This document shows positions 1-64,000 of a stretch of 64,000 bases of DNA, piece after piece. Each line of letters starts with the position of its first letter. The stretch's first letter is position 1. The position numbers and the translations under genes are program-made. Source of the stretch: an uncultured Candidatus Saccharibacteria bacterium. GTDB taxonomy: Bacteria; Patescibacteriota; Minisyncoccia; Phycocordibacterales; JAACPR01. Below the pieces are notes generated by a model. The model was not told the DNA's origin and ran no database searches. It worked only from the letters and a program-made list of their open reading frames with translations. The stretch lies in NCBI GenBank assembly GCA_964402215.1, contig CAYOAT010000001.1, forward strand, positions 134,703 through 198,702. The letters are read 5' to 3'.

Positions 1-462
1 TAATTTATTTGGGGCGACGATTTCAATTTCCCTGGTATTTTCATCAATAAAAGTGAAATTAATTCTAATCATATTTATCGGTAAGGCGTCTTCAATCTTT
101 TCTGGCCACTCAACAAAAATCAGGTTAGTTTTATTTGAAATTGTCTCCTCCCAATCCAATGGCCCAAGCTCTTCGATCAATTCAATTCGGTACATATCAA
201 AATGATATAAATTTTTGAAATTAATCGTGTCAGCCGATTGCGGTATTTCATATCTTCTCTGCACAACAAAAGTCGGACTAGTAATTTCATTAACAATTCC
301 GATCTTTTTTGCAAAGTTTTTTGTAAAAGTTGTTTTGCCGGATCCCAGATCCCCGTGCAGACCAACAACGACTGCCTCATTTTGTCTTTTATCTTTAATA
401 ATATTCAAAACGTAATCCGACACGGTAGATATTTCGTTTTCATTTTTACACAAGAATTTCAT
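1..462 (-). CDS. tsaE: tRNA threonylcarbamoyladenosine biosynthesis protein TsaE (YjeE-like P-loop ATPase), 3' end cut by window edge
   Basis: Minus-strand frame from ATG (460-462) reads MKFLCKNENEISTVSDYVLNIIKDKRQNEAVVVGLHGDLGSGKTTFTKNFAKKIG...LYHFDMYRIE...FVEWPEKI, i.e. the TsaE P-loop and YRL-type motifs. The frame runs off position 1 with no stop. ORF-track entry 177..380(-) is a different frame of the same DNA. Confidence 0.7.
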   Translation of the reverse strand, partial: MKFLCKNENEISTVSDYVLNIIKDKRQNEAVVVGLHGDLGSGKTTFTKNFAKKIGIVNEITSPTFVVQRRYEIPQSADTINFKNLYHFDMYRIELIEELGPLDWEETISNKTNLIFVEWPEKIEDALPINMIRINFTFIDENTREIEIVAPNKL

Positions 463-537
463 GGTTGTATTTTAGCATTTTAAAAGAAAAATTCTGTACA
501 TGAACTTTTATTCAAAAACTGGTAGAATAATATACAA

Positions 538-2217
538 ATGGTCATCCACTTTGACGAACAAAAACAAAACGATCGTATTTCGGATCTTAGAAAGAAAGAA
601 AGCGAAGATCTTGCTCAATATTTATCTGCAACATATGGAATACCATATGTTAATTTAAAAGAAACAATAATAGATACAAATGCCCTTCGTTTAATTAGAG
701 AAGATGACGCAAGAAAAGCAAAAGTCGTGGCATATGAACTCTTTAATAAAGATATAAACCTTGCGGTTTTATCTCCAAATTCAGAGTTTATTCCAACAAT
801 TATTAACGACTTAGCGGAACAAGGATATACAGTAAAAATGAACTTGGCTTCAGAAGGTGGTATCGAATATGCCTGGAATAGATATAAAGATGTTTCTTTT
901 GCAACAGAAAGTAATGCCGGAACACTTGATATCGCAAACGATTTTGTCGAAGACTTTGTTAGTAAAGTAAAATCTATTGAAGGAGCAAAAAAACTTATTG
1001 AAGACGTTATGCAAATGAAAAGAGGTTTCCGCGTTTCGAGAATTGTGGAGATTCTTGTTGCCGCTGGTGTTGCATCAAAAGCTTCCGATATTCACGTCGA
1101 ACCAGAAGTTGATTATATTACTGTTCGTTTCAGAATTGACGGTGTTCTTGCTCATGTCACACAACTAGATTTTGAAACATATAATTTGTTGTTGTCGAGA
1201 ATTAAACTTTTGTCGGGTTTGAAATTAAACATAAAAACTCAAGCACAAAATGGTCGATTCAGTGTAAAAATTGGACAAGTAGAATTTGAAATAAGAACCT
1301 CAACACTTCCTGGAAATAATGGTGAGTCTATTGTCATGAGAATACTCGATCCAAGTTCATTGACCGTTCCACTTACAGAGCTTGGTTTACCACAAAAACT
1401 ACTGACTCGATTTCTTCATGAAATAGAACGTCCAAACGGAATGATCTTAAACACTGGTCCTACGGGTTCTGGTAAAACAACAACTCTTTATTCTTTCCTT
1501 AGCAGAATAAAATCTCCTGGTATAAAAATAATCACAATCGAAGACCCTATTGAATACCATTTGACCGGTGTTGTTCAAACACAAGTCGATCCACACAAAA
1601 ATTATGACTTTGCCTCGGGATTAAAAAATTCTTTGAGACAGGATCCGGACGTAATAATGATCGGAGAAATTCGCGATAATGATACTGCTGAAACTGCTGT
1701 TCAAGCCGCATTAACTGGCCACTTGGTTTTGTCTACACTTCACACCAACAGCGCGTCAGGCGCCTTCCCCAGAATGACAGATCTTGGTGTAGATCCAAAG
1801 ATAATGACTTCAGCTATCAATGTTGTGATTGCACAAAGACTTGTGCGTGTACTTTGTAAAAGTTGTGCTCAAAAAATAAAAATTCCCAACGACAAGAAAG
1901 ATGTTCTTAAAAAATTATATGATGGAATTGTTGATAGAGAAATTCCTGCTTGGTCAGAAGACATCTTCTCTGCAAAAGGTTGCGAAAAATGTAACCACAC
2001 TGGTTATTCCGGTCGCCTAGGAATATTTGAGGCAATATTTATGGATAAAAATGTGGAAAATGCGGTTCAATCAATCGCAAGTGAAGATGAAATAGCAGAA
2101 ATTGCTAGATCACAAGGAATCATGAATATGCAGGAAGATGGTCTTGTAAAAATACTAAATGGTATTACAACAATTGAAGAGGTTGAAAGAGTAGTGGGTT
2201 TTTTCAATCAAGAATAA
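538..2217 (+). CDS. pilB: Type IV pilus / type II secretion assembly ATPase (PilB/GspE family) with C-terminal tetracysteine motif
   Basis: T2SE N-terminal domain. Walker A GPTGSGKTTTLYS, Asp box and His box (LTGHLVLSTLHTN). CKSC...CEKC zinc-binding motif. Confidence 0.85.
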   Translation: MVIHFDEQKQNDRISDLRKKESEDLAQYLSATYGIPYVNLKETIIDTNALRLIREDDARKAKVVAYELFNKDINLAVLSPNSEFIPTIINDLAEQGYTVKMNLASEGGIEYAWNRYKDVSFATESNAGTLDIANDFVEDFVSKVKSIEGAKKLIEDVMQMKRGFRVSRIVEILVAAGVASKASDIHVEPEVDYITVRFRIDGVLAHVTQLDFETYNLLLSRIKLLSGLKLNIKTQAQNGRFSVKIGQVEFEIRTSTLPGNNGESIVMRILDPSSLTVPLTELGLPQKLLTRFLHEIERPNGMILNTGPTGSGKTTTLYSFLSRIKSPGIKIITIEDPIEYHLTGVVQTQVDPHKNYDFASGLKNSLRQDPDVIMIGEIRDNDTAETAVQAALTGHLVLSTLHTNSASGAFPRMTDLGVDPKIMTSAINVVIAQRLVRVLCKSCAQKIKIPNDKKDVLKKLYDGIVDREIPAWSEDIFSAKGCEKCNHTGYSGRLGIFEAIFMDKNVENAVQSIASEDEIAEIARSQGIMNMQEDGLVKILNGITTIEEVERVVGFFNQE

Positions 2218-2530
2218 AAATAAAATCCTTCTAAAATAAATAGAAAACAAAAAAAGTATTTTGGCTAGTTGAATTTAAAACAGATATAACTAATATAGTT
2301 TATAGAACACAAGACTTCGGAAAGTTCCAAGGCATAAACCTCTAAGCAAAACCTTTAAATACTGAGACCTAAAGGCAGGTGGTTATCTAAGGATAGTATC
2401 AGTTAAGCAACGTAAGTTGCCACCAATAACGTCCTCGACTAAACACCAATAGGATCGCCCCCTTTGCTTAGAGATTTATGTCTTTGACCCGAGAGGTCTA
2501 GACCTTGTGTAAAAAAACTTTATACATGGT

Positions 2531-3583
2531 ATGATAACACATACAAATATTATGTCAAGTACCACCCAAAAACAAATCGACACGGCAAGTAATAATAAAG
2601 TGGATAGCTTTTTAGATCAAGAGCTTCGACCAAAGACCTGGGATGAGTATATCGGGCAGGAAAACATCAAAAATAACCTAAATATTCTCCTAAAAGCCGC
2701 AAAACAAAGATCACACCCGCCTGAGCATTTATTGTTCTATGGGCCGCCCGGACTAGGTAAAACAACGCTCGCACACCTTATTGCCCATCACACGAACTCT
2801 CAAATCAAGATAACTTCTGGACCATCAATAGAAAAAGTCGGCGACATTGCCTCCATTTTAACCAACCTTAACCCTGGGGATATCCTGTTTATAGACGAGG
2901 TTCACAGACTCAATAAATCGATTGAAGAGGTGCTTTACCCTGCCATGGAGTCAGGTAGCCTAGATATTATTATTGGAAAAGGGCCGTCGGCAAGAACTCT
3001 CCAACTTGAACTGCCACCATTTACCTTAATCGCGGCAACTACACGTGTTTCCCTACTGTCTTCCCCACTAAGATCACGTTTTTCTGGCGGAATTTATCGA
3101 TTAGAGTTTTATTCAGAGCCAGAAATCGAAAAAATATTAGAACGTTCAGCTAAAATTCTTGGAATCAAAATGGATAAGGATGCGGGAAGAGAAATATCAA
3201 AGAGAAGTCGCCAAACTCCACGAACAGCAAATTATTTATTAAAAAGATGTCGTGACTATGCTCAAGTTAATAATTTAGATTTAAATAAAGACGTCGTTGC
3301 AAAAACTTTGGATATGTTACAAATTGACGAGGTCGGTTTGACTCGTGCTGATCAAACAATTCTCGAAACTATTATAAATAAATTTGGTGGTGGACCCGTT
3401 GGATTAAATACTATCGCAATGGCACTATCAGAAGAACCAGGAACTATTGAAGAATTTAACGAGCCATATTTAATACAGCTTGGTTTTATAGAAAGAACCC
3501 AAAGAGGTCGTGTTGTTACTAAGCTTGGTTACAAACATATTGGTACTGAACCCCCGCCAGACTTGCAGAAAAAACTTATTTAG
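2531..3583 (+). CDS. ruvB: Holliday junction branch migration ATPase RuvB
   Basis: LRPKTWDEYIGQ and GPPGLGKTTLAHLIA (AAA+ Walker A), plus C-terminal winged-helix region. Alternative start at M8. Confidence 0.9.
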   Translation: MITHTNIMSSTTQKQIDTASNNKVDSFLDQELRPKTWDEYIGQENIKNNLNILLKAAKQRSHPPEHLLFYGPPGLGKTTLAHLIAHHTNSQIKITSGPSIEKVGDIASILTNLNPGDILFIDEVHRLNKSIEEVLYPAMESGSLDIIIGKGPSARTLQLELPPFTLIAATTRVSLLSSPLRSRFSGGIYRLEFYSEPEIEKILERSAKILGIKMDKDAGREISKRSRQTPRTANYLLKRCRDYAQVNNLDLNKDVVAKTLDMLQIDEVGLTRADQTILETIINKFGGGPVGLNTIAMALSEEPGTIEEFNEPYLIQLGFIERTQRGRVVTKLGYKHIGTEPPPDLQKKLI

Positions 3584-3620
3584 ATAAATATATTAAAAAT
3601 TAAATTAAATCAGTAATAAT

Positions 3621-4151
3621 ATGTCAGGACACAATAAATGGTCACAAATTAAAAACAAGAAGGGCGCAGAAGACGCAAAGAAAAGTAAAATATTTTCAAG
3701 ATATTCAAAATTAATAACTTCTGAGTCAAAGAAAGCAAACGGTAATCTGTCTTCCCCTTCTCTTGCTGCTGTTATAGAACTTGCCAAGAGAGAAAATATG
3801 CCAAAAGATACTATTGAAAGGGCTGTAAAAAAAGGAACAGAGTCAGGAACTGCAAATATGGAGGCAATAACCTATGAAACCTATGGACCTGGTGGAGTTG
3901 CAATAATAATTGAAACTTTGACTGACAATAAAAATCGAACGGCACCAGAAATAAGACATCTATTAACGAAAAATGGTTTTGAACTAGCCCAACCCGGAGC
4001 TGCTTCATGGGCATTCAAAAAAGAAGGCGGTAAATTAGTCGCCCAAACCACTGTCGATTTATCAGATGCGGATCTAGAATTGCTTACAAAATTAGTTGAT
4101 GATTTGGAAGCGTTTGAAGATGTCCAAGAAGTTTTCACTAACGCTGAATAA
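3621..4151 (+). CDS. yebC: YebC/PmpR family probable transcriptional regulator (short form)
   Basis: N-terminus MSGHNKWSQIKNKKGAEDAKKSKIF matches the YebC signature (MAGHSKWANIKHRK...). It sits in the classic position between ruvB and ruvC. Confidence 0.75.
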   Translation: MSGHNKWSQIKNKKGAEDAKKSKIFSRYSKLITSESKKANGNLSSPSLAAVIELAKRENMPKDTIERAVKKGTESGTANMEAITYETYGPGGVAIIIETLTDNKNRTAPEIRHLLTKNGFELAQPGAASWAFKKEGGKLVAQTTVDLSDADLELLTKLVDDLEAFEDVQEVFTNAE

Positions 4152-4164
4152 CTTAAATTACTAA

Positions 4165-4647
4165 ATGAAAATTATTTCTATTGACCCCGGTTACGAAAGA
4201 CTTGGGATTGCAATATTAGATAAGGACAAGAAAGAAAAAGAATCTTTAATATTTTCGGAATGTTTTAAAACTTCAGCAAAAGAAGAACACCCAGAACGCT
4301 TGGCAAAAATTCAAAATAGAATTATTGAAATAATCAATCAATTTAGTCCCGAAGAGATGGCTATAGAAAGTTTATTTTTTAATACAAACCAAAAAACTGC
4401 TCTTTTGGTGGCAGAAACTCGCGGAACAATAATTTCTACAGCAAAAAACGCTGGGTTGAAAATTTTTGAATATTCACCACAACAAATTAAGATGGCCGTA
4501 ACAGGTATGGGTAATAGCGATAAAAATTCTGTAATTAAAATGTTGACACTGATTATAAAGATTAATAAGGAAATAAAGTACGACGATGAATTTGATGCTA
4601 TTGCCTGCGGAATAACACATATCTCGGTAACCAGAAAGAGTCTTTAG
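4165..4647 (+). CDS. ruvC: Crossover junction endodeoxyribonuclease RuvC
   Basis: MKIISIDPGYERLGIAIL... RNase-H-like fold start. Size about 160 aa. Adjacent to yebC/ruvB. Confidence 0.8.
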   Translation: MKIISIDPGYERLGIAILDKDKKEKESLIFSECFKTSAKEEHPERLAKIQNRIIEIINQFSPEEMAIESLFFNTNQKTALLVAETRGTIISTAKNAGLKIFEYSPQQIKMAVTGMGNSDKNSVIKMLTLIIKINKEIKYDDEFDAIACGITHISVTRKSL

Positions 4648-4770
4648 TCAGTCGTTATTCACAGATTGTCTTTTTTAAGAAGAATTTTCCACAGTTTTAA
4701 TATTTTGACTATTGGCGTTTCAAAAAATATTTGTTACAAGTATATCTAATTAGTTTTTAATTATAAAAAT

Positions 4771-5019
4771 ATGGATGATATTGATGAGAGCAATGATTTA
4801 AAAGATGGCGGTGAAATAAATTCACTGTTAGATATTGATTCAGATGAAGAAGTTGCCGCAGAAGAGGTTGAGGTTGACGATCCAGTTATAATTGATCCTT
4901 TGCTGACAAAAGTTTCTGATACAGATGACGACAACGACCCAATGGATGATGACGGCGACGAAGAAGAGGACGATGACGATATTTATACAGAAAGTTTTGA
5001 AGACGTAGATAACTTTTAA
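4771..5019 (+). CDS. Hyper-acidic small protein (82 aa, about 45% Asp+Glu), function unknown
   Basis: MDDIDESNDLKDGG...DDDNDPMDDDGDEEEDDDD. An intrinsic terminator follows immediately. No recognisable domain. Confidence 0.5.
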   Translation: MDDIDESNDLKDGGEINSLLDIDSDEEVAAEEVEVDDPVIIDPLLTKVSDTDDDNDPMDDDGDEEEDDDDIYTESFEDVDNF

Positions 5020-5022
5020 CAA

Positions 5023-5056
5023 AACAACCCCGGGTCAAGCGCCCGGGGTTGTTTTT
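5023..5056. terminator. Bidirectional intrinsic terminator between the acidic ORF (+) and tyrS (-)
   Basis: 12-bp perfect stem aacaaccccggg / cccggggttgtt with 7-nt loop, flanked by an A-run upstream and a T-run downstream. Confidence 0.6.
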
Positions 5057-5058
5057 AA

Positions 5059-6330
5059 TTATTTCTTTATACTTATCTTCACAAATCTCCTTTTACCAAT
5101 TCGATAAGTGGTTGATTCAATTATTTTATAACCAAAATCCGAAACCTTTTGCTTACTTTCAACAATATTTACTGCCCCTTGTTCAACCAAACGACGCCAT
5201 TCACTTTTTGATGAAACTATTTTATTATCTATCATAACGTCAGCAAGAATACTGTCGGCATCAACTGAAATTTCTAGTATATCTTCTGGTATCTCACCCT
5301 TTGAAAATGTATTATCAAACTTTTCTGCAGCCAGTGCAGATTGTTTTTCTCCGTAGTAAATTGTAACTATATCTTTTGCTAGCTGTTTCTTTGCTTCCAT
5401 TGGATTCAGAGAACCATCTTCTAATTTCTTTTTTATTTCATCAATTTCAGATACAGATCTAAATGTTGTATCAGTAAACATTGGAATAATAACGTAGTCC
5501 GATAAGGCCATAACTTTGCCGAACATATCTTCTGGGCTGTCTTGCAATGAAACATAATTTCCCTCACTCTTGCTCATCAATTTTTTACCAGTCTTTGGAT
5601 TTTCAAGGAGAGTCGTGCTTATAACAAATTTTTCTTTTTGATTGATTTTTCTCTGCAAAATTCGTCCAGTCAACATATTGAATGTTTGATCGCTTCCGCC
5701 GATTTCAATATCTATATCCATTTCAACGCTATCATAACCCTGCATCAGTGGGTACAAAAATTCATGCAAATATATTGGTCGAGCCTCTTTCAATCGCTTT
5801 TGAAACATATCTCGCTCAATCATTTGTTGAACAGTAAAGTTCGCAGATAATTCAATAATTTCTTCAAAATTTAATTTTGACAACCATCGACTATTTCTTT
5901 TTATTTTTACAGGATTTAATCCTTTTGCAGAAACAATTTTTGAAATTTGTTTTTTCCAAGTTTTCAAATTTTCTTTTACTTCTTTTTCTGTTAGACGAAC
6001 TCTCGCGGCACTTTTATCAGAAGGGTCCCCTATTCGCGCGGTGAAATCACCGAACAAAACAATCACTTCATGACCAAGTTTTCGTAATTTTTCTAGTAAA
6101 ATAAAGTTTGTTGCATGTCCAAGATGCAAATCTTTACCAGTAGCATCCGCTCCAATATATATTCGCAGTCTTTTACCACTCATCAACTCTTTTTTGAGAG
6201 CTTCTTTAGAGGGAAAAACCTGACTTACACTCCTTGATAATATCTCATCAATCTTTTTTTCGTCTGTATCTATTTTGTTAATAATTTTAAACATTACGTA
6301 GATTTTAGCATTTAAAATCGACCAAAACAA
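5059..6330 (-). CDS. tyrS: Tyrosine--tRNA ligase
   Basis: HIGH motif (DLHLGHATNF), KMSKS motif (KLMSKSEGN), C-terminal S4-like domain. True start may be the second ATG (MFKIINKI..., 6294). Confidence 0.9.
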   Translation of the reverse strand: MFWSILNAKIYVMFKIINKIDTDEKKIDEILSRSVSQVFPSKEALKKELMSGKRLRIYIGADATGKDLHLGHATNFILLEKLRKLGHEVIVLFGDFTARIGDPSDKSAARVRLTEKEVKENLKTWKKQISKIVSAKGLNPVKIKRNSRWLSKLNFEEIIELSANFTVQQMIERDMFQKRLKEARPIYLHEFLYPLMQGYDSVEMDIDIEIGGSDQTFNMLTGRILQRKINQKEKFVISTTLLENPKTGKKLMSKSEGNYVSLQDSPEDMFGKVMALSDYVIIPMFTDTTFRSVSEIDEIKKKLEDGSLNPMEAKKQLAKDIVTIYYGEKQSALAAEKFDNTFSKGEIPEDILEISVDADSILADVMIDNKIVSSKSEWRRLVEQGAVNIVESKQKVSDFGYKIIESTTYRIGKRRFVKISIKK

Positions 6331-6394
6331 AGCAAACTTTGACCAATGGGATATCTTCTAATATTCTTTATGAATTAAGGCTATAATAGTGTAA

Positions 6395-8842
6395 ATGTTA
6401 AAAATAAGAAAAATGTTTGGCGGAGGAAGGTTCAAAAATATCGCAAAAATAGCGCTTGTCTGTTTTTTGATACTTTCTGGTTTATTATTAATTTGGCTTG
6501 CGACTCTTGATTTACCAAATCTCAACAATTTTGAAGCAAGAAAAGTTGCACAATCAACAAAGATCCTTGATAGAACCGGCGAAATTGTTTTATACGATAT
6601 CCACGGCGAAATAAAGAGAACAATTGTTCCCTTAAATGAAATTTCTGATTATTTGAAAAAAGCAACAATTGCAATTGAGGACCGAAATTTTTACGAACAC
6701 AATGGAATACAAATATCAGCAATCATCAGAGCTATAAAAAATAATTTATTTCAGGGCGACCTATTAAGCGGCCAAGGTGGTTCCACAATCACACAACAGG
6801 TAATTAAAAATGCTTTGTTGACTTCAGATAAAAAAGTTTCGAGAAAAATAAAGGAGTGGGTTTTAGCGCCAAGACTTGAAAAAATACTGACAAAAGATCA
6901 GATCCTTGAAATATATTTAAATGAAATACCATATGGCGGAAATGTTTATGGCGCCGAGGAAGCCTCTCTTAGATTTTTTGGTAAACAAGCTAAAGACCTT
7001 ACTTTAGTTGAAGCGGTTCATTTGGCTGCCCTTCCACAGGCCCCAACATATTTTTCTCCTTATGGAACACATACAGATAAACTTGAAATAAGAAAAAATT
7101 ACATTTTAGATCAAATGTTAAATCTTGGATTTATCACAAAAACAGAACTTGATACTGCAAAATCAGTAAAAATTGAATTTGAAAAACAAGAAGAGTTCGG
7201 CATCAAAGCGCCGCATTTTGTAATGTATGTTAGAGAGTTACTTGAAGAACAATATGGAAAAGATGTCATCGAACAAGAAGGATTAAGAATAACTACATCT
7301 CTTGACTGGGATTTACAAAAAAAGGCCGAGGAAATAGTTAAAAAATACGCCTTAGAAAATGATGAAAAGTTTATGGCTGAAAATGGTGCGCTGGTCGCAA
7401 CTGATCCAAACACTGGAGAAATACTTGTAATGGTAGGATCGAGAGACTATTTTGACAAAGAAATTGATGGAAATTTCAATATTGCCACTGCTGAAAGACA
7501 ACCGGGCTCAGCATTTAAACCAATAGTGTACGCAGAAGCGTTCACAAAGGGATACAGACCTGAAACAATTGTGTTTGATGTTTCAACAGAATTTTCAACT
7601 GCCTGTAAAAATGGTGGTGATTGTTACCGCCCAGTTAATTACGACGGAAAAAATCGCGGCCCAATTTCTCTTAGAAATGCTTTAGCACAATCATTAAACA
7701 TACCTGCAGTCCAAGTTTTATATCTTGCTGGACTTAGAGATTCATTGAACTTAGCAAAGAAAATGGGAATACAAACGCTTACAAATGTTGATCAATATGG
7801 ACTTACTCTTGTTTTGGGTGGTGGTGAAGTTAGACTACTTGATATGGTTAGCGCTTACGGAATATTTGCCGCAGAGGGAAAAAAATACCAACAAAAAGCT
7901 GTACTAAAAATAGAAGACAAAAACGGAAACATTTTATTTGAAGAGAAAAATTCAGAACCAGAAAGAATTTTATCGGAGGATGTATCGAGAACGGTCAGTG
8001 ATATTTTATCCGACAACGCTGCAAGAGCACCAATCTTTGGATCAAACTCTTCATTAAATATTCCTGGTGTTGCCGTTAAAACAGGTACTACAAATGATTA
8101 TAGAGATGCTTGGATAATTGGTTACACTCCAAATATTTCCGTAGGTGCATGGGTTGGAAATAATGATAATTCCCCTATTGATAAAAAGGTCGCTGGTTAT
8201 GTTGTCGGACCGATGTGGAATGAATATATGCAGTTTGTTTTGAAAGAAATAAATAACGCCAGCTTTAATAAACCAGAAAAACAATCTTTGAATGTAAAAC
8301 CAATTATCAATGGATTTTGGAAAGGTGAAAAAATAAAAGTGGTTAATGAAGGTGAAGATAATGAGCAAGTTGTTGTTGTGGGAAAAGAGGGCGGTATCCA
8401 TACTATTTTGTATTGGGTAAACAAAGATGATCCACTTGGACCAGTTCCAGAAAATCCAAATAATGACCCTCAATACGAGGAGTGGGAGAAAGCTGTTAGG
8501 GCATGGGTAAGAGATAATAATATTAGTGACAACGTAACAACAACTGACCCAGATCGAATAAGACCTGCAAAATTAGAAATAACTAACCTATCTAATAACG
8601 CCACATATCTAAAAGACTCTCCCCTAGTAGTGATTATAAAAATGTCTGATGACAGAAAATTAACAAGTGGAGAAATCACATTAAATGATCAGAAGATTGG
8701 AGATATGAATGTCGACACAATGTCGTTTATGTTTGTACCAGAAGAAAATCCTTTTATCCAAGAAAAAAATAAAATAAAAATAACGGTTCGAGACGAAGTT
8801 GGAAATTCTTTCAAAGTAGAGTCAAACTTTAATATTAATTAA
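6395..8842 (+). CDS. mrcA: Class A penicillin-binding protein (glycosyltransferase GT51 + transpeptidase) with about 200-aa C-terminal extension
   Basis: N-terminal TM. GT51 motifs EDRNFYEHNG and QGGSTITQQ. Transpeptidase SAFKP (SxxK) and KTGTTND (KTG). Extra beta-rich C-terminal domain. Confidence 0.85.
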   Translation: MLKIRKMFGGGRFKNIAKIALVCFLILSGLLLIWLATLDLPNLNNFEARKVAQSTKILDRTGEIVLYDIHGEIKRTIVPLNEISDYLKKATIAIEDRNFYEHNGIQISAIIRAIKNNLFQGDLLSGQGGSTITQQVIKNALLTSDKKVSRKIKEWVLAPRLEKILTKDQILEIYLNEIPYGGNVYGAEEASLRFFGKQAKDLTLVEAVHLAALPQAPTYFSPYGTHTDKLEIRKNYILDQMLNLGFITKTELDTAKSVKIEFEKQEEFGIKAPHFVMYVRELLEEQYGKDVIEQEGLRITTSLDWDLQKKAEEIVKKYALENDEKFMAENGALVATDPNTGEILVMVGSRDYFDKEIDGNFNIATAERQPGSAFKPIVYAEAFTKGYRPETIVFDVSTEFSTACKNGGDCYRPVNYDGKNRGPISLRNALAQSLNIPAVQVLYLAGLRDSLNLAKKMGIQTLTNVDQYGLTLVLGGGEVRLLDMVSAYGIFAAEGKKYQQKAVLKIEDKNGNILFEEKNSEPERILSEDVSRTVSDILSDNAARAPIFGSNSSLNIPGVAVKTGTTNDYRDAWIIGYTPNISVGAWVGNNDNSPIDKKVAGYVVGPMWNEYMQFVLKEINNASFNKPEKQSLNVKPIINGFWKGEKIKVVNEGEDNEQVVVVGKEGGIHTILYWVNKDDPLGPVPENPNNDPQYEEWEKAVRAWVRDNNISDNVTTTDPDRIRPAKLEITNLSNNATYLKDSPLVVIIKMSDDRKLTSGEITLNDQKIGDMNVDTMSFMFVPEENPFIQEKNKIKITVRDEVGNSFKVESNFNIN

Positions 8843-9086
8843 CCCTCCGATTAATTTGCAATCTTTCCTTTATCAAAGATTCTATTTTTGATTTATTTAT
8901 AAAAATTTCTGCTTTTTCGATTCCAACTCGTTTGATTTTTATTTGATTATCGTTTACTTCGATATCATCAACTAATAAATCAATTCCGGAAGCATCTTTT
9001 ACACACTCAACAACAACTTTTTTTATATTACTCTCTTTTAACCCTAGGTTTTCGAATTTCTTTAAATAAAAAGATATTTGCTCCAT
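8835..9086 (-). CDS. Small protein downstream of dnaN, DUF721/DciA-like by position and C-terminal motif (tentative)
   Basis: 83 aa. K..LGL near the N-terminus and a C-terminal AEIFINKSKIESLIKERLQ resembling the DUF721 tail (AQELSFLKEEILERLN). Conserved position after dnaN in many genomes. Confidence 0.35.
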   Translation of the reverse strand: MEQISFYLKKFENLGLKESNIKKVVVECVKDASGIDLLVDDIEVNDNQIKIKRVGIEKAEIFINKSKIESLIKERLQINRRVN

Positions 9087-9099
9087 GAGAATATATTTA

Positions 9100-10203
9100 T
9101 TACCTATTCATTGGCATAACGAGGTACAAGAAACTTCTGTCTGTTGTTCCTTGGATAACCATTGGTTTTTCTGAACCACAAAATCTAAGTACAATCCCGT
9201 CCGACTTTATAGAGGCAAAACAATCATTTATATATTTACTATTAAAACTTAATTTTAGACTGTCCCCTGTAATTCTAGACTTGATATTATTTTTTGTTTC
9301 ACCAATTTCGCTTGAATTCGATTCTATTTGGAAAATTTCGTCCTTTGGTGAGATTATAAAAGTCACCTGATTAAATTTGTCGGTGAAGACATTTGAGACA
9401 CGGAGACTTTGCTGAAGATCATCTTTTAGAACGCTAATTTCAGTTTTAACTTCTTTTGGAATTATTTGTCGGTAGTCAGGAAAAACACCGTCTATAACGC
9501 GTGAAACGATAGTAATTTCGCTTGATTCAATGATCACGCGGTCCTGTTCAAAACAAATTTCTATTTCTTCATCAACGTCCTCCAGAGTCCTAATAATTTC
9601 AATAACGTTTTTGTATGGAATAAGTATATTTTCAAATAAATCAACGTTTTTTACTGAGATTCGACTTTCTGCCAATCGGAATGAGTCTGTGCCGACAAAG
9701 ACCAAATCTCCATCGTCAGAAAATATATAAACACTTGATAACTCTGGTTTGATGCTAGATGTCGCAGTGCTGTACCACACAGAATTTAAACCTTTTATAA
9801 AGTCAGAAGAGCTTAATTTAAACTTTTTACCTGACTTTTCATCAGAAATCACAGGAAAATCATCAATAGGTTGGATATTTATGATTGTGTCGGTTGATTC
9901 GCTAGTTAAATGTATTTTTGTTCCATCTGTTTCAATCCTAATATTTGAATCGTGCTTTGGTAGATTAGAAAGAAACGAGTTAAGAATTGTTGCAGGCACT
10001 AAAACTTTACCAATGTCACTCCCTTTTGCCCTAACAATAATTTTAAGACTAATATCAAGATTGGTTGAATTGATTACCAGGTCATTTCCATCAAAATCAA
10101 ACATAAGACACGCTAAAGCAGGTAAAGTAGAATTCTTTGTTGATATCTTTTCTGCCTTGCTAATTGCTTTCACCAATCTTTCTTTATTAATCTCTAATTT
10201 CAT
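9100..10203 (-). CDS. dnaN: DNA polymerase III beta sliding clamp
   Basis: 367 aa, MKLEINKERLVKAISKAEKI... three-domain clamp pattern. Directly downstream of dnaA. Confidence 0.9.
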   Translation of the reverse strand: MKLEINKERLVKAISKAEKISTKNSTLPALACLMFDFDGNDLVINSTNLDISLKIIVRAKGSDIGKVLVPATILNSFLSNLPKHDSNIRIETDGTKIHLTSESTDTIINIQPIDDFPVISDEKSGKKFKLSSSDFIKGLNSVWYSTATSSIKPELSSVYIFSDDGDLVFVGTDSFRLAESRISVKNVDLFENILIPYKNVIEIIRTLEDVDEEIEICFEQDRVIIESSEITIVSRVIDGVFPDYRQIIPKEVKTEISVLKDDLQQSLRVSNVFTDKFNQVTFIISPKDEIFQIESNSSEIGETKNNIKSRITGDSLKLSFNSKYINDCFASIKSDGIVLRFCGSEKPMVIQGTTDRSFLYLVMPMNR

Positions 10204-10429
10204 TTTATATAAAAGTTATTTATTATTATTAGTCCTGTGGATTTGTTGATAACTTCAATTTCTCTATACCCTACTTCATTAAATTGATATTTTTTTTTAT
10301 GTAAACTGTGGAAAAAAGTTTATAAATATTTTTTTATGTTGATAACTTTTTTTAAAGTTATTTTTTATCCACAATTTTACAAACTTCTTCACAAACAAAT
10401 CCGACTTTACCCACAGCTTTTCCAGAACA
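10204..10429. promoter_or_regulatory. oriC: Candidate oriC: DnaA-box cluster plus AT-rich unwinding region in the dnaA-dnaN intergenic spacer
   Basis: One perfect TTATCCACA (10365-10373). Further 8/9 matches at 10244-10252, 10307-10315, 10337-10345 and 10407-10415, and a 7/9 match at 10236-10244. Long A/T runs lie between them. Confidence 0.55.
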
Positions 10430-11779
10430 TTACAGCATCGACCGGATTTGGGTTAGCTGTTGGGAAAGAGAGTTATCTGTTTTTAGATCATTTTTTATTT
10501 TTTCACAAGAATGAATAACAGTTGTGTGATCACGTCCTCCTAATTTATCGCCAATTGTTGGATAAGAAATACTAAAGTCTTCTCTGAGGATGTACATAAC
10601 AATTTGGCGAGGACGAACGACTTCTTTTCGGCGGGTTTTATCACAGACACTGTGTTCTTCTATATTAAAGAAGTTGGCAACGATTTTTATAAGTTCATTA
10701 ACTGAAATCATTTTTTTTGGTTTTGCACTATTCTTAATCAAATCCTTGATTTCATTGAATGATAGAGCCTTACCTTTTAATTGGGTTTGGCAGATAATCG
10801 AATTTACAGCGCCCTCAAGCTCTCTAATGTTTCCCTCTACAGCCTTGGCTATGTAATCAAAGGTTTCCTTGTCCAAACGGATGTTATTTTTCTCTGCCTT
10901 AGAGCGTAAAATTGCGATACGTGACTCGTGATCAGGTGCAGTGATATCAACCATCATCCCTTGATTAAAACGAGATTTTAATCGGTCTTCTAACCCCGGA
11001 ATGAAGTTTGGGTGTTTATCTGATGAAAAGATAATTTGTTTGTTGTTATCGTATAAAGTGTTAAACAAATGGAATAATTCTTCTTGGGTTTTTTCTTTAC
11101 CAGAAAGAAATTGAATATCGTCCATAATTAAAACATCATATTTTCTATATTTATCTTTGAATAGGCTGACTTTGTTTGTTTGAACGGCATTAATATATTC
11201 AACAGTAAATTTTTCTGAAGTTAAATAAAAAACTCTTTTGTCAGGATTTTGAGTTTTTATTGTGTTACCAACCGCTTGGACCAAGTGAGTTTTTCCGTTT
11301 CCTGTGTTTCCATAAATGAACAGTGGATTGTAAACAATTCCTGGTTGTTTAATCACGGCTTGTGAAGCAGCGTGAGCAAGTTCATTGAACGGACCAATAA
11401 TAAAATTATCAAAAGTGTATCGTGGATTTAAATTATCTTCTTTATTTATATAAAAATCTGCTAGAGGAAGTTCGTTTGATTGAGTTTTTGGCTTTATAAC
11501 GACTACTTTCTTTGATTTATCATTTTTACAAACAGTGAATTCCAAGGATCTGATCTCATTGGAAATATCACGAAGGGTTTTTAGGATGTCTTTATGAAAT
11601 TTACTGTTTAGCCAGTCTTTTACGAAGCTGTTGGGTACGCCGACATGCACTACCCCGTCATCTATTTTTGTTATAAAAGTGTCCTTGAACCAAGTATTGA
11701 AATTCGCTTTGGAAATTTGGTTTTCTAGGATGTTTAGTGCATCCTCCCAGATATTTTTTTGTTCAAATATTCCAGACAT
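10430..11779 (-). CDS. dnaA: Chromosomal replication initiator DnaA
   Basis: AAA+ Walker A GNTGNGKTHL. Sensor motifs. C-terminal DnaA-box-binding HTH (RPRQIVMYILRE...GGRDHTTVIH). Confidence 0.92.
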   Translation of the reverse strand: MSGIFEQKNIWEDALNILENQISKANFNTWFKDTFITKIDDGVVHVGVPNSFVKDWLNSKFHKDILKTLRDISNEIRSLEFTVCKNDKSKKVVVIKPKTQSNELPLADFYINKEDNLNPRYTFDNFIIGPFNELAHAASQAVIKQPGIVYNPLFIYGNTGNGKTHLVQAVGNTIKTQNPDKRVFYLTSEKFTVEYINAVQTNKVSLFKDKYRKYDVLIMDDIQFLSGKEKTQEELFHLFNTLYDNNKQIIFSSDKHPNFIPGLEDRLKSRFNQGMMVDITAPDHESRIAILRSKAEKNNIRLDKETFDYIAKAVEGNIRELEGAVNSIICQTQLKGKALSFNEIKDLIKNSAKPKKMISVNELIKIVANFFNIEEHSVCDKTRRKEVVRPRQIVMYILREDFSISYPTIGDKLGGRDHTTVIHSCEKIKNDLKTDNSLSQQLTQIRSML

Positions 11780-11888
11780 TTATTGTGTTTTAACGCTGAC
11801 TCATTATATACCCGAATGTAAATTAAAGAACTTGCTTAAAATTTTTAATTATGTTAAAAACATGTTGATAAGGTGTTAATAATTTTTT

Positions 11889-12023
11889 ATGTCAATTACA
11901 TATCAACCAAAAAAAAGAAAGCGATCAAAAACACACGGATTTTTAGTTCGAAGTCGAAGCCCTGGAGGTAAAAAGGTGTTAAAAAGCCGAAGACAGAAGG
12001 GACGAAAGCGAATTTCAGTCTAA
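11889..12023 (+). CDS. rpmH: 50S ribosomal protein L34 (44 aa; absent from the ORF track because it is under 60 aa)
   Basis: Translation [44 protein letters not shown] matches the bL34 consensus (MKRTYQPSKRKR.KTHGFR.RM....GR.VL..RR.KGR..L). Its stop overlaps the rnpA start as TAATG. Confidence 0.85.
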
Positions 12024-12340
12024 TGTTTGCTAAAAAAAATAGAATATCTGCACTAGAAGTTCAAAAAATGTTCAGCAGTGACGTTAAAACGGCTCACTCT
12101 GAATTTTTTTTATTAAAGAAGAGATCAAATGATCTAGGATTATCAAGATTTGCGGTTTTAATACCAAAAAAAGTCTCCAAAACGGCAGTTCAAAGACACT
12201 TTGATAAAAGAATGGTTGTGTCGGCGATTCAAAAGGTTAATTATCCCGTTAGTTATGATTATGTTTTAACTTTAAAGAAAAGTATAAAAGAATCATCACT
12301 GGATGCAATAACCGCTGATTTGGTCAGAATTCTAATATAG
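12023..12340 (+). CDS. rnpA: Ribonuclease P protein component
   Basis: 105 aa basic protein immediately after rpmH. RLGLSVSKKV-like core (LGLSRFAVLIPKKVSKTAVQRHFDKR). Confidence 0.75.
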   Translation: MFAKKNRISALEVQKMFSSDVKTAHSEFFLLKKRSNDLGLSRFAVLIPKKVSKTAVQRHFDKRMVVSAIQKVNYPVSYDYVLTLKKSIKESSLDAITADLVRILI

Positions 12341-12357
12341 GGTATGATTTTATATAT

Positions 12358-13134
12358 ATGAAGGAAATATTCATCAACGTAGTCGTTCAGCCTTTTTACA
12401 ATGCCTTAATTTTATTAACTAATTTTGTTACAAGCGATTTGGGTATTGCTCTTATTATCTTAACTATAATTTTTCGTTTAGTTCTCTTCCCTCTTTACAA
12501 GAGTCAAATTAGAACGCAAATAAAAATGAATCAAATTCAGGAGCCTTTGAAAAAGATTCAAGAAAAATATAAAAATGACCGCGAGGCGTTGGGCAGAGAG
12601 ATGTTGAAACTTTATAAACAAAATAAAGTAAATCCGTTTTCTGGAATTCTTATTTTAATTATTCAGTTACCACTTCTACTTGGTTTTTATTATGTTTTTT
12701 CTAGAGCCGGATTACCAAACATTAACGAAAATCTTCTTTATTCATTTGTTCACTGGCCAGATAATTTGAGTACCGTTTTTCTTGGAATTATCGACATGAC
12801 TGGAAAAAGTTTACCTCTTGCAATAGCCGCTGCGGTCGCACAATTCTTTCAGATGCAGTTAATGCTTCCAAAAAAGAAAGCTGTTGATGAAACAAAGAAA
12901 ACCAACAATGTTTCGCCAGAGAATGTTATGAAAAGTATGCAAACACAAATGGCGTATGTCATGCCAGCAATGATGGGAATGTTTGCCTACACACTTGGTG
13001 CGATGCTGGGTCTATATTTTCTAGTCGGAAGTTTAATTTCTATTGGTCAAGAATTTTATATAAGAAAAAGTATAAAGGGTCCAGAAGAAGAACGCCTAAA
13101 GAAGGAAAAAGAATTGTCAGAGAAAATTATTTAG
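12358..13134 (+). CDS. yidC: Membrane protein insertase YidC (short Gram-positive-type form)
   Basis: 258 aa, five TM segments, conserved 60KD_IMP core. rpmH-rnpA-yidC synteny. Confidence 0.85.
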   Translation: MKEIFINVVVQPFYNALILLTNFVTSDLGIALIILTIIFRLVLFPLYKSQIRTQIKMNQIQEPLKKIQEKYKNDREALGREMLKLYKQNKVNPFSGILILIIQLPLLLGFYYVFSRAGLPNINENLLYSFVHWPDNLSTVFLGIIDMTGKSLPLAIAAAVAQFFQMQLMLPKKKAVDETKKTNNVSPENVMKSMQTQMAYVMPAMMGMFAYTLGAMLGLYFLVGSLISIGQEFYIRKSIKGPEEERLKKEKELSEKII

Positions 13135-14404
13135 TTATATCTAAACTCCACAAAGATAGGTCTTTTTTGTTTTGAAATAGTATATATTCTTCCTGTTCTG
13201 AAAGCTGGATGCCGTCAATATCAAATGCATATTTTGAAATAGATTCAAATTTTGATGTTGTGTTTAGGTCGAGATCAATTTTATATAGTTCATCTGTAAA
13301 TGAAACTGTTCCCTGGTACCACATGTCTGGGTATGGGCCAGCAGGCATCTTTCTTGGAACTGCACAATAAACCAGGTTTGTATTTTTTTTGCTCCAAACA
13401 CATTTTTCGGCAAAAGTTCTTAACCCAAAACCTTTTGTTTCGTTTGTTTTTAAATCAACAATACTTGTTGTAATAGAATCATTTTTATATTCAGAAACCA
13501 ACATTTTTGTTTGGTTTGAATTCTGATTTACAAGAAGTCCCAATCTGTCGTCTTGGATAATATTTAGCGAACCACTAACCGGGTCAAGAGAAAATGCAAA
13601 TCCTTCTGAGAAGTATGATGGTTTTGTTGTTAATATTATTTGTTTATTGACCCAATTTGCTAGCCATTCTGTGATCGCATAATCCATTATTAGTGTTTGA
13701 TTTTGTGGTGATGAACCATTGAATGTATATCCTTTGCCGTCCTTCGTATAAAAGAATTTATCTTCGGTTGGTGACTTTGTAATTGCCACTACATTTTTCG
13801 GTAAGAAGCTACCCTGTAGTAGTGAAAATGGGCTCTCGTTTTCTTCAGCAGTTGTAGTTGATGTTTTTGACAAAATTTTGGCGACAAATGTTTCTATGTT
13901 TTCGTTTGCATCAAGATATCTTAAAACAACTCCGTCCCCAGCGGTAAAAAATGATGCCTCATATACTTTAGGGACAGTCGTATTTGTAATTCTGTCGATC
14001 TTCAAACTATTTTCCGTTGTTTCAAAAACATTACCAGTTGCGCGGTCCACATATCTATAAATAGTCTCTGTTTGGTTTCGTTTAGACTCCGGAATATTTT
14101 CTTGGGATTGAGCAACTAATCTTTCAAAGGTTGTAAAACCCGAAATTGGAGAAGCGACGATTTGGCGAAGTGTCGGAATACTTTTTATTTCTTCCAAGCT
14201 AGTTGGAACACTTCCATCAGCAGTGTTTGTTGATGAACCTGTGTTATTTGACACTGGCAAAGTATATCCGTTATTTGTTGTGTCAATTTTTCCGTCAGAG
14301 TCGTTATCTACTGTTTTGTAGGATGAAATAATTAAATATCCAATAAATATTAATGCCAAAATTGTTACTGCTGCTAATATTTTTATTGCGGTTTTTCTTG
14401 TCAT
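13127..14404 (-). CDS. Membrane-anchored or secreted protein, last gene of the T4SS-like operon; beta-rich, function unknown
   Basis: N-terminal TM anchor (ILAAVTILALIFIGYLIIS), then a 400-aa hydrophilic Ser/Thr/Asn-rich domain. Confidence 0.5.
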   Translation of the reverse strand: MTRKTAIKILAAVTILALIFIGYLIISSYKTVDNDSDGKIDTTNNGYTLPVSNNTGSSTNTADGSVPTSLEEIKSIPTLRQIVASPISGFTTFERLVAQSQENIPESKRNQTETIYRYVDRATGNVFETTENSLKIDRITNTTVPKVYEASFFTAGDGVVLRYLDANENIETFVAKILSKTSTTTAEENESPFSLLQGSFLPKNVVAITKSPTEDKFFYTKDGKGYTFNGSSPQNQTLIMDYAITEWLANWVNKQIILTTKPSYFSEGFAFSLDPVSGSLNIIQDDRLGLLVNQNSNQTKMLVSEYKNDSITTSIVDLKTNETKGFGLRTFAEKCVWSKKNTNLVYCAVPRKMPAGPYPDMWYQGTVSFTDELYKIDLDLNTTSKFESISKYAFDIDGIQLSEQEEYILFQNKKDLSLWSLDITK

Positions 14405-14415
14405 GTTATTTTTTA

Positions 14416-14940
14416 CTAATCGGCCTCATTTGCAGAACCACCACCCGGCGGAGTAGGCGAAACATTCCCCCCTATTGGGCCTGCTGATGGAATGAATAGG
14501 CGCATTGAAGTAATTGAACTGTTAATTTGGTTCAAAATTAACCAGGATATTAGAGCAAGGATAAGACCAGCAATGGCTGATTGAATTTTAGTTAGACCTT
14601 CCTTTTTTTCGAAAACCGCGTCCGTTGTCATATATTGTATAGAACCTAGAACAATATATAGAATAGCAAGTACTAGTGCTATAACAATCATCCACTTGAA
14701 TACCTTTGCCAGAATTCCACCAGTTGAGTCGAAATCAGATTCAACAAAAAGACCATTGCCACTACCGGTATCAGTTAGTGGCACATAACTATCAAGAGCT
14801 TGTGCGGCTTGCTCATTCTGTGTCAAATTTTTAGTATCAGTATTCCCAAAATTAATAGTTATTAAAACCGAGATTAATATAACTAAAAAAGTTAGTGTGG
14901 CCGACACAAGCATTATTTTTTTATTAAGAATATTTATCAT
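14416..14940 (-). CDS. VirB2/TrbC-like pilin candidate
   Basis: 174 aa. Long N-terminal signal/TM, hydrophilic spacer, then two closely spaced hydrophobic helices (ILAKVFKWMIVIALVLAILYIVLG / IQSAIAGLILALISWLILNQI) and a Gly/Pro tail. This is the topology of T4SS pilins. Sits in the T4SS-like operon. Confidence 0.4.
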   Translation of the reverse strand: MINILNKKIMLVSATLTFLVILISVLITINFGNTDTKNLTQNEQAAQALDSYVPLTDTGSGNGLFVESDFDSTGGILAKVFKWMIVIALVLAILYIVLGSIQYMTTDAVFEKKEGLTKIQSAIAGLILALISWLILNQINSSITSMRLFIPSAGPIGGNVSPTPPGGGSANEAD

Positions 14941-14942
14941 AA

Positions 14943-16013
14943 TTAAAATCGTGAATCATTATTTTTATAATATTGTACCTCCGTTATTTTCGTAGCCTTT
15001 ATAAATGGGTTTGCAAGGTTATTAATGGTAACAGAAAAATATGCTGAACCGTTTGTATTTTCTTCGTTTGCAAAAACTATATAGTTTGCCGTATCTGATA
15101 TATTTAATTTTGTGATTCCTCTATACCACTCGTATCTCAAGTCCTTTAAAGCATTTTTATCAAAAAAGAACGGTGAGATATAAATTTTTATCTCGTCACT
15201 ATTCAACATAATTTTATCACTTAAATCTTTATTTGAAAAAATTCCAAGAGAAGGGCTATTCTCATAGAAAATAGGTAATGGTTTTATAAACCTAAAACTC
15301 TCGATTGTTTTATTGGTTATGCTCTCATTTACTACTTTAATTGAGACGGTAATCATTACTTCCGTGGTGTAATTTTCTGGTTTAAAATAGAGAATATTTT
15401 TTCCTGCTCCTGATGCCTGAATATTTGTTTCGCCGTTAATTCTCCATGTGAAAACTATATTATCGTCGTCAATTCTTTTTCTGTCATACCCGAGTAGGTT
15501 TGTGACGGCAACAAATTCGATCTGTGACCCTTTTGATGGGAGACGCTTGCCTTTATAAAATGGGAAAGTTGTTGTCTGTGCCTCGTAAAATATTGATAAT
15601 TCTGATGCCGATACAGTCTCAGTTGCAGTGTATTCCAAACCACGACTTTTTACCACAACTTTTACTTTTGTGTCCCCTCCGATATCACCTACTTTTGTAT
15701 TAATTTCTTTTAAGCCAAGTCCACTTGTAATCAATTTGTCATTAACATACCAAAATATTGTTGATTCATTAAGTGATAGAGATTGACTCTCAACAATAAC
15801 TGTCACTGGACTGTTAGGCGTAGGGTTTGATGGACTAAATAATAAATTAACAGATGGTTTTCTCATTTCAAGTGAAGAGGGTATCGAATCCCCGGAGTTT
15901 TCAACCGAGCTTGTATCAATATCAGTCCAAGTTGTTTGCGCCGACAGATTGAATATTGGTAAAAAACAAAAAATCAGTGAACTAAATAGTAATGTTAATA
16001 TAAAACGTTTCAT
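14943..16013 (-). CDS. Secreted beta-rich protein in the T4SS-like operon, unknown function
   Basis: Signal peptide MKRFILTLLFSSLIFCFLPIFNLSAQ, 356 aa. Confidence 0.5.
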   Translation of the reverse strand: MKRFILTLLFSSLIFCFLPIFNLSAQTTWTDIDTSSVENSGDSIPSSLEMRKPSVNLLFSPSNPTPNSPVTVIVESQSLSLNESTIFWYVNDKLITSGLGLKEINTKVGDIGGDTKVKVVVKSRGLEYTATETVSASELSIFYEAQTTTFPFYKGKRLPSKGSQIEFVAVTNLLGYDRKRIDDDNIVFTWRINGETNIQASGAGKNILYFKPENYTTEVMITVSIKVVNESITNKTIESFRFIKPLPIFYENSPSLGIFSNKDLSDKIMLNSDEIKIYISPFFFDKNALKDLRYEWYRGITKLNISDTANYIVFANEENTNGSAYFSVTINNLANPFIKATKITEVQYYKNNDSRF

Positions 16014-16072
16014 TAGTATAATTGTAACAAATCACCTACCTTTGTGAAATAGCTTATTAGTGTAATGGCAAA

Positions 16073-16471
16073 TTATACTTTCTTTGTGATAACCGCCTTC
16101 CCTATTTTTGCGACATCAGCCAAGTCGCCACTTGTGTCACCACTGTCTTCTTTCCATGTCTGTCTGATTGTCAGAATTACGCCAATAGTAGTTAGACAGA
16201 AATCAATGACAGGTATAGGTAGCAGTTCGCCAATACTACTAACCCAAAACTTTCCACCAGATTTTGGACTACTTAGTTTTATATTTGAAGCCATGAACCA
16301 AATAGAAAAACTGATAAGCGCAAAAATATCAGGAATATATGCTAATACAACTCCGACAAACGGTAATAAATCAAACAAAAACTCCATTAGATCAAAGAAA
16401 ATGGCCAACATCACCATGCTCGCGGCCGACATTTTCGAAATTCTTCTATATTTATCATTTTCTTGCGCCAT
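16073..16471 (-). CDS. Small polytopic membrane protein in the T4SS-like operon
   Basis: 132 aa, three hydrophobic segments. Co-directional and tightly spaced with virB4. Preferred over the overlapping + strand ORF 16065..16484. Confidence 0.4.
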   Translation of the reverse strand: MAQENDKYRRISKMSAASMVMLAIFFDLMEFLFDLLPFVGVVLAYIPDIFALISFSIWFMASNIKLSSPKSGGKFWVSSIGELLPIPVIDFCLTTIGVILTIRQTWKEDSGDTSGDLADVAKIGKAVITKKV

Positions 16472-16476
16472 CTTTT

Positions 16477-18360
16477 TTATTTAAACCCCTCCAAATCTTT
16501 TTGAATTTTTCTGACATTCGATTCTTGAGTAGAAACGTTTTGTGCAGAGTCGTGTAACATTTGTTTGTTTTTTCTAATATCCAAAACTTGCGCAGGGTTT
16601 GAAGTAATTAGTTGGTCTTCGGCATATGAACCAATAACTTTGATGGCTACGTGTTTTAACCCAGCAAAGAATATTCCCTCCCCGACATCTGATTCCAAGA
16701 GTAAATATTTTTCCTCGTCAGTTAAGTTGAAGGTTTTTTGGACAATATCAATTGATGATACAGATTGTTTCATCAACATTTGCATAGACGAGTTGCTGAT
16801 AATTGGAATTCCATACGGAGAATTCAAAAAGTCTTCAACGTCCTGGGTGATAGTTGAAAGACCTAGATAATATTTTCTTCCTCTTTTTGCCAAACTAAAC
16901 AAAAATGATGCAGTGTCTTCTGATTTCATCATCCACCAAGCCTCGTCGATAACAAGTAATCTTTTTCTGAGATCCTTTCTAATCGCGGTCCAAATATGGT
17001 GTGTGACCAAATACATCGCAATAGGTTTTAGCTCGTCCTCCATGTCTCGTAGAGAGAAAACAATAAAGTTTTTATTTATATCGACATTTGTTGGTTTGTT
17101 GATGAAACCTGACCAAGTTCCCTTTGTATATTTTGTCAGTTTTTGCGCTAAATTTTCCGCACCTTCCATACCACCCAGAACCAATTCAAAGTCAGTCATC
17201 ATTGGGGGTTCGATTTGTGAAAAATCAGATTCAGGCGTGATATCCTTTAAAGCATAAGTTTCTGAAATTGCACGGTCTATTATTGCATCTTCCTCTGGAG
17301 TCAAACCTCCGAACATTAATCTAAATAAACCAACAAGGTTTACAATGTTTGAACGTAAAACATCAGATGGTTGTTCATCTGGTCGTGGAGCCGGAATATC
17401 AAACGGATTAATGTGGTGATTTGAAGTTAAAGAAATATTAAAGAATCTACCGCCCGTTGCTTCGGCCATATATTCATATTCCCTTTCTGGGTCGATAACA
17501 ATAACTTCTACGCCAAACATTAGGGATCTTAGTATTTCAAGTTTTGTTGTATAAGATTTTCCTGCACCGGCCTTTGCAAATGTTACCGAATTATAATTTT
17601 CAAGTGAAAATCTGTCGAACAAAACGAGACCAGAATTGTGTCTGTTAATTCCATATAAAATACCCTTATCGGCGGTTAATTCGAATGAAATGAATGGAAA
17701 AATACTAGACAATGGCTCAGAATTTAATTTTGTATGTATACCAAGTAAATCTGTGGCAATTGGAATAATGCTCTTGAAACCCTCTTCCTGTTGAAAAACG
17801 GCCGGTTTTACATAAACTAATTTCGCTTCAAGAATTGATTTTATTTCAGATTCAACTTTATCAAGTTCGTCATCAGAACTACCATATATAGATAGATATA
17901 AACCAACGTCAAAAATCTTTTCTTGGGCTTGTTGTAGGTTGTCGCGCAATGTTTCAAGATCTCTAAATGCCGTGTCCAATTGTGGATCACGAACCAAGCC
18001 TTTCTCCATTCGCATATTAATTTGGCTTTCGACTTCCGCAACTTTTTTCTGGAACTGGCGCAAAATGACTGTGGTATCGATTGGGTGAACGAAAATTGAA
18101 ATATCAAAAACCTTGTCTAGGTTTATTATTGGAGAGAACCAATTGTCAGATAAAAATCTTGGATAAGAAATAACAAAAAAACTTCTAACAATTCTGTCAC
18201 CAAGGCTTAATTCACGAGGGGAAACTTTTAAAGCGGGAGGAGCAATAATATCCTTTAATTCCAAAACACCTGCCTCATAAATTTGCTGTGGTAAAAATGA
18301 AGTAATTTTTGGTGCTTCTGTTTTAGAACTTTTTCCTTTTATAAAATCTAATATTCCCAT
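16477..18360 (-). CDS. virB4: VirB4/TrbE/CagE-family T4SS ATPase (ATPase and middle domains)
   Basis: Walker A FAKAGAGKSYTTK. Walker B LLVIDEAWWMM. Conserved GLSTITQDVEDF C-terminal motifs. About 260 residues precede Walker A, i.e. the usual N-terminal domain is absent here and lies on the upstream ORF. Confidence 0.85.
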   Translation of the reverse strand: MGILDFIKGKSSKTEAPKITSFLPQQIYEAGVLELKDIIAPPALKVSPRELSLGDRIVRSFFVISYPRFLSDNWFSPIINLDKVFDISIFVHPIDTTVILRQFQKKVAEVESQINMRMEKGLVRDPQLDTAFRDLETLRDNLQQAQEKIFDVGLYLSIYGSSDDELDKVESEIKSILEAKLVYVKPAVFQQEEGFKSIIPIATDLLGIHTKLNSEPLSSIFPFISFELTADKGILYGINRHNSGLVLFDRFSLENYNSVTFAKAGAGKSYTTKLEILRSLMFGVEVIVIDPEREYEYMAEATGGRFFNISLTSNHHINPFDIPAPRPDEQPSDVLRSNIVNLVGLFRLMFGGLTPEEDAIIDRAISETYALKDITPESDFSQIEPPMMTDFELVLGGMEGAENLAQKLTKYTKGTWSGFINKPTNVDINKNFIVFSLRDMEDELKPIAMYLVTHHIWTAIRKDLRKRLLVIDEAWWMMKSEDTASFLFSLAKRGRKYYLGLSTITQDVEDFLNSPYGIPIISNSSMQMLMKQSVSSIDIVQKTFNLTDEEKYLLLESDVGEGIFFAGLKHVAIKVIGSYAEDQLITSNPAQVLDIRKNKQMLHDSAQNVSTQESNVRKIQKDLEGFK

Positions 18361-18365
18361 GATAA

Positions 18366-18986
18366 TTATTGTTTAGTTGGTGAATTAACTTCGCTTGGAT
18401 TGAATATTTTGTAATAAATTTCGATTATTTCTTCCGTTCCAAGGCGGGCGACGCGCACACCGCACCTACTAATTCCCTGTTTAACCACAGAAACTCTTTG
18501 CTCCAGCTGACTTCGACTTTCTTCAAAATCGTCAGCAACCTGTTGAACCTTTGTTTTTTTATTTCCGCCAAACATTTTGCTGCCTTTTGATAAGTTAAGT
18601 CCTGGCGGAGTATAAGGAATGACAATAAAAAAGTTTTTTGTCATTATATTTACACTTTCGGTAAAAGTTTTAATAAAGTTTATGTATTCTTTTGATTGAA
18701 TTCGAAGCAAATCATTTGTCTGCGATTTGGTTTTATCTTCCAACATCGCCAGATAGGGTCTAATATCAAGCTTTCTTGATTGTATAAAAATTTGAATTGT
18801 AAAATCTAATGAGTTAAGAAAATTTTGAAATTGAAAAATTATCGCTTCCTGTTCGTCCTGGGATTTTAAAGCAAAGTTAAGAGACGAGGTCATCATAATT
18901 GCGCGCATCGATCCATCTTTCAATATAGCAACGCCATCCCTGACCTCTTTTATTGGAACAAAATCTTGTGATGTTTTTGGTACCAT
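18366..18986 (-). CDS. Stand-alone VirB4 N-terminal (CagE_TrbE_VirB-like) domain protein
   Basis: 206 aa. ...VPIKEVRDGVAILKDGSMRAIMMTSSLNFALKSQDEQEAIIFQFQNFLNSL... aligns by eye with the VirB4 N-terminus (YLPYIGHLSDHIVLLEDGSIMSIARIDGVAFELEE...AFNTLFRNI). Stop is 5 nt upstream of the virB4 ATG in another frame. Confidence 0.5.
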   Translation of the reverse strand: MVPKTSQDFVPIKEVRDGVAILKDGSMRAIMMTSSLNFALKSQDEQEAIIFQFQNFLNSLDFTIQIFIQSRKLDIRPYLAMLEDKTKSQTNDLLRIQSKEYINFIKTFTESVNIMTKNFFIVIPYTPPGLNLSKGSKMFGGNKKTKVQQVADDFEESRSQLEQRVSVVKQGISRCGVRVARLGTEEIIEIYYKIFNPSEVNSPTKQ

Positions 18987-19028
18987 TTGAAATTATTATA
19001 CACTATATTATCTACACCCCTAAACTTG

Positions 19029-19436
19029 CTATTCGATTTTCTCTTTAATGTCCAAACTCCAAGATAAGTCTTTCAATTTGCTGTCAGAGAGCTTGGGCAA
19101 AAACATTCCTGGATCAATAGCGGCTTCTGCGTTACCTTTTGCTTCTATTTTCTTTGGTATTTTTTTCCAAATATAAATTTTACTGCCTGTAAAATATTTT
19201 ACAGAATTCTCAAATGTTTGGACAAAAGGTTGCCATCCATCAAATTTAAAAAAAGCAAACATAAGGAAAAGAGCAACAACAGGAATGCCTAGAATAATAG
19301 CAATTATTTTTGGAAAGATGCTCCAAATAATAAACCCTATTCCAGCAGCACCACCGACGTACAAAAATTGTTTTGCCGTTAATGGGCCGAATATTTTGTC
19401 TTCAACCCCGATAAATTGTGGAACTTGATATTTCAT
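19029..19436 (-). CDS. VirB3/PrgI-like small two-TM membrane protein
   Basis: 135 aa. Two adjacent TM helices (FLYVGGAAGIGFIIWSIF / IIAIILGIPVVALFLMFAFF) near the N-terminus. Immediately upstream of the VirB4 ORFs, as in Gram-positive-type T4SS. Confidence 0.4.
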   Translation of the reverse strand: MKYQVPQFIGVEDKIFGPLTAKQFLYVGGAAGIGFIIWSIFPKIIAIILGIPVVALFLMFAFFKFDGWQPFVQTFENSVKYFTGSKIYIWKKIPKKIEAKGNAEAAIDPGMFLPKLSDSKLKDLSWSLDIKEKIE

Positions 19437-19443
19437 TTATAAC

Positions 19444-20061
19444 TTATTCTAACACTTCCCTGTAAGGGTCGATAACTTTTGGTTTTACAACATAATTTTC
19501 CGTCTTTGATTCGACAACAGAAGTCAGTTTTTGTTCAGCGATTTTATTTTCTATGCTGGTTACTTCTGTTTTGGCTGGCGCTGTTTCAATATTTTTAACT
19601 AGTGTTGTCGTTGGTTCATCAGATAGTATTTCCAAATGGTCAGACATTTCTGCTGCAATGGATTCCTTTGTAGGTGTGGAGGTTTTTATGTTGTCTTCTG
19701 GCAAGATAGAAACAGATTGCTTCTTCTCTTGTAGCTCTACAAGTTTTTGCTTTATGTCTCTAAAAACTTCATCTTCTACTGAATTAATTATGCTGTTTAA
19801 TTTTTCATCCTCAAGTTTAATTTCTTGTTTAAGGACATCGGCATATTTTATTGGACTAATAATGCCAAGCATTACAAGAAAAGTATTTTTTTCAAGAGTA
19901 TTAGCATCTCCTATTACAAGATTATTTTTTTTAGATATCGCGCGTATTTTTTGTTCCCAATGAGAATTAACAATCGCTTCTTTTATTACTTGTGGTAGCG
20001 AATTAAATATTTCTACTATTGGATCGTTTTCAGTGCTTTGTTGGTTGTTTGGTTCTTGCAT
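19444..20061 (-). CDS. Hydrophilic coiled-coil protein in the T4SS-like operon
   Basis: Start trimmed to M17 (MQEPNN...) to remove a 38-nt overlap with the upstream gene. No TM and no recognisable domain. Confidence 0.4.
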   Translation of the reverse strand: MQEPNNQQSTENDPIVEIFNSLPQVIKEAIVNSHWEQKIRAISKKNNLVIGDANTLEKNTFLVMLGIISPIKYADVLKQEIKLEDEKLNSIINSVEDEVFRDIKQKLVELQEKKQSVSILPEDNIKTSTPTKESIAAEMSDHLEILSDEPTTTLVKNIETAPAKTEVTSIENKIAEQKLTSVVESKTENYVVKPKVIDPYREVLE

Positions 20062-20071
20062 AATAATTTGC

Positions 20072-22210
20072 TTATGATTTTGGAGTAGCTGGAGGAGTTG
20101 GACCGGCACCCTTGCTCATTTCGGCTGTCAGGGTTTTTATCAATTGCGCCATAGCTTTTTCATCATTGCTCTTGTACATACTCTTTACTCGATCTTCAAT
20201 TGCTTTATTTTGTCCCTGCGTTAGTGGAATTATTTCATTAGCAAATTTTCTAATACCCAGATTTGGATCGCTACCCAATATTTTTTTGGCTTCCCTTTTC
20301 TCAATTGAATTCTTTAGAGATTCCAAACTTGCGGAAGTTGCGGTAAGCTCAGACTCATCTTCATTATTGTTTTCAATTTGTGCCGTAATTGCTTCGACGT
20401 CTCTCAAGGCTAAGTCGGCTTGATTTCTATAGTTGTTTGCTCCAATTATGTCACCAGCAGCTTCAAGTTTTACAGCCTCGGCAGAGAAATTCTTTGCCTC
20501 ATCCTTAACTACGTTAAGCTGGGTTTGTAAATCTTTTTGTCTTTGTCTAATACCCTCAAGTTGTGTCTTGGTTCGTGCAAGTTCACTTTCGGCTTCCTTA
20601 TATTCATTATCATCTCTAGCACTTGCAAGTGCGCGTCTCTGAATATCTGCATCTTGACCTCTTCCCGTCAAACCAAGTCTTTCATTTCTGTCAGCGATTT
20701 CTTTTGCAGCATCCTTAGTTTCCTTTTCAAATGTTGAACTCGAACCTTTGCCGGCATCAAGACCTGAAAGTTTTAATAATTCAGCAGCACCCCTAGTGTT
20801 TCTGATATCAAAAGTACTTTTTGCAGCTTTATTTCCAACATCGGATATACCTCGGCCAACAAAGTTCGCAGCAAAATTATTTCCGACACGACGTTTGAAT
20901 CTCGCCCCAAAACTATCGCCCTCTGCAGTTTTCCAATTTTGTAGAGTTGAGCTTGTTTTAGCTAATCTGTTTCCAACTCCACCAATAAGTTTTCTACCAG
21001 CAAATGCGCCCATACCCATTGCCATTCCCATACCTGCTTCTGCACCATGTGCACCTGATTGCTTTCCAACTATAACTGCTCCTATTAAAAATGAAGTAAC
21101 AATTATAAAGTTCAAGATTATACTAAAGGCACCACCATTACCCCCATGTTCGTTAGCTTCAGCAATGTTCCCCCACGCCGATACTCCGTTTGCGACATTT
21201 GTTGCTGAATCAATAAAACCTGGACCCGCAAGCTGATATGAAATATATAAAAAGAGAAACATGGCTGGAAGTGAAATTAAATGGCTTAATAGGCTTGTTG
21301 ACCATTTTTCAGTGTACTTACTTAATACGGGCAATATCCACCCACCGAACATTATAGGTGAAGCAATTAATAGAAAAATTAAACTTATAAATCTCGTAAA
21401 TACAACTATTGCAACTGCAAAAAAAACAATTGCAGCTATTACCAAAAATATAGCGACGAGGATATAAATACCAGCCTTTTTATAGTTGTCGGTTTCTCTT
21501 GCTAGGGCTGGATCACTATCCATATCATAGAACAGTGTAAAACCAAGTCTTTGCATAAAACAATTTGATAAACCACCGTCAGTAAAATAACGCTCATCTT
21601 GAGGTGTTAGGGCTTCAGGATTATCACCGACAGTGACTGTTGGTGCGTTGCAGCCATTCATATTGTCATAGAAACTAAGCGCTAGGACATTTGAAACGTC
21701 GATAGCCACCGATGTAAAAAAGAAGCTAAAATTGATTAGTAGGGCACTCATTATAATTTGGCCCAATCTTTTTTTGCTATTCTCTGACCAACCACCAATT
21801 ATAGTCGTAATTGATAGGTACAAAAGGCCGAAAATAAAGAATAAATTTAATACATCACGGAAAATACTCCAAGCATTTGCAATGGCGTTGGTATCTTTAA
21901 TAATTCTGGCCATTTGTGTTACTCCAATATAAATAACAAAGTTTAGAAAAGTTCCTGAAAGCCATATGATCCATGCACATAGTCTAAAAAATAGTTTAGC
22001 AATCCCTAATATCAAATATCCAAATGCAGTTCTGAGTGCCTCGCCAATGCCCAAAATGGAGCTATCCTCGGTTTCTGCTGCTTTGTTTTCTGCCGGCGCG
22101 GCTTGCGCAATATGAGTTGAAATTATAAAAATAAACGCAATGGCAATTATCAACAAAATAAAAGCCAGTAACGTATTTTTTTTATATGAATTTAATTTCA
22201 ATTTAAACAT
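20072..22210 (-). CDS. VirB6/TrbL-like polytopic inner-membrane protein with Gly-rich segment and about 300-aa C-terminal coiled-coil extension
   Basis: Signal peptide, at least 6 TM segments, GMGMAMGMGAFAG Gly-zipper, long charged coiled-coil tail. Architecture of VirB6/TrbL (or Gram-positive TcpH/PrgH-like) channel proteins. Confidence 0.5.
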   Translation of the reverse strand: MFKLKLNSYKKNTLLAFILLIIAIAFIFIISTHIAQAAPAENKAAETEDSSILGIGEALRTAFGYLILGIAKLFFRLCAWIIWLSGTFLNFVIYIGVTQMARIIKDTNAIANAWSIFRDVLNLFFIFGLLYLSITTIIGGWSENSKKRLGQIIMSALLINFSFFFTSVAIDVSNVLALSFYDNMNGCNAPTVTVGDNPEALTPQDERYFTDGGLSNCFMQRLGFTLFYDMDSDPALARETDNYKKAGIYILVAIFLVIAAIVFFAVAIVVFTRFISLIFLLIASPIMFGGWILPVLSKYTEKWSTSLLSHLISLPAMFLFLYISYQLAGPGFIDSATNVANGVSAWGNIAEANEHGGNGGAFSIILNFIIVTSFLIGAVIVGKQSGAHGAEAGMGMAMGMGAFAGRKLIGGVGNRLAKTSSTLQNWKTAEGDSFGARFKRRVGNNFAANFVGRGISDVGNKAAKSTFDIRNTRGAAELLKLSGLDAGKGSSSTFEKETKDAAKEIADRNERLGLTGRGQDADIQRRALASARDDNEYKEAESELARTKTQLEGIRQRQKDLQTQLNVVKDEAKNFSAEAVKLEAAGDIIGANNYRNQADLALRDVEAITAQIENNNEDESELTATSASLESLKNSIEKREAKKILGSDPNLGIRKFANEIIPLTQGQNKAIEDRVKSMYKSNDEKAMAQLIKTLTAEMSKGAGPTPPATPKS

Positions 22211-22212
22211 GT

Positions 22213-23232
22213 TTATATCGCTATGTCACCCAGACCCGCGGCACCGAAAGATTCTTTAACAACCTCATCTATAATGGCAAATATTAATTCATTAAACTCG
22301 TCTGCAAGCGCCAGTCTGTCATAAGGAATTCCTGTAATATTTGATATCTTTTGTTGAATCATTTGGCCCGGGGTTATTACATTTCCGTCTTTGTCTCTTA
22401 TGTTCATAAAACCACTACCCCAGGTTAAATTCATCGCCCAGGTGTTTTTTTCGGCCTCAATACGGGCTTGAGCTCTCTGAGACAATTTATCAGCGTCGTC
22501 ATAAGGGTCATTTGCCTGTGTTAATGTAAACCAACTACGCCATCCACCTTTAGCAAAATCGCCACTGGTAAATTGTTGTACTACACCTCCGCCAACAGCA
22601 CCATCTTCACCCAAAATCGTTGATAGTCTGCAGTCTTTTGGTTTCTCCTTTGATTGCCAATTAATTAGTAGTGAAGCAGTTATTCTAATTTTAAAATTTG
22701 AACACAAATCAACATCATCGATTAATTCATCCAGTGCTGTTCCAAAGTCCCTATCAGAGATATTTCTGAAAAATGCCCCAGGATTTTCCAAAAACATTGG
22801 CTTACCATTTGCCCCGTTTTTTACCCATTGGGTCATGCTTACTAGTATGTCTCTTAACATGGATTCAACCAGACATGTTGCGATAGAATCCCACGGAGGT
22901 AGGCTGGTTAATCCATTGCCAGTTTCCTTTGCTCGAATCGATGCATCCTTTACTGGAACTTCAAGAGAAAGAATCCCGCCTGTAAATGATGAAATCCATT
23001 CACTTAGCTTGTCACTAAGCCATCTCATTGCTTCCATCAAAAAAAGGTCAGCGTATGCCTTTACAATACATTTAGCAACTGTCGCCCCTATTGCCAATCC
23101 TGCATCGAGTAGAAGATTATCATTTCTATTATCATTACGGTCTGTCGCATAGTAATCGCGCACATCAGAGGTCGAGTCTAAAGCATGTGCCAAATGAGGG
23201 TTGTATAAAAAAAAGTTGCCAAATATTAACAA
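22213..23232 (-). CDS. Soluble 339-aa protein in the T4SS-like operon, unknown function
   Basis: No TM or signal peptide. Abuts the VirB6-like gene with its stop adjacent to that gene's start. Confidence 0.45.
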   Translation of the reverse strand: MLIFGNFFLYNPHLAHALDSTSDVRDYYATDRNDNRNDNLLLDAGLAIGATVAKCIVKAYADLFLMEAMRWLSDKLSEWISSFTGGILSLEVPVKDASIRAKETGNGLTSLPPWDSIATCLVESMLRDILVSMTQWVKNGANGKPMFLENPGAFFRNISDRDFGTALDELIDDVDLCSNFKIRITASLLINWQSKEKPKDCRLSTILGEDGAVGGGVVQQFTSGDFAKGGWRSWFTLTQANDPYDDADKLSQRAQARIEAEKNTWAMNLTWGSGFMNIRDKDGNVITPGQMIQQKISNITGIPYDRLALADEFNELIFAIIDEVVKESFGAAGLGDIAI

Positions 23233-23294
23233 AAAAAATTATTAAAAAATAAATTGATTTAAATATTTTTTTGCACAGTATTTCGTACATGTAA

Positions 23295-24239
23295 TTAGTA
23301 TCCATCTGACATAATAAATGTTTCTCCATTAAATATTATACCATTGTTTTTTAGGTATTGGAGAATATTGGACCAGTCATCCTGTATAATTTCAGCACTT
23401 TTGTAGTACAAAGATAAACCAAGAAGTTGTAAAAGAGGATCGCTTTCAGCATCTAACCATATAAGTGATATCGCAGTATTATAATAATTGTTAGCTAACC
23501 GAGTTTGTATTTCGGCCATTTTGGCTGGAGTTTTCGTTTCGATGAGGGCTATAGATATTTTTTCAATAGCCTCAAACTGTGCGTTTATGTCGCTAACACC
23601 AGACTGTTCGTAAGACGATCTTGCATCACTTTCTATTTTGATTATTCTATTTGCATATTGAAGTATGCCGTTTCTATCAAGCAAATCATCAAAAGTAAAC
23701 AATGTTGATTGTTCGTAACGATTTTTTATTTTTTTGCTGTTTATGGCCTCAGATGAAACTTTTAATATAAAATCTTTTTTTTGCTGCACAGATAAATCAG
23801 AGCCGGTTTCATTTTTTAAAGAAAAATACTCTTGCATAAAAGCATCAGAAAATTCTTTTGTCAGTCCTGTTGATTGAAGCGGACTATTTTCGATTTTATT
23901 AAGTATTCTTTGTTCTATACTAATATTTTCATCGTCTGGTCCGGCCTTGGCTGGGTTTCGATTTAATTTTACTTCCTCCCCATCATTTGTTTTATCGCCA
24001 TCAGTATCGGCAAGGTTGGGGTCGCTTCCCCATAATGATTCTTCCCAATCTAATAAACCATCAGCATCAGTGTCTTCTTGTAATTTTGTGTCTAAATCAA
24101 TCGAAAGAGAAGTAACGGGTTTGGCGCCAGTTTTTTCAGAAAAACCAGACTCCATGTTTCTTGATATTAAAACAATCAACACAACAATTATGGTTGTAAC
24201 CAGAAACACAACCGAGATTTTTTTACTTGGTATCCTCAT
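23295..24239 (-). CDS. Membrane-anchored protein with Asp-rich calcium-binding-like repeats; first gene of the T4SS-like operon
   Basis: N-terminal TM (VVFLVTTIIVVLIVLIS). Repeats DTDADGLLDWEE / DTDGDKTNDGEE resemble DxDxDG Ca-binding (thrombospondin type-3-like) loops. Confidence 0.5.
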   Translation of the reverse strand: MRIPSKKISVVFLVTTIIVVLIVLISRNMESGFSEKTGAKPVTSLSIDLDTKLQEDTDADGLLDWEESLWGSDPNLADTDGDKTNDGEEVKLNRNPAKAGPDDENISIEQRILNKIENSPLQSTGLTKEFSDAFMQEYFSLKNETGSDLSVQQKKDFILKVSSEAINSKKIKNRYEQSTLFTFDDLLDRNGILQYANRIIKIESDARSSYEQSGVSDINAQFEAIEKISIALIETKTPAKMAEIQTRLANNYYNTAISLIWLDAESDPLLQLLGLSLYYKSAEIIQDDWSNILQYLKNNGIIFNGETFIMSDGY

Positions 24240-24368
24240 TTATAAATTATTATATCAGATTAAAATTCAATAAAAACATTACAATTAATTATACTGTGCA
24301 AAACCCCGCATTGAGGGAATAAGTATTAAATTATTTTAAATATAAAACGCTTTCATTATTCATTTTTT

Positions 24369-27353
24369 TTGATTATAATGCAGAATAAGATGTTTTTATC
24401 TGTTAGACAAAATAAATTTTGGTTTTTTTCTTTAAGATCTATTTTTACCACCATAATTTTTGTTTTAATTTTTTCTAATGTTGATATCAAGTTTGCAAAC
24501 GCTGTTGGTTGGGTTGGTATACCATCGGATTTTTATTCAGCAGGTGCGGTAATGCCTTACGGAGGACAAAGTATTTTAGGCATGTTTTGCCCATGCTCTA
24601 AGGGAAACATTTTTCTTATGCACGATTACAGAACAAGGATGATGTTTCCTGTTTTCCAGGATTTTGCTGAAACAATTTACCATACTAAGCAAAATCTCCC
24701 TGCACTACTTTCACCTGGAAATTACCAGTTAGGAAATTTGGAAGGAGAAACTGAATGTATCGTCGGTGTACCGCCATATTGTCTTGATTTTCTATCAATA
24801 CCAGCATTTAAAATAAAAAACTTTGGTAATGGTGGAATTGTGGCTGCTGGAGGCAATCCAATAAACCCACTAGCCTGGGTTGCACTTGGAACAGCCGCGG
24901 CGATATATGGTTGGTCACTTATTTATGCTGATGGAGATGATGGAACAGCTGAAGGTAGCCCCGGCTGTAATGCCAAATTAACCAAAGTTTGGTTCTGTGG
25001 TAAAGAGCATGGACCAATGGTGGCACATTTTGAAACGCCAGGAAGAACATCTTGGCCACAGAAACAAGATGGAGGTGGTCCAATTGAATATTTATATACA
25101 TGGAGCGGAGCGATTTCTGGTGAAGGGCAGACGCGAACCGTAAATTTCCCGACTCAGGGTTTGAAAAATGTTAAAGTAAAAGTTAAAGATTCATCAAAGG
25201 CCGAACTTTCTAGAGATTGTCCACCAGTTATTGTGGCAAAGCAATCGCCAACAGTTAATCCAAGCTCAAGTGATTTAAATGTTTCATGTACAGTAAGTAA
25301 AACCGTTGTAAATACCGGCGATCGGGTCACCTTTTCTCTAGAAGTCTTTGGTGGCAGCGGGGGCTCTGAATATAGATGGTATGGCGACGTTACGAGCGCG
25401 ACAACAACCTACGCAACTTCCTCGTCCTCTTGGTACAATGAAAATTATATAGATAAATCATTTACGTCAGCAGGAACAAAAATTGTCAGTGTTATGGTCT
25501 CTGATAGTAACGGTAATACCGCACTTAGATATTGCGCGCCAGTTGTAGTGAAAAACGAGGCAGAAACTTTGATGTGCGGTAGAAACTATTTAAATTTAAC
25601 TTGTACAGTTGATAAAAGATCTGTTAATCCGGGAGAGACAATTACCTACTCTGCCAATGGGGCTGGAGGAACGCCGGAACCGGCAATTATGCTTAACGGC
25701 TTAATATATTTAAATGGAAAAAAAGTTGACTGGTTAAAAGTCTGCCAGAACAGCAAAAATTTAGTTAATATGTTTACGTATTACGGAGATTGGAATAGTT
25801 CGAACCTTCCTCATGCCGGAGATATGGTAGAAGTGTCAATTCGATCAATTGATGGTCGTTATGAATTAAAGGGTGAAGCCGAGTGGCCAGAGAGCGGCTG
25901 CGGACCAGAGGGCGGTCAAACATATGATTCATGTGCTGGTTCAGGAGCACCGACAGACGGAGGTTTATCCTGTCCTGGAGCAACACCAACAATACCACCA
26001 GTAAATCCTGTTGAGTGTCCAGATTACTCTGGATCAGCTCCTGCTACTGCCGGATTGGAACCAATTACTTCTTCAACCAATTTAGTTTCATTTGCTGAAA
26101 AAAATGGAGTTGTGTCAATGGAAGCCGAACACTACAAATCACAGACCGGGTACTCTCTTTACAGTAATTCTGAAGCATCGGGTGGAAAAATTATGCAGGT
26201 TGGCGCCGGTGGAAGTCTAAATTTTGAATTCAATATAACAAACCCAGGAACTTGGTATCTATGGATCAGAACCCATGTTACAGATTCGAATAACAACGGC
26301 ATGTATATTAAATTAAATGGTTCCGATCTACGTCATTCAAGCGGAATAAATGATATATATTTAAGCAAAAATGGTTGGTCTTGGATGCCAGAGTGGTTAT
26401 TTGGTGAATCAGATCACAATGGTCCTATTAGTTTTAGATTAAACTCTGGTAAAAATACTATCTCTATTACAAAGAGAAAAATTGAACAACCAATAATAGA
26501 TAAAATTGTTTTAACCAGAACAAATAATCCACCAACTGGTTTTGGACCTGCCGAAACAACTGCGTCGTCAGCGGGGACAACTCCAATAACCGATCCAATT
26601 TCTAATCCTGGCGCAACAGATTTTGCTGCAGTCACGGGACACAGAGCTAGTTTCTTGTTTGATGATGCGGATACACGTGTCATGAACATTTTGTCGCCAA
26701 GGTTATCTAATTCAAGATTTGAACAAATTTTGTCGAGGACGAAAGGAAATGGTGATAATGCAATTTATTTGTTCTTAATCAATCAGGGAGACGGACCTTA
26801 TACGCCACACACATTTTATAAAGATGACCGAATTGGTGGTCAAATTGATAGTGCCAAACTCTCAATATATAAGCAGAGATTAGATGCAATCAAGTCTTTG
26901 GGTTATAAAGTAATATTTTGGATACGCGCTGATGATTCTAGAACAATGATGCAAGAATCAATACAAAATTATAAAAAATACCATCAAGATATTGTTGATA
27001 ATTTTAGTTCATATGCCGACGGATATGTAATTGGTTTAGAGTCAAACGAATATATGGATGCCTCGACCGAAAAAACACTGATCGCTGATATGAAATCGAG
27101 AACAAATAAGACGGTTGGTGTACATTATGGGTCAAGCGATAGTTATAATTCTAGGGCGAAAAATAGTGGAGCTGATATATACTATAGGCAATACGGGTGG
27201 GTATCTTGTAGCAAAGTTGTATCGGTAACAGCTACTACAATTTCGGCAGTTTCTCCAATGAAAGTTGTGGCTGCTGAGTATGATAAAGATTCTGATAGTG
27301 GTTGTGGAGCAGGTGCCCTTCAAGCAGGAGCAATCGGTTACGGAAATGGATAG
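24369..27353 (+). CDS. Large (994 aa) secreted or membrane-anchored surface protein: Cys-rich N-domain, Ig/PKD-like repeats, CBM-like beta-sandwich, C-terminal clan GH-A-like TIM-barrel region
   Basis: N-terminal hydrophobic anchor. Repeated ...V(S/T)CTV(S/D)K..VN(T/P)G(D/E).(V/I)T(F/Y)S... Ig-like modules. Trp/Tyr-rich 'AEHYKSQTGY...WYLWIRTH' CBM-like block. GLESNEY resembling the Asn-Glu acid/base motif of clan GH-A. GC about 45-50%, above neighbours. Start ambiguous (24369/24378/24390). Confidence 0.7.
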   Translation: MIIMQNKMFLSVRQNKFWFFSLRSIFTTIIFVLIFSNVDIKFANAVGWVGIPSDFYSAGAVMPYGGQSILGMFCPCSKGNIFLMHDYRTRMMFPVFQDFAETIYHTKQNLPALLSPGNYQLGNLEGETECIVGVPPYCLDFLSIPAFKIKNFGNGGIVAAGGNPINPLAWVALGTAAAIYGWSLIYADGDDGTAEGSPGCNAKLTKVWFCGKEHGPMVAHFETPGRTSWPQKQDGGGPIEYLYTWSGAISGEGQTRTVNFPTQGLKNVKVKVKDSSKAELSRDCPPVIVAKQSPTVNPSSSDLNVSCTVSKTVVNTGDRVTFSLEVFGGSGGSEYRWYGDVTSATTTYATSSSSWYNENYIDKSFTSAGTKIVSVMVSDSNGNTALRYCAPVVVKNEAETLMCGRNYLNLTCTVDKRSVNPGETITYSANGAGGTPEPAIMLNGLIYLNGKKVDWLKVCQNSKNLVNMFTYYGDWNSSNLPHAGDMVEVSIRSIDGRYELKGEAEWPESGCGPEGGQTYDSCAGSGAPTDGGLSCPGATPTIPPVNPVECPDYSGSAPATAGLEPITSSTNLVSFAEKNGVVSMEAEHYKSQTGYSLYSNSEASGGKIMQVGAGGSLNFEFNITNPGTWYLWIRTHVTDSNNNGMYIKLNGSDLRHSSGINDIYLSKNGWSWMPEWLFGESDHNGPISFRLNSGKNTISITKRKIEQPIIDKIVLTRTNNPPTGFGPAETTASSAGTTPITDPISNPGATDFAAVTGHRASFLFDDADTRVMNILSPRLSNSRFEQILSRTKGNGDNAIYLFLINQGDGPYTPHTFYKDDRIGGQIDSAKLSIYKQRLDAIKSLGYKVIFWIRADDSRTMMQESIQNYKKYHQDIVDNFSSYADGYVIGLESNEYMDASTEKTLIADMKSRTNKTVGVHYGSSDSYNSRAKNSGADIYYRQYGWVSCSKVVSVTATTISAVSPMKVVAAEYDKDSDSGCGAGALQAGAIGYGNG

Positions 27354-27376
27354 AAAATTATTTAAAATTAGTATTT

Positions 27377-27401
27377 TAAAACCGGCAGAAGCCGGTTTTT
27401 T
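27377..27401. terminator. Bidirectional intrinsic terminator between the large surface-protein gene and ksgA
   Basis: aaaaccggc-agaa-gccggtttttt hairpin with flanking A and T runs. Confidence 0.55.
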
Positions 27402-27424
27402 ACTTTGTACAATATGGTTTATTT

Positions 27425-28225
27425 TTAATTGATATTCTTTACCAATTCTCGCCAGTCAACAAGCGATAACTCCTCTGCCCTAACGTTTATATTAAAATTA
27501 TTGTTTGAAATTATATTTTTCTCATCAAAATTAAATTTTTCTTTCAGATTTGAGAAAAGTTTTTTTCTTTTATGTGCGAAACCGGTTTTTAAGATTTTAA
27601 AAAATATATCCTCGTCCACATTATTTTCTACAAAGAATTTTTTTGAAATAGAATCGAACAAAACAATTGCTGAATCCACGCTTGGTGCCGGAACAAATGA
27701 CCCCGCTTTAACAGTTTCAATAAATTTCGGATTACAATAAACTTTTGTGGCAATTGATAAAATACTTTCCTTTCCATCACGAGCAATTATTCTATCTGAT
27801 ACCTCTTTCTGAATTAATAAAACCATTTTTTCTGGTTGATTATTCCCTGTCAAAAATTTTCTAATAATTTCTCCAGTAATATAGTAAGGAATATTTGCAA
27901 TTAATTTATATTTATTTTCTTTTAGACTCTCTATTGAACTCGGATCAAATTTCAGAATGTTGTCTTTTATTAAAATCATTTTTTTTGATTTTATTTCGCT
28001 GGCAAATTTGTCCTCAAGAAATTTAATCATTTCTGTGTCGGTTTCTACGGCAATAACCATTGCGCCGGCTGCCAACAAATATTCGGTCAAAGCACCTTTT
28101 CCAGGCCCAATTTCAAGTATAAAATCATTACTAGAAACATTGCCCGCATCAACTATTTTTTGCAGTGCCGATTTTGATTGTAAGAAATGCTGCCCAAGTG
28201 ATTTTTTCGCGTACATTTTGTTCAT
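27425..28225 (-). CDS. rsmA: 16S rRNA (adenine1518/1519-N6)-dimethyltransferase RsmA/KsgA
   Basis: SLGQHFL, SAM-binding EIGPGKGALT, 266 aa. Confidence 0.85.
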   Translation of the reverse strand: MNKMYAKKSLGQHFLQSKSALQKIVDAGNVSSNDFILEIGPGKGALTEYLLAAGAMVIAVETDTEMIKFLEDKFASEIKSKKMILIKDNILKFDPSSIESLKENKYKLIANIPYYITGEIIRKFLTGNNQPEKMVLLIQKEVSDRIIARDGKESILSIATKVYCNPKFIETVKAGSFVPAPSVDSAIVLFDSISKKFFVENNVDEDIFFKILKTGFAHKRKKLFSNLKEKFNFDEKNIISNNNFNINVRAEELSLVDWRELVKNIN

Positions 28226-28234
28226 TTGATTGTT

Positions 28235-30247
28235 TTAGAAATCTATCAAGTATTCGATTTTTCCACCAGTTTTGTAATCTTCTCCACCATCAAAGTTTTC
28301 TATTTCAATTATCTCTTCGCTTATATCATCCAAAAATTCAGAAGATAAATTTACTTGTTTTGAACCAAAGATTGTTCGAAAACTTGTCCAAGTTAAAAAT
28401 AATTTCTTTTTTGCACGTGTGATTGCGACATAAAATAGACGGCGCTCTTCTTCGGAATCCTCGACTTTGTCATTTTCACGCTCCATCGGGAATAGTCCAT
28501 TTTCAAGACCTGTTACAAATACATAATCGAACTCCAGACCTTTTGCCGCGTGGACTGTCATTAATTTCACGCCGTTTTTATTTCTTTCTAGGTCGTCTTG
28601 ATCACTGGTTAGTGAAATATCATCCAAGAAATTTTCCATCGCTTCTTTTGGTTCAAAATCTTCGTATTTTTTTGCAAGTGAAGCCAACTCTTTTATGTTT
28701 TGAATTCTTTCAAGCCCTTCGTCCCCTTCTTCTTTTAATGCTTCCTCAAGACCAGATTCCTTTAAAATTAGTGCCACAATTTCTGCCGGTTTTTTTGTTA
28801 CTGATTCATCTCTAATTTTTTGCAAGAAATTTCTAAAATTCTTTATTTTTTCTTTAACTGCTGGTGTTAAAGTATCTTCTTCGTGAGCGTGAATTTTCAA
28901 AACAGTTGTTTTACCAAGTCCTCGTGGCGGCGTATTTATTATTCTGTTTAGGCTTGTAAAATCTTGTTCATTCAATGCGGCTTTTATATATGAAATTACA
29001 TCCTTGACCTCTTTTCGGTCAAAGAATTTTGTTCCGACCACTTGGTGTGGCAAATTGTGGCGCAAACAGATTTCTTCCAAAACTCGTGACTGGAAATTTG
29101 CGCGGTAAAGAAAAACAATTTCATTTGGCGATGTCCCTTTTGCTATTAATTCCTTAGCTTTCAGAATAGAAAAAGTTGCCTCATCATATTCATCAATGGC
29201 TCTATAAACCTGTATTTTTTCTCCAGCCGCGTTGTTTGTGAACAGATTCTTCTTTCTGCGAATTGAATTTTTGGAAATAATTTCATTTGCCGCCCTTAGA
29301 ATATTTTTTGTTGAACGATAATTTTCTTCGAGAACTATTTCTTTCGCCTCTGGATAATCGTGTTCAAAACTCATAATATTTTTAATTGTGGCACCTCTCC
29401 ACGTATAAATATTTTGATCGACGTCACCGACAACACAAATGTTTTTGTGTTCCTCCGCTAACAATTTTGTCATTTGATATTGAACTTCATTTGTATCTTG
29501 ATATTCATCAACATGAATATATTTCCAACGGTTCTGATATTTTTTTCTAATCTCTAGGTCTTTTTCAAGTAACCACACTGTTCGCACCAACAGATCATCA
29601 AAATCAAGTGCCCCACCCTTGTGAAGTTGTTCGTCATATCTTTTCCAAACGGTCGCAACAATACCCTTTATGTAGTCATTATAATGAATTGTATCTTCAT
29701 ATTCCTCGGGCGTAATCATATCTCCCTTTTGTCTGGAAATAATCGCAAGGATTTTTGCTGGGTCATATTGCTTTATGTCGTAACCCTCGTCTTTCAAAAT
29801 ATCTCTAATTATTTTTTTGGAGTCAGATCTATCTAGAATTGAAAACCTTTTGGGCAATTTCAGTTTTTCAAAATTTTCTCTAAGAATTAGTACTCCCAAT
29901 GAATGAAATGTTTTTATAGTGGGTCGTTCTTCAAACTCGGTAGGTCGTTTTAGGGTGTCTTCTTCTCTAAGTAGCCGATCAACACGTTCGCGCATTTCCG
30001 TTGCGGCTTTGTTTGTAAAAGTTACAGCCAGAATATTTTTTGGATCGACACCGTTTGCAATTAAATTGGCAATTCTGTACGTAATTGTTTTTGTTTTACC
30101 TGCACCGGCCCCCGCCATGATCAGTAGCGGCCCATCGATGTGCATCGCCGCTTCTTTTTGTTGTGGATTTAGGTTATTTAGGTAGGACATCCTGACTATC
30201 TTATCATTAGATAAGTCAAGATGCCCCTGTTGATAGCTGTTTGACAA
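28235..30247 (-). CDS. pcrA: ATP-dependent DNA helicase PcrA/UvrD family
   Basis: Walker A GAGAGKTKT and helicase motifs I-VI (TFTNKAA, DEYQDTN, VGD.DQ.IY.WRGA, VTRAKK). Confidence 0.9.
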   Translation of the reverse strand: MSNSYQQGHLDLSNDKIVRMSYLNNLNPQQKEAAMHIDGPLLIMAGAGAGKTKTITYRIANLIANGVDPKNILAVTFTNKAATEMRERVDRLLREEDTLKRPTEFEERPTIKTFHSLGVLILRENFEKLKLPKRFSILDRSDSKKIIRDILKDEGYDIKQYDPAKILAIISRQKGDMITPEEYEDTIHYNDYIKGIVATVWKRYDEQLHKGGALDFDDLLVRTVWLLEKDLEIRKKYQNRWKYIHVDEYQDTNEVQYQMTKLLAEEHKNICVVGDVDQNIYTWRGATIKNIMSFEHDYPEAKEIVLEENYRSTKNILRAANEIISKNSIRRKKNLFTNNAAGEKIQVYRAIDEYDEATFSILKAKELIAKGTSPNEIVFLYRANFQSRVLEEICLRHNLPHQVVGTKFFDRKEVKDVISYIKAALNEQDFTSLNRIINTPPRGLGKTTVLKIHAHEEDTLTPAVKEKIKNFRNFLQKIRDESVTKKPAEIVALILKESGLEEALKEEGDEGLERIQNIKELASLAKKYEDFEPKEAMENFLDDISLTSDQDDLERNKNGVKLMTVHAAKGLEFDYVFVTGLENGLFPMERENDKVEDSEEERRLFYVAITRAKKKLFLTWTSFRTIFGSKQVNLSSEFLDDISEEIIEIENFDGGEDYKTGGKIEYLIDF

Positions 30248-30325
30248 TCATTGTCACAAAACTATAATGAAATTTACCACAGAAAAGGTTGACCGAGGGC
30301 GATCCGTAGATCACAGACAGAAAAA

Positions 30326-31507
30326 TTGAAAATACCGCTTAAAATAAGGCTTATTAAACGAAAATCACATACAAGAGACCAGCTCCCTGAGGACAGTAGT
30401 AATGGGTGCGGCCCGGTAAATAAAGACGAAATAGGAATCTCAAAAAGATTTTCTTTGCGTTTATTGGCCAGATTTATTTCGGCATCACTATTTTTACCTT
30501 ATTTTTCTTTTGCGGCATCATTTCCAATTGTTTCCTTACCAGCGATTATCGGCCAGAATACGGTCAAAGAAAACTTTGATGTTATTACTGAGCCGTCCTT
30601 TAACTCACAAAACGCTGAAATTCTTGCCCCGCAAGTCAATAATAACCAGATAGAGGGAGCAATTGGCGGCGGACGACTATTAGTTATTGATGACACCGCC
30701 CTTGCACCGGAAATTGGTTCGGCCGGAACAACTCTTGATGTGAATTTAACTCAAAATAATGGAAAGATTTCTATTTATGAGGTTCGTGATGGCGATACTC
30801 TGTCGCAAATAGCAGAAATGTTTGGAGTTTCGGCCAATACGATCAGATGGGCTAACGATATAAGCGGAGCAATTCAACCAGGACAGATTCTAGTCATTTT
30901 GCCGGTAACGGGTATCACTCATAAAGTTAAAAGCGGTGGAACAATTGCTGACATTGCCAAAATTTACAAAGCTGACGTGAAAGAAATAGCATTATTCAAC
31001 GGAATTGGAATTGATACTCAATTAAAACCGGGAGACGAAATTATCGTTCCAAATGTTGACCCCGTTGTTAAAAGTAGCGGAAAGAAAACTTCATCATTGG
31101 CTTCTACTTACTCAAGTCCAGCTGCAGCAGCGGGCTATTACATGAACCCTCTTCCTGGAGAAATTCTCACTCAAAATCTTCATGGATATAATTCTGTTGA
31201 TATCGGGGCGCCAAATGGCACACCAATTTATGCTGCGGCGGACGGAAAAGTTATTGATAGTAGATACGGCGGTTGGAATGGAGGATATGCGGTGATGATA
31301 ATTATTTCACACGATAATGGTACGCAGACATTGTATGCACATCTAAGTGATAACCTGACAAAAATTGGTCAAAAAGTTGATAAGGGTGATGTGATTGGGT
31401 ACGTTGGATCAACAGGTAACTCGACAGGACCACACTTACATTTTGAAGTGCGTGGTGCCAAAAATCCTCTGTCAGTTTGCCGCGTAGGTTCACCTTGTAA
31501 CATATAG
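30326..31507 (+). CDS. LysM-domain M23 family peptidoglycan endopeptidase
   Basis: Two LysM repeats (DGDTLSQIAEMFGVS.., GGTIADIAKIYKAD..). M23 motifs HGYNSVDIGA, YAHLS, GSTGNSTGPHLHFEV. Signal-like hydrophobic segment near the N-terminus. Confidence 0.85.
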   Translation: MKIPLKIRLIKRKSHTRDQLPEDSSNGCGPVNKDEIGISKRFSLRLLARFISASLFLPYFSFAASFPIVSLPAIIGQNTVKENFDVITEPSFNSQNAEILAPQVNNNQIEGAIGGGRLLVIDDTALAPEIGSAGTTLDVNLTQNNGKISIYEVRDGDTLSQIAEMFGVSANTIRWANDISGAIQPGQILVILPVTGITHKVKSGGTIADIAKIYKADVKEIALFNGIGIDTQLKPGDEIIVPNVDPVVKSSGKKTSSLASTYSSPAAAAGYYMNPLPGEILTQNLHGYNSVDIGAPNGTPIYAAADGKVIDSRYGGWNGGYAVMIIISHDNGTQTLYAHLSDNLTKIGQKVDKGDVIGYVGSTGNSTGPHLHFEVRGAKNPLSVCRVGSPCNI

Positions 31508-31508
31508 T

Positions 31509-33065
31509 TTAATTGTATAAATCCTTTGGTCGATATTGCAAAGCCTCTAAAATATGGGGCTGTTTTATTTTTTCAGATAATTCGATGTCCGCAATTGTTC
31601 TGGCAAGTTTCAATATATTGTAGTAACTTCGCACAGATAAACTAAGTTTTTCGGCGGAATTGTCTAAAATATTTTGCGTTGTTTCATCAAGGGAACAATA
31701 TTTTTTGATTTCATTTAAAGATAAATTGTGGTTTAATTTTCCAATTCTGTTAATTTGAAGCTTTCTTGTATCGGAAACTATTTTTTTCGCTTCTGACGAC
31801 TTTAATCCACTATTTTGATAAACATTTTTTGGGTTCAGTTTTTTGTAATCAATTGTGGCAACTTCAATCCAAATATCTATTCTGTCTATAATTGGGCCAG
31901 AAATTTTTCTTTTATAATTTTGTATTGAATTTTGTGTACACAAACACTGTTTAATATTAGTTTTAAAGTATCCACAAGGACAAGGATTCATTGATACAAC
32001 AAGAGTAAAGTTTGCAGGAAATTTTGTGGCGCCTGAAGCTCTGGATATAGTGATACTGTGTTCTTCTAATGGTTGACGAAGAGAATCAATAACTCGACGA
32101 TCAAATTCTGGAAATTCGTCCAAAAATAAAACACCGTTGTGGGCTAATGTAATTTCACCGGATTTCAGATTATTTCCTCCCCCGATTATCGACACATATG
32201 AAGATGTGTGATGACGAGCACGAAATGGAGGAATTATAATCAAATCACGTAGCTGTTCGTTTATTGAATATATAGATGAACATTCGATTATTTTTTGTGT
32301 ATCAAGTGGGGGCAGAATTTCCTTTAGGGATTTTGCTAGCATGGTTTTTCCAGTTCCCGGCGGTCCAAATAATGAAATGTTGTGACCACCACTGGCCGCG
32401 ATAATCAACCCCCTCTTTGCGTTCTCTGCGCCGATTATTTGGTCAAACAAATTTTCATCTTTTTGAGCAGAAATCATTTTCACATCATTACAAGCGTTGT
32501 TTATTATTTTTTCTTTGCCAGAAATATGATTAATAATTTCATTTAAATTTTTTGCGCCAAAAACTTTTATATTATCTATAATTTTGGTTTCCGAAATATT
32601 TTGATAAGGAACAAAGATTTCTTTGAAGCCATGTTGTTTTGCAAAAGATACGATTGGCAAAACTCCGCAAACAGGGCGTAATTTGCCATCAAGTGATAAT
32701 TCACCGACAAATAATCTGTCTTGAGTTTCTGCTTTTATTTCTCTTGCAGCAATTAAATATGCTATTGCGACTGGAACATCAAAACAGTTGCCAGATTTTT
32801 TTAAATCTGCTGGCGCAAGAGAGATAACCATTTTTTGATTTTTCTGTTTTGGAGCTGTAAAACCAGAATTTTTTATTGCAGCTGAAACACGGTCTTTTGC
32901 CTCTTCAACTGCTTTGTCAGGTAAACCAACAATTACAATAGAAAAAAGACCACGAGAAATATCGATTTCAATATCTACAAGGTCCGCACCAAGTAATTTC
33001 GCTTGTGCGCTATGAACTTTTGAAAAATACACACCCCGTATTTTGGGGTGTGTATCTAAAATCAA
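31509..33065 (-). CDS. comM: YifB/ComM family Mg-chelatase-like AAA+ ATPase (competence-associated)
   Basis: N-terminal ChlI/Lon-like domain (IVGLPDKAVEEAKDRV), Walker A GPPGTGKTMLAKS, Mg_chelatase C-terminal domain. Confidence 0.85.
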   Translation of the reverse strand: MILDTHPKIRGVYFSKVHSAQAKLLGADLVDIEIDISRGLFSIVIVGLPDKAVEEAKDRVSAAIKNSGFTAPKQKNQKMVISLAPADLKKSGNCFDVPVAIAYLIAAREIKAETQDRLFVGELSLDGKLRPVCGVLPIVSFAKQHGFKEIFVPYQNISETKIIDNIKVFGAKNLNEIINHISGKEKIINNACNDVKMISAQKDENLFDQIIGAENAKRGLIIAASGGHNISLFGPPGTGKTMLAKSLKEILPPLDTQKIIECSSIYSINEQLRDLIIIPPFRARHHTSSYVSIIGGGNNLKSGEITLAHNGVLFLDEFPEFDRRVIDSLRQPLEEHSITISRASGATKFPANFTLVVSMNPCPCGYFKTNIKQCLCTQNSIQNYKRKISGPIIDRIDIWIEVATIDYKKLNPKNVYQNSGLKSSEAKKIVSDTRKLQINRIGKLNHNLSLNEIKKYCSLDETTQNILDNSAEKLSLSVRSYYNILKLARTIADIELSEKIKQPHILEALQYRPKDLYN

Positions 33066-33082
33066 TCTAAATTCTTAATAAA

Positions 33083-33439
33083 TTAATTACAAGTTCTAGC
33101 GGCTGGATATGCCTCTAATCTATTTAACGGAATTTGTTTACCTGTAGCTTCACAGATACCAAAAGTACCTTTTTCTATTCTCTCAAGTGCTGCTTTTACT
33201 TCAACCAGTTCTGTTTCAAGCTCTTTTAAAATAGCTGTATTTTGTTCAAATTGCTCGATTTCGTCTGCAAAGTCATTTGGATCCGCAGTAGCCTCTGCTA
33301 CCTCCCCAGGGGTCGGTTCCCAATCGTTAGGGTTGTCTGGGTTTACTCTACCAACAGACTTTAACTCAACTATTAAACGCTCTTCTTCTTTTAAAAGTTT
33401 TTCCTTAAAATAATTAAGATCGATTTTTTCTGTTTCCAT
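33083..33439 (-). CDS. DksA/TraR-family C4 zinc-finger protein
   Basis: 118 aa with a coiled-coil N-part and C-terminal CEATGKQIPLNRLEAYPAARTC zinc-finger-like motif. Confidence 0.65.
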   Translation of the reverse strand: METEKIDLNYFKEKLLKEEERLIVELKSVGRVNPDNPNDWEPTPGEVAEATADPNDFADEIEQFEQNTAILKELETELVEVKAALERIEKGTFGICEATGKQIPLNRLEAYPAARTCN

Positions 33440-33477
33440 ATTTTTATATTAACATTTTAACTTTAACTGACAAACAT

Positions 33478-34479
33478 TTACCTAACAATATTTTGAAGAT
33501 TCAATTTTGTAGCGATTTCTTGAACAACTGCAGGCTTTGAGGTAATTAATAAGTGATCATTGTTTACAAAAGTATAAAAGAAAAGAATTTGATTTTGACT
33601 ATTAATTATCGCCCTTACGTCTTTGTTATAGATAACGATATCTGTAAATTTATTTGGATCAAAATAAGCTACGCCAGTGTTGTTTGGTGTAAGAGTCAGA
33701 AAGTCATTTGTTCCAAGTGTTTTAAAGAAGATATCATTGATTTCCCTGTATAATTTTATTTCCCAATTCAACATTCCAGAAAAGACCCTCTCGTATTCTA
33801 GCGTTTTTATCAAAATAAAAGGAACTGTGTCCCCTTCAGTCTTGATTAGACCAAGTAAATAGTTTTCACCGAGCGATCGCATCATCGTGTCGTCAGGATA
33901 AAATTCTAGATATTTGAATAATTCTTGGATATTAATTTTTTCTTTGACCTCAATAGTTTTATCGCCTTTTGTAATAGGGACAGTTTTGTTTATCACAATT
34001 TCGGCAATTTCACTGTTGTTTAAATCAGTTGGTGGATTTTCAATATTTCCAACAATTTCTTTTTTTACTTCCGATCCCAATTTGTAGTCGGCGACAATCT
34101 CTATTTCTTGTTTTTTATCAATCAAGACATCCCGAAAGTTTTTTGGAATATTTGAAGTAAAATCTCCATCGTTTTTTAGCAGATAAAACGCGCCCCATAA
34201 TATTAATCCAGCCAAGATAAAAAGACATAAACTAACAATAATTATTAATGAAATTTTCTTCTTTGTTTCATCGGCACCTCTAATTTGTTCTGTTTCGTAT
34301 TGTCTTTTTTGTTCAGCTGCAATAATTTTGGAAGTAGAAATCTGCCCTCTTTTTACAAAGTTTGCAACGTCCTCCTCATAAGTACGTAAAGGGCGAGTAA
34401 CAAATTTTTCTTTTGCCACTGGGGCAGTTGAATTTGTTTGTATTTCTCCGTTATTAGAATTATTAGGTTCTTCTACCAT
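33478..34479 (-). CDS. Membrane-anchored hypothetical protein (single TM, about 230-aa extracytoplasmic domain)
   Basis: TM segment ISLIIIVSLCLFILAGLILWGAFYLL. No recognisable domain. Confidence 0.45.
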   Translation of the reverse strand: MVEEPNNSNNGEIQTNSTAPVAKEKFVTRPLRTYEEDVANFVKRGQISTSKIIAAEQKRQYETEQIRGADETKKKISLIIIVSLCLFILAGLILWGAFYLLKNDGDFTSNIPKNFRDVLIDKKQEIEIVADYKLGSEVKKEIVGNIENPPTDLNNSEIAEIVINKTVPITKGDKTIEVKEKINIQELFKYLEFYPDDTMMRSLGENYLLGLIKTEGDTVPFILIKTLEYERVFSGMLNWEIKLYREINDIFFKTLGTNDFLTLTPNNTGVAYFDPNKFTDIVIYNKDVRAIINSQNQILFFYTFVNNDHLLITSKPAVVQEIATKLNLQNIVR

Positions 34480-34501
34480 GGGTACATTTTATCTACTCTT
34501 T

Positions 34502-35029
34502 TTATTTTCGCCAATTTTTTGACTGACCAATTAGGAATCTTCCTGGTTCCCTATCGATATCGATAAAGTCATCGGCAGCTTCTATTAATTTACTTGATGA
34601 AGATCTTCCAAATGATATTACTTCAACTTGGCAACCACCACTGGTTTTTAAATATTCAACTAATGGGACAAAATCCCCGTCACCAGATGCAATCACGATC
34701 GAGTCCACCTTATTCATTGCTTTAATTGTGTCGACAGCCAAGCCGATATCCCAATCACCTTTTTTAGCTCCTCCAGAAAAAACCTGTAGGTCCTTGGTTT
34801 TTGTTTCTATACCAAGTTTACTAAGTGCATCAAAAAAGCCCTGCTCTTCACCACTTTCTGAAGTGATGACATAAGCAATCGCTCTGGCCAATTTTCTTCC
34901 TGCAACGGCCTCTTTCAAAACTGTTCCAAAATTAACTTTCTTCTTATATAAATTCTTTGCGCTGTGATACAAATTTTGTGTATCTATAAAAACAGCAACG
35001 CGCTGTTCTTTGTGTTTAATTACTGACAT
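34502..35029 (-). CDS. NYN-domain (LabA/DUF88-like) predicted RNase
   Basis: VAVFIDTQNLYHSAK...DWDIGLAVDTI...IVIASGDGDFVPLVEYLK matches the NYN/PIN-like catalytic Asp pattern. Confidence 0.75.
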   Translation of the reverse strand: MSVIKHKEQRVAVFIDTQNLYHSAKNLYKKKVNFGTVLKEAVAGRKLARAIAYVITSESGEEQGFFDALSKLGIETKTKDLQVFSGGAKKGDWDIGLAVDTIKAMNKVDSIVIASGDGDFVPLVEYLKTSGGCQVEVISFGRSSSSKLIEAADDFIDIDREPGRFLIGQSKNWRK

Positions 35030-35116
35030 ATAAAAATAAAAATGAAATATTAAAAATATTAAAAATCACGCTTCTCGCTAAATTATATCAAAAAATAGAG
35101 ATATCTGCTTGGAAAA

Positions 35117-35377
35117 TTATAGACCAACTTTTTTTGCCAAAGCCTTGTGTCTTCTTGGACTCTTTTTTATCAAATACTTTAATAGTGTTTGTCTATTCGC
35201 AACCATTCCCAATAAACCACGTCTTGAATGATTATCTTTTGGGTGTTTTTTTAAGTGTTTTGTTAATTCTTCTATACCTTTAGTTAATATGGAGATTTGA
35301 ACCTCGGCAGAACCTGTGTCCTTGGCGTGGGTCTGAACTTCCTTTATTGCCTTTGTTTTCTTTGATTTTGTAAGCAT
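35117..35377 (-). CDS. rpsO: 30S ribosomal protein S15
   Basis: HLKKHPKDNHSRRGLLGMVANRQTLLKYL matches the uS15 signature (H.KD.HSRRGLL.MV..RR.LL.YL). Confidence 0.9.
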   Translation of the reverse strand: MLTKSKKTKAIKEVQTHAKDTGSAEVQISILTKGIEELTKHLKKHPKDNHSRRGLLGMVANRQTLLKYLIKKSPRRHKALAKKVGL

Positions 35378-35501
35378 GATAAAAAAGATGGTAACACAAA
35401 TTAACTAGTATTGCAAGCCGTTATATTGGCGAGCCACACTTGGCCGTGATGAGCAGACCCCACACATAATATTGTGCGACATTAAATGATATAATGAAAT
35501 T

Positions 35502-36452
35502 ATGTCGAATAAGTCTGAAATTGATACTTTGCGTCAAGAATTTCTCGAATATATAGAAATTGAGAGAGGACGAAGCGTTAAAACCGTTGAAAATTACGAT
35601 CATTATTTAAGCCGTTTTTTTGCTGAACAAGGTATTAAAGAAGTTAAAGATATTACTGAGCGGGCAGTTCGTGAATTTCGTCTTTGGTTGAATCGTCAAA
35701 ATACAACGAAAAATATCGGTGGAAGGCTAACCTCCGGTACAATGAAGAAAAGAACTCAAAATTACTATTTAATCGCCCTTAGATCTTTTCTTAAATTTCT
35801 TTTAAAGAGAAATTATAAAGTAATCGCTCCAGATCAAATTGAATTAGCAAAAATTCCAGAGCGTTCTATCGATTTAATTACAAATGACGAATTAAGGAGG
35901 ATTATGGAGGGACCGAAAGGTCAAGACATAAAAGATTTGCGTGACAAAGCGATTTTAGAATTATTTTTTTCGACAGGACTCCGTGTTTCTGAATTATGTT
36001 CATTGAATCGTGAAGTTGATTTGAGTCGAGGAGAATTTGCGATACGAGGAAAAGGAGACAAAATTCGTGTTGTTTTTATTTCTGATTCAGCAAAAAAATC
36101 ATTGGATAAATATTTAGATAAAAGAGATGATATGGACGAGGCAATGTTTGTTCAGCTTGCAGGGAAAGGCGGAAATGATTTATTAAAAAAGAAAGAATCA
36201 ATAAGACTTACTCCGCGATCAATTGAAAGGATAGTCAGATTTTATGCTGTTAAAGCTGGTATTTCAAAGAAAGTTACGCCTCACATTATTCGCCACTCAT
36301 TTGCCACTGATTTACTGTCTAATGGAGCTGATTTGCGTTCTGTTCAGGCGTTACTTGGTCACGCAAATATCACTACAACCCAGGTTTATACTCACGTTAC
36401 AGATAGACATTTAAAAGAAATTCACAATAAATTTCATAATAAAGGATTGTAA
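35502..36452 (+). CDS. xerC: Tyrosine recombinase XerC/XerD family
   Basis: N-terminal SAM-like core-binding domain. C-terminal catalytic R..HxxR..Y (HIIRHSFATDLL...LLGHANITTTQVYTHV). Confidence 0.85.
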   Translation: MSNKSEIDTLRQEFLEYIEIERGRSVKTVENYDHYLSRFFAEQGIKEVKDITERAVREFRLWLNRQNTTKNIGGRLTSGTMKKRTQNYYLIALRSFLKFLLKRNYKVIAPDQIELAKIPERSIDLITNDELRRIMEGPKGQDIKDLRDKAILELFFSTGLRVSELCSLNREVDLSRGEFAIRGKGDKIRVVFISDSAKKSLDKYLDKRDDMDEAMFVQLAGKGGNDLLKKKESIRLTPRSIERIVRFYAVKAGISKKVTPHIIRHSFATDLLSNGADLRSVQALLGHANITTTQVYTHVTDRHLKEIHNKFHNKGL

Positions 36453-36473
36453 AATTTAATTAAGAAAATGAAA

Positions 36474-36511
36474 AAGGCGCTTGATGTATCAACATACTGT
36501 CAGGCGCCTTG
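36474..36511. terminator. Hairpin (7-bp GC stem, 24-nt loop) between xerC and the GC-rich cassette; terminator and/or recombination-site candidate
   Basis: aaggcgc ...24 nt... gcgcctt with T-rich tract on the minus strand (tttcatttt). The loop contains the near-palindrome tgatgtatcaacat. Confidence 0.35.
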
Positions 36512-36552
36512 TGAAATTAATGCTGGTTAATTTCGTTTGCTTCTACTGCTTG

Positions 36553-36942
36553 TTACGGCAGTTCTTTTTTTGCTTCTGCCAGTGCCGTCTCGCAGCCGAT
36601 ATGGTTTTTCCCGATCACCAAGAGGTCTTTGCCGTGATTTACAAACACGACGCAAACTTCGTAATGATATTCCACGCCTGCTCGAGCCAGCGAATCTTGC
36701 ATGAAAAGTTTCAGCTGCTGTTCCGCCGCGTCCTTTCCAACGAGCCAGCAAGCCACGGTGTGTTCACCGCCACCTGCTTTGATTTTTTTCACGAGTTTCT
36801 CGAGCAATTCTTTGCCTTCAGGCAAGGATTCGCTCTTTATGGCGAAACAATTCAGTGCCGCACGCTTCTTTGCGGCAATGATTTGCGTCGACCTCGTCGT
36901 GAAAACGTACTTTCCAACTCCAATTCCTCTGCTATCTTGCAT
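36553..36942 (-). CDS. 129-aa protein of unknown function in a GC-anomalous (about 50% GC) segment; likely foreign
   Basis: Only protein-like ORF in the 36.48-37.0 kb GC-rich block. Preceded on the minus strand by AAGGAG and an exact TTGACA-N18-TATAAT promoter. Predicted alternating beta/alpha small domain (..HTVACWLVGKDAAEQQ..VEYHYEVCVVFVNHGKDLLVIGKNH..). Confidence 0.45.
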   Translation of the reverse strand: MQDSRGIGVGKYVFTTRSTQIIAAKKRAALNCFAIKSESLPEGKELLEKLVKKIKAGGGEHTVACWLVGKDAAEQQLKLFMQDSLARAGVEYHYEVCVVFVNHGKDLLVIGKNHIGCETALAEAKKELP

Positions 36943-36999
36943 ACAATCACCATTCTCCTTATTCTGCTTGTTTGTAACGAACTAACCAGCAAGGCAAAA

Positions 37000-37029
37000 A
37001 TTATACACAACTTTTATGAGTATTGTCAA
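37000..37029 (-). promoter_or_regulatory. Consensus sigma70-type promoter for the GC-rich cassette gene
   Basis: Minus-strand reading ttgaca-atactcataaaagttgtg-tataat: exact -35, 18-nt spacer, exact -10. An AAGGAG SD lies 12 nt before the ATG at 36942. Confidence 0.45.
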
Positions 37030-37084
37030 ATTTTAAAAAGTCGGATGTGTACAACTTAATATGCTAATATTTATTTAATATTAT

Positions 37085-37858
37085 ATGAAAATAATTTCTT
37101 GGAATGTAAACGGTATTCGTGCGTGGCACAAAAAAGGTTGTCTAGAATGTTTACTTGAAACTAATCCGGACATAATCTGTTTTCAAGAAACAAAAGCTGA
37201 GAAAGAACAATTACCACCAGAGCTAGTAAATATTCCAGGATATTTTTCTTATTTTAATTCTTCTGCTGAAAGAAAAGGTCACTCGGGTACAGCAGTTTTT
37301 ACTAAGGCAAAACCAGACAATGTAACTTATGGCCTTGGTGTTAATGGTTTAGACGAGCAGGGCCGCCAAATCAACTTGTTTTATAAAGATTTTGTTCTAA
37401 TTAATTGTTACTTCCCTAACGGTGGCGGGCCAAAAGAGAGATTAGAGAAAAAACTTCGTTACTATAATGAATTTCTAAAATTTTTAAATAAGATAAGAAA
37501 AAGTGGTAAAAAAATAATTTTTTGTGGTGATGTAAATGTTGCACATAATGAAATAGATTTAGCACGACCAGAAAGTAATAAAGAAAATGTTGGTTTCTTG
37601 CCTGTTGAAAGAAAATGGGTTGATGAGTTAATTGAAAATAACTATGTTGACACATTCAGAAATCTGTATCCGAAAAAAGTTGTATATTCGTGGTGGGATA
37701 TGAAAACAAGAGCGCGTGATAGAAATGTTGGTTGGCGCCTAGACTACTTTTTCGTTGATAATACCCTCACAAATAAAGTCAAAGATTCACTAATTCATTT
37801 TAATGTTATTGGATCTGACCACGCGCCGATTGAACTACAAATTGATTTGAAATTATAA
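37085..37858 (+). CDS. xth: Exodeoxyribonuclease III / AP endonuclease (Xth family)
   Basis: MKIISWNVNGIRA..., catalytic E (CFQETK), D/N/H motifs (GDVNVAHNEID, WW.MK.RAR, SDHAPI). Confidence 0.9.
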   Translation: MKIISWNVNGIRAWHKKGCLECLLETNPDIICFQETKAEKEQLPPELVNIPGYFSYFNSSAERKGHSGTAVFTKAKPDNVTYGLGVNGLDEQGRQINLFYKDFVLINCYFPNGGGPKERLEKKLRYYNEFLKFLNKIRKSGKKIIFCGDVNVAHNEIDLARPESNKENVGFLPVERKWVDELIENNYVDTFRNLYPKKVVYSWWDMKTRARDRNVGWRLDYFFVDNTLTNKVKDSLIHFNVIGSDHAPIELQIDLKL

Positions 37859-38203
37859 AGGACACTTATCCACATTAATGTCCTTTACAAATGTCCTTTA
37901 AGAAATACAATATATTCAGGATTGTTCATTTCAGTTCTTTCCACAATTAAATATATAATTTCGTTCTGCTCTCGCGCGCATGTAACCCTCTTAGGGAAAA
38001 TTAAAAGGCGGTGCAATGAGCTAAAAACGGAAGACCATCGTAAGCTTCAAAACAATATAATAATAGTCCTCAACACTCCTATTATTCAAAAATAAAGTTC
38101 CCCACTTTATCCCAATTTCACTGAAGTCTACGGTGGTTTTTTATTTGTCTAAAATAAAAGGCCAAGACGTTATAAATCTTGGCACAATTATTCAAAAATG
38201 TTT

Positions 38204-39673
38204 CTATTTCACGTGTCTTTTTTGTCTAATTTTTGTAATTTCAGCAGTTTCGGCTTCGTTTTTTACTTCTTTGGCCTTTAGGGCAATGTTTCTCAAGTCT
38301 TTTTCTGACAGATCTAACAGTTTTTCAATTTGTTTCACAAGAAACGCCTCTGTATTTTTTGTTGGATCTTCAATTACCTCTTCTAATAGAGCGTTTAATA
38401 TATAACCAATTCGTGGTCCCGGTTCCATGTGAAACCTTTTCATTATTTCGTTACCATCAATTTTTAGCATTGATACTGAAATAGGGTCTCTTATTACCTC
38501 TTCAATCATTGATTGATATTTGCGCAGCCTGTAAGGCTCTTCCTTTGGTCTTCCTGTGCCTATTCTGTCGCAGATGCGTAGATTCATCAATTCCCAGATA
38601 TTATCCTTGGAAACCTTGCTTATAAGCCTCCTGACGGCAGATGGTGTGATTTGTTCTGTGTCCGAGAAGAACATGTGGTATCTAACTAGTTTTTCAACCT
38701 TATCAATAACCTCTTTTGGAAAAGCTAGTTTTTTTAATGTTTCGCGCGCTATTTTTGCGCCGCCTACTTCGTGGTTATAAAAAGTAGTTTTATTTTTTTC
38801 CTCACGTTTTGTTTCGGGTTTTGCCGAATCGTGGAATAGTGCTGCCAATCTAACCTCAAGTGAAAAGTTTTTATCTGCAGCATGCTGAACTGCACGTAAT
38901 GAATGTTCCCAGACGTCATATAAATGAGCTTCTTTATTTTGCTCAACACCAACCATTTCTTCAAGTATTGGTAAAATATGGCTTAAAATATTAAGTCTTT
39001 GGGCAAGACCTAAACCCATGCTTGGGTTTCTTGATAAAATTATTTTCTTGAACTCCTCCCCTATTCTTTCATTCGAAATATGTTTAATCAGAACAGAATT
39101 TTTTAAAATCGATTCTGCAGTTTCTTTTTCAATTACAAAATCAAGTTCCGACGCAAATCTGATTGTTCGCAACATACGAAGTGCGTCTTCGCTAAAACGT
39201 TTATCGGGATCACCCACTGCCCTAACTAATTTTGCCTTCAAATCCTCCTGTCCTTTATAGTTATCTACAATCTGTCCTTTATTAAGATCCACAGCCATTG
39301 CGTTAATTGTAAAGTCCCTTCTCCCTAGGTCATCTTCGATTTTATGGCTAAAGACAACGCTATTTGGATGTCTTTTATCTGAATACTCAGATTCAAGTCT
39401 GTATGGAGTTACTTCAATTACCTTTAGTGTCGGATCTTCTGACTCAGTTTTTACACCTACAGTGCCAAAGGTATTCTCATAAAATGAATCTGGAAAGATT
39501 TTTTGAATTTCTTCCGGGACAGCGTTTGTTGCAAAATCCCAGTCTTTTGGTTTATTACCCAAAATAATATCGCGGACACTACCACCGACGATGTATGCTT
39601 CAAAACCCGCCTCCTTTATTTTTTTTGAGACGTCAATAACTTCATTTGGAATGAGATCGATGTTTATTTTCAC
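38204..39673 (-). CDS. cca: CCA-adding tRNA nucleotidyltransferase with C-terminal HD domain
   Basis: Pol-beta-like GGSVRD..DWDF head domain, RxxR..ERxxxExxK body, HD-domain motifs (HD...H...D). Confidence 0.85.
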   Translation of the reverse strand: MKINIDLIPNEVIDVSKKIKEAGFEAYIVGGSVRDIILGNKPKDWDFATNAVPEEIQKIFPDSFYENTFGTVGVKTESEDPTLKVIEVTPYRLESEYSDKRHPNSVVFSHKIEDDLGRRDFTINAMAVDLNKGQIVDNYKGQEDLKAKLVRAVGDPDKRFSEDALRMLRTIRFASELDFVIEKETAESILKNSVLIKHISNERIGEEFKKIILSRNPSMGLGLAQRLNILSHILPILEEMVGVEQNKEAHLYDVWEHSLRAVQHAADKNFSLEVRLAALFHDSAKPETKREEKNKTTFYNHEVGGAKIARETLKKLAFPKEVIDKVEKLVRYHMFFSDTEQITPSAVRRLISKVSKDNIWELMNLRICDRIGTGRPKEEPYRLRKYQSMIEEVIRDPISVSMLKIDGNEIMKRFHMEPGPRIGYILNALLEEVIEDPTKNTEAFLVKQIEKLLDLSEKDLRNIALKAKEVKNEAETAEITKIRQKRHVK

Positions 39674-39730
39674 TAAGTTATTCTAGCCTAATTTTGATTT
39701 TTGGCCAATTTATCGTATGATTTCATTACT

Positions 39731-39802
39731 GCGCCCGTGGTGAAATGGATATCACAACGGTCTTCGGAACCGTCGTTGTGGGTTCGAATCCTGCCGGGCG
39801 CA
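39731..39802 (+). tRNA. tRNA-Arg (anticodon TCG)
   Basis: Hand-folded cloverleaf: acceptor gcgcccg/cgggcgc, D-arm gtga/tcac, anticodon arm acggt-cttcgga-accgt, T-arm with ttcgaat loop, 72 nt, no encoded CCA. Confidence 0.75.
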
Positions 39803-39848
39803 CAAGAAGATGATGTTTTCCGAAAATTATTATTAATAATAAAAACAA

Positions 39849-40079
39849 ATGCTTGAAAAATTTAGGAGTTTAGTTAGAAAAAATAAGAATTTAAACCTTA
39901 TTTTAAGCGGTATTTCGTTGGTTTATATTTGGAGAGGAGTTTGGAGTTTAACTGATATGTTCACATACGGTGAATATTCAAGTCCAGAATTTTGGTCATA
40001 TTTAATTCCAATGATTATTTCTTTCGCTTATATTTATTTTAATGATTATAAGTTTGATGAGTTGGTTCATAAGGATTAA
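39849..40079 (+). CDS. Small two-TM membrane protein between two tRNA genes (hypothetical)
   Basis: 76 aa, two hydrophobic segments. Only ORF in the tRNA-Arg / tRNA-Gly spacer. Confidence 0.3.
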   Translation: MLEKFRSLVRKNKNLNLILSGISLVYIWRGVWSLTDMFTYGEYSSPEFWSYLIPMIISFAYIYFNDYKFDELVHKD

Positions 40080-40133
40080 TTTAAAAAGGATCTATTGAAT
40101 TTTCTTTAAAAAAGATTATACTTTAGATCTTCT

Positions 40134-40204
40134 GCGAGTATGGTTTAGTGGTAGAATGCGTCCTTGCCAAGGACGAGACGGGAGTTCGATTCTCCCTACT
40201 CGCA
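40134..40204 (+). tRNA. tRNA-Gly (anticodon GCC)
   Basis: Acceptor gcgagta/tactcgc, anticodon arm cgtcc-ttgccaa-ggacg, T-arm gggag-ttcgatt-ctccc, 71 nt. Confidence 0.8.
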
Positions 40205-40389
40205 CAAAATATTTTCAATATCAGATAAGGACAAGTTGTTTTTGTAAATAATTGTCTGTTAAAAAACGCTCAAAATCTGGGTTATTTGGTGTTATGTGGA
40301 TAACTATGGGGATATGTGTATAAAAGACATGTCTTTTTGACTTATATAGTATTGACAACGGCTCTAAATATGATTATTTTATGTATGTT

Positions 40390-40417
40390 TCACGTAAAAC
40401 GTTTCACGTGAAACACT
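40390..40417. repeat. Tandem pair of 14-bp palindromes (gtttcacgtaaaac + gtttcacgtgaaac) upstream of yraN
   Basis: Consensus GTTTCACGTGAAAC is a perfect 14-bp palindrome. This 28-mer is 25/28 identical to the in-ORF copy at 40652-40679. Confidence 0.6.
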
Positions 40418-40518
40418 ATTTATCTATTCTTCGGACTGATTTTATTTTCTTGTGTTAACATACCAAGATACCAAGTAAAATAAGGATAAAAGGGGATTTT
40501 GGCGAGCAAATTGCCTGT

Positions 40519-40869
40519 ATGTTTCTCGTGAAACATGGTTTTTGTGTTAAGAAAAGAAATTATTTAAGAAGGGTTGGAGAAATAGATGTAATTGCGCAAA
40601 AAAATGAAAAGCTATACTTTATTGAGGTAAAAACGTTTTTTATTGAATCGGTTTCATGTGAAACGTTTCGCGTGAAACAAAATATATATTTACCAGAAGA
40701 AAATGTTTGTGAAAGTAAGATTAGAAAAATGATTGTAACTGCAGAATTGTTTTTGTTGGAAAATAATTTAAAGGACAGGGAAGTAGAGTTTGGCGTAATT
40801 TCAGTTGTTATTGGTAAAAGTAAAAAAATATTGAGAATTAGATATATTGGAAATGTAAACATTAATTAA
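40519..40869 (+). CDS. yraN: YraN/UPF0102 family predicted PD-(D/E)xK endonuclease; N-terminus apparently truncated or non-ATG start
   Basis: GEIDVIAQKNEKLYFIEVKT matches the UPF0102 core (GEIDLIA....L.FVEVKTR). The in-frame upstream sequence ..KGDFGEQIAC continues the family's N-terminal similarity back to a stop at 40456 with no ATG/GTG/TTG. Confidence 0.6.
   Translation: MFLVKHGFCVKKRNYLRRVGEIDVIAQKNEKLYFIEVKTFFIESVSCETFRVKQNIYLPEENVCESKIRKMIVTAELFLLENNLKDREVEFGVISVVIGKSKKILRIRYIGNVNIN
40521..40534. repeat. Single 14-bp palindrome copy (gtttctcgtgaaac) overlapping the yraN ATG
   Basis: 13/14 match to the consensus. The preceding tgtATG context is shared with the upstream copy (tgtatgtttcacgt vs tgtatgtttctcgt). 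Confidence 0.55.
40652..40679. repeat. Second tandem pair of the 14-bp palindrome (gtttcatgtgaaac + gtttcgcgtgaaac) inside the yraN coding sequence
   Basis: Encodes ...VSCETFRVKQN... of the predicted protein. 262 bp downstream of the first 28-mer. Confidence 0.6.
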
Positions 40870-40874
40870 TTTAA

Positions 40875-40905
40875 TTAAAAAACACCACGTACTTTTACGT
40901 GGTGT
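40875..40905. terminator. Intrinsic terminator, mainly for the minus-strand gene 40920..41429
   Basis: 9-bp perfect stem caccacgta/tacgtggtg, loop cttt, followed on the minus strand by a T-run. Confidence 0.55.
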
Positions 40906-40919
40906 CGGAATCTGCGGCT

Positions 40920-41429
40920 CTAGATAAGAGTCATTCCGAAAAACTTGTGAAAACCAAGAATTGTGCTGTCACAACCTTTTAGAATTTTCTCCTCCCCAGA
41001 GAAAAGAAGAAAGTTGTTACATGCGGGATTGTTGGTGTTTAAATACACAAGACTGACACCGTCAATGTCTCCCGCATAGACAATTGGTCCGCGACCGCAA
41101 TTAAAGTTTTCATCTTTATATGCTTCAGCCAATGCTTTTTTCAAAAATGGGATTACGGCTTCTGGATAACATCCGCCGTAACTCATTCCCCATACGGCAT
41201 TGCCCTTGAAAAAAATGGTTGTGTTACCCATACTCCAGTCAGAATTTGGGAAAACCCGCCATTCATCGACCACTTTAAAGAAACCCTCTTCCCATGTGTG
41301 GATGCGCCTGCCGTCAGGAAATTTCTCTTTTTTGACACCGCTGCCATCGCCTGCATAGCCCGCAAGAAGTGCCTTAAAAAAGACTTTGAGAGCCTCAGCT
41401 AGAATCATCGACCTCGACCATGAATCCAT
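40920..41429 (-). CDS. 169-aa protein of unknown function, GC-elevated (about 45%), with Shine-Dalgarno; likely foreign cassette
   Basis: Upstream on the minus strand: TTGACA (41502-41507), 17-nt spacer, weak -10 TAATGT, then accAAGGAAaatt-ATG. No recognisable domain (..GNTTIFFKGNAVWGMSYGG..GPIVYAGDIDGVSLVYLNTNNPACNNF..). Confidence 0.5.
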   Translation of the reverse strand: MDSWSRSMILAEALKVFFKALLAGYAGDGSGVKKEKFPDGRRIHTWEEGFFKVVDEWRVFPNSDWSMGNTTIFFKGNAVWGMSYGGCYPEAVIPFLKKALAEAYKDENFNCGRGPIVYAGDIDGVSLVYLNTNNPACNNFLLFSGEEKILKGCDSTILGFHKFFGMTLI

Positions 41430-41529
41430 AATTTTCCTTGGTTTGTTTTGTTTTCTATATCAAAAATCGCTCTGCCGGAACATTACAATTAAAAAAAATC
41501 AATGTCAATTTTTACCTAAACAATTTTTG

Positions 41530-41602
41530 TCGGAGCGCAGGGATTCGAACCCTGAGTCATCTGCTCCCAAAGCAGACATGTTAGCCGTTACACCACGCTC
41601 CG
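41530..41602 (-). tRNA. tRNA-Pro (anticodon TGG)
   Basis: The reverse complement folds as acceptor cggagcg/cgctccg, anticodon arm tctgc-tttggga-gcaga, T-arm caggg-ttcgaat-ccctg, 73 nt. Confidence 0.8.
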
Positions 41603-41665
41603 TTTATGCTTCAAAATAGTACACGAAAAATGGAGATATATCAAATATAATGATAAATTATTATT

Positions 41666-41971
41666 ATGTTTGGAAAATTATTTCAAAAGAAAAAAGAAGA
41701 TTTCATTTGTGAAAAATGTGGTTTTGTTAATGTTGGGGATGGATATACTAATCATTGCCAAAAATGTCTTTGGTCAAAACATGTTGATATTAATCCAGGT
41801 GATCGTGCAGAAAAGTGTCAGGGGCTAATGGAACCAATTAATCTGGTAAATAATAGCGATGTTTTTTTTATCACGCATAAATGTACGAAATGTTCTAAGG
41901 AAAAAAGAAACAAAGCTCAGAAAGGAGACGACTTCAACCAATTAGTAAAAATTAGTTGTAAAGGAAAATAA
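41666..41971 (+). CDS. RNHCP-domain zinc-ribbon protein
   Basis: 101 aa with CEKCG..(N)..TNHCQKC..(N)..CTKCSK cysteine pairs. The TNHC.KC signature fits the RNHCP domain. Confidence 0.55.
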   Translation: MFGKLFQKKKEDFICEKCGFVNVGDGYTNHCQKCLWSKHVDINPGDRAEKCQGLMEPINLVNNSDVFFITHKCTKCSKEKRNKAQKGDDFNQLVKISCKGK

Positions 41972-41973
41972 TT

Positions 41974-43203
41974 TTAAATTTCCTTTAATAGTAATTTGGC
42001 GAGTCGTTCGATATATTCGTTTTTAAATTCTACAACTCTTGATGCTATATCTCCTTTGATAAAATAATTTAAACTTTTTCCAGTTTCTTTTTCTATATCT
42101 CTACTTATATATGAAGTAGTGATCCCATTAATTTTTGCTTTTCCGTTTGATCCATCAGTTGTCGCAATTATTCCAACAAGGTCAAGAGAATTTTCGCTTT
42201 CACCATAAAATATTCCACCACCAGAAGCGCCTTGCGCACCAACATTTGATTTTGAAGTTGTAATAACATCAGTTTTGTTTCCGCCGAATGTGAATATTTC
42301 TAGTACTGAAACTGCCGCAGCTTGTAATTTTCCTGCGTGACTAATGTCCAAGAGACTCGCAGGTCCACCTGGGAAGCCCGAAACAACCACGCTGTCGTTG
42401 ATTTTGATTTCTTTATCGTATATGCCCGCACTTGGAAATATTTGCGGAATACCTAGGGCCGGGTTCGTATTTTTAGTTATCAATATAAGAGCATAATCGT
42501 CTTCTCCAGTACCACGAGCACCTTCCGCCCCAATTGACTTGTAATTATTTTGAATCCATTCCGGAGACGAATAAACCATCTCACCTTTATATCCATAAGT
42601 TGAAATATTTTCTTTATAAATTGAACAGTTAATTAAATCTGGATCGTAACTTTCTAAAATAAAAAATTGTGCAACATGCGAATTTGTTAGCACAACTCCC
42701 CGTGGAGAAATAATGACACCACTACCAGTCGAAACATTTATGTAATTTCCGTTTGTGTATGTACAAATTATATTTACAACAACATCGCGAATAGAGGCTG
42801 AAGCTGTGTTTTCTGTGGGTATAATCTCAGCAGTTGGAGGAGTTGGTTTAACAATTGGTGGAATCTGAATTGGAGTTTCTGTCGCTGGAGCAATTGTTGG
42901 TGCCGGCGTGACAACTGGCTCAGTGACTTCTTGTGGTTTTGAAATTACCGGATCTGGAATAACTCTTTCAATATTATCTGTTGGCTTGTCAGAAGTGTTT
43001 TGAATGTTTCGAAGATTTTGTCTTTCAATAATTTCGGCAACAGCTTCTTTTCGGGCCTGCTGAATTTGAATTGATTGCTGAGTAGGAATATTTATTTCTG
43101 GTGAGATTCCTAAAAATGTTAAAATAGAATAACTAAACAAAAGAGTTCTTTGAAGGATTATTCTAAGTAAAAAAGGCATAGGGGAATTATATCTGAAAAA
43201 CAA
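41974..43203 (-). CDS. Secreted trypsin-like (S1/HtrA-like) serine protease with Pro/Thr-rich linker
   Basis: Signal/TM N-terminus, PT-rich spacer. GSGVIISPRGVVLTNSHV (catalytic His region) and GASGGGIF (catalytic Ser GxSGG). No PDZ domain. Confidence 0.8.
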   Translation of the reverse strand: MFFRYNSPMPFLLRIILQRTLLFSYSILTFLGISPEINIPTQQSIQIQQARKEAVAEIIERQNLRNIQNTSDKPTDNIERVIPDPVISKPQEVTEPVVTPAPTIAPATETPIQIPPIVKPTPPTAEIIPTENTASASIRDVVVNIICTYTNGNYINVSTGSGVIISPRGVVLTNSHVAQFFILESYDPDLINCSIYKENISTYGYKGEMVYSSPEWIQNNYKSIGAEGARGTGEDDYALILITKNTNPALGIPQIFPSAGIYDKEIKINDSVVVSGFPGGPASLLDISHAGKLQAAAVSVLEIFTFGGNKTDVITTSKSNVGAQGASGGGIFYGESENSLDLVGIIATTDGSNGKAKINGITTSYISRDIEKETGKSLNYFIKGDIASRVVEFKNEYIERLAKLLLKEI

Positions 43204-43252
43204 AATTCTTTCATTGATGTTTGGTCGTTTGTTTGGTATATTTTTATAACCT

Positions 43253-43323
43253 GCGGGTGTGGTTTAGTGGTAGAATGTCTGCCTTCCAAGCAGAAGACGG
43301 GAGTTCGATTCTCCCCACCCGCA
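43253..43323 (+). tRNA. tRNA-Gly (anticodon TCC)
   Basis: Acceptor gcgggtg/cacccgc, anticodon arm tctgc-cttccaa-gcaga, T-arm gggag-ttcgatt-ctccc, 71 nt. Confidence 0.8.
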
Positions 43324-43335
43324 CATAAATAATTT

Positions 43336-43361
43336 ACCAACAGAAAATCTGTTGGTTTTTT
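43336..43361 (+). terminator. Hairpin plus T-run immediately after tRNA-Gly(TCC)
   Basis: accaacag-aaaat-ctgttggt followed by tttttt. Confidence 0.4.
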
Positions 43362-43380
43362 AATGTTTATTAAAGGATAT

Positions 43381-43417
43381 TTGCAAAAGAAAACACCGCG
43401 TAAAGCTTACGCGGTGT
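43381..43417 (-). terminator. Intrinsic terminator of the GC-rich cassette gene 43440..43802
   Basis: 11-bp stem acaccgcgtaa/ttacgcggtgt, 3-nt loop, T-rich tract on the minus strand. Confidence 0.5.
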
Positions 43418-43439
43418 GTTTGGCAGAAAGGCTGGGGAG

Positions 43440-43802
43440 CTATTTCTCCAATATGAGCAGGGGCCGGTATCCCACCAAAGAGTTTGTCCCAATTGTTTGG
43501 ACGATCTCTTGGAGGTATTTGGGGCCGTTTTCGTCGTTGTACATGGCGATGATCATGGCCCCCGGCTGGATCAGGCGGATGTTTCCGCCGTCTTTGACCA
43601 GGAGTTCGGTAGGTTCATATCCACCGAGCTCGGCGCCTGGGACCGAAGGGTAGACCTTCTCGATAACTTCGAGCACGGTTTCGGTTTTTGTGAGGTCGGC
43701 CAGTGTCGGTTGGACATTGCGGTGGCCTAAACTAAAAGTGCCGATCGCTATTCCGAAGAATATAACCGCAATTGCCAATGCCGCACGAATTGAATTCTTC
43801 AT
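43440..43802 (-). CDS. 121-aa secreted or membrane-anchored protein of unknown function in a GC-anomalous (about 52% GC) segment next to tRNA-Gly; likely foreign
   Basis: N-terminal signal/TM (AALAIAVIFFGIAIGTFSLG). Start taken as ATG 43802 (the ORF track starts one codon earlier at TTG). Strong SD accAAGGAGaagttg-ATG. Confidence 0.5.
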   Translation of the reverse strand: MKNSIRAALAIAVIFFGIAIGTFSLGHRNVQPTLADLTKTETVLEVIEKVYPSVPGAELGGYEPTELLVKDGGNIRLIQPGAMIIAMYNDENGPKYLQEIVQTIGTNSLVGYRPLLILEK

Positions 43803-43860
43803 CAACTTCTCCTTGGTTTATTTTTTCTAAATCGTTTGAAAGATCACCTTTACACTAAGT

Positions 43861-43890
43861 ATTATAGCATAGATTATATACACTTGTCAA
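43861..43890 (-). promoter_or_regulatory. Consensus sigma70-type promoter for the 43440..43802 cassette gene
   Basis: Minus-strand reading ttgaca-agtgtatataatctatgc-tataat: exact -35, 18-nt spacer, exact -10. Confidence 0.45.
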
Positions 43891-43918
43891 GTATCATGTT
43901 TTTTATATTTATCAAAAC

Positions 43919-43946
43919 AAAAAACCGCCCATGGCGGTATTTTTGC
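43919..43946. terminator. Intrinsic terminator downstream of hup (bidirectional hairpin)
   Basis: aaaaaccgcc-cat-ggcggtattttt. Confidence 0.5.
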
Positions 43947-43968
43947 ATAGAAGCTTCTATAAAATAGA

Positions 43969-44241
43969 TTATCTAACTAAATCCTTTAAAGCCTTTGCCG
44001 CTCTGAATTTTGGAACGCGCATTGCTGGAACAGTGATCGATTCACCAGTTCGAGGATTTCTTGCTGTACGAGCAGCTCTTTCTTTGGCGCTGAAGATACC
44101 GAATCCTGCGACTGATACTTCTTCACCTTTCTTTAGAGAACCAGAAATTGAATCAAAAATTGAATCAACAACTTGTTCTGCTTGTACCTTGGTACCACCT
44201 AGTACCTCATGAACCTTTTCTACAAGATTTGCTTTATTCAT
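43969..44241 (-). CDS. hup: DNA-binding protein HU
   Basis: MNKANLVEKV...GFGIFSAKERAARTARNPRTGESI...VPKFRAAKALKD: HU/IHF fold with the beta-arm signature. Confidence 0.9.
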   Translation of the reverse strand: MNKANLVEKVHEVLGGTKVQAEQVVDSIFDSISGSLKKGEEVSVAGFGIFSAKERAARTARNPRTGESITVPAMRVPKFRAAKALKDLVR

Positions 44242-44391
44242 ATGAATTTTAAATCTGTTTTACCAATAAATTGTGCTTTTATTGGTTTATTAATTTATAA
44301 CAGCACGTGCTTTAACTGTTCATTAGCACGTGGATATTATATAAAACCTTATTTTAAGCCGCAACTAGGAGATACTTTATAATAAGTTTGA

Positions 44392-45921
44392 CTATCTAGC
44401 AAAATCTATGACTCTGTTTTCTCGGATTACGGTTATTTTTATTTCACCTGGATATCTAATAGCCCCCTCTATCTTTTCAGCTATATTTCTAGCCATTATT
44501 TTAGCTTCAGCATCGGAAACTCTTTCTGGTTTGACGAATACTCTGATCTCTCTACCAGCCTGTAGGGCATAAGATTTTTCAACACCATCAAATGAATCAG
44601 CAATTATTTCAAGTTCCTCAAGACGTTTTAAGTAATTTTCAGCATTATCCTTTCTTGCCCCAGGTCTACCGCCCGAAATTGAGTCGGCGACATAAACAAT
44701 TACCGCCTCTGGAGTTTCAAATGGATATTCTTCGTGATGTGACTGCATCGCCTTAATGATTTTTTCGTCAGCACCAAATTTTTGCAGAATTCTGCGACCA
44801 ATTTCAACGTGCGTACCGGCCACTTCATGATCAAGAGCTTTTCCAATGTCGTGTAGAAGGGCGCCGGCCTTGGCAACTTTAACATCGACGCCAACTTCCT
44901 CGGCGATCATGCCAGCAATATGGGCCATTTCAATAGAATGTTGTAAAACATTTTGTCCGTAACTTGTTCTGAAATGTAAACGACCAAGGATTAACAAAAT
45001 TCTCTGATCCAGACCAATAACTCCACATTCGAATGCCGCCTTTTCGCCACGCTCTTTTATTATTTTATTTATGTTCTTCTTTGCTTTCTCGATTTCTTCT
45101 TCAATTTTTGCGGGCTGAATTCTGCCATCTTCTATCAAACTCTCCAGTGCAATTTTTGCAGTTTCACGTCTGATTGGATCAAAAGTTGAAATTACGATAA
45201 CACCAGGAGTATCATCAATAATTAATTCAACGCCAGTTTTTCTTTCAAAAGTTTTGATATTTCTTCCGTCTTTACCAATAATTTTTCCTTTAACTTCGTC
45301 ATTTGGTAATGTGACAGTTGTTGTAAAAACATCACTTGAAACAGAAGTTCCAAGTCTTTCGATCGCCGAGATTAAAATATTTTGAACACGATGATCGTAA
45401 ATTTCTTTATCAGCGAGTTCAATTTTTTGAATTCTGTTTTGTAAATCCTGATCTTGACGAGCCTCAATATTTTTTAATAGTTCAACTTTTGCTTCTTCCA
45501 ATGAAAGATTGGAAATATTTTGTAATTCAGAAATTTTATCGTCAATAATTTTCTGTAATTTTTCTTTTAAAGTTTCAGATTCTTCAATTTTACTTTTTAG
45601 TTCATCTGATTCCGTTTCAAGTCCAACTTGTCTTTCATCAAGAAATGACTCTTTTGCAATTAAACGATCTTCTGTTTTTTGAATTCTTTCCTCCTCTTTT
45701 TTTATTTCTTCCTTCGCTTCTTTAATTATTTCTTCAGCTTTAACACCGGCCTCACTCGTAATTTTTTCGGCCTCTTCGCGAGCCTCAAGCAGCTTTTCTT
45801 TTATTTCAAGCTCCATTGAACCCTTTTTTCCAAGGGCCACAATAAAGCGCAAAAACCAACCAAGAGCAATACCGATAAGGCCTGCTGCCGTTGCGATCAA
45901 CAACACAATTAACAACTCCAT
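44392..45921 (-). CDS. rny: Ribonuclease Y
   Basis: N-terminal TM, coiled coil, KH domain (GKIIGKDGRNIKTFE), HD domain (HSIEMAHIAGMIAEE...LLHDIGKA). Confidence 0.9.
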   Translation of the reverse strand: MELLIVLLIATAAGLIGIALGWFLRFIVALGKKGSMELEIKEKLLEAREEAEKITSEAGVKAEEIIKEAKEEIKKEEERIQKTEDRLIAKESFLDERQVGLETESDELKSKIEESETLKEKLQKIIDDKISELQNISNLSLEEAKVELLKNIEARQDQDLQNRIQKIELADKEIYDHRVQNILISAIERLGTSVSSDVFTTTVTLPNDEVKGKIIGKDGRNIKTFERKTGVELIIDDTPGVIVISTFDPIRRETAKIALESLIEDGRIQPAKIEEEIEKAKKNINKIIKERGEKAAFECGVIGLDQRILLILGRLHFRTSYGQNVLQHSIEMAHIAGMIAEEVGVDVKVAKAGALLHDIGKALDHEVAGTHVEIGRRILQKFGADEKIIKAMQSHHEEYPFETPEAVIVYVADSISGGRPGARKDNAENYLKRLEELEIIADSFDGVEKSYALQAGREIRVFVKPERVSDAEAKIMARNIAEKIEGAIRYPGEIKITVIRENRVIDFAR

Positions 45922-46207
45922 GAATTTTTATTCGCTTCTTATATCCCTAAATATTTTACTATTTTGTTTCATGCTTCGCGGACATTTTAATCGATTCTGG
46001 CGGGCGGGATTTTGAAGCGTTTTAATTTAATTACTAATAAATTCATACTATATTGTTGTTTAAGTAAAGTCAAAAAGTGTGAAAAAGAAAATACCTAAAC
46101 ATCTTTTATTTGATCTCGCCCTCGAATAATTTTCGTCAATTTACATTTGATCAAAATAAATCTGCGAAGGATCTCAAAAAGAGTTTAGGTATTTTCGTTA
46201 TCAGTTA

Positions 46208-46780
46208 TTATGAAATTACTTTATCAATAATTCCGTATTTTTTTGCTTCTTCAGCATTCATAAAATAATCTCGATCAACATCATGCTCAACTTGTTCAAT
46301 TGGTTTGCCAGTATTTTTTGCCATCATTGCAACCAAAGTTTTTTTCATTTCTAAAATTCTTTTTGCAGAAATTTCGATATCAGAAGCTTGACCCTGTGCA
46401 CCACCAAGAGGTTGGTGAATCATTACTTCGGCATTTGGTAATGCAAATCTCTTTCCCTTTTCTCCGGCGGATAAAATCCATGCAGCTGCACTTGCCGCCA
46501 TACCAACACAAACAGTAGAGACATTATTTTTTATATGATGCATCGTGTCCATGATTGCCATTGCATCTGTCACTGAACCACCAGGAGAATTTATATACAA
46601 CTGTACATCTTTCTTTGGATCTTCAGATTGTAAAAATAATAGTTGGGCGATAACAATGTTTGCAGCATCATCGTCAATTGGGCCGCACAGAAAAACAATT
46701 CCTTCTTTTAATAACCTTGAGTAAATATCAAAGGCTCTTTCACCAAACTGACTCTTCTCTATTACTGTTGGAATAAGCAT
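46208..46780 (-). CDS. clpP: ATP-dependent Clp protease proteolytic subunit
   Basis: Start trimmed to [24 protein letters not shown]... (canonical ClpP N-terminus). Catalytic [11 protein letters not shown] (Ser) and H/D motifs. Confidence 0.9.
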
Positions 46781-46930
46781 ATTTTTAATGATTATATTAA
46801 TGATAAAACGATACAAAAAATGGGGGAGGAAAGCAAATTCGAGTCAGGGATACTCCCCTCATAATCCACTGATTGTGCACAGTTTGTGCAGTTTTTCAGG
46901 TAATTTAGAATTTCTTTAGAAAAACTTTAA

Positions 46931-47986
46931 CTATAGGTTTTCCAAAAACTCAAAAACCTTTTCATTAGTCAAAACATGGCTTAAATAAACACGAGCAACG
47001 TTTTCATCAACATCTTTGTGATGTTCCACAATATGTTTCATTTCATGTTCCAAACGATCTTTATCGGCTACGATCTTCTCTTCATGAGCAATTTTAGGCA
47101 AAATTAAATTCATTTTTGCACGTTTCACGGCATCTGTGTGCCATTCTTTTTTAAGATCATCTTCCGTCTTTTTAATTTCCTTTATATAGTCATCAAATTT
47201 AATTCCGATTCGTTCAATATCGGATTTATACTGATTTATCATTCTTTGCTTTTCCTCATCAATCAAAACCTCCGGTAAATCAACTTTTGATTCATCAATT
47301 ATTTTTTCAATTATTTCCGTTCGGCGTTTATTTTTTTCTTGAACCTCTTTTTCAGTTTTCATATTTTCAGAAAGTTGTTTTTTGAAATCATCAACGTTAT
47401 TAAATTTTCCTAAAGTTTTTACGAACTCGTCATTAAGTTCTGGTAATTTTTCTTTATCGGCTTCTTCAACTTTTTCACCGGAAGTTTTTTTCTTCATGAA
47501 TTCTGCTTCAGCGCGATTTTTTCTAATGTAGTCGATATAATCATTAATTTCTTTTTCTGTAATTTCAACTTTTGAAATTGATTTTATTCCTTTTGCAATT
47601 TTTTTATAATCTGCAAGTTCAACTGTCGGCATCAATGTAAATGTTGCTTTGAATTCAAAATCATCACTTGGAGAAATTTTTGTGATTGAAATTTTTGGAC
47701 TGGTTAATGCATCAATTTTTTCTTCAAGCATTATCACTGGCAGAACTTCATGTAGGGCAGTATAAGCTTGTTCCTCAAAAATCTTTAAATCACCGACACT
47801 TTCTACAATCATTTTTTCAGGTGCCATGCCTTTTCTGAATCCTTTCAGTTCAATATCTTTACCAATTTTTTTAATTGTTTTTTCTCTAAAACTTTTTACA
47901 AAATTATTCTCTACAATTACATCTATTGTTAATTCTCGTCCGTCCTCTTTTTTATCTTTTATTTTGTAATTTTTATTATTTGTCAT
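46931..47986 (-). CDS. tig: Trigger factor (short form)
   Basis: Ribosome-binding signature GFRKGMAPEKMI (GFRKGKVP-like). tig-clpP synteny. Confidence 0.85.
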   Translation of the reverse strand: MTNNKNYKIKDKKEDGRELTIDVIVENNFVKSFREKTIKKIGKDIELKGFRKGMAPEKMIVESVGDLKIFEEQAYTALHEVLPVIMLEEKIDALTSPKISITKISPSDDFEFKATFTLMPTVELADYKKIAKGIKSISKVEITEKEINDYIDYIRKNRAEAEFMKKKTSGEKVEEADKEKLPELNDEFVKTLGKFNNVDDFKKQLSENMKTEKEVQEKNKRRTEIIEKIIDESKVDLPEVLIDEEKQRMINQYKSDIERIGIKFDDYIKEIKKTEDDLKKEWHTDAVKRAKMNLILPKIAHEEKIVADKDRLEHEMKHIVEHHKDVDENVARVYLSHVLTNEKVFEFLENL

Positions 47987-48112
47987 TTTATAATTAATTA
48001 ACTCTTATATAGTAAAGTCGAGTCTAACTTATATTTTGATTTTTGAAAAGAATGTGGAACGAAATAAAAACTCCCCAAACAGGGAAGTTTTCTGGCGGCT
48101 AAATTGGAGATA

Positions 48113-48388
48113 TTATATTTCCTTTAATGCGGCGTCTATTTCTGATTCTATATCAATTAGTTCTTTGTCTAAATTATCTACATCTGTGCCGTCTAGATCA
48201 TTTTGGATGTCAGAAATTTCTGTTGATGTGCCAAGAGTGGTCGTTGAATTATCAATTGGTTTGTTTTCTGTAATTTTATCTTTTGTGTTTTTTAAATAAT
48301 AAATTCCGCCTATTGCAATGACAAGAATTATTATTATCGAGCCTATAATAGGACCAACCCCTTTTTTGTTATTTTCTTGTGGTTCCAT
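48113..48388 (-). CDS. Small membrane protein (91 aa), hypothetical
   Basis: Single TM (IIGSIIIILVIAIGGIYYL) plus acidic C-terminal tail. Own terminator hairpin downstream (about 48060-48090). Confidence 0.4.
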   Translation of the reverse strand: MEPQENNKKGVGPIIGSIIIILVIAIGGIYYLKNTKDKITENKPIDNSTTTLGTSTEISDIQNDLDGTDVDNLDKELIDIESEIDAALKEI

Positions 48389-48408
48389 GTTTATATTATT
48401 TCAGATTA

Positions 48409-49053
48409 TTAATCATTAGACAAAGTTGATTCGATCGAGGCCTTAAAACTGCTTAGTGCATCAACCAAAGATTCTTTTGCAGATTTAATCACATTTTTTG
48501 CTTCTACAAACAATGAATGAATTTCTTCTTTACTACTTTCCCCAATTTCAGAATCGAGTAAAGCTGATATTTCACCTTGTAGTGTTTCTATATTAACTTT
48601 TGCTTCATCAATCTTTTCTATCGCTGCATCAAGTTTACTTTGGGCTTCACTTACATCAGCCCCACGTTCGGTGGCGTTATCAATTCTTGTTTGAAATCTT
48701 TCAGCCACATTTGACAGTCTTTCAACAGCACCATTTAATCTATTTTTGATCACTTCAGTAAGGCGTTCAATTTTTTGTTGTCTTATTTGAGACATTTTTG
48801 CCTTTCGTTCGGCAACTTTTTCTTCTCGCTGTTCTTTTTTGGCTTCAAATTCAGTTCTTCTGTTTTCTATTCTCTCTTGGATATTTTGTTGCCTATCCTC
48901 CACTTTTTCTTGTCTTTCTCTTATGCGGTTCTCACGATTTGTTATTGCGCTCTCCGAGTCTTCTGCCACATCTTCTTCGGCCCAAGCTTTTTCTGCTATA
49001 ACAAAAGAAAAAACAGTTAGTAAAATAATTGTAAACCCAATAATTTTTTTCAT
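48409..49053 (-). CDS. Secreted coiled-coil protein (214 aa), hypothetical
   Basis: Signal peptide MKKIIGFTIILLTVFSFVIAEKAWA, then highly charged heptad-like sequence (R/E/Q rich). Confidence 0.5.
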   Translation of the reverse strand: MKKIIGFTIILLTVFSFVIAEKAWAEEDVAEDSESAITNRENRIRERQEKVEDRQQNIQERIENRRTEFEAKKEQREEKVAERKAKMSQIRQQKIERLTEVIKNRLNGAVERLSNVAERFQTRIDNATERGADVSEAQSKLDAAIEKIDEAKVNIETLQGEISALLDSEIGESSKEEIHSLFVEAKNVIKSAKESLVDALSSFKASIESTLSND

Positions 49054-49104
49054 AGTACTAATTTATATTAGTTAATAACTGTAATGTATTATACCAAATA
49101 CAAA

Positions 49105-49131
49105 AAACACCGCTTTTGCGGTGTTTTTCAA
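49105..49131. terminator. Intrinsic terminator downstream of ppa
   Basis: aaaaaacaccgc-tttt-gcggtgttttt, bidirectional. Confidence 0.5.
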
Positions 49132-49141
49132 ATAAATTGTA

Positions 49142-49696
49142 TTATGACTCTTTTGGAGTACCAAATTTATCATCGTATAATTTCATTCCTTTCTTTACGG
49201 CCTCATATGCATCTTCTTTGCCTTTTACTCCATTAATTTCGACTTTCACTTCCTCACCATCTTTCTTTAATTGTTTGTATGTCTTAAAGAAATGTATGAT
49301 TTCTTTGATTTTATGGCCATTTATATCTGCCAGGTCCTGTGTGTCATCCCAACGTCTATCTTTTTCCGGAACACCGATAACCTTGTAGTCTGATTCGCCG
49401 TCATCAATCATTTCAATGACCGCAATTGGTCTAACTTTAACCAAAATTCCAGGATGTAATGGAAAAGTTGCTAGAACAACGACATCTAAAGGATCATTAT
49501 CATCCCACAATGTTTGTGGAACAAATCCGTAATCAAATGGATATGCTGCTGAAGAATAATTTGCTCGGTCAAGAGAAATTAGACCAGTTTTTTTGTTGAT
49601 CTCATATTTATTATTTGATCCACAAGGAATTTCAATAATAACGTTTATTAATTTAGGAACATCTTCTCCTCTTGATATTTCGTGCCAAAGGTTCAT
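49142..49696 (-). CDS. ppa: Inorganic pyrophosphatase (family I)
   Basis: EIP...NKYE, DPLDVVVL, DDGESDYKVI acidic active-site motifs. Confidence 0.9.
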   Translation of the reverse strand: MNLWHEISRGEDVPKLINVIIEIPCGSNNKYEINKKTGLISLDRANYSSAAYPFDYGFVPQTLWDDNDPLDVVVLATFPLHPGILVKVRPIAVIEMIDDGESDYKVIGVPEKDRRWDDTQDLADINGHKIKEIIHFFKTYKQLKKDGEEVKVEINGVKGKEDAYEAVKKGMKLYDDKFGTPKES

Positions 49697-49728
49697 GTTT
49701 TTATTTTAAATTAAACTTTAATAATTAA

Positions 49729-50919
49729 TTATTCTGATTTTTCAGCTTCGGAAACTTGTTCTGTTATTACTGCTTCTACCTTTTTTTCATCTTCAACAAC
49801 AGCTTCAACGGGTTTTGCATCAGATACAACATCAATTTTCCATCCTGTTAATTTTGCAGCCAGTCTGACATTTTGACCACCCTTACCGATTGCTAACGAT
49901 TGTTGATCAGGACTAACTTTCACTCTTGCAATTCTAGTTTCAAGATTGGCATCAATTTCAATAATTTTTGCTGGAGAGAGGGCCTCGGCGATAAATTCAC
50001 TAGGAGTTTCTGACCACTCAATAATATCAATTTTTTCTCCACCAAGCTCTGACATTATTGTGCTAACTCGAACACCTCGTTGACCTACTAATGCGCCGAC
50101 AGGATCAACATGGTCGTCTGTTGAATGAGCGGCAATTTTTGATCTTGAACCAGCTTCTCTGGCAATTGCTTTGATCTGAACAGTTCCGGCATCAATTTCT
50201 GGAACTTCTGCTCTAAATAGTTCTTCCAAAAATTTTGGATGAGATCTAGAAAGTTTTAAAAATACACCATGATTTGTTTCATCAACTCTAAATAGATAAG
50301 CGCGGACACGCTCGCCTTGTTTAAATCTTTCACCTGGAATTTGCTCTTCATAATTAAGCATACCGACAGCTCTACCCATATCTAGGTAAATAGTTCCTCT
50401 CTCAATTCTTTCAACTGTTCCGGAAATTATTTCTCCTTCACGTTCACCAAATTCTGAAACAACAGAAGTTTTTTCAGCCTCGCGAATTTTTTGGGTTATA
50501 ACTTGTTTTGCAGTTTGCGCAGCAATTCGTCCAAAGTCGCTTTTCTTTTCAAGTGGGAAAGTCAATTCATCTCCAATTTGGGCGCCTTTTTTGATTAGGC
50601 GAGCTTCCTCAACGAAAATATGGTGTTCAGGATTGTATCTTGGTTTTGGTTCTTCACCTTCCTTTAATTCGGTTGGTTTATATTCTACGTCGTCCATAAT
50701 AACGCCGTCTTTGTCCACAACGATTTTTGATTGCCAAAATTCAACATCACCGCTGTCGATGCTAAATTTTGCCTTTATAATCTGGCCTTTTTTGCCGTAT
50801 TCTTTCTTGTATGCAGTACCAAGAGCCATTTCTATTGCTTCTAGAATTTTGGCTTTTGGTATTCCACGTTCTTCCTCCATCTGCGATAAAACCGCATTTA
50901 TTACTTTTAAATCGAACAT
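49729..50919 (-). CDS. nusA: Transcription termination/antitermination factor NusA
   Basis: Start trimmed to MFDLKVINAVLSQMEEERGI (canonical NusA N-terminus). S1 and two KH domains. Acidic C-terminal tail. Confidence 0.85.
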   Translation of the reverse strand: MFDLKVINAVLSQMEEERGIPKAKILEAIEMALGTAYKKEYGKKGQIIKAKFSIDSGDVEFWQSKIVVDKDGVIMDDVEYKPTELKEGEEPKPRYNPEHHIFVEEARLIKKGAQIGDELTFPLEKKSDFGRIAAQTAKQVITQKIREAEKTSVVSEFGEREGEIISGTVERIERGTIYLDMGRAVGMLNYEEQIPGERFKQGERVRAYLFRVDETNHGVFLKLSRSHPKFLEELFRAEVPEIDAGTVQIKAIAREAGSRSKIAAHSTDDHVDPVGALVGQRGVRVSTIMSELGGEKIDIIEWSETPSEFIAEALSPAKIIEIDANLETRIARVKVSPDQQSLAIGKGGQNVRLAAKLTGWKIDVVSDAKPVEAVVEDEKKVEAVITEQVSEAEKSE

Positions 50920-51084
50920 ATTCAGTTTTGTTATTTTTAGTGAAACTTTTGGCTCCACCGCTTTTAAAAAAATTAGTCCGCGGTTAAGCGAACTGTCCTT
51001 GATAGATAAGTAGATATTATCACATTCAATATTGTGTGGCAATTTTGTTATCTTATCTATTTTATTTTGATATAATTACAGCAA

Positions 51085-52821
51085 ATGTTCATCGATGAAA
51101 ATAAACTTAAAGAATTCATAATTGATTCGGGTATAGTGACTCGAGATATTATTGATCGTGCGGTAGAAAATGTTGGAAAAGATGATAAGAAGAGCATTGG
51201 TGATTATCTTGTTAGCGAGGGAATAATTTCAGAAGATGAACTTAAGAGGGTGCAGGCTTATATTCTTGGAATTCCTTTTATTGATGTTGGTTCACAGAAA
51301 ATTTCTATTGAAGTGTTAAGTTTAATTCCAGAACCAATTGCCAGAAAAAATAATATTGTTGCCTTTAATAAAGATGCAACAAGTTTGGAAGTCGCAATGT
51401 TGGATACTGATAATCTCGGTGCGATTGATTTTATAAAGAAAAAAACTGGTCTAAAGATTCTACCAAGACTAACTTCGACAGAAGGCTTGAAAAAAGCACT
51501 TGTTCAATATCAAAAAAGTTTGAAAGATGATTTCGGGGATTTGATCAAGCAAGAGATGGTAAATTTGGGGCAAGCAAGTTCTGATGATCCAGAAAGTCTA
51601 AAAAAAGTAGCTGGTGGTTTACCTGTTGTGAGAATTGTTGATACATTGTTGAAACACGCATTACTTCAGGGTGCTTCTGATATTCATATCGAGCCAGCCG
51701 AGGATAATGTCATTGTTAGATATCGGGTGGATGGACTTTTGCATGATGCGATGACTTTGCCAAAAAATAGCAGTTCGGCGATTGTGGCAAGAATAAAGGT
51801 TTTGGCTAGTTTAAAACTTGATGAAAAACGTTTACCGCAAGACGGCCGTTTCAGAATGGATTTGGACGGCGAAAAAGTTTCTTTCCGTGTCTCAATTTTG
51901 CCAATTTCATTTGGAGAAAAAATTGTTTTGAGAATTTTAAGAGAAGGTGCGGGTGGTTTCACACTTGAATCACTTGGTTTTCACGGCGATGGATTAGAAA
52001 AACTTCATCATGCGTTGAAACAAACAACAGGAATGGTTTTGACTACTGGTCCGACAGGTTCTGGTAAAACAACAACTTTGTATACATTGATTGATTTGTT
52101 GAACAGTCCAGATGTAAATATTTCTACTATCGAGGATCCAATCGAATATCAAATGGCCAGAGTTAATCAGACTCAGGTTAAACCAGATATTGGTTTTACT
52201 TTTGCTAATGGATTACGTTCATTAGTTAGACAGGATCCAGACATTATTATGGTTGGTGAAATTAGAGATGGTGAAACGGCCGGGTTAGCGATTAACGCTG
52301 CTCTGACTGGACATTTGGTTTTATCAACGCTGCACACAAATAGCGCCGCTGGTGCGATTCCAAGACTTATTGATATGGGTGCGCAAAGTTTTCTATTAGT
52401 TTCAACAATAAAAGTTATTATTGCTCAAAGATTAGTTAGAAAACTTTCGGCAAGTAAAGAAAGGTATTTCTTGAAGAAAGCTGGTGTTGATCAACTGGCA
52501 AAGATAGCAAATCTTGATCGTCTACATAAAGTTTTGGTAGATGAAAAGATTATTTCAGAAAACACCAATTGGATGCAAATTCCATTTTATCGACCAATTA
52601 TATCCGAGAACGAGGATGGATTTTTCGGCCGAATTGGAATTCATGAAATATTGAACGTTTCAGAAAATATCCGTGATTTAATTATTAAAAACGCAACTTC
52701 AGAAAAAATTGAAGAACAGGCCAAAATAGAGGGAATGTTAACAATGATTGAAGACGGTATATACAAGGCGATTCTTGGACAAACAACAATAGAAGAAGTC
52801 TTGAGAGTTGTTTCCGAATAA
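51085..52821 (+). CDS. Second PilB/GspE-family secretion ATPase (no tetracysteine motif), operonic with pilC
   Basis: T2SE_Nter domain, Walker A GPTGSGKTTTLYT, Asp/His boxes. Lacks the CxxC...CxxC motif of the 538..2217 paralog. Overlaps the pilC start by 14 nt. Confidence 0.8.
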   Translation: MFIDENKLKEFIIDSGIVTRDIIDRAVENVGKDDKKSIGDYLVSEGIISEDELKRVQAYILGIPFIDVGSQKISIEVLSLIPEPIARKNNIVAFNKDATSLEVAMLDTDNLGAIDFIKKKTGLKILPRLTSTEGLKKALVQYQKSLKDDFGDLIKQEMVNLGQASSDDPESLKKVAGGLPVVRIVDTLLKHALLQGASDIHIEPAEDNVIVRYRVDGLLHDAMTLPKNSSSAIVARIKVLASLKLDEKRLPQDGRFRMDLDGEKVSFRVSILPISFGEKIVLRILREGAGGFTLESLGFHGDGLEKLHHALKQTTGMVLTTGPTGSGKTTTLYTLIDLLNSPDVNISTIEDPIEYQMARVNQTQVKPDIGFTFANGLRSLVRQDPDIIMVGEIRDGETAGLAINAALTGHLVLSTLHTNSAAGAIPRLIDMGAQSFLLVSTIKVIIAQRLVRKLSASKERYFLKKAGVDQLAKIANLDRLHKVLVDEKIISENTNWMQIPFYRPIISENEDGFFGRIGIHEILNVSENIRDLIIKNATSEKIEEQAKIEGMLTMIEDGIYKAILGQTTIEEVLRVVSE

Positions 52822-54046
52822 TCTTATGGAAATTGAATACGAATACAAAGCAATAGATGCAAACGGTAATTTGGTTACTGGTTTTAAAATTGCAGCAGAT
52901 GAAATTTCTCTTGGAAAGGATTTGTTGCAAGATAAATTAAAACTAATTTCAGCCGATCAGGCGTCAAAATTTAGTAGCCGTTTAATTATGAATAAATTAA
53001 ACGCACTTGGTCGAATTTCTGAACACGAAAAAATTGTTATGTATAGAAATCTAAGTTCGATGCTCGAGGCCGGGTTGCCTTTGACAAGAGCGCTGTCTGT
53101 AATGTATCGACAAACTAAAAGTAATATTTTCAGAAAAATTCTTGGCGAAATTACTGAAAATGTTAAGAAAGGTTTAAGCTTGTCAGATTCTCTTGGAAAA
53201 TTTCCAAAGATTTTTAATACTTTAATGACTTCCATGGTTAAATCTGGGGAGGAGTCCGGAAATATGGTGCAATCTTTGCGAGTGACGGCTGACCAAATGG
53301 AAAAAACTTATTTGTTAAAGAAAAAGGTTAAGGGCGCTATGGTTTATCCTTGTTTCATTATTTTTGCCATTACCGTAATTGGTTTTTTAATGATGATTTA
53401 TGTGGTTCCTGTTTTAACTAGCACTTTCACAGAATTAAGCATCGATCTGCCAGCAACAACACAATTTATTATTAATGTAAGTACTTTTTTGCAGAATAAT
53501 TCTGTTGTCACTCTGCTATCTATATTATTAGTGATTACACTTATGACTTGGTTTTTTAAAACAAAGACTGGCAGGATAATGCTGGATTGGGTGGTAATAA
53601 GAACTCCTGGTATTTCACCAATTGCAAAAGAAATAAACTCTGCCAGAGCGACAAGAACTTTGGCGTCACTGCTTTCTTCCGGTGTTCCATTTATGAGAGC
53701 ATTAGAAATTTCGCGGGACGTTATTCAAAATTCTTATTACAAAGAAGTCCTTGAAAAAGCCATGAAAAATATAGAAGATGGTCTGCCGATTTCAAAGGTT
53801 TTTGCAGAAAATCAAGATTTATTTCCAACTTTCGTTTCTGAAATGATGGCTGTCGGTGAAGAAACAGGTGAACTTGATTCAATGTTGCTGCAGGTCGCTA
53901 ATTTTTATGAAGAAGAGGTGGACCAAAAAATGAAAAGTATTTCTACAATTGTGGAACCAGTTTTAATGATAGTTGTTGGAGCCGCAGTTGGATTTTTTGC
54001 CCTTTCAATGATCAGTCCGATATATTCTTTGACTGAAAGTATCTAA
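52808..54046 (+). CDS. pilC: Type IV pilus / T2SS platform protein PilC/GspF
   Basis: Two T2SSF repeats (..LSSMLEAGLPLTRAL.., ..LASLLSSGVPFMRALEI..), three TM segments. Confidence 0.85.
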   Translation: MFPNNLMEIEYEYKAIDANGNLVTGFKIAADEISLGKDLLQDKLKLISADQASKFSSRLIMNKLNALGRISEHEKIVMYRNLSSMLEAGLPLTRALSVMYRQTKSNIFRKILGEITENVKKGLSLSDSLGKFPKIFNTLMTSMVKSGEESGNMVQSLRVTADQMEKTYLLKKKVKGAMVYPCFIIFAITVIGFLMMIYVVPVLTSTFTELSIDLPATTQFIINVSTFLQNNSVVTLLSILLVITLMTWFFKTKTGRIMLDWVVIRTPGISPIAKEINSARATRTLASLLSSGVPFMRALEISRDVIQNSYYKEVLEKAMKNIEDGLPISKVFAENQDLFPTFVSEMMAVGEETGELDSMLLQVANFYEEEVDQKMKSISTIVEPVLMIVVGAAVGFFALSMISPIYSLTESI

Positions 54047-54103
54047 TTTTTATTCTTTTTCTATACAATATGGGCGTGTGGTTTTATGTTAATATATTTA
54101 TCA

Positions 54104-54709
54104 ATGGCTACTAAAAAAGCATCAAAACTTAATCAGATGAAAAAAGTTCGTGATGAGATTTTTAATTTAGTCGAGTCTCCTTTATATGCAGAGCGCGTAG
54201 CAAATGGAGTTTTTCCAGTTATCGGCGACGGAAATCATGATGCAAAAATTATTTTTGTTGGTGAGGCCCCAGGAAGGAATGAAGCGAAAACCGGCCGGCC
54301 ATTTTGTGGTGTTTCCGGAAAAGTTTTGGATGAGTTATTGAAACATGTAGGAATTAATCGCGATGATATATACATAACTAATATTGTAAAAGACCGCCCA
54401 ACAAATAATAGAGATCCGAAACCAGAGGAAATTGAAATTTACGCGCCATTTCTTGATCGACAAATAGATATTATAAAACCAAAAGCAATCGTCACACTTG
54501 GGCGCTTTTCGATGGACTATATAATGAGAAAAATGGGTCTGGAGGCAGAATTACAGACGATTAGTACATTGCATGGAAAGAAATTTTATTCAAAAGAGAG
54601 AAAATTATTTGTTGTACCGTTGTACCACCCAGCAGTTGCTGTTTATAATCGGAACATGTTACCGTCCCTAAAAAAGGATTTTGAAGTTTTAAAAGAAATT
54701 TTGAAGTGA
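54104..54709 (+). CDS. Uracil-DNA glycosylase, family 4
   Basis: GEAPGRNE and FCGVSGKVL motifs (family 4 UDG GEAPG / F.G.AG). Start placed at MATKK. Confidence 0.8.
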   Translation: MATKKASKLNQMKKVRDEIFNLVESPLYAERVANGVFPVIGDGNHDAKIIFVGEAPGRNEAKTGRPFCGVSGKVLDELLKHVGINRDDIYITNIVKDRPTNNRDPKPEEIEIYAPFLDRQIDIIKPKAIVTLGRFSMDYIMRKMGLEAELQTISTLHGKKFYSKERKLFVVPLYHPAVAVYNRNMLPSLKKDFEVLKEILK

Positions 54710-54755
54710 TCTAATAATTTGGAATCATTATCAAAAATGGTTACAATTAGCTGAT

Positions 54756-55535
54756 ATGGACAAAAAAAATCTCTTAAAAAATAGAAAACTTGTTGTTGCA
54801 AATTGGAAAATGAATCCTAATAACCTTGCTGATGCCAGAAAAATTTTTTCTGACCTAAAGAAAAAAAATCTTAAAACACCAAAGACAATAAACGTAATTT
54901 GCCCCCCAAGTATTTTTCTTGGTGATTTGGCCAGCGATTATACCGGAACAAAGTATGTTTTTGGCGCCCAGGACGTTTCATATAAAAAAGAGTCAGAATC
55001 AACAGGGGAAATTGGAACAGAAATTTTGAAATCAATCGGAGCAAGCTTTGTTATAGTCGGACATTCTGAAAGAAGAGCTATCGGTGAAACGAATGAAATA
55101 GTGGCAATGAAAATGAAAGTGGTTGTCGATAGCGGATTAATACCAATTTTGTGTGTGGGCGAGAGTGAAAGAGATTTTTCTGGACAATATTTACGATTGA
55201 TAGAAGAACAAATTCATGTTTCACTTTCCAAACTTTCAAAAAACGATATTAAAAAAATAATTATCGCTTATGAACCTGTTTGGTCTATCGGTGCTGGACA
55301 CAAAGCAATGATTTCTAATGAAGTTCATCAGATGAGTTTATTTATTAAAAAAATATTAACTCGAATTTACAATAGAAAGGACGCCATGAATATGCCGATT
55401 TTGTATGGCGGTTCTGTTGATGTTACTAATTGCAAGGAAATCGTTGAATCTGGGGAAGTCGATGGTTTACTGATTGGACGAGCGAGTCTAAATCAATTTG
55501 TTTTTCTAGATATTCTAAAGGAATTAAATAAATAG
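54756..55535 (+). CDS. tpiA: Triosephosphate isomerase
   Basis: VANWKMN, VGHSERR, AYEPVWSIGAG, YGGSV motifs. Confidence 0.9.
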   Translation: MDKKNLLKNRKLVVANWKMNPNNLADARKIFSDLKKKNLKTPKTINVICPPSIFLGDLASDYTGTKYVFGAQDVSYKKESESTGEIGTEILKSIGASFVIVGHSERRAIGETNEIVAMKMKVVVDSGLIPILCVGESERDFSGQYLRLIEEQIHVSLSKLSKNDIKKIIIAYEPVWSIGAGHKAMISNEVHQMSLFIKKILTRIYNRKDAMNMPILYGGSVDVTNCKEIVESGEVDGLLIGRASLNQFVFLDILKELNK

Positions 55536-55537
55536 AA

Positions 55538-55597
55538 AACCACTATTAATTTATTTTTTTGTTACGGCCGCGCGTCTCAAATAAATTAATAGTGGTT
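55538..55597. repeat. 18-bp perfect inverted repeat (aaccactattaatttatt / aataaattaatagtggtt) enclosing a 24-nt GC-rich loop, immediately after the tpiA stop
   Basis: AT-only stem with cggccgcgcg in the loop. Terminator variant or remnant of a small mobile or recombination element. Confidence 0.5.
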
Positions 55598-55604
55598 ATG
55601 ATAA

Positions 55605-55754
55605 TTAGTTTTTGGAAATTTTATATTTTTTGATAATAAAGTTTATTGGACCTTTTGATAAATCTGCAATTACCGTACAAAAGAACCAAATACAATAAAT
55701 TACCCATAGATAAAATATAGAACCCCAAACAAATTTCATAATTATATTTTGCAT
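55605..55754 (-). CDS. Candidate 49-aa hydrophobic peptide with basic tail (type I toxin-like), not in the ORF track
   Basis: Minus strand MQNIIMKFVWGSIFYLWVIYCIWFFCTVIADLSKGPINFIIKKYKISKN. Preceded by aAAGGAGaaaa-ATG, a strong SD that is unusual for this genome. Lies in a 320-nt convergent intergenic gap. Confidence 0.2.
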   Translation of the reverse strand: MQNIIMKFVWGSIFYLWVIYCIWFFCTVIADLSKGPINFIIKKYKISKN

Positions 55755-55856
55755 TTTTCTCCTTTTATAAAAAACAATCTGTCGCGATTATGACAATTTG
55801 GAATAATATTTTAATAAATTTACTTTAAAGATTTGTAAAAATTCTCTGATTTTAAT

Positions 55857-56270
55857 TTACTCAATTGCTACAATAATTTTCTTTGCTATTTCTGCCATCT
55901 CACCGTTTTTATAAGAAATATGATTATGTAGACCAGCATCGCCGTCTTTTCTTGGAATAATATGAATATGTGCATGAAAAACGATTTGCCCCGCTGATTT
56001 TTCATTGTTCATAATAATATTTATGCCATCACAATTTGTCGCTTTTTTTATTGCCGGTGCGATTTTCTTTACTGTTTTAATCAAACTTTCTGCCGCGTTG
56101 TCAGTTAAATCAAAGATATTTCTGTAAGGATGTTTTGTGATTACAAGGGTATGGCCAACGGAATTAGGGTTTATATCAAGAAAAGCAAAAGTTTCGGAAT
56201 CCTCGTATATCTTTGTACAAGGAATTCCTCCTGCCACGATTTTTTCAAAAATTGTTTTTTCTGTTGTCAT
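55857..56270 (-). CDS. HIT family (histidine triad) nucleotide hydrolase
   Basis: HAHIHIIPR histidine triad, 137 aa. Confidence 0.8.
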   Translation of the reverse strand: MTTEKTIFEKIVAGGIPCTKIYEDSETFAFLDINPNSVGHTLVITKHPYRNIFDLTDNAAESLIKTVKKIAPAIKKATNCDGINIIMNNEKSAGQIVFHAHIHIIPRKDGDAGLHNHISYKNGEMAEIAKKIIVAIE

Positions 56271-56353
56271 TATTTTATTTATACTACCACCTTATTTTAA
56301 CAGAAATTTAACTAAACATTCTACTATTAGACTTGTGCTAGAATACGAAAACC

Positions 56354-58066
56354 ATGGAACATGAAATTTCTCCACAAATTGCAGCAGAAGACAGAAAAAA
56401 ACTCAATAAATATTCTGATGTCGTGGCTCAGTTGCTATATAATCGTGGATTTTTTACAAACGAAGCTGCCGAGGCATTTATTTCTGTTGATTACGATAAG
56501 GGAATTAATGATCCTTTTGAATTAAAGGATATAAATATTGCGATTGAAAGAATTTTACGAGCGATTACAGAAAAAGAAAAAATTTGTATTTATAGCGATT
56601 ATGACGCCGACGGGATTCCTGGTGCGGTTATTTTATCGGATTTTTTCAGAAAAATTAAATTTGAAAATTTCTTTGTTTACATTCCGCACAGAAATAAGGA
56701 AGGTTTTGGTTTGAATAAAAACGCTATTGAAAAGATTGCCGGTCAGGATGCTAAATTGATTATTACGATTGATTGCGGGATTAGCGATGTTTTACCAATT
56801 GCTTTTGCTGTTGAAAAAAATATCGATGTGATTATTACTGATCATCATGATCCAAATAATCATGAATCAAAAGCTCTTGCCGTCATAAATCCAAAACAAA
56901 AAGATTGTAATTACAAAGACAAAAATCTTTGCGGCGCCGGTGTAATTTTTAAAGTTGTTGAGGCTCTCATCAAAAAAAATAATTTTAATATTAATGGAGT
57001 AGTAATTAGTGCTGGCTGGGAAAAATGGTTATTGGATATGGTTGGGATTGCAACCTTATCTGACATGGTTCCTCTTGTCGGTGAAAATAGAATTTTTGCA
57101 AAATACGGCCTGATGGTTATGAGGAAAAGTCCAAGAAAAGGTTTTGTTCGTTTATTAAAAGAATGCAAACTCGACCAAGAAAAAATAGTTGAAGATGATG
57201 TTGGTTTTTCAATCGCGCCAAGAATTAATGCCGCTTCTAGAATGGATGAGCCAGAAACCGCTTATCGAATGTTATTTACTGATTCTGATGTTGAAGCTGA
57301 TGAAACCGTAAAACATTTACATAAAATTAATGCAGAAAGAAAAAGCGTCGTAGCTGTAATGGTAAAAGAAATTAAAAAGGATCTCGGTAAAAAACACGAT
57401 AAATCTATTGTGGTGAAAGGAAGTCCTGATTGGTCACCATCCCTTTTGGGTTTGGCTGCAAGCAGTATTGTCGAAGCCTACAAAATGCCGGTGTTTTTGT
57501 GGGGCCGTGGATGTGGTGAAAATTTAAAAGGTTCTTGTCGTTCTGATGGCTCTGTTGATTTGGTAAAAATGATGAATGAAGTTGGGTCAGGAATAATCGA
57601 CCAGTTTGGTGGTCACAAAATGGCAGGAGGTTTTATTGTTACTGATAACGGAGTTTTTACTTTATCCGATGAATTAGAAAAAGCTTATGAAAAAGCCAAA
57701 AATGATTTTGAAAAACAAAAAATAAAAGTTGATGCGGAACTTAACATTAACGATTTAACGTGGAACTTATTTAACGATATTCAAAAACTTGCACCATTTG
57801 GAGTTCAAAATGAAAAACCCATATTTCTATTTAAAGATTTAACCATTGAAAAAATTGATAATTTTGGAAAAGATAAAAACCATCTAAAAATTTCATTCAA
57901 AAAAAACGATGGTCGATTAATTACTGCAATAAAGTTTTTTGCTGAAGATCACGAACATTTATCCAAAATAGTTCCAGGCCAAAAAATTAATTTGATAGCC
58001 AATCTAGAAAAATCCGATTTTGGACGATATCCTGAATTAAGATTGCGAATAGTAAATATTCAATAA
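56354..58066 (+). CDS. recJ: Single-stranded-DNA-specific exonuclease RecJ
   Basis: DHH motifs (IYSDYDADGI, ITDHHDP), DHHA1 domain (GGH..AGG), C-terminal OB-like region. Confidence 0.85.
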   Translation: MEHEISPQIAAEDRKKLNKYSDVVAQLLYNRGFFTNEAAEAFISVDYDKGINDPFELKDINIAIERILRAITEKEKICIYSDYDADGIPGAVILSDFFRKIKFENFFVYIPHRNKEGFGLNKNAIEKIAGQDAKLIITIDCGISDVLPIAFAVEKNIDVIITDHHDPNNHESKALAVINPKQKDCNYKDKNLCGAGVIFKVVEALIKKNNFNINGVVISAGWEKWLLDMVGIATLSDMVPLVGENRIFAKYGLMVMRKSPRKGFVRLLKECKLDQEKIVEDDVGFSIAPRINAASRMDEPETAYRMLFTDSDVEADETVKHLHKINAERKSVVAVMVKEIKKDLGKKHDKSIVVKGSPDWSPSLLGLAASSIVEAYKMPVFLWGRGCGENLKGSCRSDGSVDLVKMMNEVGSGIIDQFGGHKMAGGFIVTDNGVFTLSDELEKAYEKAKNDFEKQKIKVDAELNINDLTWNLFNDIQKLAPFGVQNEKPIFLFKDLTIEKIDNFGKDKNHLKISFKKNDGRLITAIKFFAEDHEHLSKIVPGQKINLIANLEKSDFGRYPELRLRIVNIQ

Positions 58067-58155
58067 ACAAGCCCTTTTTGTCGAATAGATTTGAAATGCT
58101 ATAATAAATATATATTTAAGCTACTTTAAGTTATTTTATTAATTAAAAACAAACA

Positions 58156-58746
58156 ATGAAAACATACGAAATAAAAAAATTTGATATTCCTGAATTAAAA
58201 GGTATTTCCTTAAAAAATATTGAAGAGCATTTAAAACTTTATGAAGGTTACGTAAAAAATACTAATTATATTCTTGGTCAAATAGATAAAATTTCTAATT
58301 CAGAAAATTTGGGTGATCAAGTTTATTCAATTACTGAATTACATAGACGATTTTCGTTTGAATTTGATGGAATGAGAAATCATGAATATTATTTTTCAGG
58401 TTTTGTTGGTGGGCCAAAAAATATCTCGGATGGCGCACTAAAATCAGAAATTGCATTGGAGTGGGGAAGTTTTGAGCGATGGTTAAATTTATTTAAAATT
58501 TTAGCAAAGACCAAGGGTCCAGGTTGGGCGATTTTATATAAAGATCCCGCAACAAACAAATTAACTCATGGGTGGGTTGACGAACAACATCTGGGTCATT
58601 TGACTGGCCTTTTACCTATATTATGTTTAGATATGTGGGAGCACTCTTATATCGCAGACTATTTGCCGAGTGGAAAAATTCAGTATATTGAAGATTTTTT
58701 TGCTAACTTGAATTGGTCAGTGATAGAGAAAAATTTTAAAGAATAA
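58156..58746 (+). CDS. sodA: Fe/Mn superoxide dismutase
   Basis: HH..H N-domain pattern and C-terminal DMWEHSY metal-ligand motif. Confidence 0.85.
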   Translation: MKTYEIKKFDIPELKGISLKNIEEHLKLYEGYVKNTNYILGQIDKISNSENLGDQVYSITELHRRFSFEFDGMRNHEYYFSGFVGGPKNISDGALKSEIALEWGSFERWLNLFKILAKTKGPGWAILYKDPATNKLTHGWVDEQHLGHLTGLLPILCLDMWEHSYIADYLPSGKIQYIEDFFANLNWSVIEKNFKE

Positions 58747-58748
58747 AA

Positions 58749-59516
58749 ATGGAGGGAATAAAATATAAAAAAATAGAAGATTCAGGATCCGGACCCGAAG
58801 AAATAAAAACTTTATTTCGTGGTGTCTGGGCTGATGAATTATATAGTGGCCAAGAATTGCCAGTTGGTGGTTCTATTTTTTCTGAAGAATTAACATCGAA
58901 ATTAAAACTTGATTTTGATAATTTTGAAGACGACCTCGGCGGCTATACAGAAGAAAATATGATTGATGTTTTTAAAACTGGTGAAAATCAAAAACAGTAT
59001 GAAGAATATTTAAACGTATACGAATCTGATGTTGATTCATATTTACATTTTATTTGTTTTCAAATTCAAAATAAAGTAGCGCGTCTATTGGAAATTGATC
59101 CGGTCAAGAGAATAAATGCAATGCAAAGAAATCAAATGTTTAGTGACGGGATACCTAATTTGTCGGATTTAAAAGGAAAATCAATGTGTGCAGAAAGAGC
59201 CGCACTCGCTCAATTTTTATTACAAAGAATTGGAATTGAATCAGCTTATGTCAGCGGGGTTTCTTCGTCTGTTGAATCTGGTGACGATATGGAGGACCAT
59301 AGCTTTGTTGTTTTGAAAAATCGTGATGGTCAAACTCTGATTTTCGATGTAGCCCGTCCAAATGATTTGGATAATATGCCGGCAGTTTACAAAACCGGTG
59401 AAACTTTTGATTATGAATTATTGGCTGGTAAAGAACATTTACTTGTCGAGGCGGAAGAAGTTTTACATGGAAATAAAGTCTATTTTGGTGTTGGCGACGC
59501 AAATGCGGCTAGATGA
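58749..59516 (+). CDS. Hypothetical protein with transglutaminase-like Cys-His-Asp core
   Basis: ..KSMCAERAALAQFLLQRIGIESAYVSG..HSFVVL..D pattern typical of the transglutaminase-like papain-fold superfamily. Confidence 0.45.
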   Translation: MEGIKYKKIEDSGSGPEEIKTLFRGVWADELYSGQELPVGGSIFSEELTSKLKLDFDNFEDDLGGYTEENMIDVFKTGENQKQYEEYLNVYESDVDSYLHFICFQIQNKVARLLEIDPVKRINAMQRNQMFSDGIPNLSDLKGKSMCAERAALAQFLLQRIGIESAYVSGVSSSVESGDDMEDHSFVVLKNRDGQTLIFDVARPNDLDNMPAVYKTGETFDYELLAGKEHLLVEAEEVLHGNKVYFGVGDANAAR

Positions 59517-59527
59517 TTTTGCCAAAT

Positions 59528-60910
59528 CTATATTGAAATTGTTGCAAATTTTAATTGTGCAAATAAGTTCACAATAAACAATATATATTTTAGAAATAAA
59601 TATGGCAGGAATCCGACAAAAATTCCAACATTTTGATTAATAAAAGCAGTTATTCCGGCGATAAATCCAAGTAACATTGTTATAGGTATAAATTGGAGAG
59701 TTACAATATTTACAATTGGTGCGACAATCGACAGCTGACCAGTCATTTTCATTAGAAGCGGTAAAACAGTAATTTGTGTAGAAAACGTTGCAGTAATAAT
59801 TTCCCGTAAATTGAATTTTTCAGTTACAAATGGAAAAAATTTCTTAACAAAACCACTTAAGTTAATTAATCCTAAGGTAGCCAAAAAAGATAATTGAAAG
59901 GAAGGATCATAAAACAAAATCATCGGATTTATGATAATCATTATTGCTCCTGCAAAAAATAATGCTCTATTTACAGAGTAAGTTCGACCTGAAACTCTGG
60001 CAATAATAGCGAGTAATGTCATTACTGTTGATCTAACGACAGTTGCGCCTGAACCAACCATCACGCTAAAAATAATTATTGAAATAATGCCAAATGTGAC
60101 AGAAAATATTTTTGGTAGAAAACCAAAAAACTTAAAAATTGCCTCAGCGATTATTGTCACGTTGTATCCCGAAAGAACAATGATGTGAACAAGTCCAACC
60201 TTTCTAAAATTATTTTCCAAATCAGGACCTAGTGATCTTTTTGAACCTAGTAATATTCCACCGAGGAGTTCTGCCTCGGGTGAGGGGATAACTTTTTGAA
60301 TATTTTCTAAAAAACTTTGTTTGATTTTAAAGATTGATCTAAGAAAATGAAAATTTGTGGCCAAGTCGATAATTTCAATTTTTGGATAATACATCAAAGA
60401 ATAAATTTTGTCCTTTTCTAAAAATTTTATGTAATTAAATTCAATTCCGCTGTCATTAGAAAAGTTTTCGGGTAATAAAACTTTTCCTGTTATTTTTAAT
60501 TTTTGTCCAACCAGAAATTCTGGGTAGGTTGGTATAGTTACGACCATCTTTTCATTCAAAAATATTTTCTGATCATTTATTTCAAGAGAATATAGTTCGA
60601 CGATTAATCTAGTGTTACTTTCTCTAATATCTGGCTCATTAACAATTTCTCCGCTAACAGAGATTTCTTTATCGTTATATTCCAAAATTTTTGATTTAGT
60701 AAAAGTCACTGCACCCCGCCAAATTGTTAAAGTAGAAAACAACGTGACAATAGTGAGGATCACAAAAATTTTCTTTTTTGTGATTGTTAGAAAAAAAATA
60801 CAAACAAAAAATACAATAAACAATTCACCATAATAGTTTCCAAAGAAATTGAATATAATCGAACCAACCATTGTTCCTCCCACGGCACCGTAAATAAATA
60901 GGTTTATCAC
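59528..60910 (-). CDS. comEC: ComEC/Rec2 DNA-uptake channel protein (DUF4131 + competence domain; no C-terminal MBL domain)
   Basis: N-terminal OB-like DUF4131 region, then polytopic competence domain (VGLVHIIVLSGYNVTIIAEAI). Ends after the membrane domain. Confidence 0.7.
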   Translation of the reverse strand: MINLFIYGAVGGTMVGSIIFNFFGNYYGELFIVFFVCIFFLTITKKKIFVILTIVTLFSTLTIWRGAVTFTKSKILEYNDKEISVSGEIVNEPDIRESNTRLIVELYSLEINDQKIFLNEKMVVTIPTYPEFLVGQKLKITGKVLLPENFSNDSGIEFNYIKFLEKDKIYSLMYYPKIEIIDLATNFHFLRSIFKIKQSFLENIQKVIPSPEAELLGGILLGSKRSLGPDLENNFRKVGLVHIIVLSGYNVTIIAEAIFKFFGFLPKIFSVTFGIISIIIFSVMVGSGATVVRSTVMTLLAIIARVSGRTYSVNRALFFAGAIMIIINPMILFYDPSFQLSFLATLGLINLSGFVKKFFPFVTEKFNLREIITATFSTQITVLPLLMKMTGQLSIVAPIVNIVTLQFIPITMLLGFIAGITAFINQNVGIFVGFLPYLFLKYILFIVNLFAQLKFATISI

Positions 60911-60971
60911 TAACTAATTGTGTGATATCAAAACGTATTTTAAAACAAAAAAATTTATTAAAAATTTAACT

Positions 60972-61670
60972 TTACCTCACGCCCCAACTTTTCATTATTT
61001 CAAGCTCATCTTCGGCAGAAATAGTTTTTCTAAACTTTGCACCCTCTTTTCCTTTTACACGCGTTTCACATTCTGACCACGTTGAATGTTTGATCAGTTT
61101 TCCATCCACAAGACTAATGTATGAATATGCTCGAGTATTCCTTCTTTCACGATCTGAAGTTTCTGACATCTCTTCTTTTGAAGGTTCTGAAATATTTATA
61201 TTATAATTTCGAATATCGCCATTAAATAAAATAACTCTATCGCCGTCGCCAAAACCCGTAGCAATCTCATCGGCACGATTATTTCCAGCGATTCCGGCAT
61301 GACCTTTAACCTGAAACCATTCAATTTCTCTATCTTCTACGACTTCATACAAACTCTGCCAAAGATCTTTATTAAGCACATCTTTTTTGTCAGAAGTTTT
61401 CCAATTGTTACGCAGCCAGCCATGAATCCATTTTGTAATTCCATTTATCAAATATCCTGAGTCTGTAAAAATTCTAATTTTACTTCCTACAGGTGTTTTT
61501 TTAAGTGCGTATAATGCAGCCGAAATTTCCATTCTATTATTTGTCGTTTTTGTTTCGCCGTCGCCAATTTCTAAAACATTTTTTCCTTCAACAATAATGG
61601 CGCCATATCCACCAGGTCCAGGATTTCCGCGCGAAGCCCCATCTGTATAAATTAAAATTTTATCGCTCAT
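60972..61670 (-). CDS. rnhA: Ribonuclease HI with C-terminal extension
   Basis: Start trimmed to MSDKILIYTDGASRGNPGPGGYG. Catalytic D-E-D-D pattern (TDGA, NNRMEISA, FTDS, NNRADEIA). Confidence 0.85.
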   Translation of the reverse strand: MSDKILIYTDGASRGNPGPGGYGAIIVEGKNVLEIGDGETKTTNNRMEISAALYALKKTPVGSKIRIFTDSGYLINGITKWIHGWLRNNWKTSDKKDVLNKDLWQSLYEVVEDREIEWFQVKGHAGIAGNNRADEIATGFGDGDRVILFNGDIRNYNINISEPSKEEMSETSDRERRNTRAYSYISLVDGKLIKHSTWSECETRVKGKEGAKFRKTISAEDELEIMKSWGVR

Positions 61671-61729
61671 ATTATTGCTGAATAGTATAACAAATAATTT
61701 TTTTATAGATATTTTATACAAATTTTATT

Positions 61730-62644
61730 GTGAGTCGTTTAAATTCACATGTGGAACTTTTAAAAAAGATTCAAAAACGAGCAGTATATGTGTTTTTAGG
61801 AGTATTTTTCGTTATCGCAATTTTTATTTACTCAGTATATTTTCAAGAATCTTCTAGGAAATATTTAACCGTTGCATTTCTAGATGTGGGGCAAGGGGAT
61901 TCTATTTTTATAGAAGCCCCGAACGGGAATCAAATTTTAATAGATGGTGGGCCGACAGCTTCTGTAGTTAGGCAACTCTCGAAATATATTCCATTTTATG
62001 ATCGCTCTATTAATATGATTATTTCAACACACTCTGATCTGGATCATATTGGTGGTTTTCCAGAAATTTTCAAACGCTACAAAATTGGTAAATACATTAC
62101 TTCAGACAAAAAAGACTCGGCCGATTTGTATCTTGAACTTGAAAAACTAAACGAAACAGAAAAAGCTGATAGAATTTTTTTGCAATCAGGCGATCGAATC
62201 ATTTTGGACGAAAAAAGAAATATTTATTTAGAGGCGCTGTGGCCTAAGGATTCAAATTCCGCAAATGATAATAACGATACATCAGTTGTAGTTAAATTAA
62301 TCTACGGTAAAAAATCATTTTTGTTGACCGGTGATGCTTCAACATTAGTAGAGAGCGAAATAATTTCATATTTAGGTGATGATTTGTCAAAATCTATACT
62401 GAATAGTGATATTTTAAAAATTGGCCACCACGGTTCAAAAACTTCATCTAGTGATCAATTTGTTAGGTATGTTTCTCCTGAATATTCGATTATTTCCGTT
62501 GGTAAAGATAATAAATTTGGACATCCCGATAAAGAAGTAATTGATTTCTTGGATCAAGAAAAAATAAAAATACTCGAAACGAGTATTTTTGGGTCAATTG
62601 TTTTTGAAACAGACGGGGAGAGTGTCTGGCGGAAAACTAATTAA
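61730..62644 (+). CDS. Membrane-anchored ComEC-type metallo-beta-lactamase-fold hydrolase (stand-alone ComEC C-terminal domain)
   Basis: N-terminal TM. LDVGQGDS, HSDLDHIGG, GDAS, KIGHHGSKTSS motifs as in the ComEC Lactamase_B domain. Confidence 0.7.
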   Translation: MSRLNSHVELLKKIQKRAVYVFLGVFFVIAIFIYSVYFQESSRKYLTVAFLDVGQGDSIFIEAPNGNQILIDGGPTASVVRQLSKYIPFYDRSINMIISTHSDLDHIGGFPEIFKRYKIGKYITSDKKDSADLYLELEKLNETEKADRIFLQSGDRIILDEKRNIYLEALWPKDSNSANDNNDTSVVVKLIYGKKSFLLTGDASTLVESEIISYLGDDLSKSILNSDILKIGHHGSKTSSSDQFVRYVSPEYSIISVGKDNKFGHPDKEVIDFLDQEKIKILETSIFGSIVFETDGESVWRKTN

Positions 62645-62883
62645 ATAAGACCAGCTTTTTTAAGAGTAATATAAGCTCCTCTTTTTGTAATAGTTTTTAA
62701 ACCTTTTGCAGAAACATTTACGCTGACGCTTTTTCCAAGTTCAGGTACGAAAATTTTCTTTCTTTGGATATTCGCATAACGGCGAGTATTGCCTCCTGGG
62801 TTATATTTTGTAGCACGAGTTCTGTTTGAATATCGTCCGCTAACCTGTGATGATTTTTTTGTTATTGCGCAAGTTTTTGCCAT
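62641..62883 (-). CDS. rpmB: 50S ribosomal protein L28
   Basis: MAKTCAITKK..G...SN....K....NTRRY...QRKK...PELGK.V.V.VSAKGLKTITKRG fits the bL28 pattern. Confidence 0.7.
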   Translation of the reverse strand: MAKTCAITKKSSQVSGRYSNRTRATKYNPGGNTRRYANIQRKKIFVPELGKSVSVNVSAKGLKTITKRGAYITLKKAGLI

Positions 62884-62935
62884 GGTTTTATGTTTGTGCG
62901 TGTCATGCTATCATGTTTATACATTTTTGCAATAT

Positions 62936-63553
62936 ATGGATATACAAACAATTTTTAGTATCGCAATTCTAATAATGTCAGTAATGATTCACGAAGTTTC
63001 GCATGGATATGCCGCACTTTATCTTGGCGATGTAACAGCAAAGTACGCTGGAAGACTTACTTTAAATCCGATAAAGCATATTGATCCTGTTGGTTCGATT
63101 TTGCTCCCTTTCATTTTTGCTATCATGGGTTCCGGTTTAATTTTGGGTTGGGCAAAACCGGTTCCTTATAATCCATATAATTTGCGCAATCAAAGATGGG
63201 GAGAATTAATTGTTGCGATTGCTGGCCCAGCTTCAAACTTTATAATTGCCATTGTTTTTGGTTTATTGATTAGATTTTCAGATATTTTCGGACTTCCAAG
63301 CACTTTTGTAGAATTATCTGCGTCAGTTGTATTAATAAACCTTGTATTGGCTGTTTTTAATCTTATTCCAATTCCACCACTTGATGGATCGAAAATTCTT
63401 TTTGCACTTATTCCCACAGAGAGCGCCCTAAAAATTCGCGCTACCTTTGAAAGATACGGTCTTTTCTTAATATTATTTATTGCTTTTTTTGTGTGGCAAA
63501 TGATTTTACCAATAGTTTTTTACTTGGCTCGACTAATTACTGGTCTAAATTAA
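62936..63553 (+). CDS. Peptidase M50 (site-2 protease-like) family membrane metalloprotease
   Basis: Start trimmed to MDIQTIF to avoid antisense overlap with rpmB. HEVSHG (HExxH) in TM1. Four or more TM segments. LDGSK second motif. Confidence 0.7.
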   Translation: MDIQTIFSIAILIMSVMIHEVSHGYAALYLGDVTAKYAGRLTLNPIKHIDPVGSILLPFIFAIMGSGLILGWAKPVPYNPYNLRNQRWGELIVAIAGPASNFIIAIVFGLLIRFSDIFGLPSTFVELSASVVLINLVLAVFNLIPIPPLDGSKILFALIPTESALKIRATFERYGLFLILFIAFFVWQMILPIVFYLARLITGLN

Positions 63554-63616
63554 TATCGAAACAGTCAGGTAGAGTCTTGCATTTTAAATATCTATATAGT
63601 AAAGTACCTTCCACTT

Positions 63617-64000
63617 ATGCCAACAATTAATCAATTGGTAAAAAGAAACCGCAGCAAAGTCGCCAGAAAATCAAAGGCGATTGTTTTGACTCGTGGTTTC
63701 AATACCCAAAAGAACAAACCAACTTTTTATATGTCTCCATTTAAAAGAGGTGTTTGTACAAAAGTTACAACAAAAACTCCAAGAAAGCCGAACTCAGCTA
63801 TTCGTAAAATTGCTCGTGTCAGATTAACTAACGGTGCTGAAATCACTGCTTATATTCCTGGTATTGGTCACAATTTACAAGAGCACTCTGTTGTTTTAGT
63901 TCGTGGAGGTCGAGTAAAAGACGTTAACTTGAAATACACAATTGTACGAGGTGTTCTAGACTCCGAAGGTGTACAAACTCGTCGAAAAGGTCGCAGTCAA
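63617..64000 (+). CDS. rpsL: 30S ribosomal protein S12 (3' end beyond window)
   Basis: [14 protein letters not shown]...[46 protein letters not shown] matches uS12 nearly throughout. No stop before the window end. Confidence 0.9.

Follow-up and report, generated by a model that had tools for sequence, protein, structure and literature searches.

The locus considered here raises the question of why a short palindrome should be crowded upstream of, over the start of and inside a YraN-family gene that itself lacks a proper start codon. The window, a 64,000-nucleotide stretch of DNA from an uncultured Candidatus Saccharibacteria bacterium, was analysed as a whole. A preliminary description had counted five palindrome copies within 300 bp, and five copies of GTTTCACGTGAAAC with 0-1 mismatch are indeed found inside 292 bp (40387-40678), with 14-mers starting at 40387, 40401, 40521, 40651 and 40665. 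The copy at 40401 is perfect and the other four have one core mismatch; as 16-mers, all five carry one to three mismatches. When up to two mismatches are allowed, the whole window contains seven matches versus 0.21 expected by chance, and none of 100 shuffles reaches seven. In approximately 78 kb of the contig, all such matches fall at 38.3-40.7 kb, and this restriction to one locus disagrees with the dispersed REP/MITE family that the preliminary description had named as a refuting outcome. The sites are arranged as follows.

38332-38345 and 38422-38435, no strand assigned: two weak parS-like sites, two mismatches each, within the CCA-adding-enzyme gene
40387..40414, no strand assigned: upstream abutting pair of parS-like 14-mers, GTTTCACGTAAAAC followed by GTTTCACGTGAAAC
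40520..40535, no strand assigned: parS-like 16-mer TGTTTCTCGTGAAACA, overlapping the sole yraN ATG and codons M-F-L-V-K-H
40651..40678, no strand assigned: internal abutting pair, GTTTCATGTGAAAC followed by GTTTCGCGTGAAAC, right behind the catalytic EVKT

With its flanks included, the upstream pair corresponds to the 30-mer TGTTTCACGTAAAACGTTTCACGTGAAACA. The internal pair is read in two different frames, as V-S-C-E-T and as F-R-V-K-Q. The tandem 28-mers described previously exist and are 25/28 identical, although they are located at 40387-40414 and 40651-40678, 264 bp apart, and not at 40390-40417 and 40652-40679, 262 bp apart; their similarity stops at the parS unit boundaries. The supposed half-unit at the ATG has proved to be a complete 14-mer with one mismatch (40521-40534, within the 16-mer at 40520-40535), and the duplicated tgtatgtttc context was recovered, with copies at 40382 and 40516. 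A second assembly of the locus, with 99.7% identity, 11 mismatches and two gaps over 6.3 kb, leaves every palindrome site unchanged, as well as the TAA that precedes the yraN ATG.

Across bacteria, parS is the near-universal chromosome-partition ("centromere") site. Its consensus, TGTTNCACGTGAAACA, is the binding site of ParB, and GTTTCACGTGAAAC is listed for M. smegmatis (PMC7022226). The palindromes match the pan-bacterial parS at 14/14 and 15/16 positions, as a 16-bp inverted repeat fitting TGTTNCACGTGAAACA with one perfect 14-mer and four with one mismatch. Further traits expected of parS are present. The copies are few and clustered rather than dispersed, both in the 78 kb of contig and at the yraN loci of relatives; dnaN, dnaA and yidC lie approximately 30 kb from the cluster, an origin-proximal position; and selection at the DNA level is indicated by sites that are invariant amid diverged flanks and by the codon-choice tests described below. 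Judged from sequence, the five palindromes are most probably chromosomal parS sites, where dimers of a ParB-family CTP-dependent clamp would be loaded, forming an origin-proximal, centromere-like cluster in the chromosome of this small-genome CPR bacterium; ParB is the binding protein that we infer. Of the operator triad with looping that had been suggested for a dimeric regulator, the sites for a dimeric DNA-binding protein are retained, whereas a gene-specific looping operator is not, a parS cluster fitting far better.

The genes in which these sites are embedded are listed below.

38204..39673, minus strand: CCA-adding enzyme gene cca, with Pfam PolyA_pol, HD and related domains
40450..40518, plus strand: what is left of the ancestral 5' end of yraN, TTG TGT TAA followed by 20 in-frame codons HTKIPSKIRIKGDFGEQIAC
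40519..40869, plus strand: YraN/UPF0102-family ORF, 116 aa from the ATG, Pfam PF02021, catalytic GEID...EVK present

Alignment with the yraN loci of relatives has revealed repeats shared at homologous registers. Five relatives with 50-62% protein identity, L002-L005 among them, were aligned, and L011 was compared as well. The upstream pair is unchanged in L002, L003, L005 and L011, amid flanking intergenic DNA that diverges, and none of the five aligned relatives, nor L011, has any change in the start-site 16-mer. Of the internal pair, relatives keep the first unit, and L002-L005 have a degenerate second one. In a more distant set of 80 yraN loci (31-47% identity), at least one parS-like site occurs in 71, at four fixed registers situated upstream of or at the start of yraN, at the FLVKH motif and past the catalytic EVK. 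In these 80 loci, the 66 kb surrounding yraN hold 180 sites and the other 614 kb hold 94, corresponding to 2.7 and 0.15 sites per kb. Among the 40 ORFs hosting distant sites, 34 are cca homologues, with sites in the divergent cca of relatives being stronger than those of the window. The cca gene, divergent from yraN, adjoins it in 51/80 loci. A yraN linkage this tight is not foreseen by the ParB model alone.

The post-EVK site class is found within two mismatches in 69/80 loci, with a CGN/TCN codon bias. In 11 of 16 loci FLVKH is written as TTTCTCGTGAAACA, with a bias toward CTC and GTG (background 0.12 for CTC and 0.22 for GTG), and the Arg of VSRET is encoded by CGN in 17/17 loci and by CGT in 13/17 (background AGR 0.42, CGT 0.16). 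In 60 of 62 loci the third base of the codon preceding FLVKH is G, and Lys is written there as AAG 26 times versus AAA twice (background AAA 0.8). Since codon choice is skewed toward spelling parS, selection acts at the level of the DNA itself.

The yraN gene belongs to the PD-(D/E)xK-like YraN/UPF0102 family. The Pfam PF02021 score is 56.7 bits versus a cut-off of 23.6, GEIDVIA and IEVKT are visible in the translation, in keeping with the family's D...EVK signature, and PDB 3FOV matches residues 6-49. When compared to the family at large, two differences stand out: the CPR proteins have an extra segment behind EVK that hosts parS sites (102 residues align to an 80-position profile; the segment is missing from P0010 and P0012), and the window copy has no canonical start. 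The absence of a proper start, already pointed out in the preliminary description, is borne out by family similarity upstream of the ATG, with the Pfam UPF0102 match starting six residues before it and homologues aligning across the upstream "KIPSKIRIKGDFGE", and by the 20 in-frame codons from the TAA (40456-40458) to the ATG (40519), which include no ATG, GTG or TTG; the second assembly agrees. The non-canonical start codons in frame are ATA and ATT only, and no complete ORF runs from a canonical start through the N-terminal G-x-x-G-E helix. The remnant DNA (40450..40518) is more conserved than the yraN gene body. A small hairpin at 40501-40515, not clearly conserved in L004 and L005, could bring AGGGG nearer to the ATG.

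In three lineages the yraN start has been destroyed by three different lesions (TAA, a 2-nt indel and TAG), which lie upstream of the repeats and not at them, and in L002 and L011 the repeats are present alongside an intact, ATG-initiated yraN. Given three different lesions and two relatives that keep the ATG together with the repeats, the start loss is, as read from these sequences, a separate and recurrent decay event that the repeats did not cause.

The DNA between the tRNA gene and yraN contains further conserved elements, and a second set of DnaA boxes is located between dnaA and dnaN.

10204..10429, no strand assigned: dnaA-dnaN intergenic region, five DnaA boxes (0-1 mismatch)
40134..40205, plus strand: tRNA-Gly(GCC), preceding the DnaA-box/parS/yraN module
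40295..40323, minus strand: three DnaA-box-like 9-mers, their sequences given below on the top strand
40295-40303, minus strand: TGTGGATAA, perfect DnaA box
40307-40315, minus strand: TGGGGATAT, DnaA-box-like, two mismatches
40315-40323, minus strand: TGTGTATAA, DnaA-box-like, one mismatch
40322..40337, no strand assigned: perfect 16-bp palindrome AAAAGACATGTCTTTT, directly next to the DnaA boxes
40352..40380, plus strand: sigma-70-like promoter match TTGACA-17-TATTTT, 10/12 positions, consensus match only

The tRNA-Gly(GCC) gene is also upstream in L011, L014 and 23/57 metagenomic loci. The perfect DnaA box that had been noted at 40295-40303 was confirmed as a conserved partner of the parS sites, with a perfect same-strand box upstream of yraN in 45/67 loci versus 1/46 in a control region. 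The triplet to which it belongs is positioned 64 bp upstream of the first parS, and its three-box layout is repeated in Saccharibacteria L014. Relatives have a version of AAAAGACATGTCTTTT consisting of the inverted repeat AAAGRACA...TGTCTYTT with a variable loop; as RNA, AAAAGACATGTCTTTT is weakly stable (-4.1 kcal/mol, z = -1.5). The promoter match is conserved in L002 and L003, and the transcription start predicted from it coincides with the first unit of the upstream parS pair.

The adjacency of DnaA boxes to parS suggests that DnaA would bind beside the centromere. Clusters of DnaA boxes exist outside or inside oriC, such as the B. subtilis clusters and E. coli datA, and these resemble the present element in having strong and weak boxes closely spaced in intergenic DNA. 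Unlike them, the boxes described here keep a constant order relative to parS, to which they are coupled, and a small inverted repeat is conserved with them. ParB occupancy would probably damp yraN expression as well, because transcription is predicted to start at the upstream pair and the ATG is covered by another site. For P. aeruginosa parS3/parS4, ParB is reported to repress promoters next to parS (PMC5521831). Those sites are similar to the present ones in that parS adjoins or overlaps a promoter or 5' end, and they differ in that the regulatory effect on yraN is a predicted one.

Based on established ParABS biology, ParB dimers would nucleate at each 16-bp dyad, close as clamps and slide onto neighbouring DNA. 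The partition complex built in this manner would mark the DNA around the origin for segregation and for the loading of SMC, and five sites in 292 bp, including two abutting pairs, would constitute a dense, redundant ParB loading zone. The sites are probably ancient and locked in by their overlap with the yraN leader, the FLVKH motif and the lineage-specific post-EVK segment, and codon choice at the sites is constrained to hold both the peptide and the DNA site. Pfam searches of all ORFs of at least 150 aa in the window, extended to unannotated ORFs at E <= 0.1, detected neither ParB nor ParA, and the same result was obtained from Pfam tags in the 9-10 kb past each window end. No ParB was detected by phmmer and a two-sequence ParB profile in approximately 0.84 Mb of related CPR DNA comprising yraN neighbourhoods. 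Clustering of the genes neighbouring yraN returned cca, ExoIII, a XerC-like recombinase, a ZIP-type transporter, an M23 peptidase and, in 11 loci, a TrmB-like protein, with no consistent DNA-binding partner among them.

In B. subtilis, one parS site lies within spo0J, and as predicted here the same DNA serves as codons and as a ParB site. The arrangement around yraN differs in having three to four sites at fixed registers of one small gene, throughout a phylum-level group and with measurable codon-level selection. Chromosomal parS sites number 10 in B. subtilis and 10, clustered, in C. glutamicum (PMC7022226). The present sites share with those of ParABS systems the 14/16-bp palindrome, low copy number, clustering and origin-proximal position; they are distinct in that no parAB is nearby, that they are embedded in yraN and cca instead of in or near parB or gidAB, and that two pairs abut at 14 bp. 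Such abutting tandem pairs were found in 18 of approximately 185,000 species genomes at the stringency used. Outside CPR, their contexts are parA/pair/parB (L012), near parB (L015), mnmE/pair/gidA (L021), ybeY/pair/gidA (L018) and beside gyrA (L022). The pairs in other phyla likewise consist of two 14-mers head to tail with zero spacer, whereas placement at yraN occurs only in the two CPR genomes. The element is of a known kind in an unstudied phylum, and its conserved, coding-embedded layout is unusual. A search of the literature on ParABS in CPR, Patescibacteria, Saccharibacteria or Parcubacteria, or on parS with yraN, returned nothing relevant.

Other explanations have to be weighed against parS. 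The palindromes could be operators through which another dimeric regulator, conceivably YraN itself, controls yraN, their parS likeness being coincidental or co-opted. This reading, which we regard as improbable, would account for the upstream pair at the predicted +1 of the promoter and the site over the ATG, for the tight linkage to yraN (71/80 loci) and for nearby DNA that encodes no ParB. It would not account for the match to the pan-bacterial parS, nor for abutting pairs that adjoin parAB and gidA in phyla with no YraN-family gene in the fetched locus; sites inside cca and deep in the yraN coding region would be unexpected for an operator, and the module has no conserved linked regulator gene. 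That the elements act chiefly as hairpins or cruciforms, whether as RNA stems of the 5'-UTR, as RNA stems that sequester the start codon or as cruciform substrates, is still less probable. The predicted RNA structures are of -11.4 kcal/mol for the upstream pair, -14.8 for the internal pair and -7.4 for the start site, whose stem includes the AUG, and z-scores range from -2.9 to -4.5. Folding potential of this sort is automatic for any palindrome, however, and what is conserved is the exact parS sequence rather than pairing with covariation. The hairpin-forming RNA elements offered earlier as an explanation are possible as folds, yet follow from dyad symmetry. The sites also occur on both transcribed strands (cca versus yraN) and upstream of promoters, and they have no Rfam match: a search of 39600-41700 for structured RNA at a permissive E-value placed tRNAs alone above threshold.

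It had also been proposed that the repeats were left by a rearrangement or insertion, or belong to a REP/MITE-like mobile repeat, that displaced the native yraN start. The near-identity of the 28-mers, the duplicated tgtATGtttc context and the startless yraN would all fit such debris. This explanation is rejected as extremely unlikely, since the motif is not dispersed, the sites occupy homologous positions in distant relatives (the same registers in 71/80), repeats and an intact ATG are combined in L002 and L011, the start was removed by three independent and unrelated point lesions upstream of the repeats, and the similarity between copies is confined to parS units. A duplication of the 28-mers was considered separately and discarded, as their likeness does not pass the edges of the parS units, and the many intergenic copies without fixed gene register that a dispersed REP/MITE repeat implies were not seen.

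The chromosomal parS reading leaves the relation of the cluster to the replication origin to be considered. The dnaA-dnaN spacer (10204..10429), approximately 30 kb from the parS cluster, is likely the oriC of this genome. Raw GC skew in the window merely tracks gene orientation; after correction for orientation, the skew switch is best at 4-10 kb (t = 3.6 at 6 kb) versus t = 1.3 at 40 kb, which gives no support to an origin at 40 kb in this genome. A polarity switch at the parS site is accordingly not seen in the window, whereas it is seen on average in 25 relatives. In these, right-minus-left skew at the cca/yraN junction is positive in 20/25 loci (p = 0.001), with mean skew of 0.090 on the right versus 0.038 on the left for plus-strand genes (p = 1e-4) and of -0.050 versus -0.091 for minus-strand genes (p = 0.02). 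The shift holds within each gene strand.

The DnaA-box/parS module might then be a replication origin, or part of one, making it an origin-centromere composite rather than a centromere distant from oriC. This is considered unlikely, though less so than the readings above. It is favoured by the three DnaA-box-like 9-mers 64 bp upstream of the first parS, by the conservation of the perfect upstream box, by the origin-type skew switch in relatives and by the fact that no dnaA was found in the DNA fetched around the relatives' yraN (flanks of up to 10 kb). Against it, the corrected switch of the window sits beside dnaN/dnaA; the module has three boxes in 29 bp (0, 2 and 1 mismatches), fewer than the five of the dnaA-dnaN spacer; relatives have on average just one to two good boxes per locus; and no unwinding element was identified. 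A broader proposal may be put forward tentatively, as a possibility with the odds against it: that the centromere of Patescibacteria is hard-wired into cca and yraN, flanking a conserved DnaA-box element that marks, or here perhaps once marked, the origin. The junction would then be a compact origin-centromere unit, ParB would be distant or highly divergent, and expression of the resolvase-like YraN would be coupled to ParB/DnaA occupancy.

With the palindromes read as ordinary parS, the puzzle posed by this locus would reduce to a partition site and a missing yraN start that reflects independent gene decay. To our knowledge, CPR/Patescibacteria are almost all uncultured and their chromosome biology is essentially unstudied. 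The module of tRNA-Gly, DnaA box, parS and yraN/cca is recognisable by sequence, providing a landmark by which MAGs can be oriented, closed and compared, and it supplies defined DNA sites at which the binding of ParB and DnaA could be assayed in the few Saccharibacteria that can be cultivated. It also constitutes a clean dual-coding case, in which codon choice in yraN is visibly constrained by a putative protein-binding DNA site. Should most of these genomes have their origin at the junction, the links between segregation, replication initiation and yraN would become directly testable.

A motif scan of the window has located five copies of GTTTCACGTGAAAC between 40387 and 40678, each with at most one mismatch, in or near the YraN/UPF0102-family gene yraN (40519-40869, plus strand). 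With up to two mismatches, seven matches occur in the 64-kb window, compared to 0.21 expected, and no shuffled sequence reaches seven. The preliminary description of a palindrome cluster was sound in substance, its coordinates being displaced by 1-3 nt, and the perfect DnaA box that it placed at 40295-40303 was recovered in a box scan.

Features of the window
9100-10203, minus strand: dnaN
10430-11779, minus strand: dnaA
38332 and 38422: weak parS-like sites within the CCA-adding enzyme gene cca (38204-39673, minus strand)
40295-40323: DnaA boxes, forming a box-plus-repeat unit with the palindrome at 40322-40337
40387: start of parS-like 14-mer, at most one mismatch
40401: start of parS-like 14-mer, perfect
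40521: start of parS-like 14-mer, at most one mismatch; a full unit whose first base is the G of the sole ATG of the YraN ORF
40651: start of parS-like 14-mer, at most one mismatch
40665: start of parS-like 14-mer, at most one mismatch
40387-40414 and 40651-40678: strictly abutting 14-mer pairs, 25/28 identical and 264 bp apart

Judged by its sequence, the 14-mer is identified as the predicted core of parS, the chromosomal ParB-binding site. The parS consensus is TGTTNCACGTGAAACA, and the M. smegmatis site is given as exactly GTTTCACGTGAAAC (review PMC7022226). The upstream pair plus its flanks reads TGTTTCACGTAAAACGTTTCACGTGAAACA, a putative 16-mer parS with a duplicated 14-bp core. Sites with up to two mismatches are confined to 38.3-40.7 kb in the ~78 kb of contig covered by the window and its flanks, which led to rejection of a dispersed REP/MITE family, the outcome that the preliminary description had held to count against its own readings. 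Rfam returned tRNAs at the locus and no other structured RNA. An independent check on the parS reading comes from a scan of one genome per species (~185,000 species) for two abutting copies of GTTNCRYGTRAAAC, which were found in just 18 genomes. Outside the Patescibacteria (CPR), the pairs occupy classic parS neighbourhoods:

Abutting pairs in non-CPR genomes
L012: between parA and parB
L015: near a parB
L018: between ybeY and gidA
L021: between mnmE and gidA
L022: beside gyrA

In both CPR matches it is the 5' end of a YraN gene that carries the pair. The Paceibacterota locus (L011) is syntenic with the window, sharing a small ORF, tRNA-Gly, a DnaA-box block and an identical 28-mer, followed by a further parS-like site that abuts a proper ATG and by a yraN with ATGTTTCTCGTGAAACA inside, and the Saccharibacteria locus (L014) runs from tRNA-Gly through three DnaA boxes and a parS-like site to a pair overlapping the yraN ATG. 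Among the yraN loci, strictly abutting pairs are special to these two loci and the window's lineage, the usual spacing in distant relatives being 15-16, 24-26 or 36 bp. A Saprospiraceae MAG (Bacteroidota; L008, 1023-1092) was also seen to carry two abutting GTTGCGTGTGAAAC pairs set 42 bp apart, so that four variant parS-like units fit into 70 bp.

Selection on the parS-like sites acts at the DNA level, beyond the encoded peptide. In close relatives with 50-62% YraN identity (L002, L003, L004/L005), the upstream 28-mer and the start-site 16-mer are invariant within scrambled intergenic DNA, and the internal pair retains a conserved first unit and a degenerate second. Among 80 distant metagenomic yraN loci (31-47% identity), 180 parS-like sites occur in 66 kb around yraN compared to 94 in the other 614 kb, with at least one near the gene in 71 loci. 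Measured from the catalytic EVK codon, their registers are fixed (at or ahead of the start; at the FL(V/M)KH motif; and as one or two sites directly after EVK, coding V-S-R-E-T), and the window's offsets of -237, -223, -103, +27 and +41 agree with them. A perfect 14-mer fills the upstream register in 43/76 loci and a control region in 1/59. FLVKH is encoded by TTTCTCGTGAAACA in 11/16 loci, CTC (0.12) and GTG (0.22) being minority codons; the preceding codon ends in G in 60/62 loci, and where it specifies Lys, AAG is used 26 times and AAA only twice, although AAA usage is 80%. The VSRET Arg is CGN in 17/17 loci (CGT in 13), AGA/AGG making up 42% of Arg codons, and its Ser is TCN in all 17.

Most remaining sites in the distant relatives lie 0.5-1 kb upstream of yraN, and 34 of the 40 ORFs hosting distant sites are homologues of the CCA-adding enzyme, whose gene adjoins yraN in divergent orientation. 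A perfect same-strand TGTGGATAA precedes the parS/yraN unit in 45/67 loci (1/46 controls), after which there are typically two degenerate boxes and the inverted repeat AAAGRACA...TGTCTYTT, and tRNA-Gly(GCC) lies ahead of the module in 23/57. The loop of this repeat, 10-40 nt and variable in relatives (upstream regions of L028-L059), has zero length in the window, leaving a perfect 16-bp palindrome; many relatives show a second, degenerate box-plus-repeat copy ('atatgttgaaaaataaggatat...taaaagacat') before the first parS.

In the window, the module probably lies away from the origin. Besides dnaA, dnaN and a spacer between them with five DnaA boxes, yidC is likewise present, and an orientation-corrected per-gene GC-skew model favours 4-10 kb (t = 3.6) over 40 kb (t = 1.3) as the place where polarity switches, placing the parS cluster ~30 kb from the likely origin. 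The genes directly after yidC form a long minus-strand block (13127-24239), possibly a type IV secretion or conjugation-like cluster adjoining the origin region. Its products include a T4SS pilin-like protein and a TraG-type P-loop ATPase, besides several large proteins that match no Pfam family. Among 25 relatives with long flanks, top-strand skew is lower left than right of the cca/yraN junction in 20 (p = 0.001). This shift holds within either gene orientation (mean skew right versus left 0.090 and 0.038 for plus-strand genes, p = 1e-4; -0.050 and -0.091 for minus-strand genes, p = 0.02), and it runs in the direction predicted for an origin. Given this polarity, and with no dnaA in the flanks that were fetched (10 kb at most), the module may be at the origin itself in many relatives. 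The dif/Xer system normally acts at the terminus, so that a XerC/XerD-like tyrosine recombinase gene ~4 kb from the window's module (35502-36452), with a homologue ~5 kb upstream of yraN in 15/80 related loci, would be unexpected if the junction is origin-proximal.

The start of yraN is anomalous, as had been noted from the sequence. The Pfam match starts six residues ahead of the ATG, homologues P0002 and P0003 continue through M..(C)KIPSKIRIKGDFGE, and the window's 5' end reads TTG TGT TAA followed by 20 in-frame codons, none a canonical start. The TAA recurs in a second assembly, which differs from the window by 11 positions and 2 gaps in 6.3 kb. A 2-nt deletion places the upstream ATG out of frame in L003 and L004/L005 have a TAG, indicating at least three independent start losses. 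The suggestion that the repeats are remnants of a rearrangement or insertion that displaced the native start does not fit these lesions, which lie upstream of the repeats, nor the ATG retained in L002 and L011. Translation proceeds either from ATG 40519, where public gene calls begin (P0001, 116 aa), or else from a non-canonical ATA; the former would yield a protein without the conserved G-x-x-G-E helix, and this ATG would be buried in a predicted -7.4 kcal/mol stem. The ~40 nt before it (AAATAYCAAGTAAAATAAGGRTAAAAGGGGATTTTGG) are conserved above the gene body. Within the same relatives of 50-62% YraN identity, 40474-40510 (AAATACCAAGTAAAATAAGGATAAAAGGGGATTTTGG) is near-invariant and synonymous changes are all but lacking, suggesting that it functions at the nucleic-acid level, for example as a leader, ribosome-binding site or binding site. 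Downstream lie a bidirectional terminator-like hairpin (40881-40906), a DUF5680-like gene under the Pfam cut-off (40920-41429) and an RNHCP-domain zinc-ribbon gene (41666-41971), both genes being syntenic in L002, L003, L004 and L011.

Differences between assemblies were also observed. The JGI assembly of this organism (L026) carries a ~47-nt indel in the triosephosphate isomerase region (6080-6146, against window 54875-54894; 202 aa called versus a 259-aa window ORF), and around yraN it departs from the window by 11 substitutions and 2 gaps in 6.3 kb. With an ENA contig (L027) matching the window at 100% identity, there are two or more variants, of strain or of assembly. Just past the window, the EF-G region that follows rpsL-rpsG (L026 15921-18055) is called as two genes (385 aa without Pfam tag; 317 aa with EFG_III, EFG_IV and EFG_C), possibly a split or frameshifted fusA. 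The YebC/TACO1-family ORF at 3621-4151 (176 aa), whose second Pfam domain matches positions 1-57 of 160 alone, may be truncated or frameshifted.

The sites are thus canonical parS in sequence, clustered, origin-proximal and under DNA-level selection. Following established ParABS biology, ParB dimers would load on every dyad and, after CTP-dependent closure, slide off to form a partition complex, with multiple or paired sites raising the loading rate, and DnaA probably binds the adjacent boxes. A promoter-like TTGACA-17-TATTTT (40352-40380) has its predicted +1 at a parS site; ParB occupancy there and across the ATG may repress yraN, much as ParB represses promoters beside parS3/parS4 in P. aeruginosa (PMC5521831). 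No ParB or ParA gene was detected in the window, its flanks or 0.84 Mb of related loci, nor any conserved DNA-binding gene linked to the module among neighbouring genes; because the search covered yraN neighbourhoods, this indicates that parB is not adjacent to its sites and does not imply its absence from the genome. A literature search returned nothing on ParABS in Patescibacteria. The element is of a canonical kind in an unstudied phylum, and the original puzzle is largely explained; what is new is a conserved, coding-embedded and DnaA-box-coupled parS architecture, possibly coinciding with the origin in relatives.

What the first reader, a model, noticed from the sequence alone, without database searches (positions are those of the whole stretch)
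43356..43920. Third GC-rich cassette inserted between tRNA-Gly(TCC) and hup
A roughly 480-bp block at about 52% GC lies immediately 3' of a tRNA gene, a classic integration target. On the minus strand it carries an exact TTGACA-N18-TATAAT promoter, an AAGGAG SD with 6-nt spacing, a 121-aa signal-peptide protein of unknown family, and an 11-bp-stem terminator. The opposite-strand ORFs in the block are compositional artefacts.
Basis: partly seen in the sequence, partly recalled or inferred. Interest (0 to 1): 0.55.

Follow-up and report, generated by a model that had tools for sequence, protein, structure and literature searches.

The report
Acquired orphan exported-protein gene beside tRNA-Gly
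A small, self-contained gene for an exported protein of unknown family, with foreign-looking base composition, sits between hup and tRNA-Gly in an ultra-small (Patescibacteria) bacterium; it appears to have been swapped between sister species by recombination in the conserved flanks, which is real but fairly ordinary accessory-gene biology.

Summary
The described features are all present. There is an exact TTGACA-N18-TATAAT promoter with a TG extension, an AAGGAG ribosome-binding site, a 120/121-aa ORF at 43440-43802/43805(-) and an 11-bp-stem terminator. The GC block is the strongest in the window (GC3 0.64 against about 0.26 for the other genes).

The ORF is a real protein-coding gene. Against its orthologue in a sister species, dN/dS is about 0.09 in the mature part, and only the sense frame shows mostly synonymous change.

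The family has just three sequences among about 15 billion proteins. All three carry one N-terminal hydrophobic anchor and come from AT-rich Patescibacteria. No Pfam, NCBIfam, PHROG, PADLOC, PDB or Rfam match was found, and the AlphaFold models were unusable.

Two close relatives have an empty 60-94-bp hup-tRNA spacer, so the unit is an insertion. The window shows no integrase and no tRNA-derived repeat. Instead, a roughly 1.3-kb tract (hup, cassette, tRNA) groups the two cassette-bearing genomes against the species tree (22:1:1 against 38:90:37 informative sites). This points to exchange by homologous recombination in the conserved flanks.

Donor and function remain unknown. The persistent high GC3, the low dS and the excess RNA folding are unexplained. 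Interest is modest.

The parts
43253..43324 (+). tRNA-Gly(TCC), conserved anchor on one side of the slot
   Evidence: ARAGORN and Rfam tRNA at 75 bits. The hup-to-tRNA-Gly(TCC) adjacency is seen in most related loci.
43336..43356 (+). Hairpin terminator of the tRNA gene (9-bp stem followed by a T-run)
   Evidence: Terminator scan.
43393..43417 (-). Intrinsic terminator of the cassette gene (11-bp stem, 3-nt loop, T-run)
   Evidence: It is conserved in L001 at about 85% identity.
43440..43802 (-). Cassette ORF: 120 codons plus stop from the ATG at 43802 (121 aa if the TTG at 43805 is used); orphan exported protein P0001
   Evidence: GC3 is 0.64. Purifying selection acts in this frame only.
43728..43784 (-). 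Codons 7-25: the single N-terminal hydrophobic segment (AALAIAVIFFGIAIGTFSL), a signal peptide or signal anchor, preceded by the MKNSIR n-region
   Evidence: The Kyte-Doolittle 19-residue maximum is 2.36 at residue 7. The same feature occurs in P0002 and P0003.
43443..43712 (-). Codons 31-120: acidic domain of about 90 aa. GC3 is 0.69. It is 94% nucleotide-identical to L001, with dS 0.29 and dN 0.025. It folds better than shuffled controls.
43809..43814 (-). Shine-Dalgarno AAGGAG, 6 nt before the ATG
   Evidence: Read. It is conserved in L001.
43861..43890 (-). Promoter TTGACA-N18-TATAAT with an extended -10 TG
   Evidence: The hexamers and the TG are conserved in L001 while the spacer is 44% diverged.
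43924..43938 (-). hup terminator hairpin, which separates hup from the cassette promoter
43969..44241 (-). hup (HU), conserved anchor on the other side of the slot
   Evidence: Pfam PF00216, E 3e-31.
43325..43968 (.). Occupied hup/tRNA-Gly interval (644 bp). The same interval is 60 bp in L005 and 94 bp in L007. The exact insertion edges inside it cannot be resolved.
43100..44360 (.). Tract whose phylogeny groups the window with L001, contrary to the flanking species tree; inferred recombination or transfer tract carrying the cassette
   Evidence: Sliding three-way identity, four-taxon informative sites and calibration of hup dS.
43711..43930 (-). 5' module of the cassette (space after the hup terminator, promoter, 5'UTR, codons 1-30). 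It is 31% diverged from L001, against 6% for the rest of the ORF, which makes the cassette a mosaic.
   Evidence: Mismatch map. dS is 1.78 for codons 1-30.

Best explanation
The block is a horizontally acquired, self-contained single-gene transcription unit lodged in a variable slot between two conserved anchors, hup and tRNA-Gly(TCC), of a Patescibacteria (Paceibacteria-type) genome.

Anatomy and product. The unit consists of a consensus extended -10 promoter, a ribosome-binding site, a 120-aa ORF and an intrinsic terminator. It encodes a lineage-restricted small protein. A positively charged N-terminus and one hydrophobic segment direct that protein into or across the membrane. An acidic domain of about 90 aa is left outside the cell, either tethered or released.

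How it arrived. The unit did not arrive in this genome by an integrase acting on the tRNA. Together with its flanks it was exchanged between related species by homologous recombination, plausibly after natural transformation, which is known in this phylum. This exchange happened well after the species split. The cassette is itself a mosaic of an older 5' module and a younger 3' module.

Shown: the anatomy, the coding status, purifying selection, the empty sites in relatives, the local phylogenetic discordance and the extreme rarity of the family.

Inferred: a foreign ultimate origin (from GC3 alone), export and topology (from hydropathy alone), strong expression (from consensus signals alone), and any role at the cell surface, such as host contact or phage interaction.
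For: Anatomy.

Coding status. In the mature part there are 15 synonymous and 5 non-synonymous codon changes, and 15 of 21 differences fall at codon position 3. dN is 0.025 and dS 0.29. All other frames carry stops or mostly non-synonymous change.

Homologues. Only P0002 (89% identity, at the same locus in sister species L001) and P0003 (41% identity, E 3.8e-6) were found among 1.84 billion representatives and 5.8 billion clusters. P0003 sits at a different locus and is also a GC-rich, promoter- and terminator-bounded single gene with an N-terminal hydrophobic segment.

Insertion. L005 and L007 have 60- and 94-bp spacers at the same junction. By RNase Y identity they are about as close to the window as L001 is, or somewhat more distant (88% and 80%, against 90% for L001).

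Composition. GC3 is 0.64, against about 0.26 elsewhere.

Recombination. Outside the tract, L001 and L005 are sisters, with informative sites 90:38:37. Within hup plus its upstream spacer and the tRNA flank, the window groups with L001 at 22:1:1. The sliding identities agree. hup dS between the window and L001 is 0.11, where about 0.48 is expected from the L001-L005 calibration. dS of the mature domain is 0.29, against 1.0-1.8 in six neighbouring genes.

No integrase or att signature was found.

Literature. HGT mostly among Patescibacteria, together with retained recombination and competence genes, is reported in PMC12455944.
Against: No donor is known. Every known homologue is in an AT-rich Patescibacterium, so foreign origin rests on composition alone.

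The 5' module (promoter plus codons 1-30) is as diverged as the genome background (31%, dS 1.78). A single recent transfer therefore cannot explain the whole unit.

GC3 stays at 0.47-0.57 even in that saturated part. This fits selection on synonymous sites at least as well as it fits recent arrival.

Only two cassette-bearing genomes and two empty-site genomes are available.

Export, expression and function are untested, and both structure models were unusable (pLDDT 45 and 60).
Confidence: 0.6

Rival explanations
1. Vertical inheritance. The gene was already present in the common ancestor of the window, L001 and L005 and was cleanly deleted in L005. Under this view, the high GC3, the low dS and the strong folding of the mature-domain coding sequence reflect selection on synonymous sites, for example for mRNA stability or structure, rather than recent transfer.
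For: The promoter spacer and the first 30 codons are diverged to background level (44% and dS 1.78), as expected for an old resident. GC3 remains elevated in that saturated part. The coding DNA folds better than shuffles, with z of -3.7 (sense) and -6.0 (antisense), against 0.17 +/- 0.99 for 25 control gene segments.
Against: The flanking hup and tRNA segments, which do not share the cassette's composition (hup GC3 is 0.22), also group the window with L001 against the species tree (22:1:1). hup dS is four-fold below its calibrated expectation. The outgroup L007 also has an empty site. Substitutions do not avoid predicted stems, and there are no compensatory pairs. The P0003 gene shows no folding excess, with z of +0.86.
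Confidence: 0.2
2. Remnant cargo of an integrase-carrying element that targeted tRNA-Gly(TCC). The element integrated at the tRNA 3' end, later lost its integrase and att repeat, and left the gene behind.
For: The unit lies directly 3' of a tRNA, has atypical composition and is polymorphic for presence or absence. In at least six other relatives the same slot holds partial copies of that genome's own tRNA-Gly 3' end, which is the hallmark of tRNA-targeted integration described for additive islands and tycheposons.
Against: The window and L001 have no recombinase in or beside the unit. They have no tRNA-derived direct repeat and no terminal repeats beyond chance. The nearest tyrosine recombinase (35502-36452) lies 7 kb away and is a conserved syntenic XerC/D-like gene. 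No integrase was found among the 20 largest ORFs occupying this slot in relatives. The tRNA-end copies in relatives belong to a conserved structured element that may not be an att scar.
Confidence: 0.12
3. The GC-rich block is primarily a structured non-coding or antisense RNA, and the ORF is incidental.
For: GC-rich islands in AT-rich genomes are often RNA genes. Folding z-scores are -3.2 to -6.0 on both strands.
Against: Codon-position pattern and dN/dS of 0.09 in one frame only. A protein-level homologue exists at 41% identity whose DNA shows no folding excess. There is no Rfam match at gathering threshold or at E<=1. Half of the substitutions that fall in predicted stems break the pair, and none is compensated.
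Confidence: 0.03
4. Assembly chimera or contaminating DNA in a metagenome-assembled genome.
For: There is an abrupt GC change inside a MAG-type sequence.
Against: The identical arrangement occurs in independent JGI, ENA and Logan assemblies, and a sister species at about 80% ANI carries an orthologous, diverged copy.
Confidence: 0.01

Closest known systems
Additive flexible genomic islands or islets at tRNA genes (Alteromonas, PMC4898812; tycheposon-seeded islands of Prochlorococcus, bioRxiv 10.1101/2020.12.28.424599)
   Same: Cargo sits directly beside a tRNA gene in a streamlined genome. It is present or absent among close relatives, disconnected from the core phylogeny, and more similar between species than the core genome is.
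   Different: The unit is a single 0.55-kb gene. In this genome there is no integrase and no partial-tRNA repeat. Transfer appears to have used homology in the flanks rather than site-specific recombination.
Replacement of accessory loci by homologous recombination in conserved flanks (replacement flexible islands; Lopez-Perez et al. 2014, as cited, reference 27)
   Same: Conserved flanking genes show the recombination signal. The cargo encodes a probably surface-exposed product.
   Different: Those islands are multi-gene glycan clusters with many alternative versions. Here only occupied and empty states and one mosaic allele pair are known.
Horizontal gene exchange among Patescibacteria (PMC12455944)
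   Same: The paper reports that most individual transfers occur between Patescibacteria and that recombination and competence functions are retained. The present case fits as a concrete single-gene example.
   Different: That study worked at genome scale, with islands and individual transferred genes detected by software. It does not describe this gene, this slot or flank-mediated exchange.
Integron gene cassettes
   Same: It is a single ORF that behaves as a 'cassette'.
   Different: There is no attC site and no integron integrase. The unit carries its own strong promoter and terminator, so it is not a member of this family.
Lineage-specific orphan small exported or membrane proteins of CPR bacteria
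   Same: A short protein with an N-terminal hydrophobic segment, no detectable family, and a distribution restricted to one genus-level lineage.
   Different: Its GC3 is 2.5 times the genomic norm and its synonymous divergence is five-fold reduced, which ordinary native orphan genes are not expected to show.

Membership tests
tRNA-targeted integrative island (integrase-mediated) | Lies at the 3' side of a tRNA gene | tested here: met
   The tRNA ends at 43324 and the cassette terminator starts at 43393.
tRNA-targeted integrative island (integrase-mediated) | Integrase or recombinase gene within or beside the element | tested here: not met
   The interval holds one real ORF. The nearest tyrosine recombinase (35502-36452) is 7 kb away and is syntenic in L001.
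tRNA-targeted integrative island (integrase-mediated) | Direct repeat of the tRNA 3' end (att) at the distal boundary | tested here: not met
   No such repeat was found in the window. Only short chance matches appear.
tRNA-targeted integrative island (integrase-mediated) | Presence or absence among close relatives, and atypical composition | tested here: met
   Empty sites in L005 and L007. GC3 of 0.64 against about 0.26.
Integron gene cassette | attC recombination site 3' of the ORF and an adjacent intI/attI | tested here: not met
   The only 3' structure is a canonical terminator hairpin. No integron integrase is nearby.
Flank-mediated (homologous-recombination) exchange of an accessory locus | Phylogenetic discordance confined to the locus and its conserved flanks, with lower divergence than the core genome | tested here: met
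   Informative sites are 22:1:1 inside the tract against 38:90:37 outside it. hup dS is 0.11 where about 0.48 is expected. Mature-domain dS is 0.29 against 1.0-1.8 in neighbours. The mosaic 5' module complicates a single-event model.
Sec-type exported or signal-anchored protein | Basic n-region followed by one hydrophobic h-region at the N-terminus, conserved in homologues | tested here: met
   MKNSIR is followed by a 19-residue hydrophobic segment with KD 2.36. P0002 and P0003 have the same feature.
Sec-type exported or signal-anchored protein | Signal-peptidase cleavage site (which decides between a cleaved signal peptide and an uncleaved anchor) | tested here: inconclusive
   S/V-L-G26|H27 fits the -3/-1 rule, but the h-region is long and P0003 has no such site. 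SignalP and DeepTMHMM were not available.
Independent sigma-70 transcription unit | -35/-10 consensus promoter, SD and intrinsic terminator, conserved in the orthologue | tested here: met
   The functional elements are conserved in L001 while the spacers diverge. Actual transcription cannot be tested with these tools.
Any described protein family, phage protein, defence protein or solved structure | Significant profile or structure match | tested here: not met
   Pfam, NCBIfam, PHROGs and PADLOC gave nothing below E 0.08. A PDB profile search gave E >= 0.34. tblastn against phages and plasmids gave nothing. Foldseek on a low-confidence model gave E >= 0.28.
Described structured RNA (Rfam) | Covariance-model match, or covariation supporting a structure | tested here: not met
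   No Rfam hit was found. With only two sequences there are no compensatory pairs, and about half of the stem substitutions break pairs.

The most novel reading that the evidence does not exclude
The mature-domain coding DNA may be under constraint at the nucleotide level, not only at the protein level. Three observations point that way. GC3 of 0.69 is maintained in an AT-rich genome. Synonymous divergence is five-fold lower than in neighbouring genes. Self-complementarity is in excess on both strands, a property shared with the promoter-identical 'cassette 1'. Together with the P0003 unit, these GC3-rich single genes, each bounded by a consensus promoter and a terminator, would then form a distinct class of exchangeable plug-in modules for surface proteins in Patescibacteria. 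Such modules would move by flank homology without any mobile-element machinery, and might carry a second, RNA-level function.
Probability: 0.1. Interest if true: 0.6.

Novelty: new member of a known kind. Interest (0 to 1): 0.3.

Why it matters
Ultra-small Patescibacteria have few classical mobile elements, yet they clearly gain genes. This locus is a clean, small example of how that can happen. A ready-to-express gene for a probable surface or secreted protein sits in a slot between two highly conserved anchors, and it carries the phylogenetic signature of having been passed between species by recombination in those anchors. If confirmed with more genomes, it would show one route by which these episymbionts vary their cell surface. 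The gene's persistent high GC3 with no identifiable donor is a small open puzzle. In itself the finding is a single orphan gene of unknown function, not a new kind of system.

Tried and rejected
Homologue searches
- The word-indexed search of 5.8 billion clusters returned only the protein itself and P0002.
- Exhaustive HMMER against 1.84 billion representatives added only P0003.
- Re-searching with P0003 returned only P0003 itself.
- Scans of metagenome and viral contigs with the family alignment, and with an exact 26-mer, found nothing.
- tblastn against phage and plasmid records found nothing.

Family libraries and structure
- Pfam, NCBIfam, PHROGs, PADLOC and a PDB profile search gave no match.
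- AlphaFold2 on the full three-sequence alignment gave pLDDT 45, and on the mature domain pLDDT 60. Neither model is usable, and Foldseek against the PDB gave no hit below E 0.28.

Mobile-element signatures
- There is no tRNA-end direct repeat. The 23-nt, 74%-complementary inverted pair flanking the unit (43366-43388 / 43941-43963) is no better than other chance pairs in this AT-rich DNA.
- The three GC-rich cassettes share no DNA with one another, and the cassette has no second copy in the window.

Alternative readings
- An ncRNA reading is rejected.
- De novo origin from the tRNA-linked GC-rich element that fills this slot in other relatives has no support: nhmmer and blastn found no similarity.
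- GC-biased gene conversion as the cause of high GC3 is unlikely, because hup lies in the same recombinant tract and has GC3 of 0.22.

A wasted search
- The last homologue search, on the 129-aa ORF of cassette 1, returned nothing, not even itself. Gene callers had called the opposite strand in this species.
Full report
**1. What is in the sequence**

The window is AT-rich at 34.8% GC. Two-hundred-nucleotide windows average 0.348 with a standard deviation of 0.052. Judging from the nearest genomes recovered, it comes from a Patescibacteria/CPR bacterium of the Paceibacteria (Parcubacteria) type.

The finding lies between tRNA-Gly(TCC) at 43253-43324(+) and hup at 43969-44241(-) (Pfam Bac_DNA_binding, E 3e-31).

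- The promoter TTGACA-N18-TATAAT at 43890-43861(-) matches 12/12 and has an extended -10 TG. It is one of only three exact consensus promoters in 64 kb, where 0.11 are expected by chance.
- AAGGAG at 43814-43809 lies 6 nt upstream of the ATG at 43802.
- The ORF runs to 43440.
- The terminator at 43417-43393 has an 11-bp stem.
- hup and the tRNA each have their own terminator hairpin, at 43938-43924 and 43336-43356. The unit is therefore transcriptionally self-contained.

Two small corrections apply. The 6-nt spacing implies the ATG start, which gives 120 aa as gene callers report (P0001). The 121-aa figure belongs to the TTG one codon upstream. Also, '52% GC' is the value for the ORF. A 480-bp block is 49% GC and the stated span is 45%.

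The block is nonetheless the strongest GC peak in the window, at 0.58. The anomaly sits in third codon positions. GC3 is 0.64, against about 0.26 (range 0.21-0.34) in the other genes of at least 120 aa. GC1 and GC2 are ordinary.

**2. It is a real protein-coding gene**

A sister species is available as JGI contig L001. It shares about 80% nucleotide identity with the window and has the same gene order. It carries an orthologue, P0002, at the same place with 89% amino-acid identity.

In the mature part (codons 31-120) there are 15 synonymous and 5 non-synonymous codon differences. Fifteen of the 21 nucleotide differences fall at codon position 3. dN is 0.025, dS is 0.29 and dN/dS is about 0.09. 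The other five reading frames contain stops or show mainly non-synonymous change.

The promoter hexamers, the TG, the SD and the start codon are conserved in L001, while the spacer between -35 and -10 differs at 8 of 18 positions. The same sequence occurs in independent JGI, ENA and Logan assemblies at 99.9-100% identity, so it is not a chimera.

**3. The family is almost empty**

The word-indexed search of 5.8 billion clusters found only the protein itself and P0002. An exhaustive HMMER scan of 1.84 billion representatives added one sequence, P0003, of 150 aa with 41% identity over residues 28-117 (E 3.8e-6). Each of the three clusters has a single member.

P0003 lies at a different locus, between rpoD and a DsbA-like gene, in a 35%-GC Patescibacterium. 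This is probably the same genome as P0002, because both report a longest contig of 744,552 bp. P0003 is also a GC-enriched single gene (46% GC, GC3 0.54) with its own TTGACT...TATAAT promoter and flanking terminators.

All three proteins have a basic N-terminus followed by one hydrophobic segment. The Kyte-Doolittle 19-residue maxima are 2.0-2.5. An acidic, cysteine-poor domain of 90-98 aa follows. This topology is the only functional information obtained.

- Pfam, NCBIfam, PHROGs, PADLOC and PDB profile searches are empty.
- Phage and plasmid tblastn searches are empty.
- The AlphaFold2 models are of low confidence (pLDDT 45 and 60), and Foldseek returns nothing meaningful.

**4. It is an insertion in a variable slot, without integrase hallmarks**

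I used HU as a probe to fetch 80 related loci. The order rny-hup-tRNA-Gly(TCC) is widely conserved; rny lies upstream of hup in 74 of 81 loci.

The hup-tRNA spacer, however, ranges from 59 to 3366 bp. The two nearest species representatives have empty spacers of 60 and 94 bp, each containing a single hairpin. These are L005 (RNase Y 88% identical, against 90% for L001) and L007 (80%).

Elsewhere the slot holds unrelated genes: CTP synthase, an M20 peptidase, transporters, a TrmB regulator, kinases, hydrolases and unknowns. None of them is related to the cassette protein, and no integrase was found among the 20 largest.

In the window there is no recombinase in or beside the unit. There is no direct repeat of the tRNA 3' end and no convincing terminal repeat. 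The unit shares no sequence with the other two GC-rich genes. The 'classic tRNA integration' mechanism is therefore not supported for this genome.

**5. How it most likely moved**

Across about 8 kb of three-way alignment, L001 and L005 are each other's closest relatives. A typical comparison is 0.82-0.93 identity between them, against 0.73-0.89 to the window.

The exception is a tract from about 44360 to about 43100, where the window and L001 are closest at 0.95-0.98, against 0.83-0.92. With L007 as outgroup, parsimony-informative sites give the following counts:

| Region | (window,L001) | (L001,L005) | (window,L005) |
|---|---|---|---|
| clpP and rny | 38 | 90 | 37 |
| hup with its upstream spacer, plus the tRNA flank | 22 | 1 | 1 |

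hup dS between the window and L001 is 0.11. The L001-L005 calibration (hup 0.36 against rny 1.14) predicts about 0.48. The cassette's mature domain has dS of 0.29, while rny, the CCA-adding enzyme gene, exoIII, xerC, tig and the RNHCP gene have 1.0-1.8.

The discordant tract coincides with the cassette and its two conserved anchors. The simplest reading is that hup, cassette and tRNA were exchanged between the two lineages by homologous recombination long after they split. This is compatible with published evidence that Patescibacteria exchange genes mainly among themselves and retain recombination and competence functions (PMC12455944).

**6. What does not fit neatly**

The cassette is a mosaic. 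From the hup terminator to codon 30 (43930-43711) it differs from L001 at 31% of positions, with dS of 1.78. From codon 31 onward it differs at 6%. The boundary is sharp. One recent transfer cannot explain both parts. Either there were several recombination events among unsampled alleles, or the unit is old and the 3' part is constrained.

GC3 is elevated even in the saturated 5' part (0.47 and 0.57) and is 0.68-0.69 in the mature part in both species. No donor with matching composition is known.

The mature-domain DNA also folds better than dinucleotide shuffles:

| Sequence | z-score |
|---|---|
| Window, sense | -3.7 |
| Window, antisense | -6.0 |
| L001, sense | -3.7 |
| 25 control gene segments | 0.17 +/- 0.99 (minimum -2.2) |
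| P0003 gene | +0.86 |

With only two sequences there are no compensatory pairs, substitutions fall in predicted stems at the expected rate, and about half of those break the pair. I treat the folding excess and the persistent GC3 as unexplained. They are the basis of the main rival (vertical inheritance with synonymous-site selection) and of the 'novel case'.

**7. Comparison with known systems**

The unit behaves like cargo of an additive flexible island at a tRNA. It sits next to the tRNA, is patchy among relatives, is disconnected from the core phylogeny, and is more similar between species than the core genome is (PMC4898812; tycheposon model). It fails the defining tests for integrase-mediated islands, having no integrase and no partial-tRNA repeat. 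It also fails the tests for integron cassettes, having no attC or intI and carrying its own promoter.

It meets the test for flank-mediated exchange. Its product fits the general class of lineage-specific small exported proteins of CPR bacteria. I file it as a new member of a known kind: a horizontally exchanged accessory orphan gene in a tRNA-adjacent flexible slot.

**8. Verdict**

My best explanation is a self-contained gene for a signal-anchored or secreted protein of about 90 aa, acquired horizontally and exchanged between sister species through recombination in hup and the tRNA. I give it a confidence of 0.6. Interest is modest at 0.3. The locus is a tidy example of gene flux in an ultra-small genome, with an unexplained compositional and synonymous-site anomaly, but it is a single orphan gene with no function assigned.

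Noticed in passing
Relatives only: L022 6328-6463; L031 2402-2522 and 2549-2700; L076 4669-4817; L083 4534-4688; L020 6604-6773; L043 7624-7787. The core motif also occurs in L036, L037, L042, L058, L073 and L084.: In the same hup/tRNA-Gly slot of other Paceibacteria there is a GC-rich element of 120-170 nt just 3' of tRNA-Gly. Its last ~19 nt copy that genome's own tRNA-Gly 3' end. Its 5' part carries the inverted complement, a covarying hairpin and a conserved core (GGGGAATCGAAAGCCGGA...TGAGGCGGGGTCGCGAG). Eight of 20 predicted pairs show compensatory changes. ARAGORN does not call it, even with intron search, and Rfam has no match. It is either an undescribed tRNA-linked structured RNA or a miniature integrative or att-type element. 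It is absent from the window, L001, L005 and L007.
   Followed up: partly
window 36553-36942(-), promoter 37029-37000(-), terminator about 36475-36512: 'Cassette 1' is a 129-aa GC3-rich (0.54) ORF between a XerC/D-like gene and exoIII. It has exactly the same promoter architecture (TTGACA-N18-TATAAT) and a folding z of -3.8. Its L001 counterpart is only 30% identical. Gene callers called the opposite-strand 191/192-aa ORF (36481-37059+) in this species, which is probably the wrong strand. There are weak hits to the SCO5389 / NucS-shadow family (E about 5e-4).
   Followed up: partly
window 40920-41429(-), next to tRNA-Pro 41529-41602(-): 'Cassette 2' is a 169-aa ORF with GC3 of 0.44 and a sub-threshold DUF5680 match. 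It is 52% identical to the L001 counterpart and is present in L005 too, so it evolves much faster than neighbouring genes. All three GC3 outliers of the window lie within 7.3 kb, in a tRNA-rich stretch.
   Followed up: partly
window 46045-46238 (clpP-rny intergenic region); centre 46108-46175: A 68-nt segment flanked by imperfect inverted repeats of about 63 nt (71% complementary) is in the opposite orientation in L001 and L005 relative to the window. The alignment score is 47-48 inverted against 22-24 collinear. This looks like a small invertible segment upstream of rny.
   Followed up: partly
L085 8001-8453 (also L086 2384-2836): The only distant homologue (P0003) is itself a GC-enriched single gene bounded by a promoter and terminators, lying between rpoD and a DsbA-like gene. 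It is probably in the same genome as P0002, which makes it a paralogue at a second site. No orthologue was detected for the window's species.
   Followed up: partly
window 42767-43107 (N-terminal third of the trypsin-like protease gene 41974-43203(-)): This part of the secreted-protease gene next to the tRNA is hypervariable against L001, at 47-58% identity with indels, while the catalytic part is 65-80% identical.
   Followed up: no
window 30241-30268(+): The third exact consensus promoter of the window precedes the 393-aa gene at 30326-31507 (GC 0.41), which was not identified here. The two orphan cassettes therefore carry two of the window's three exact-consensus promoters.
   Followed up: no
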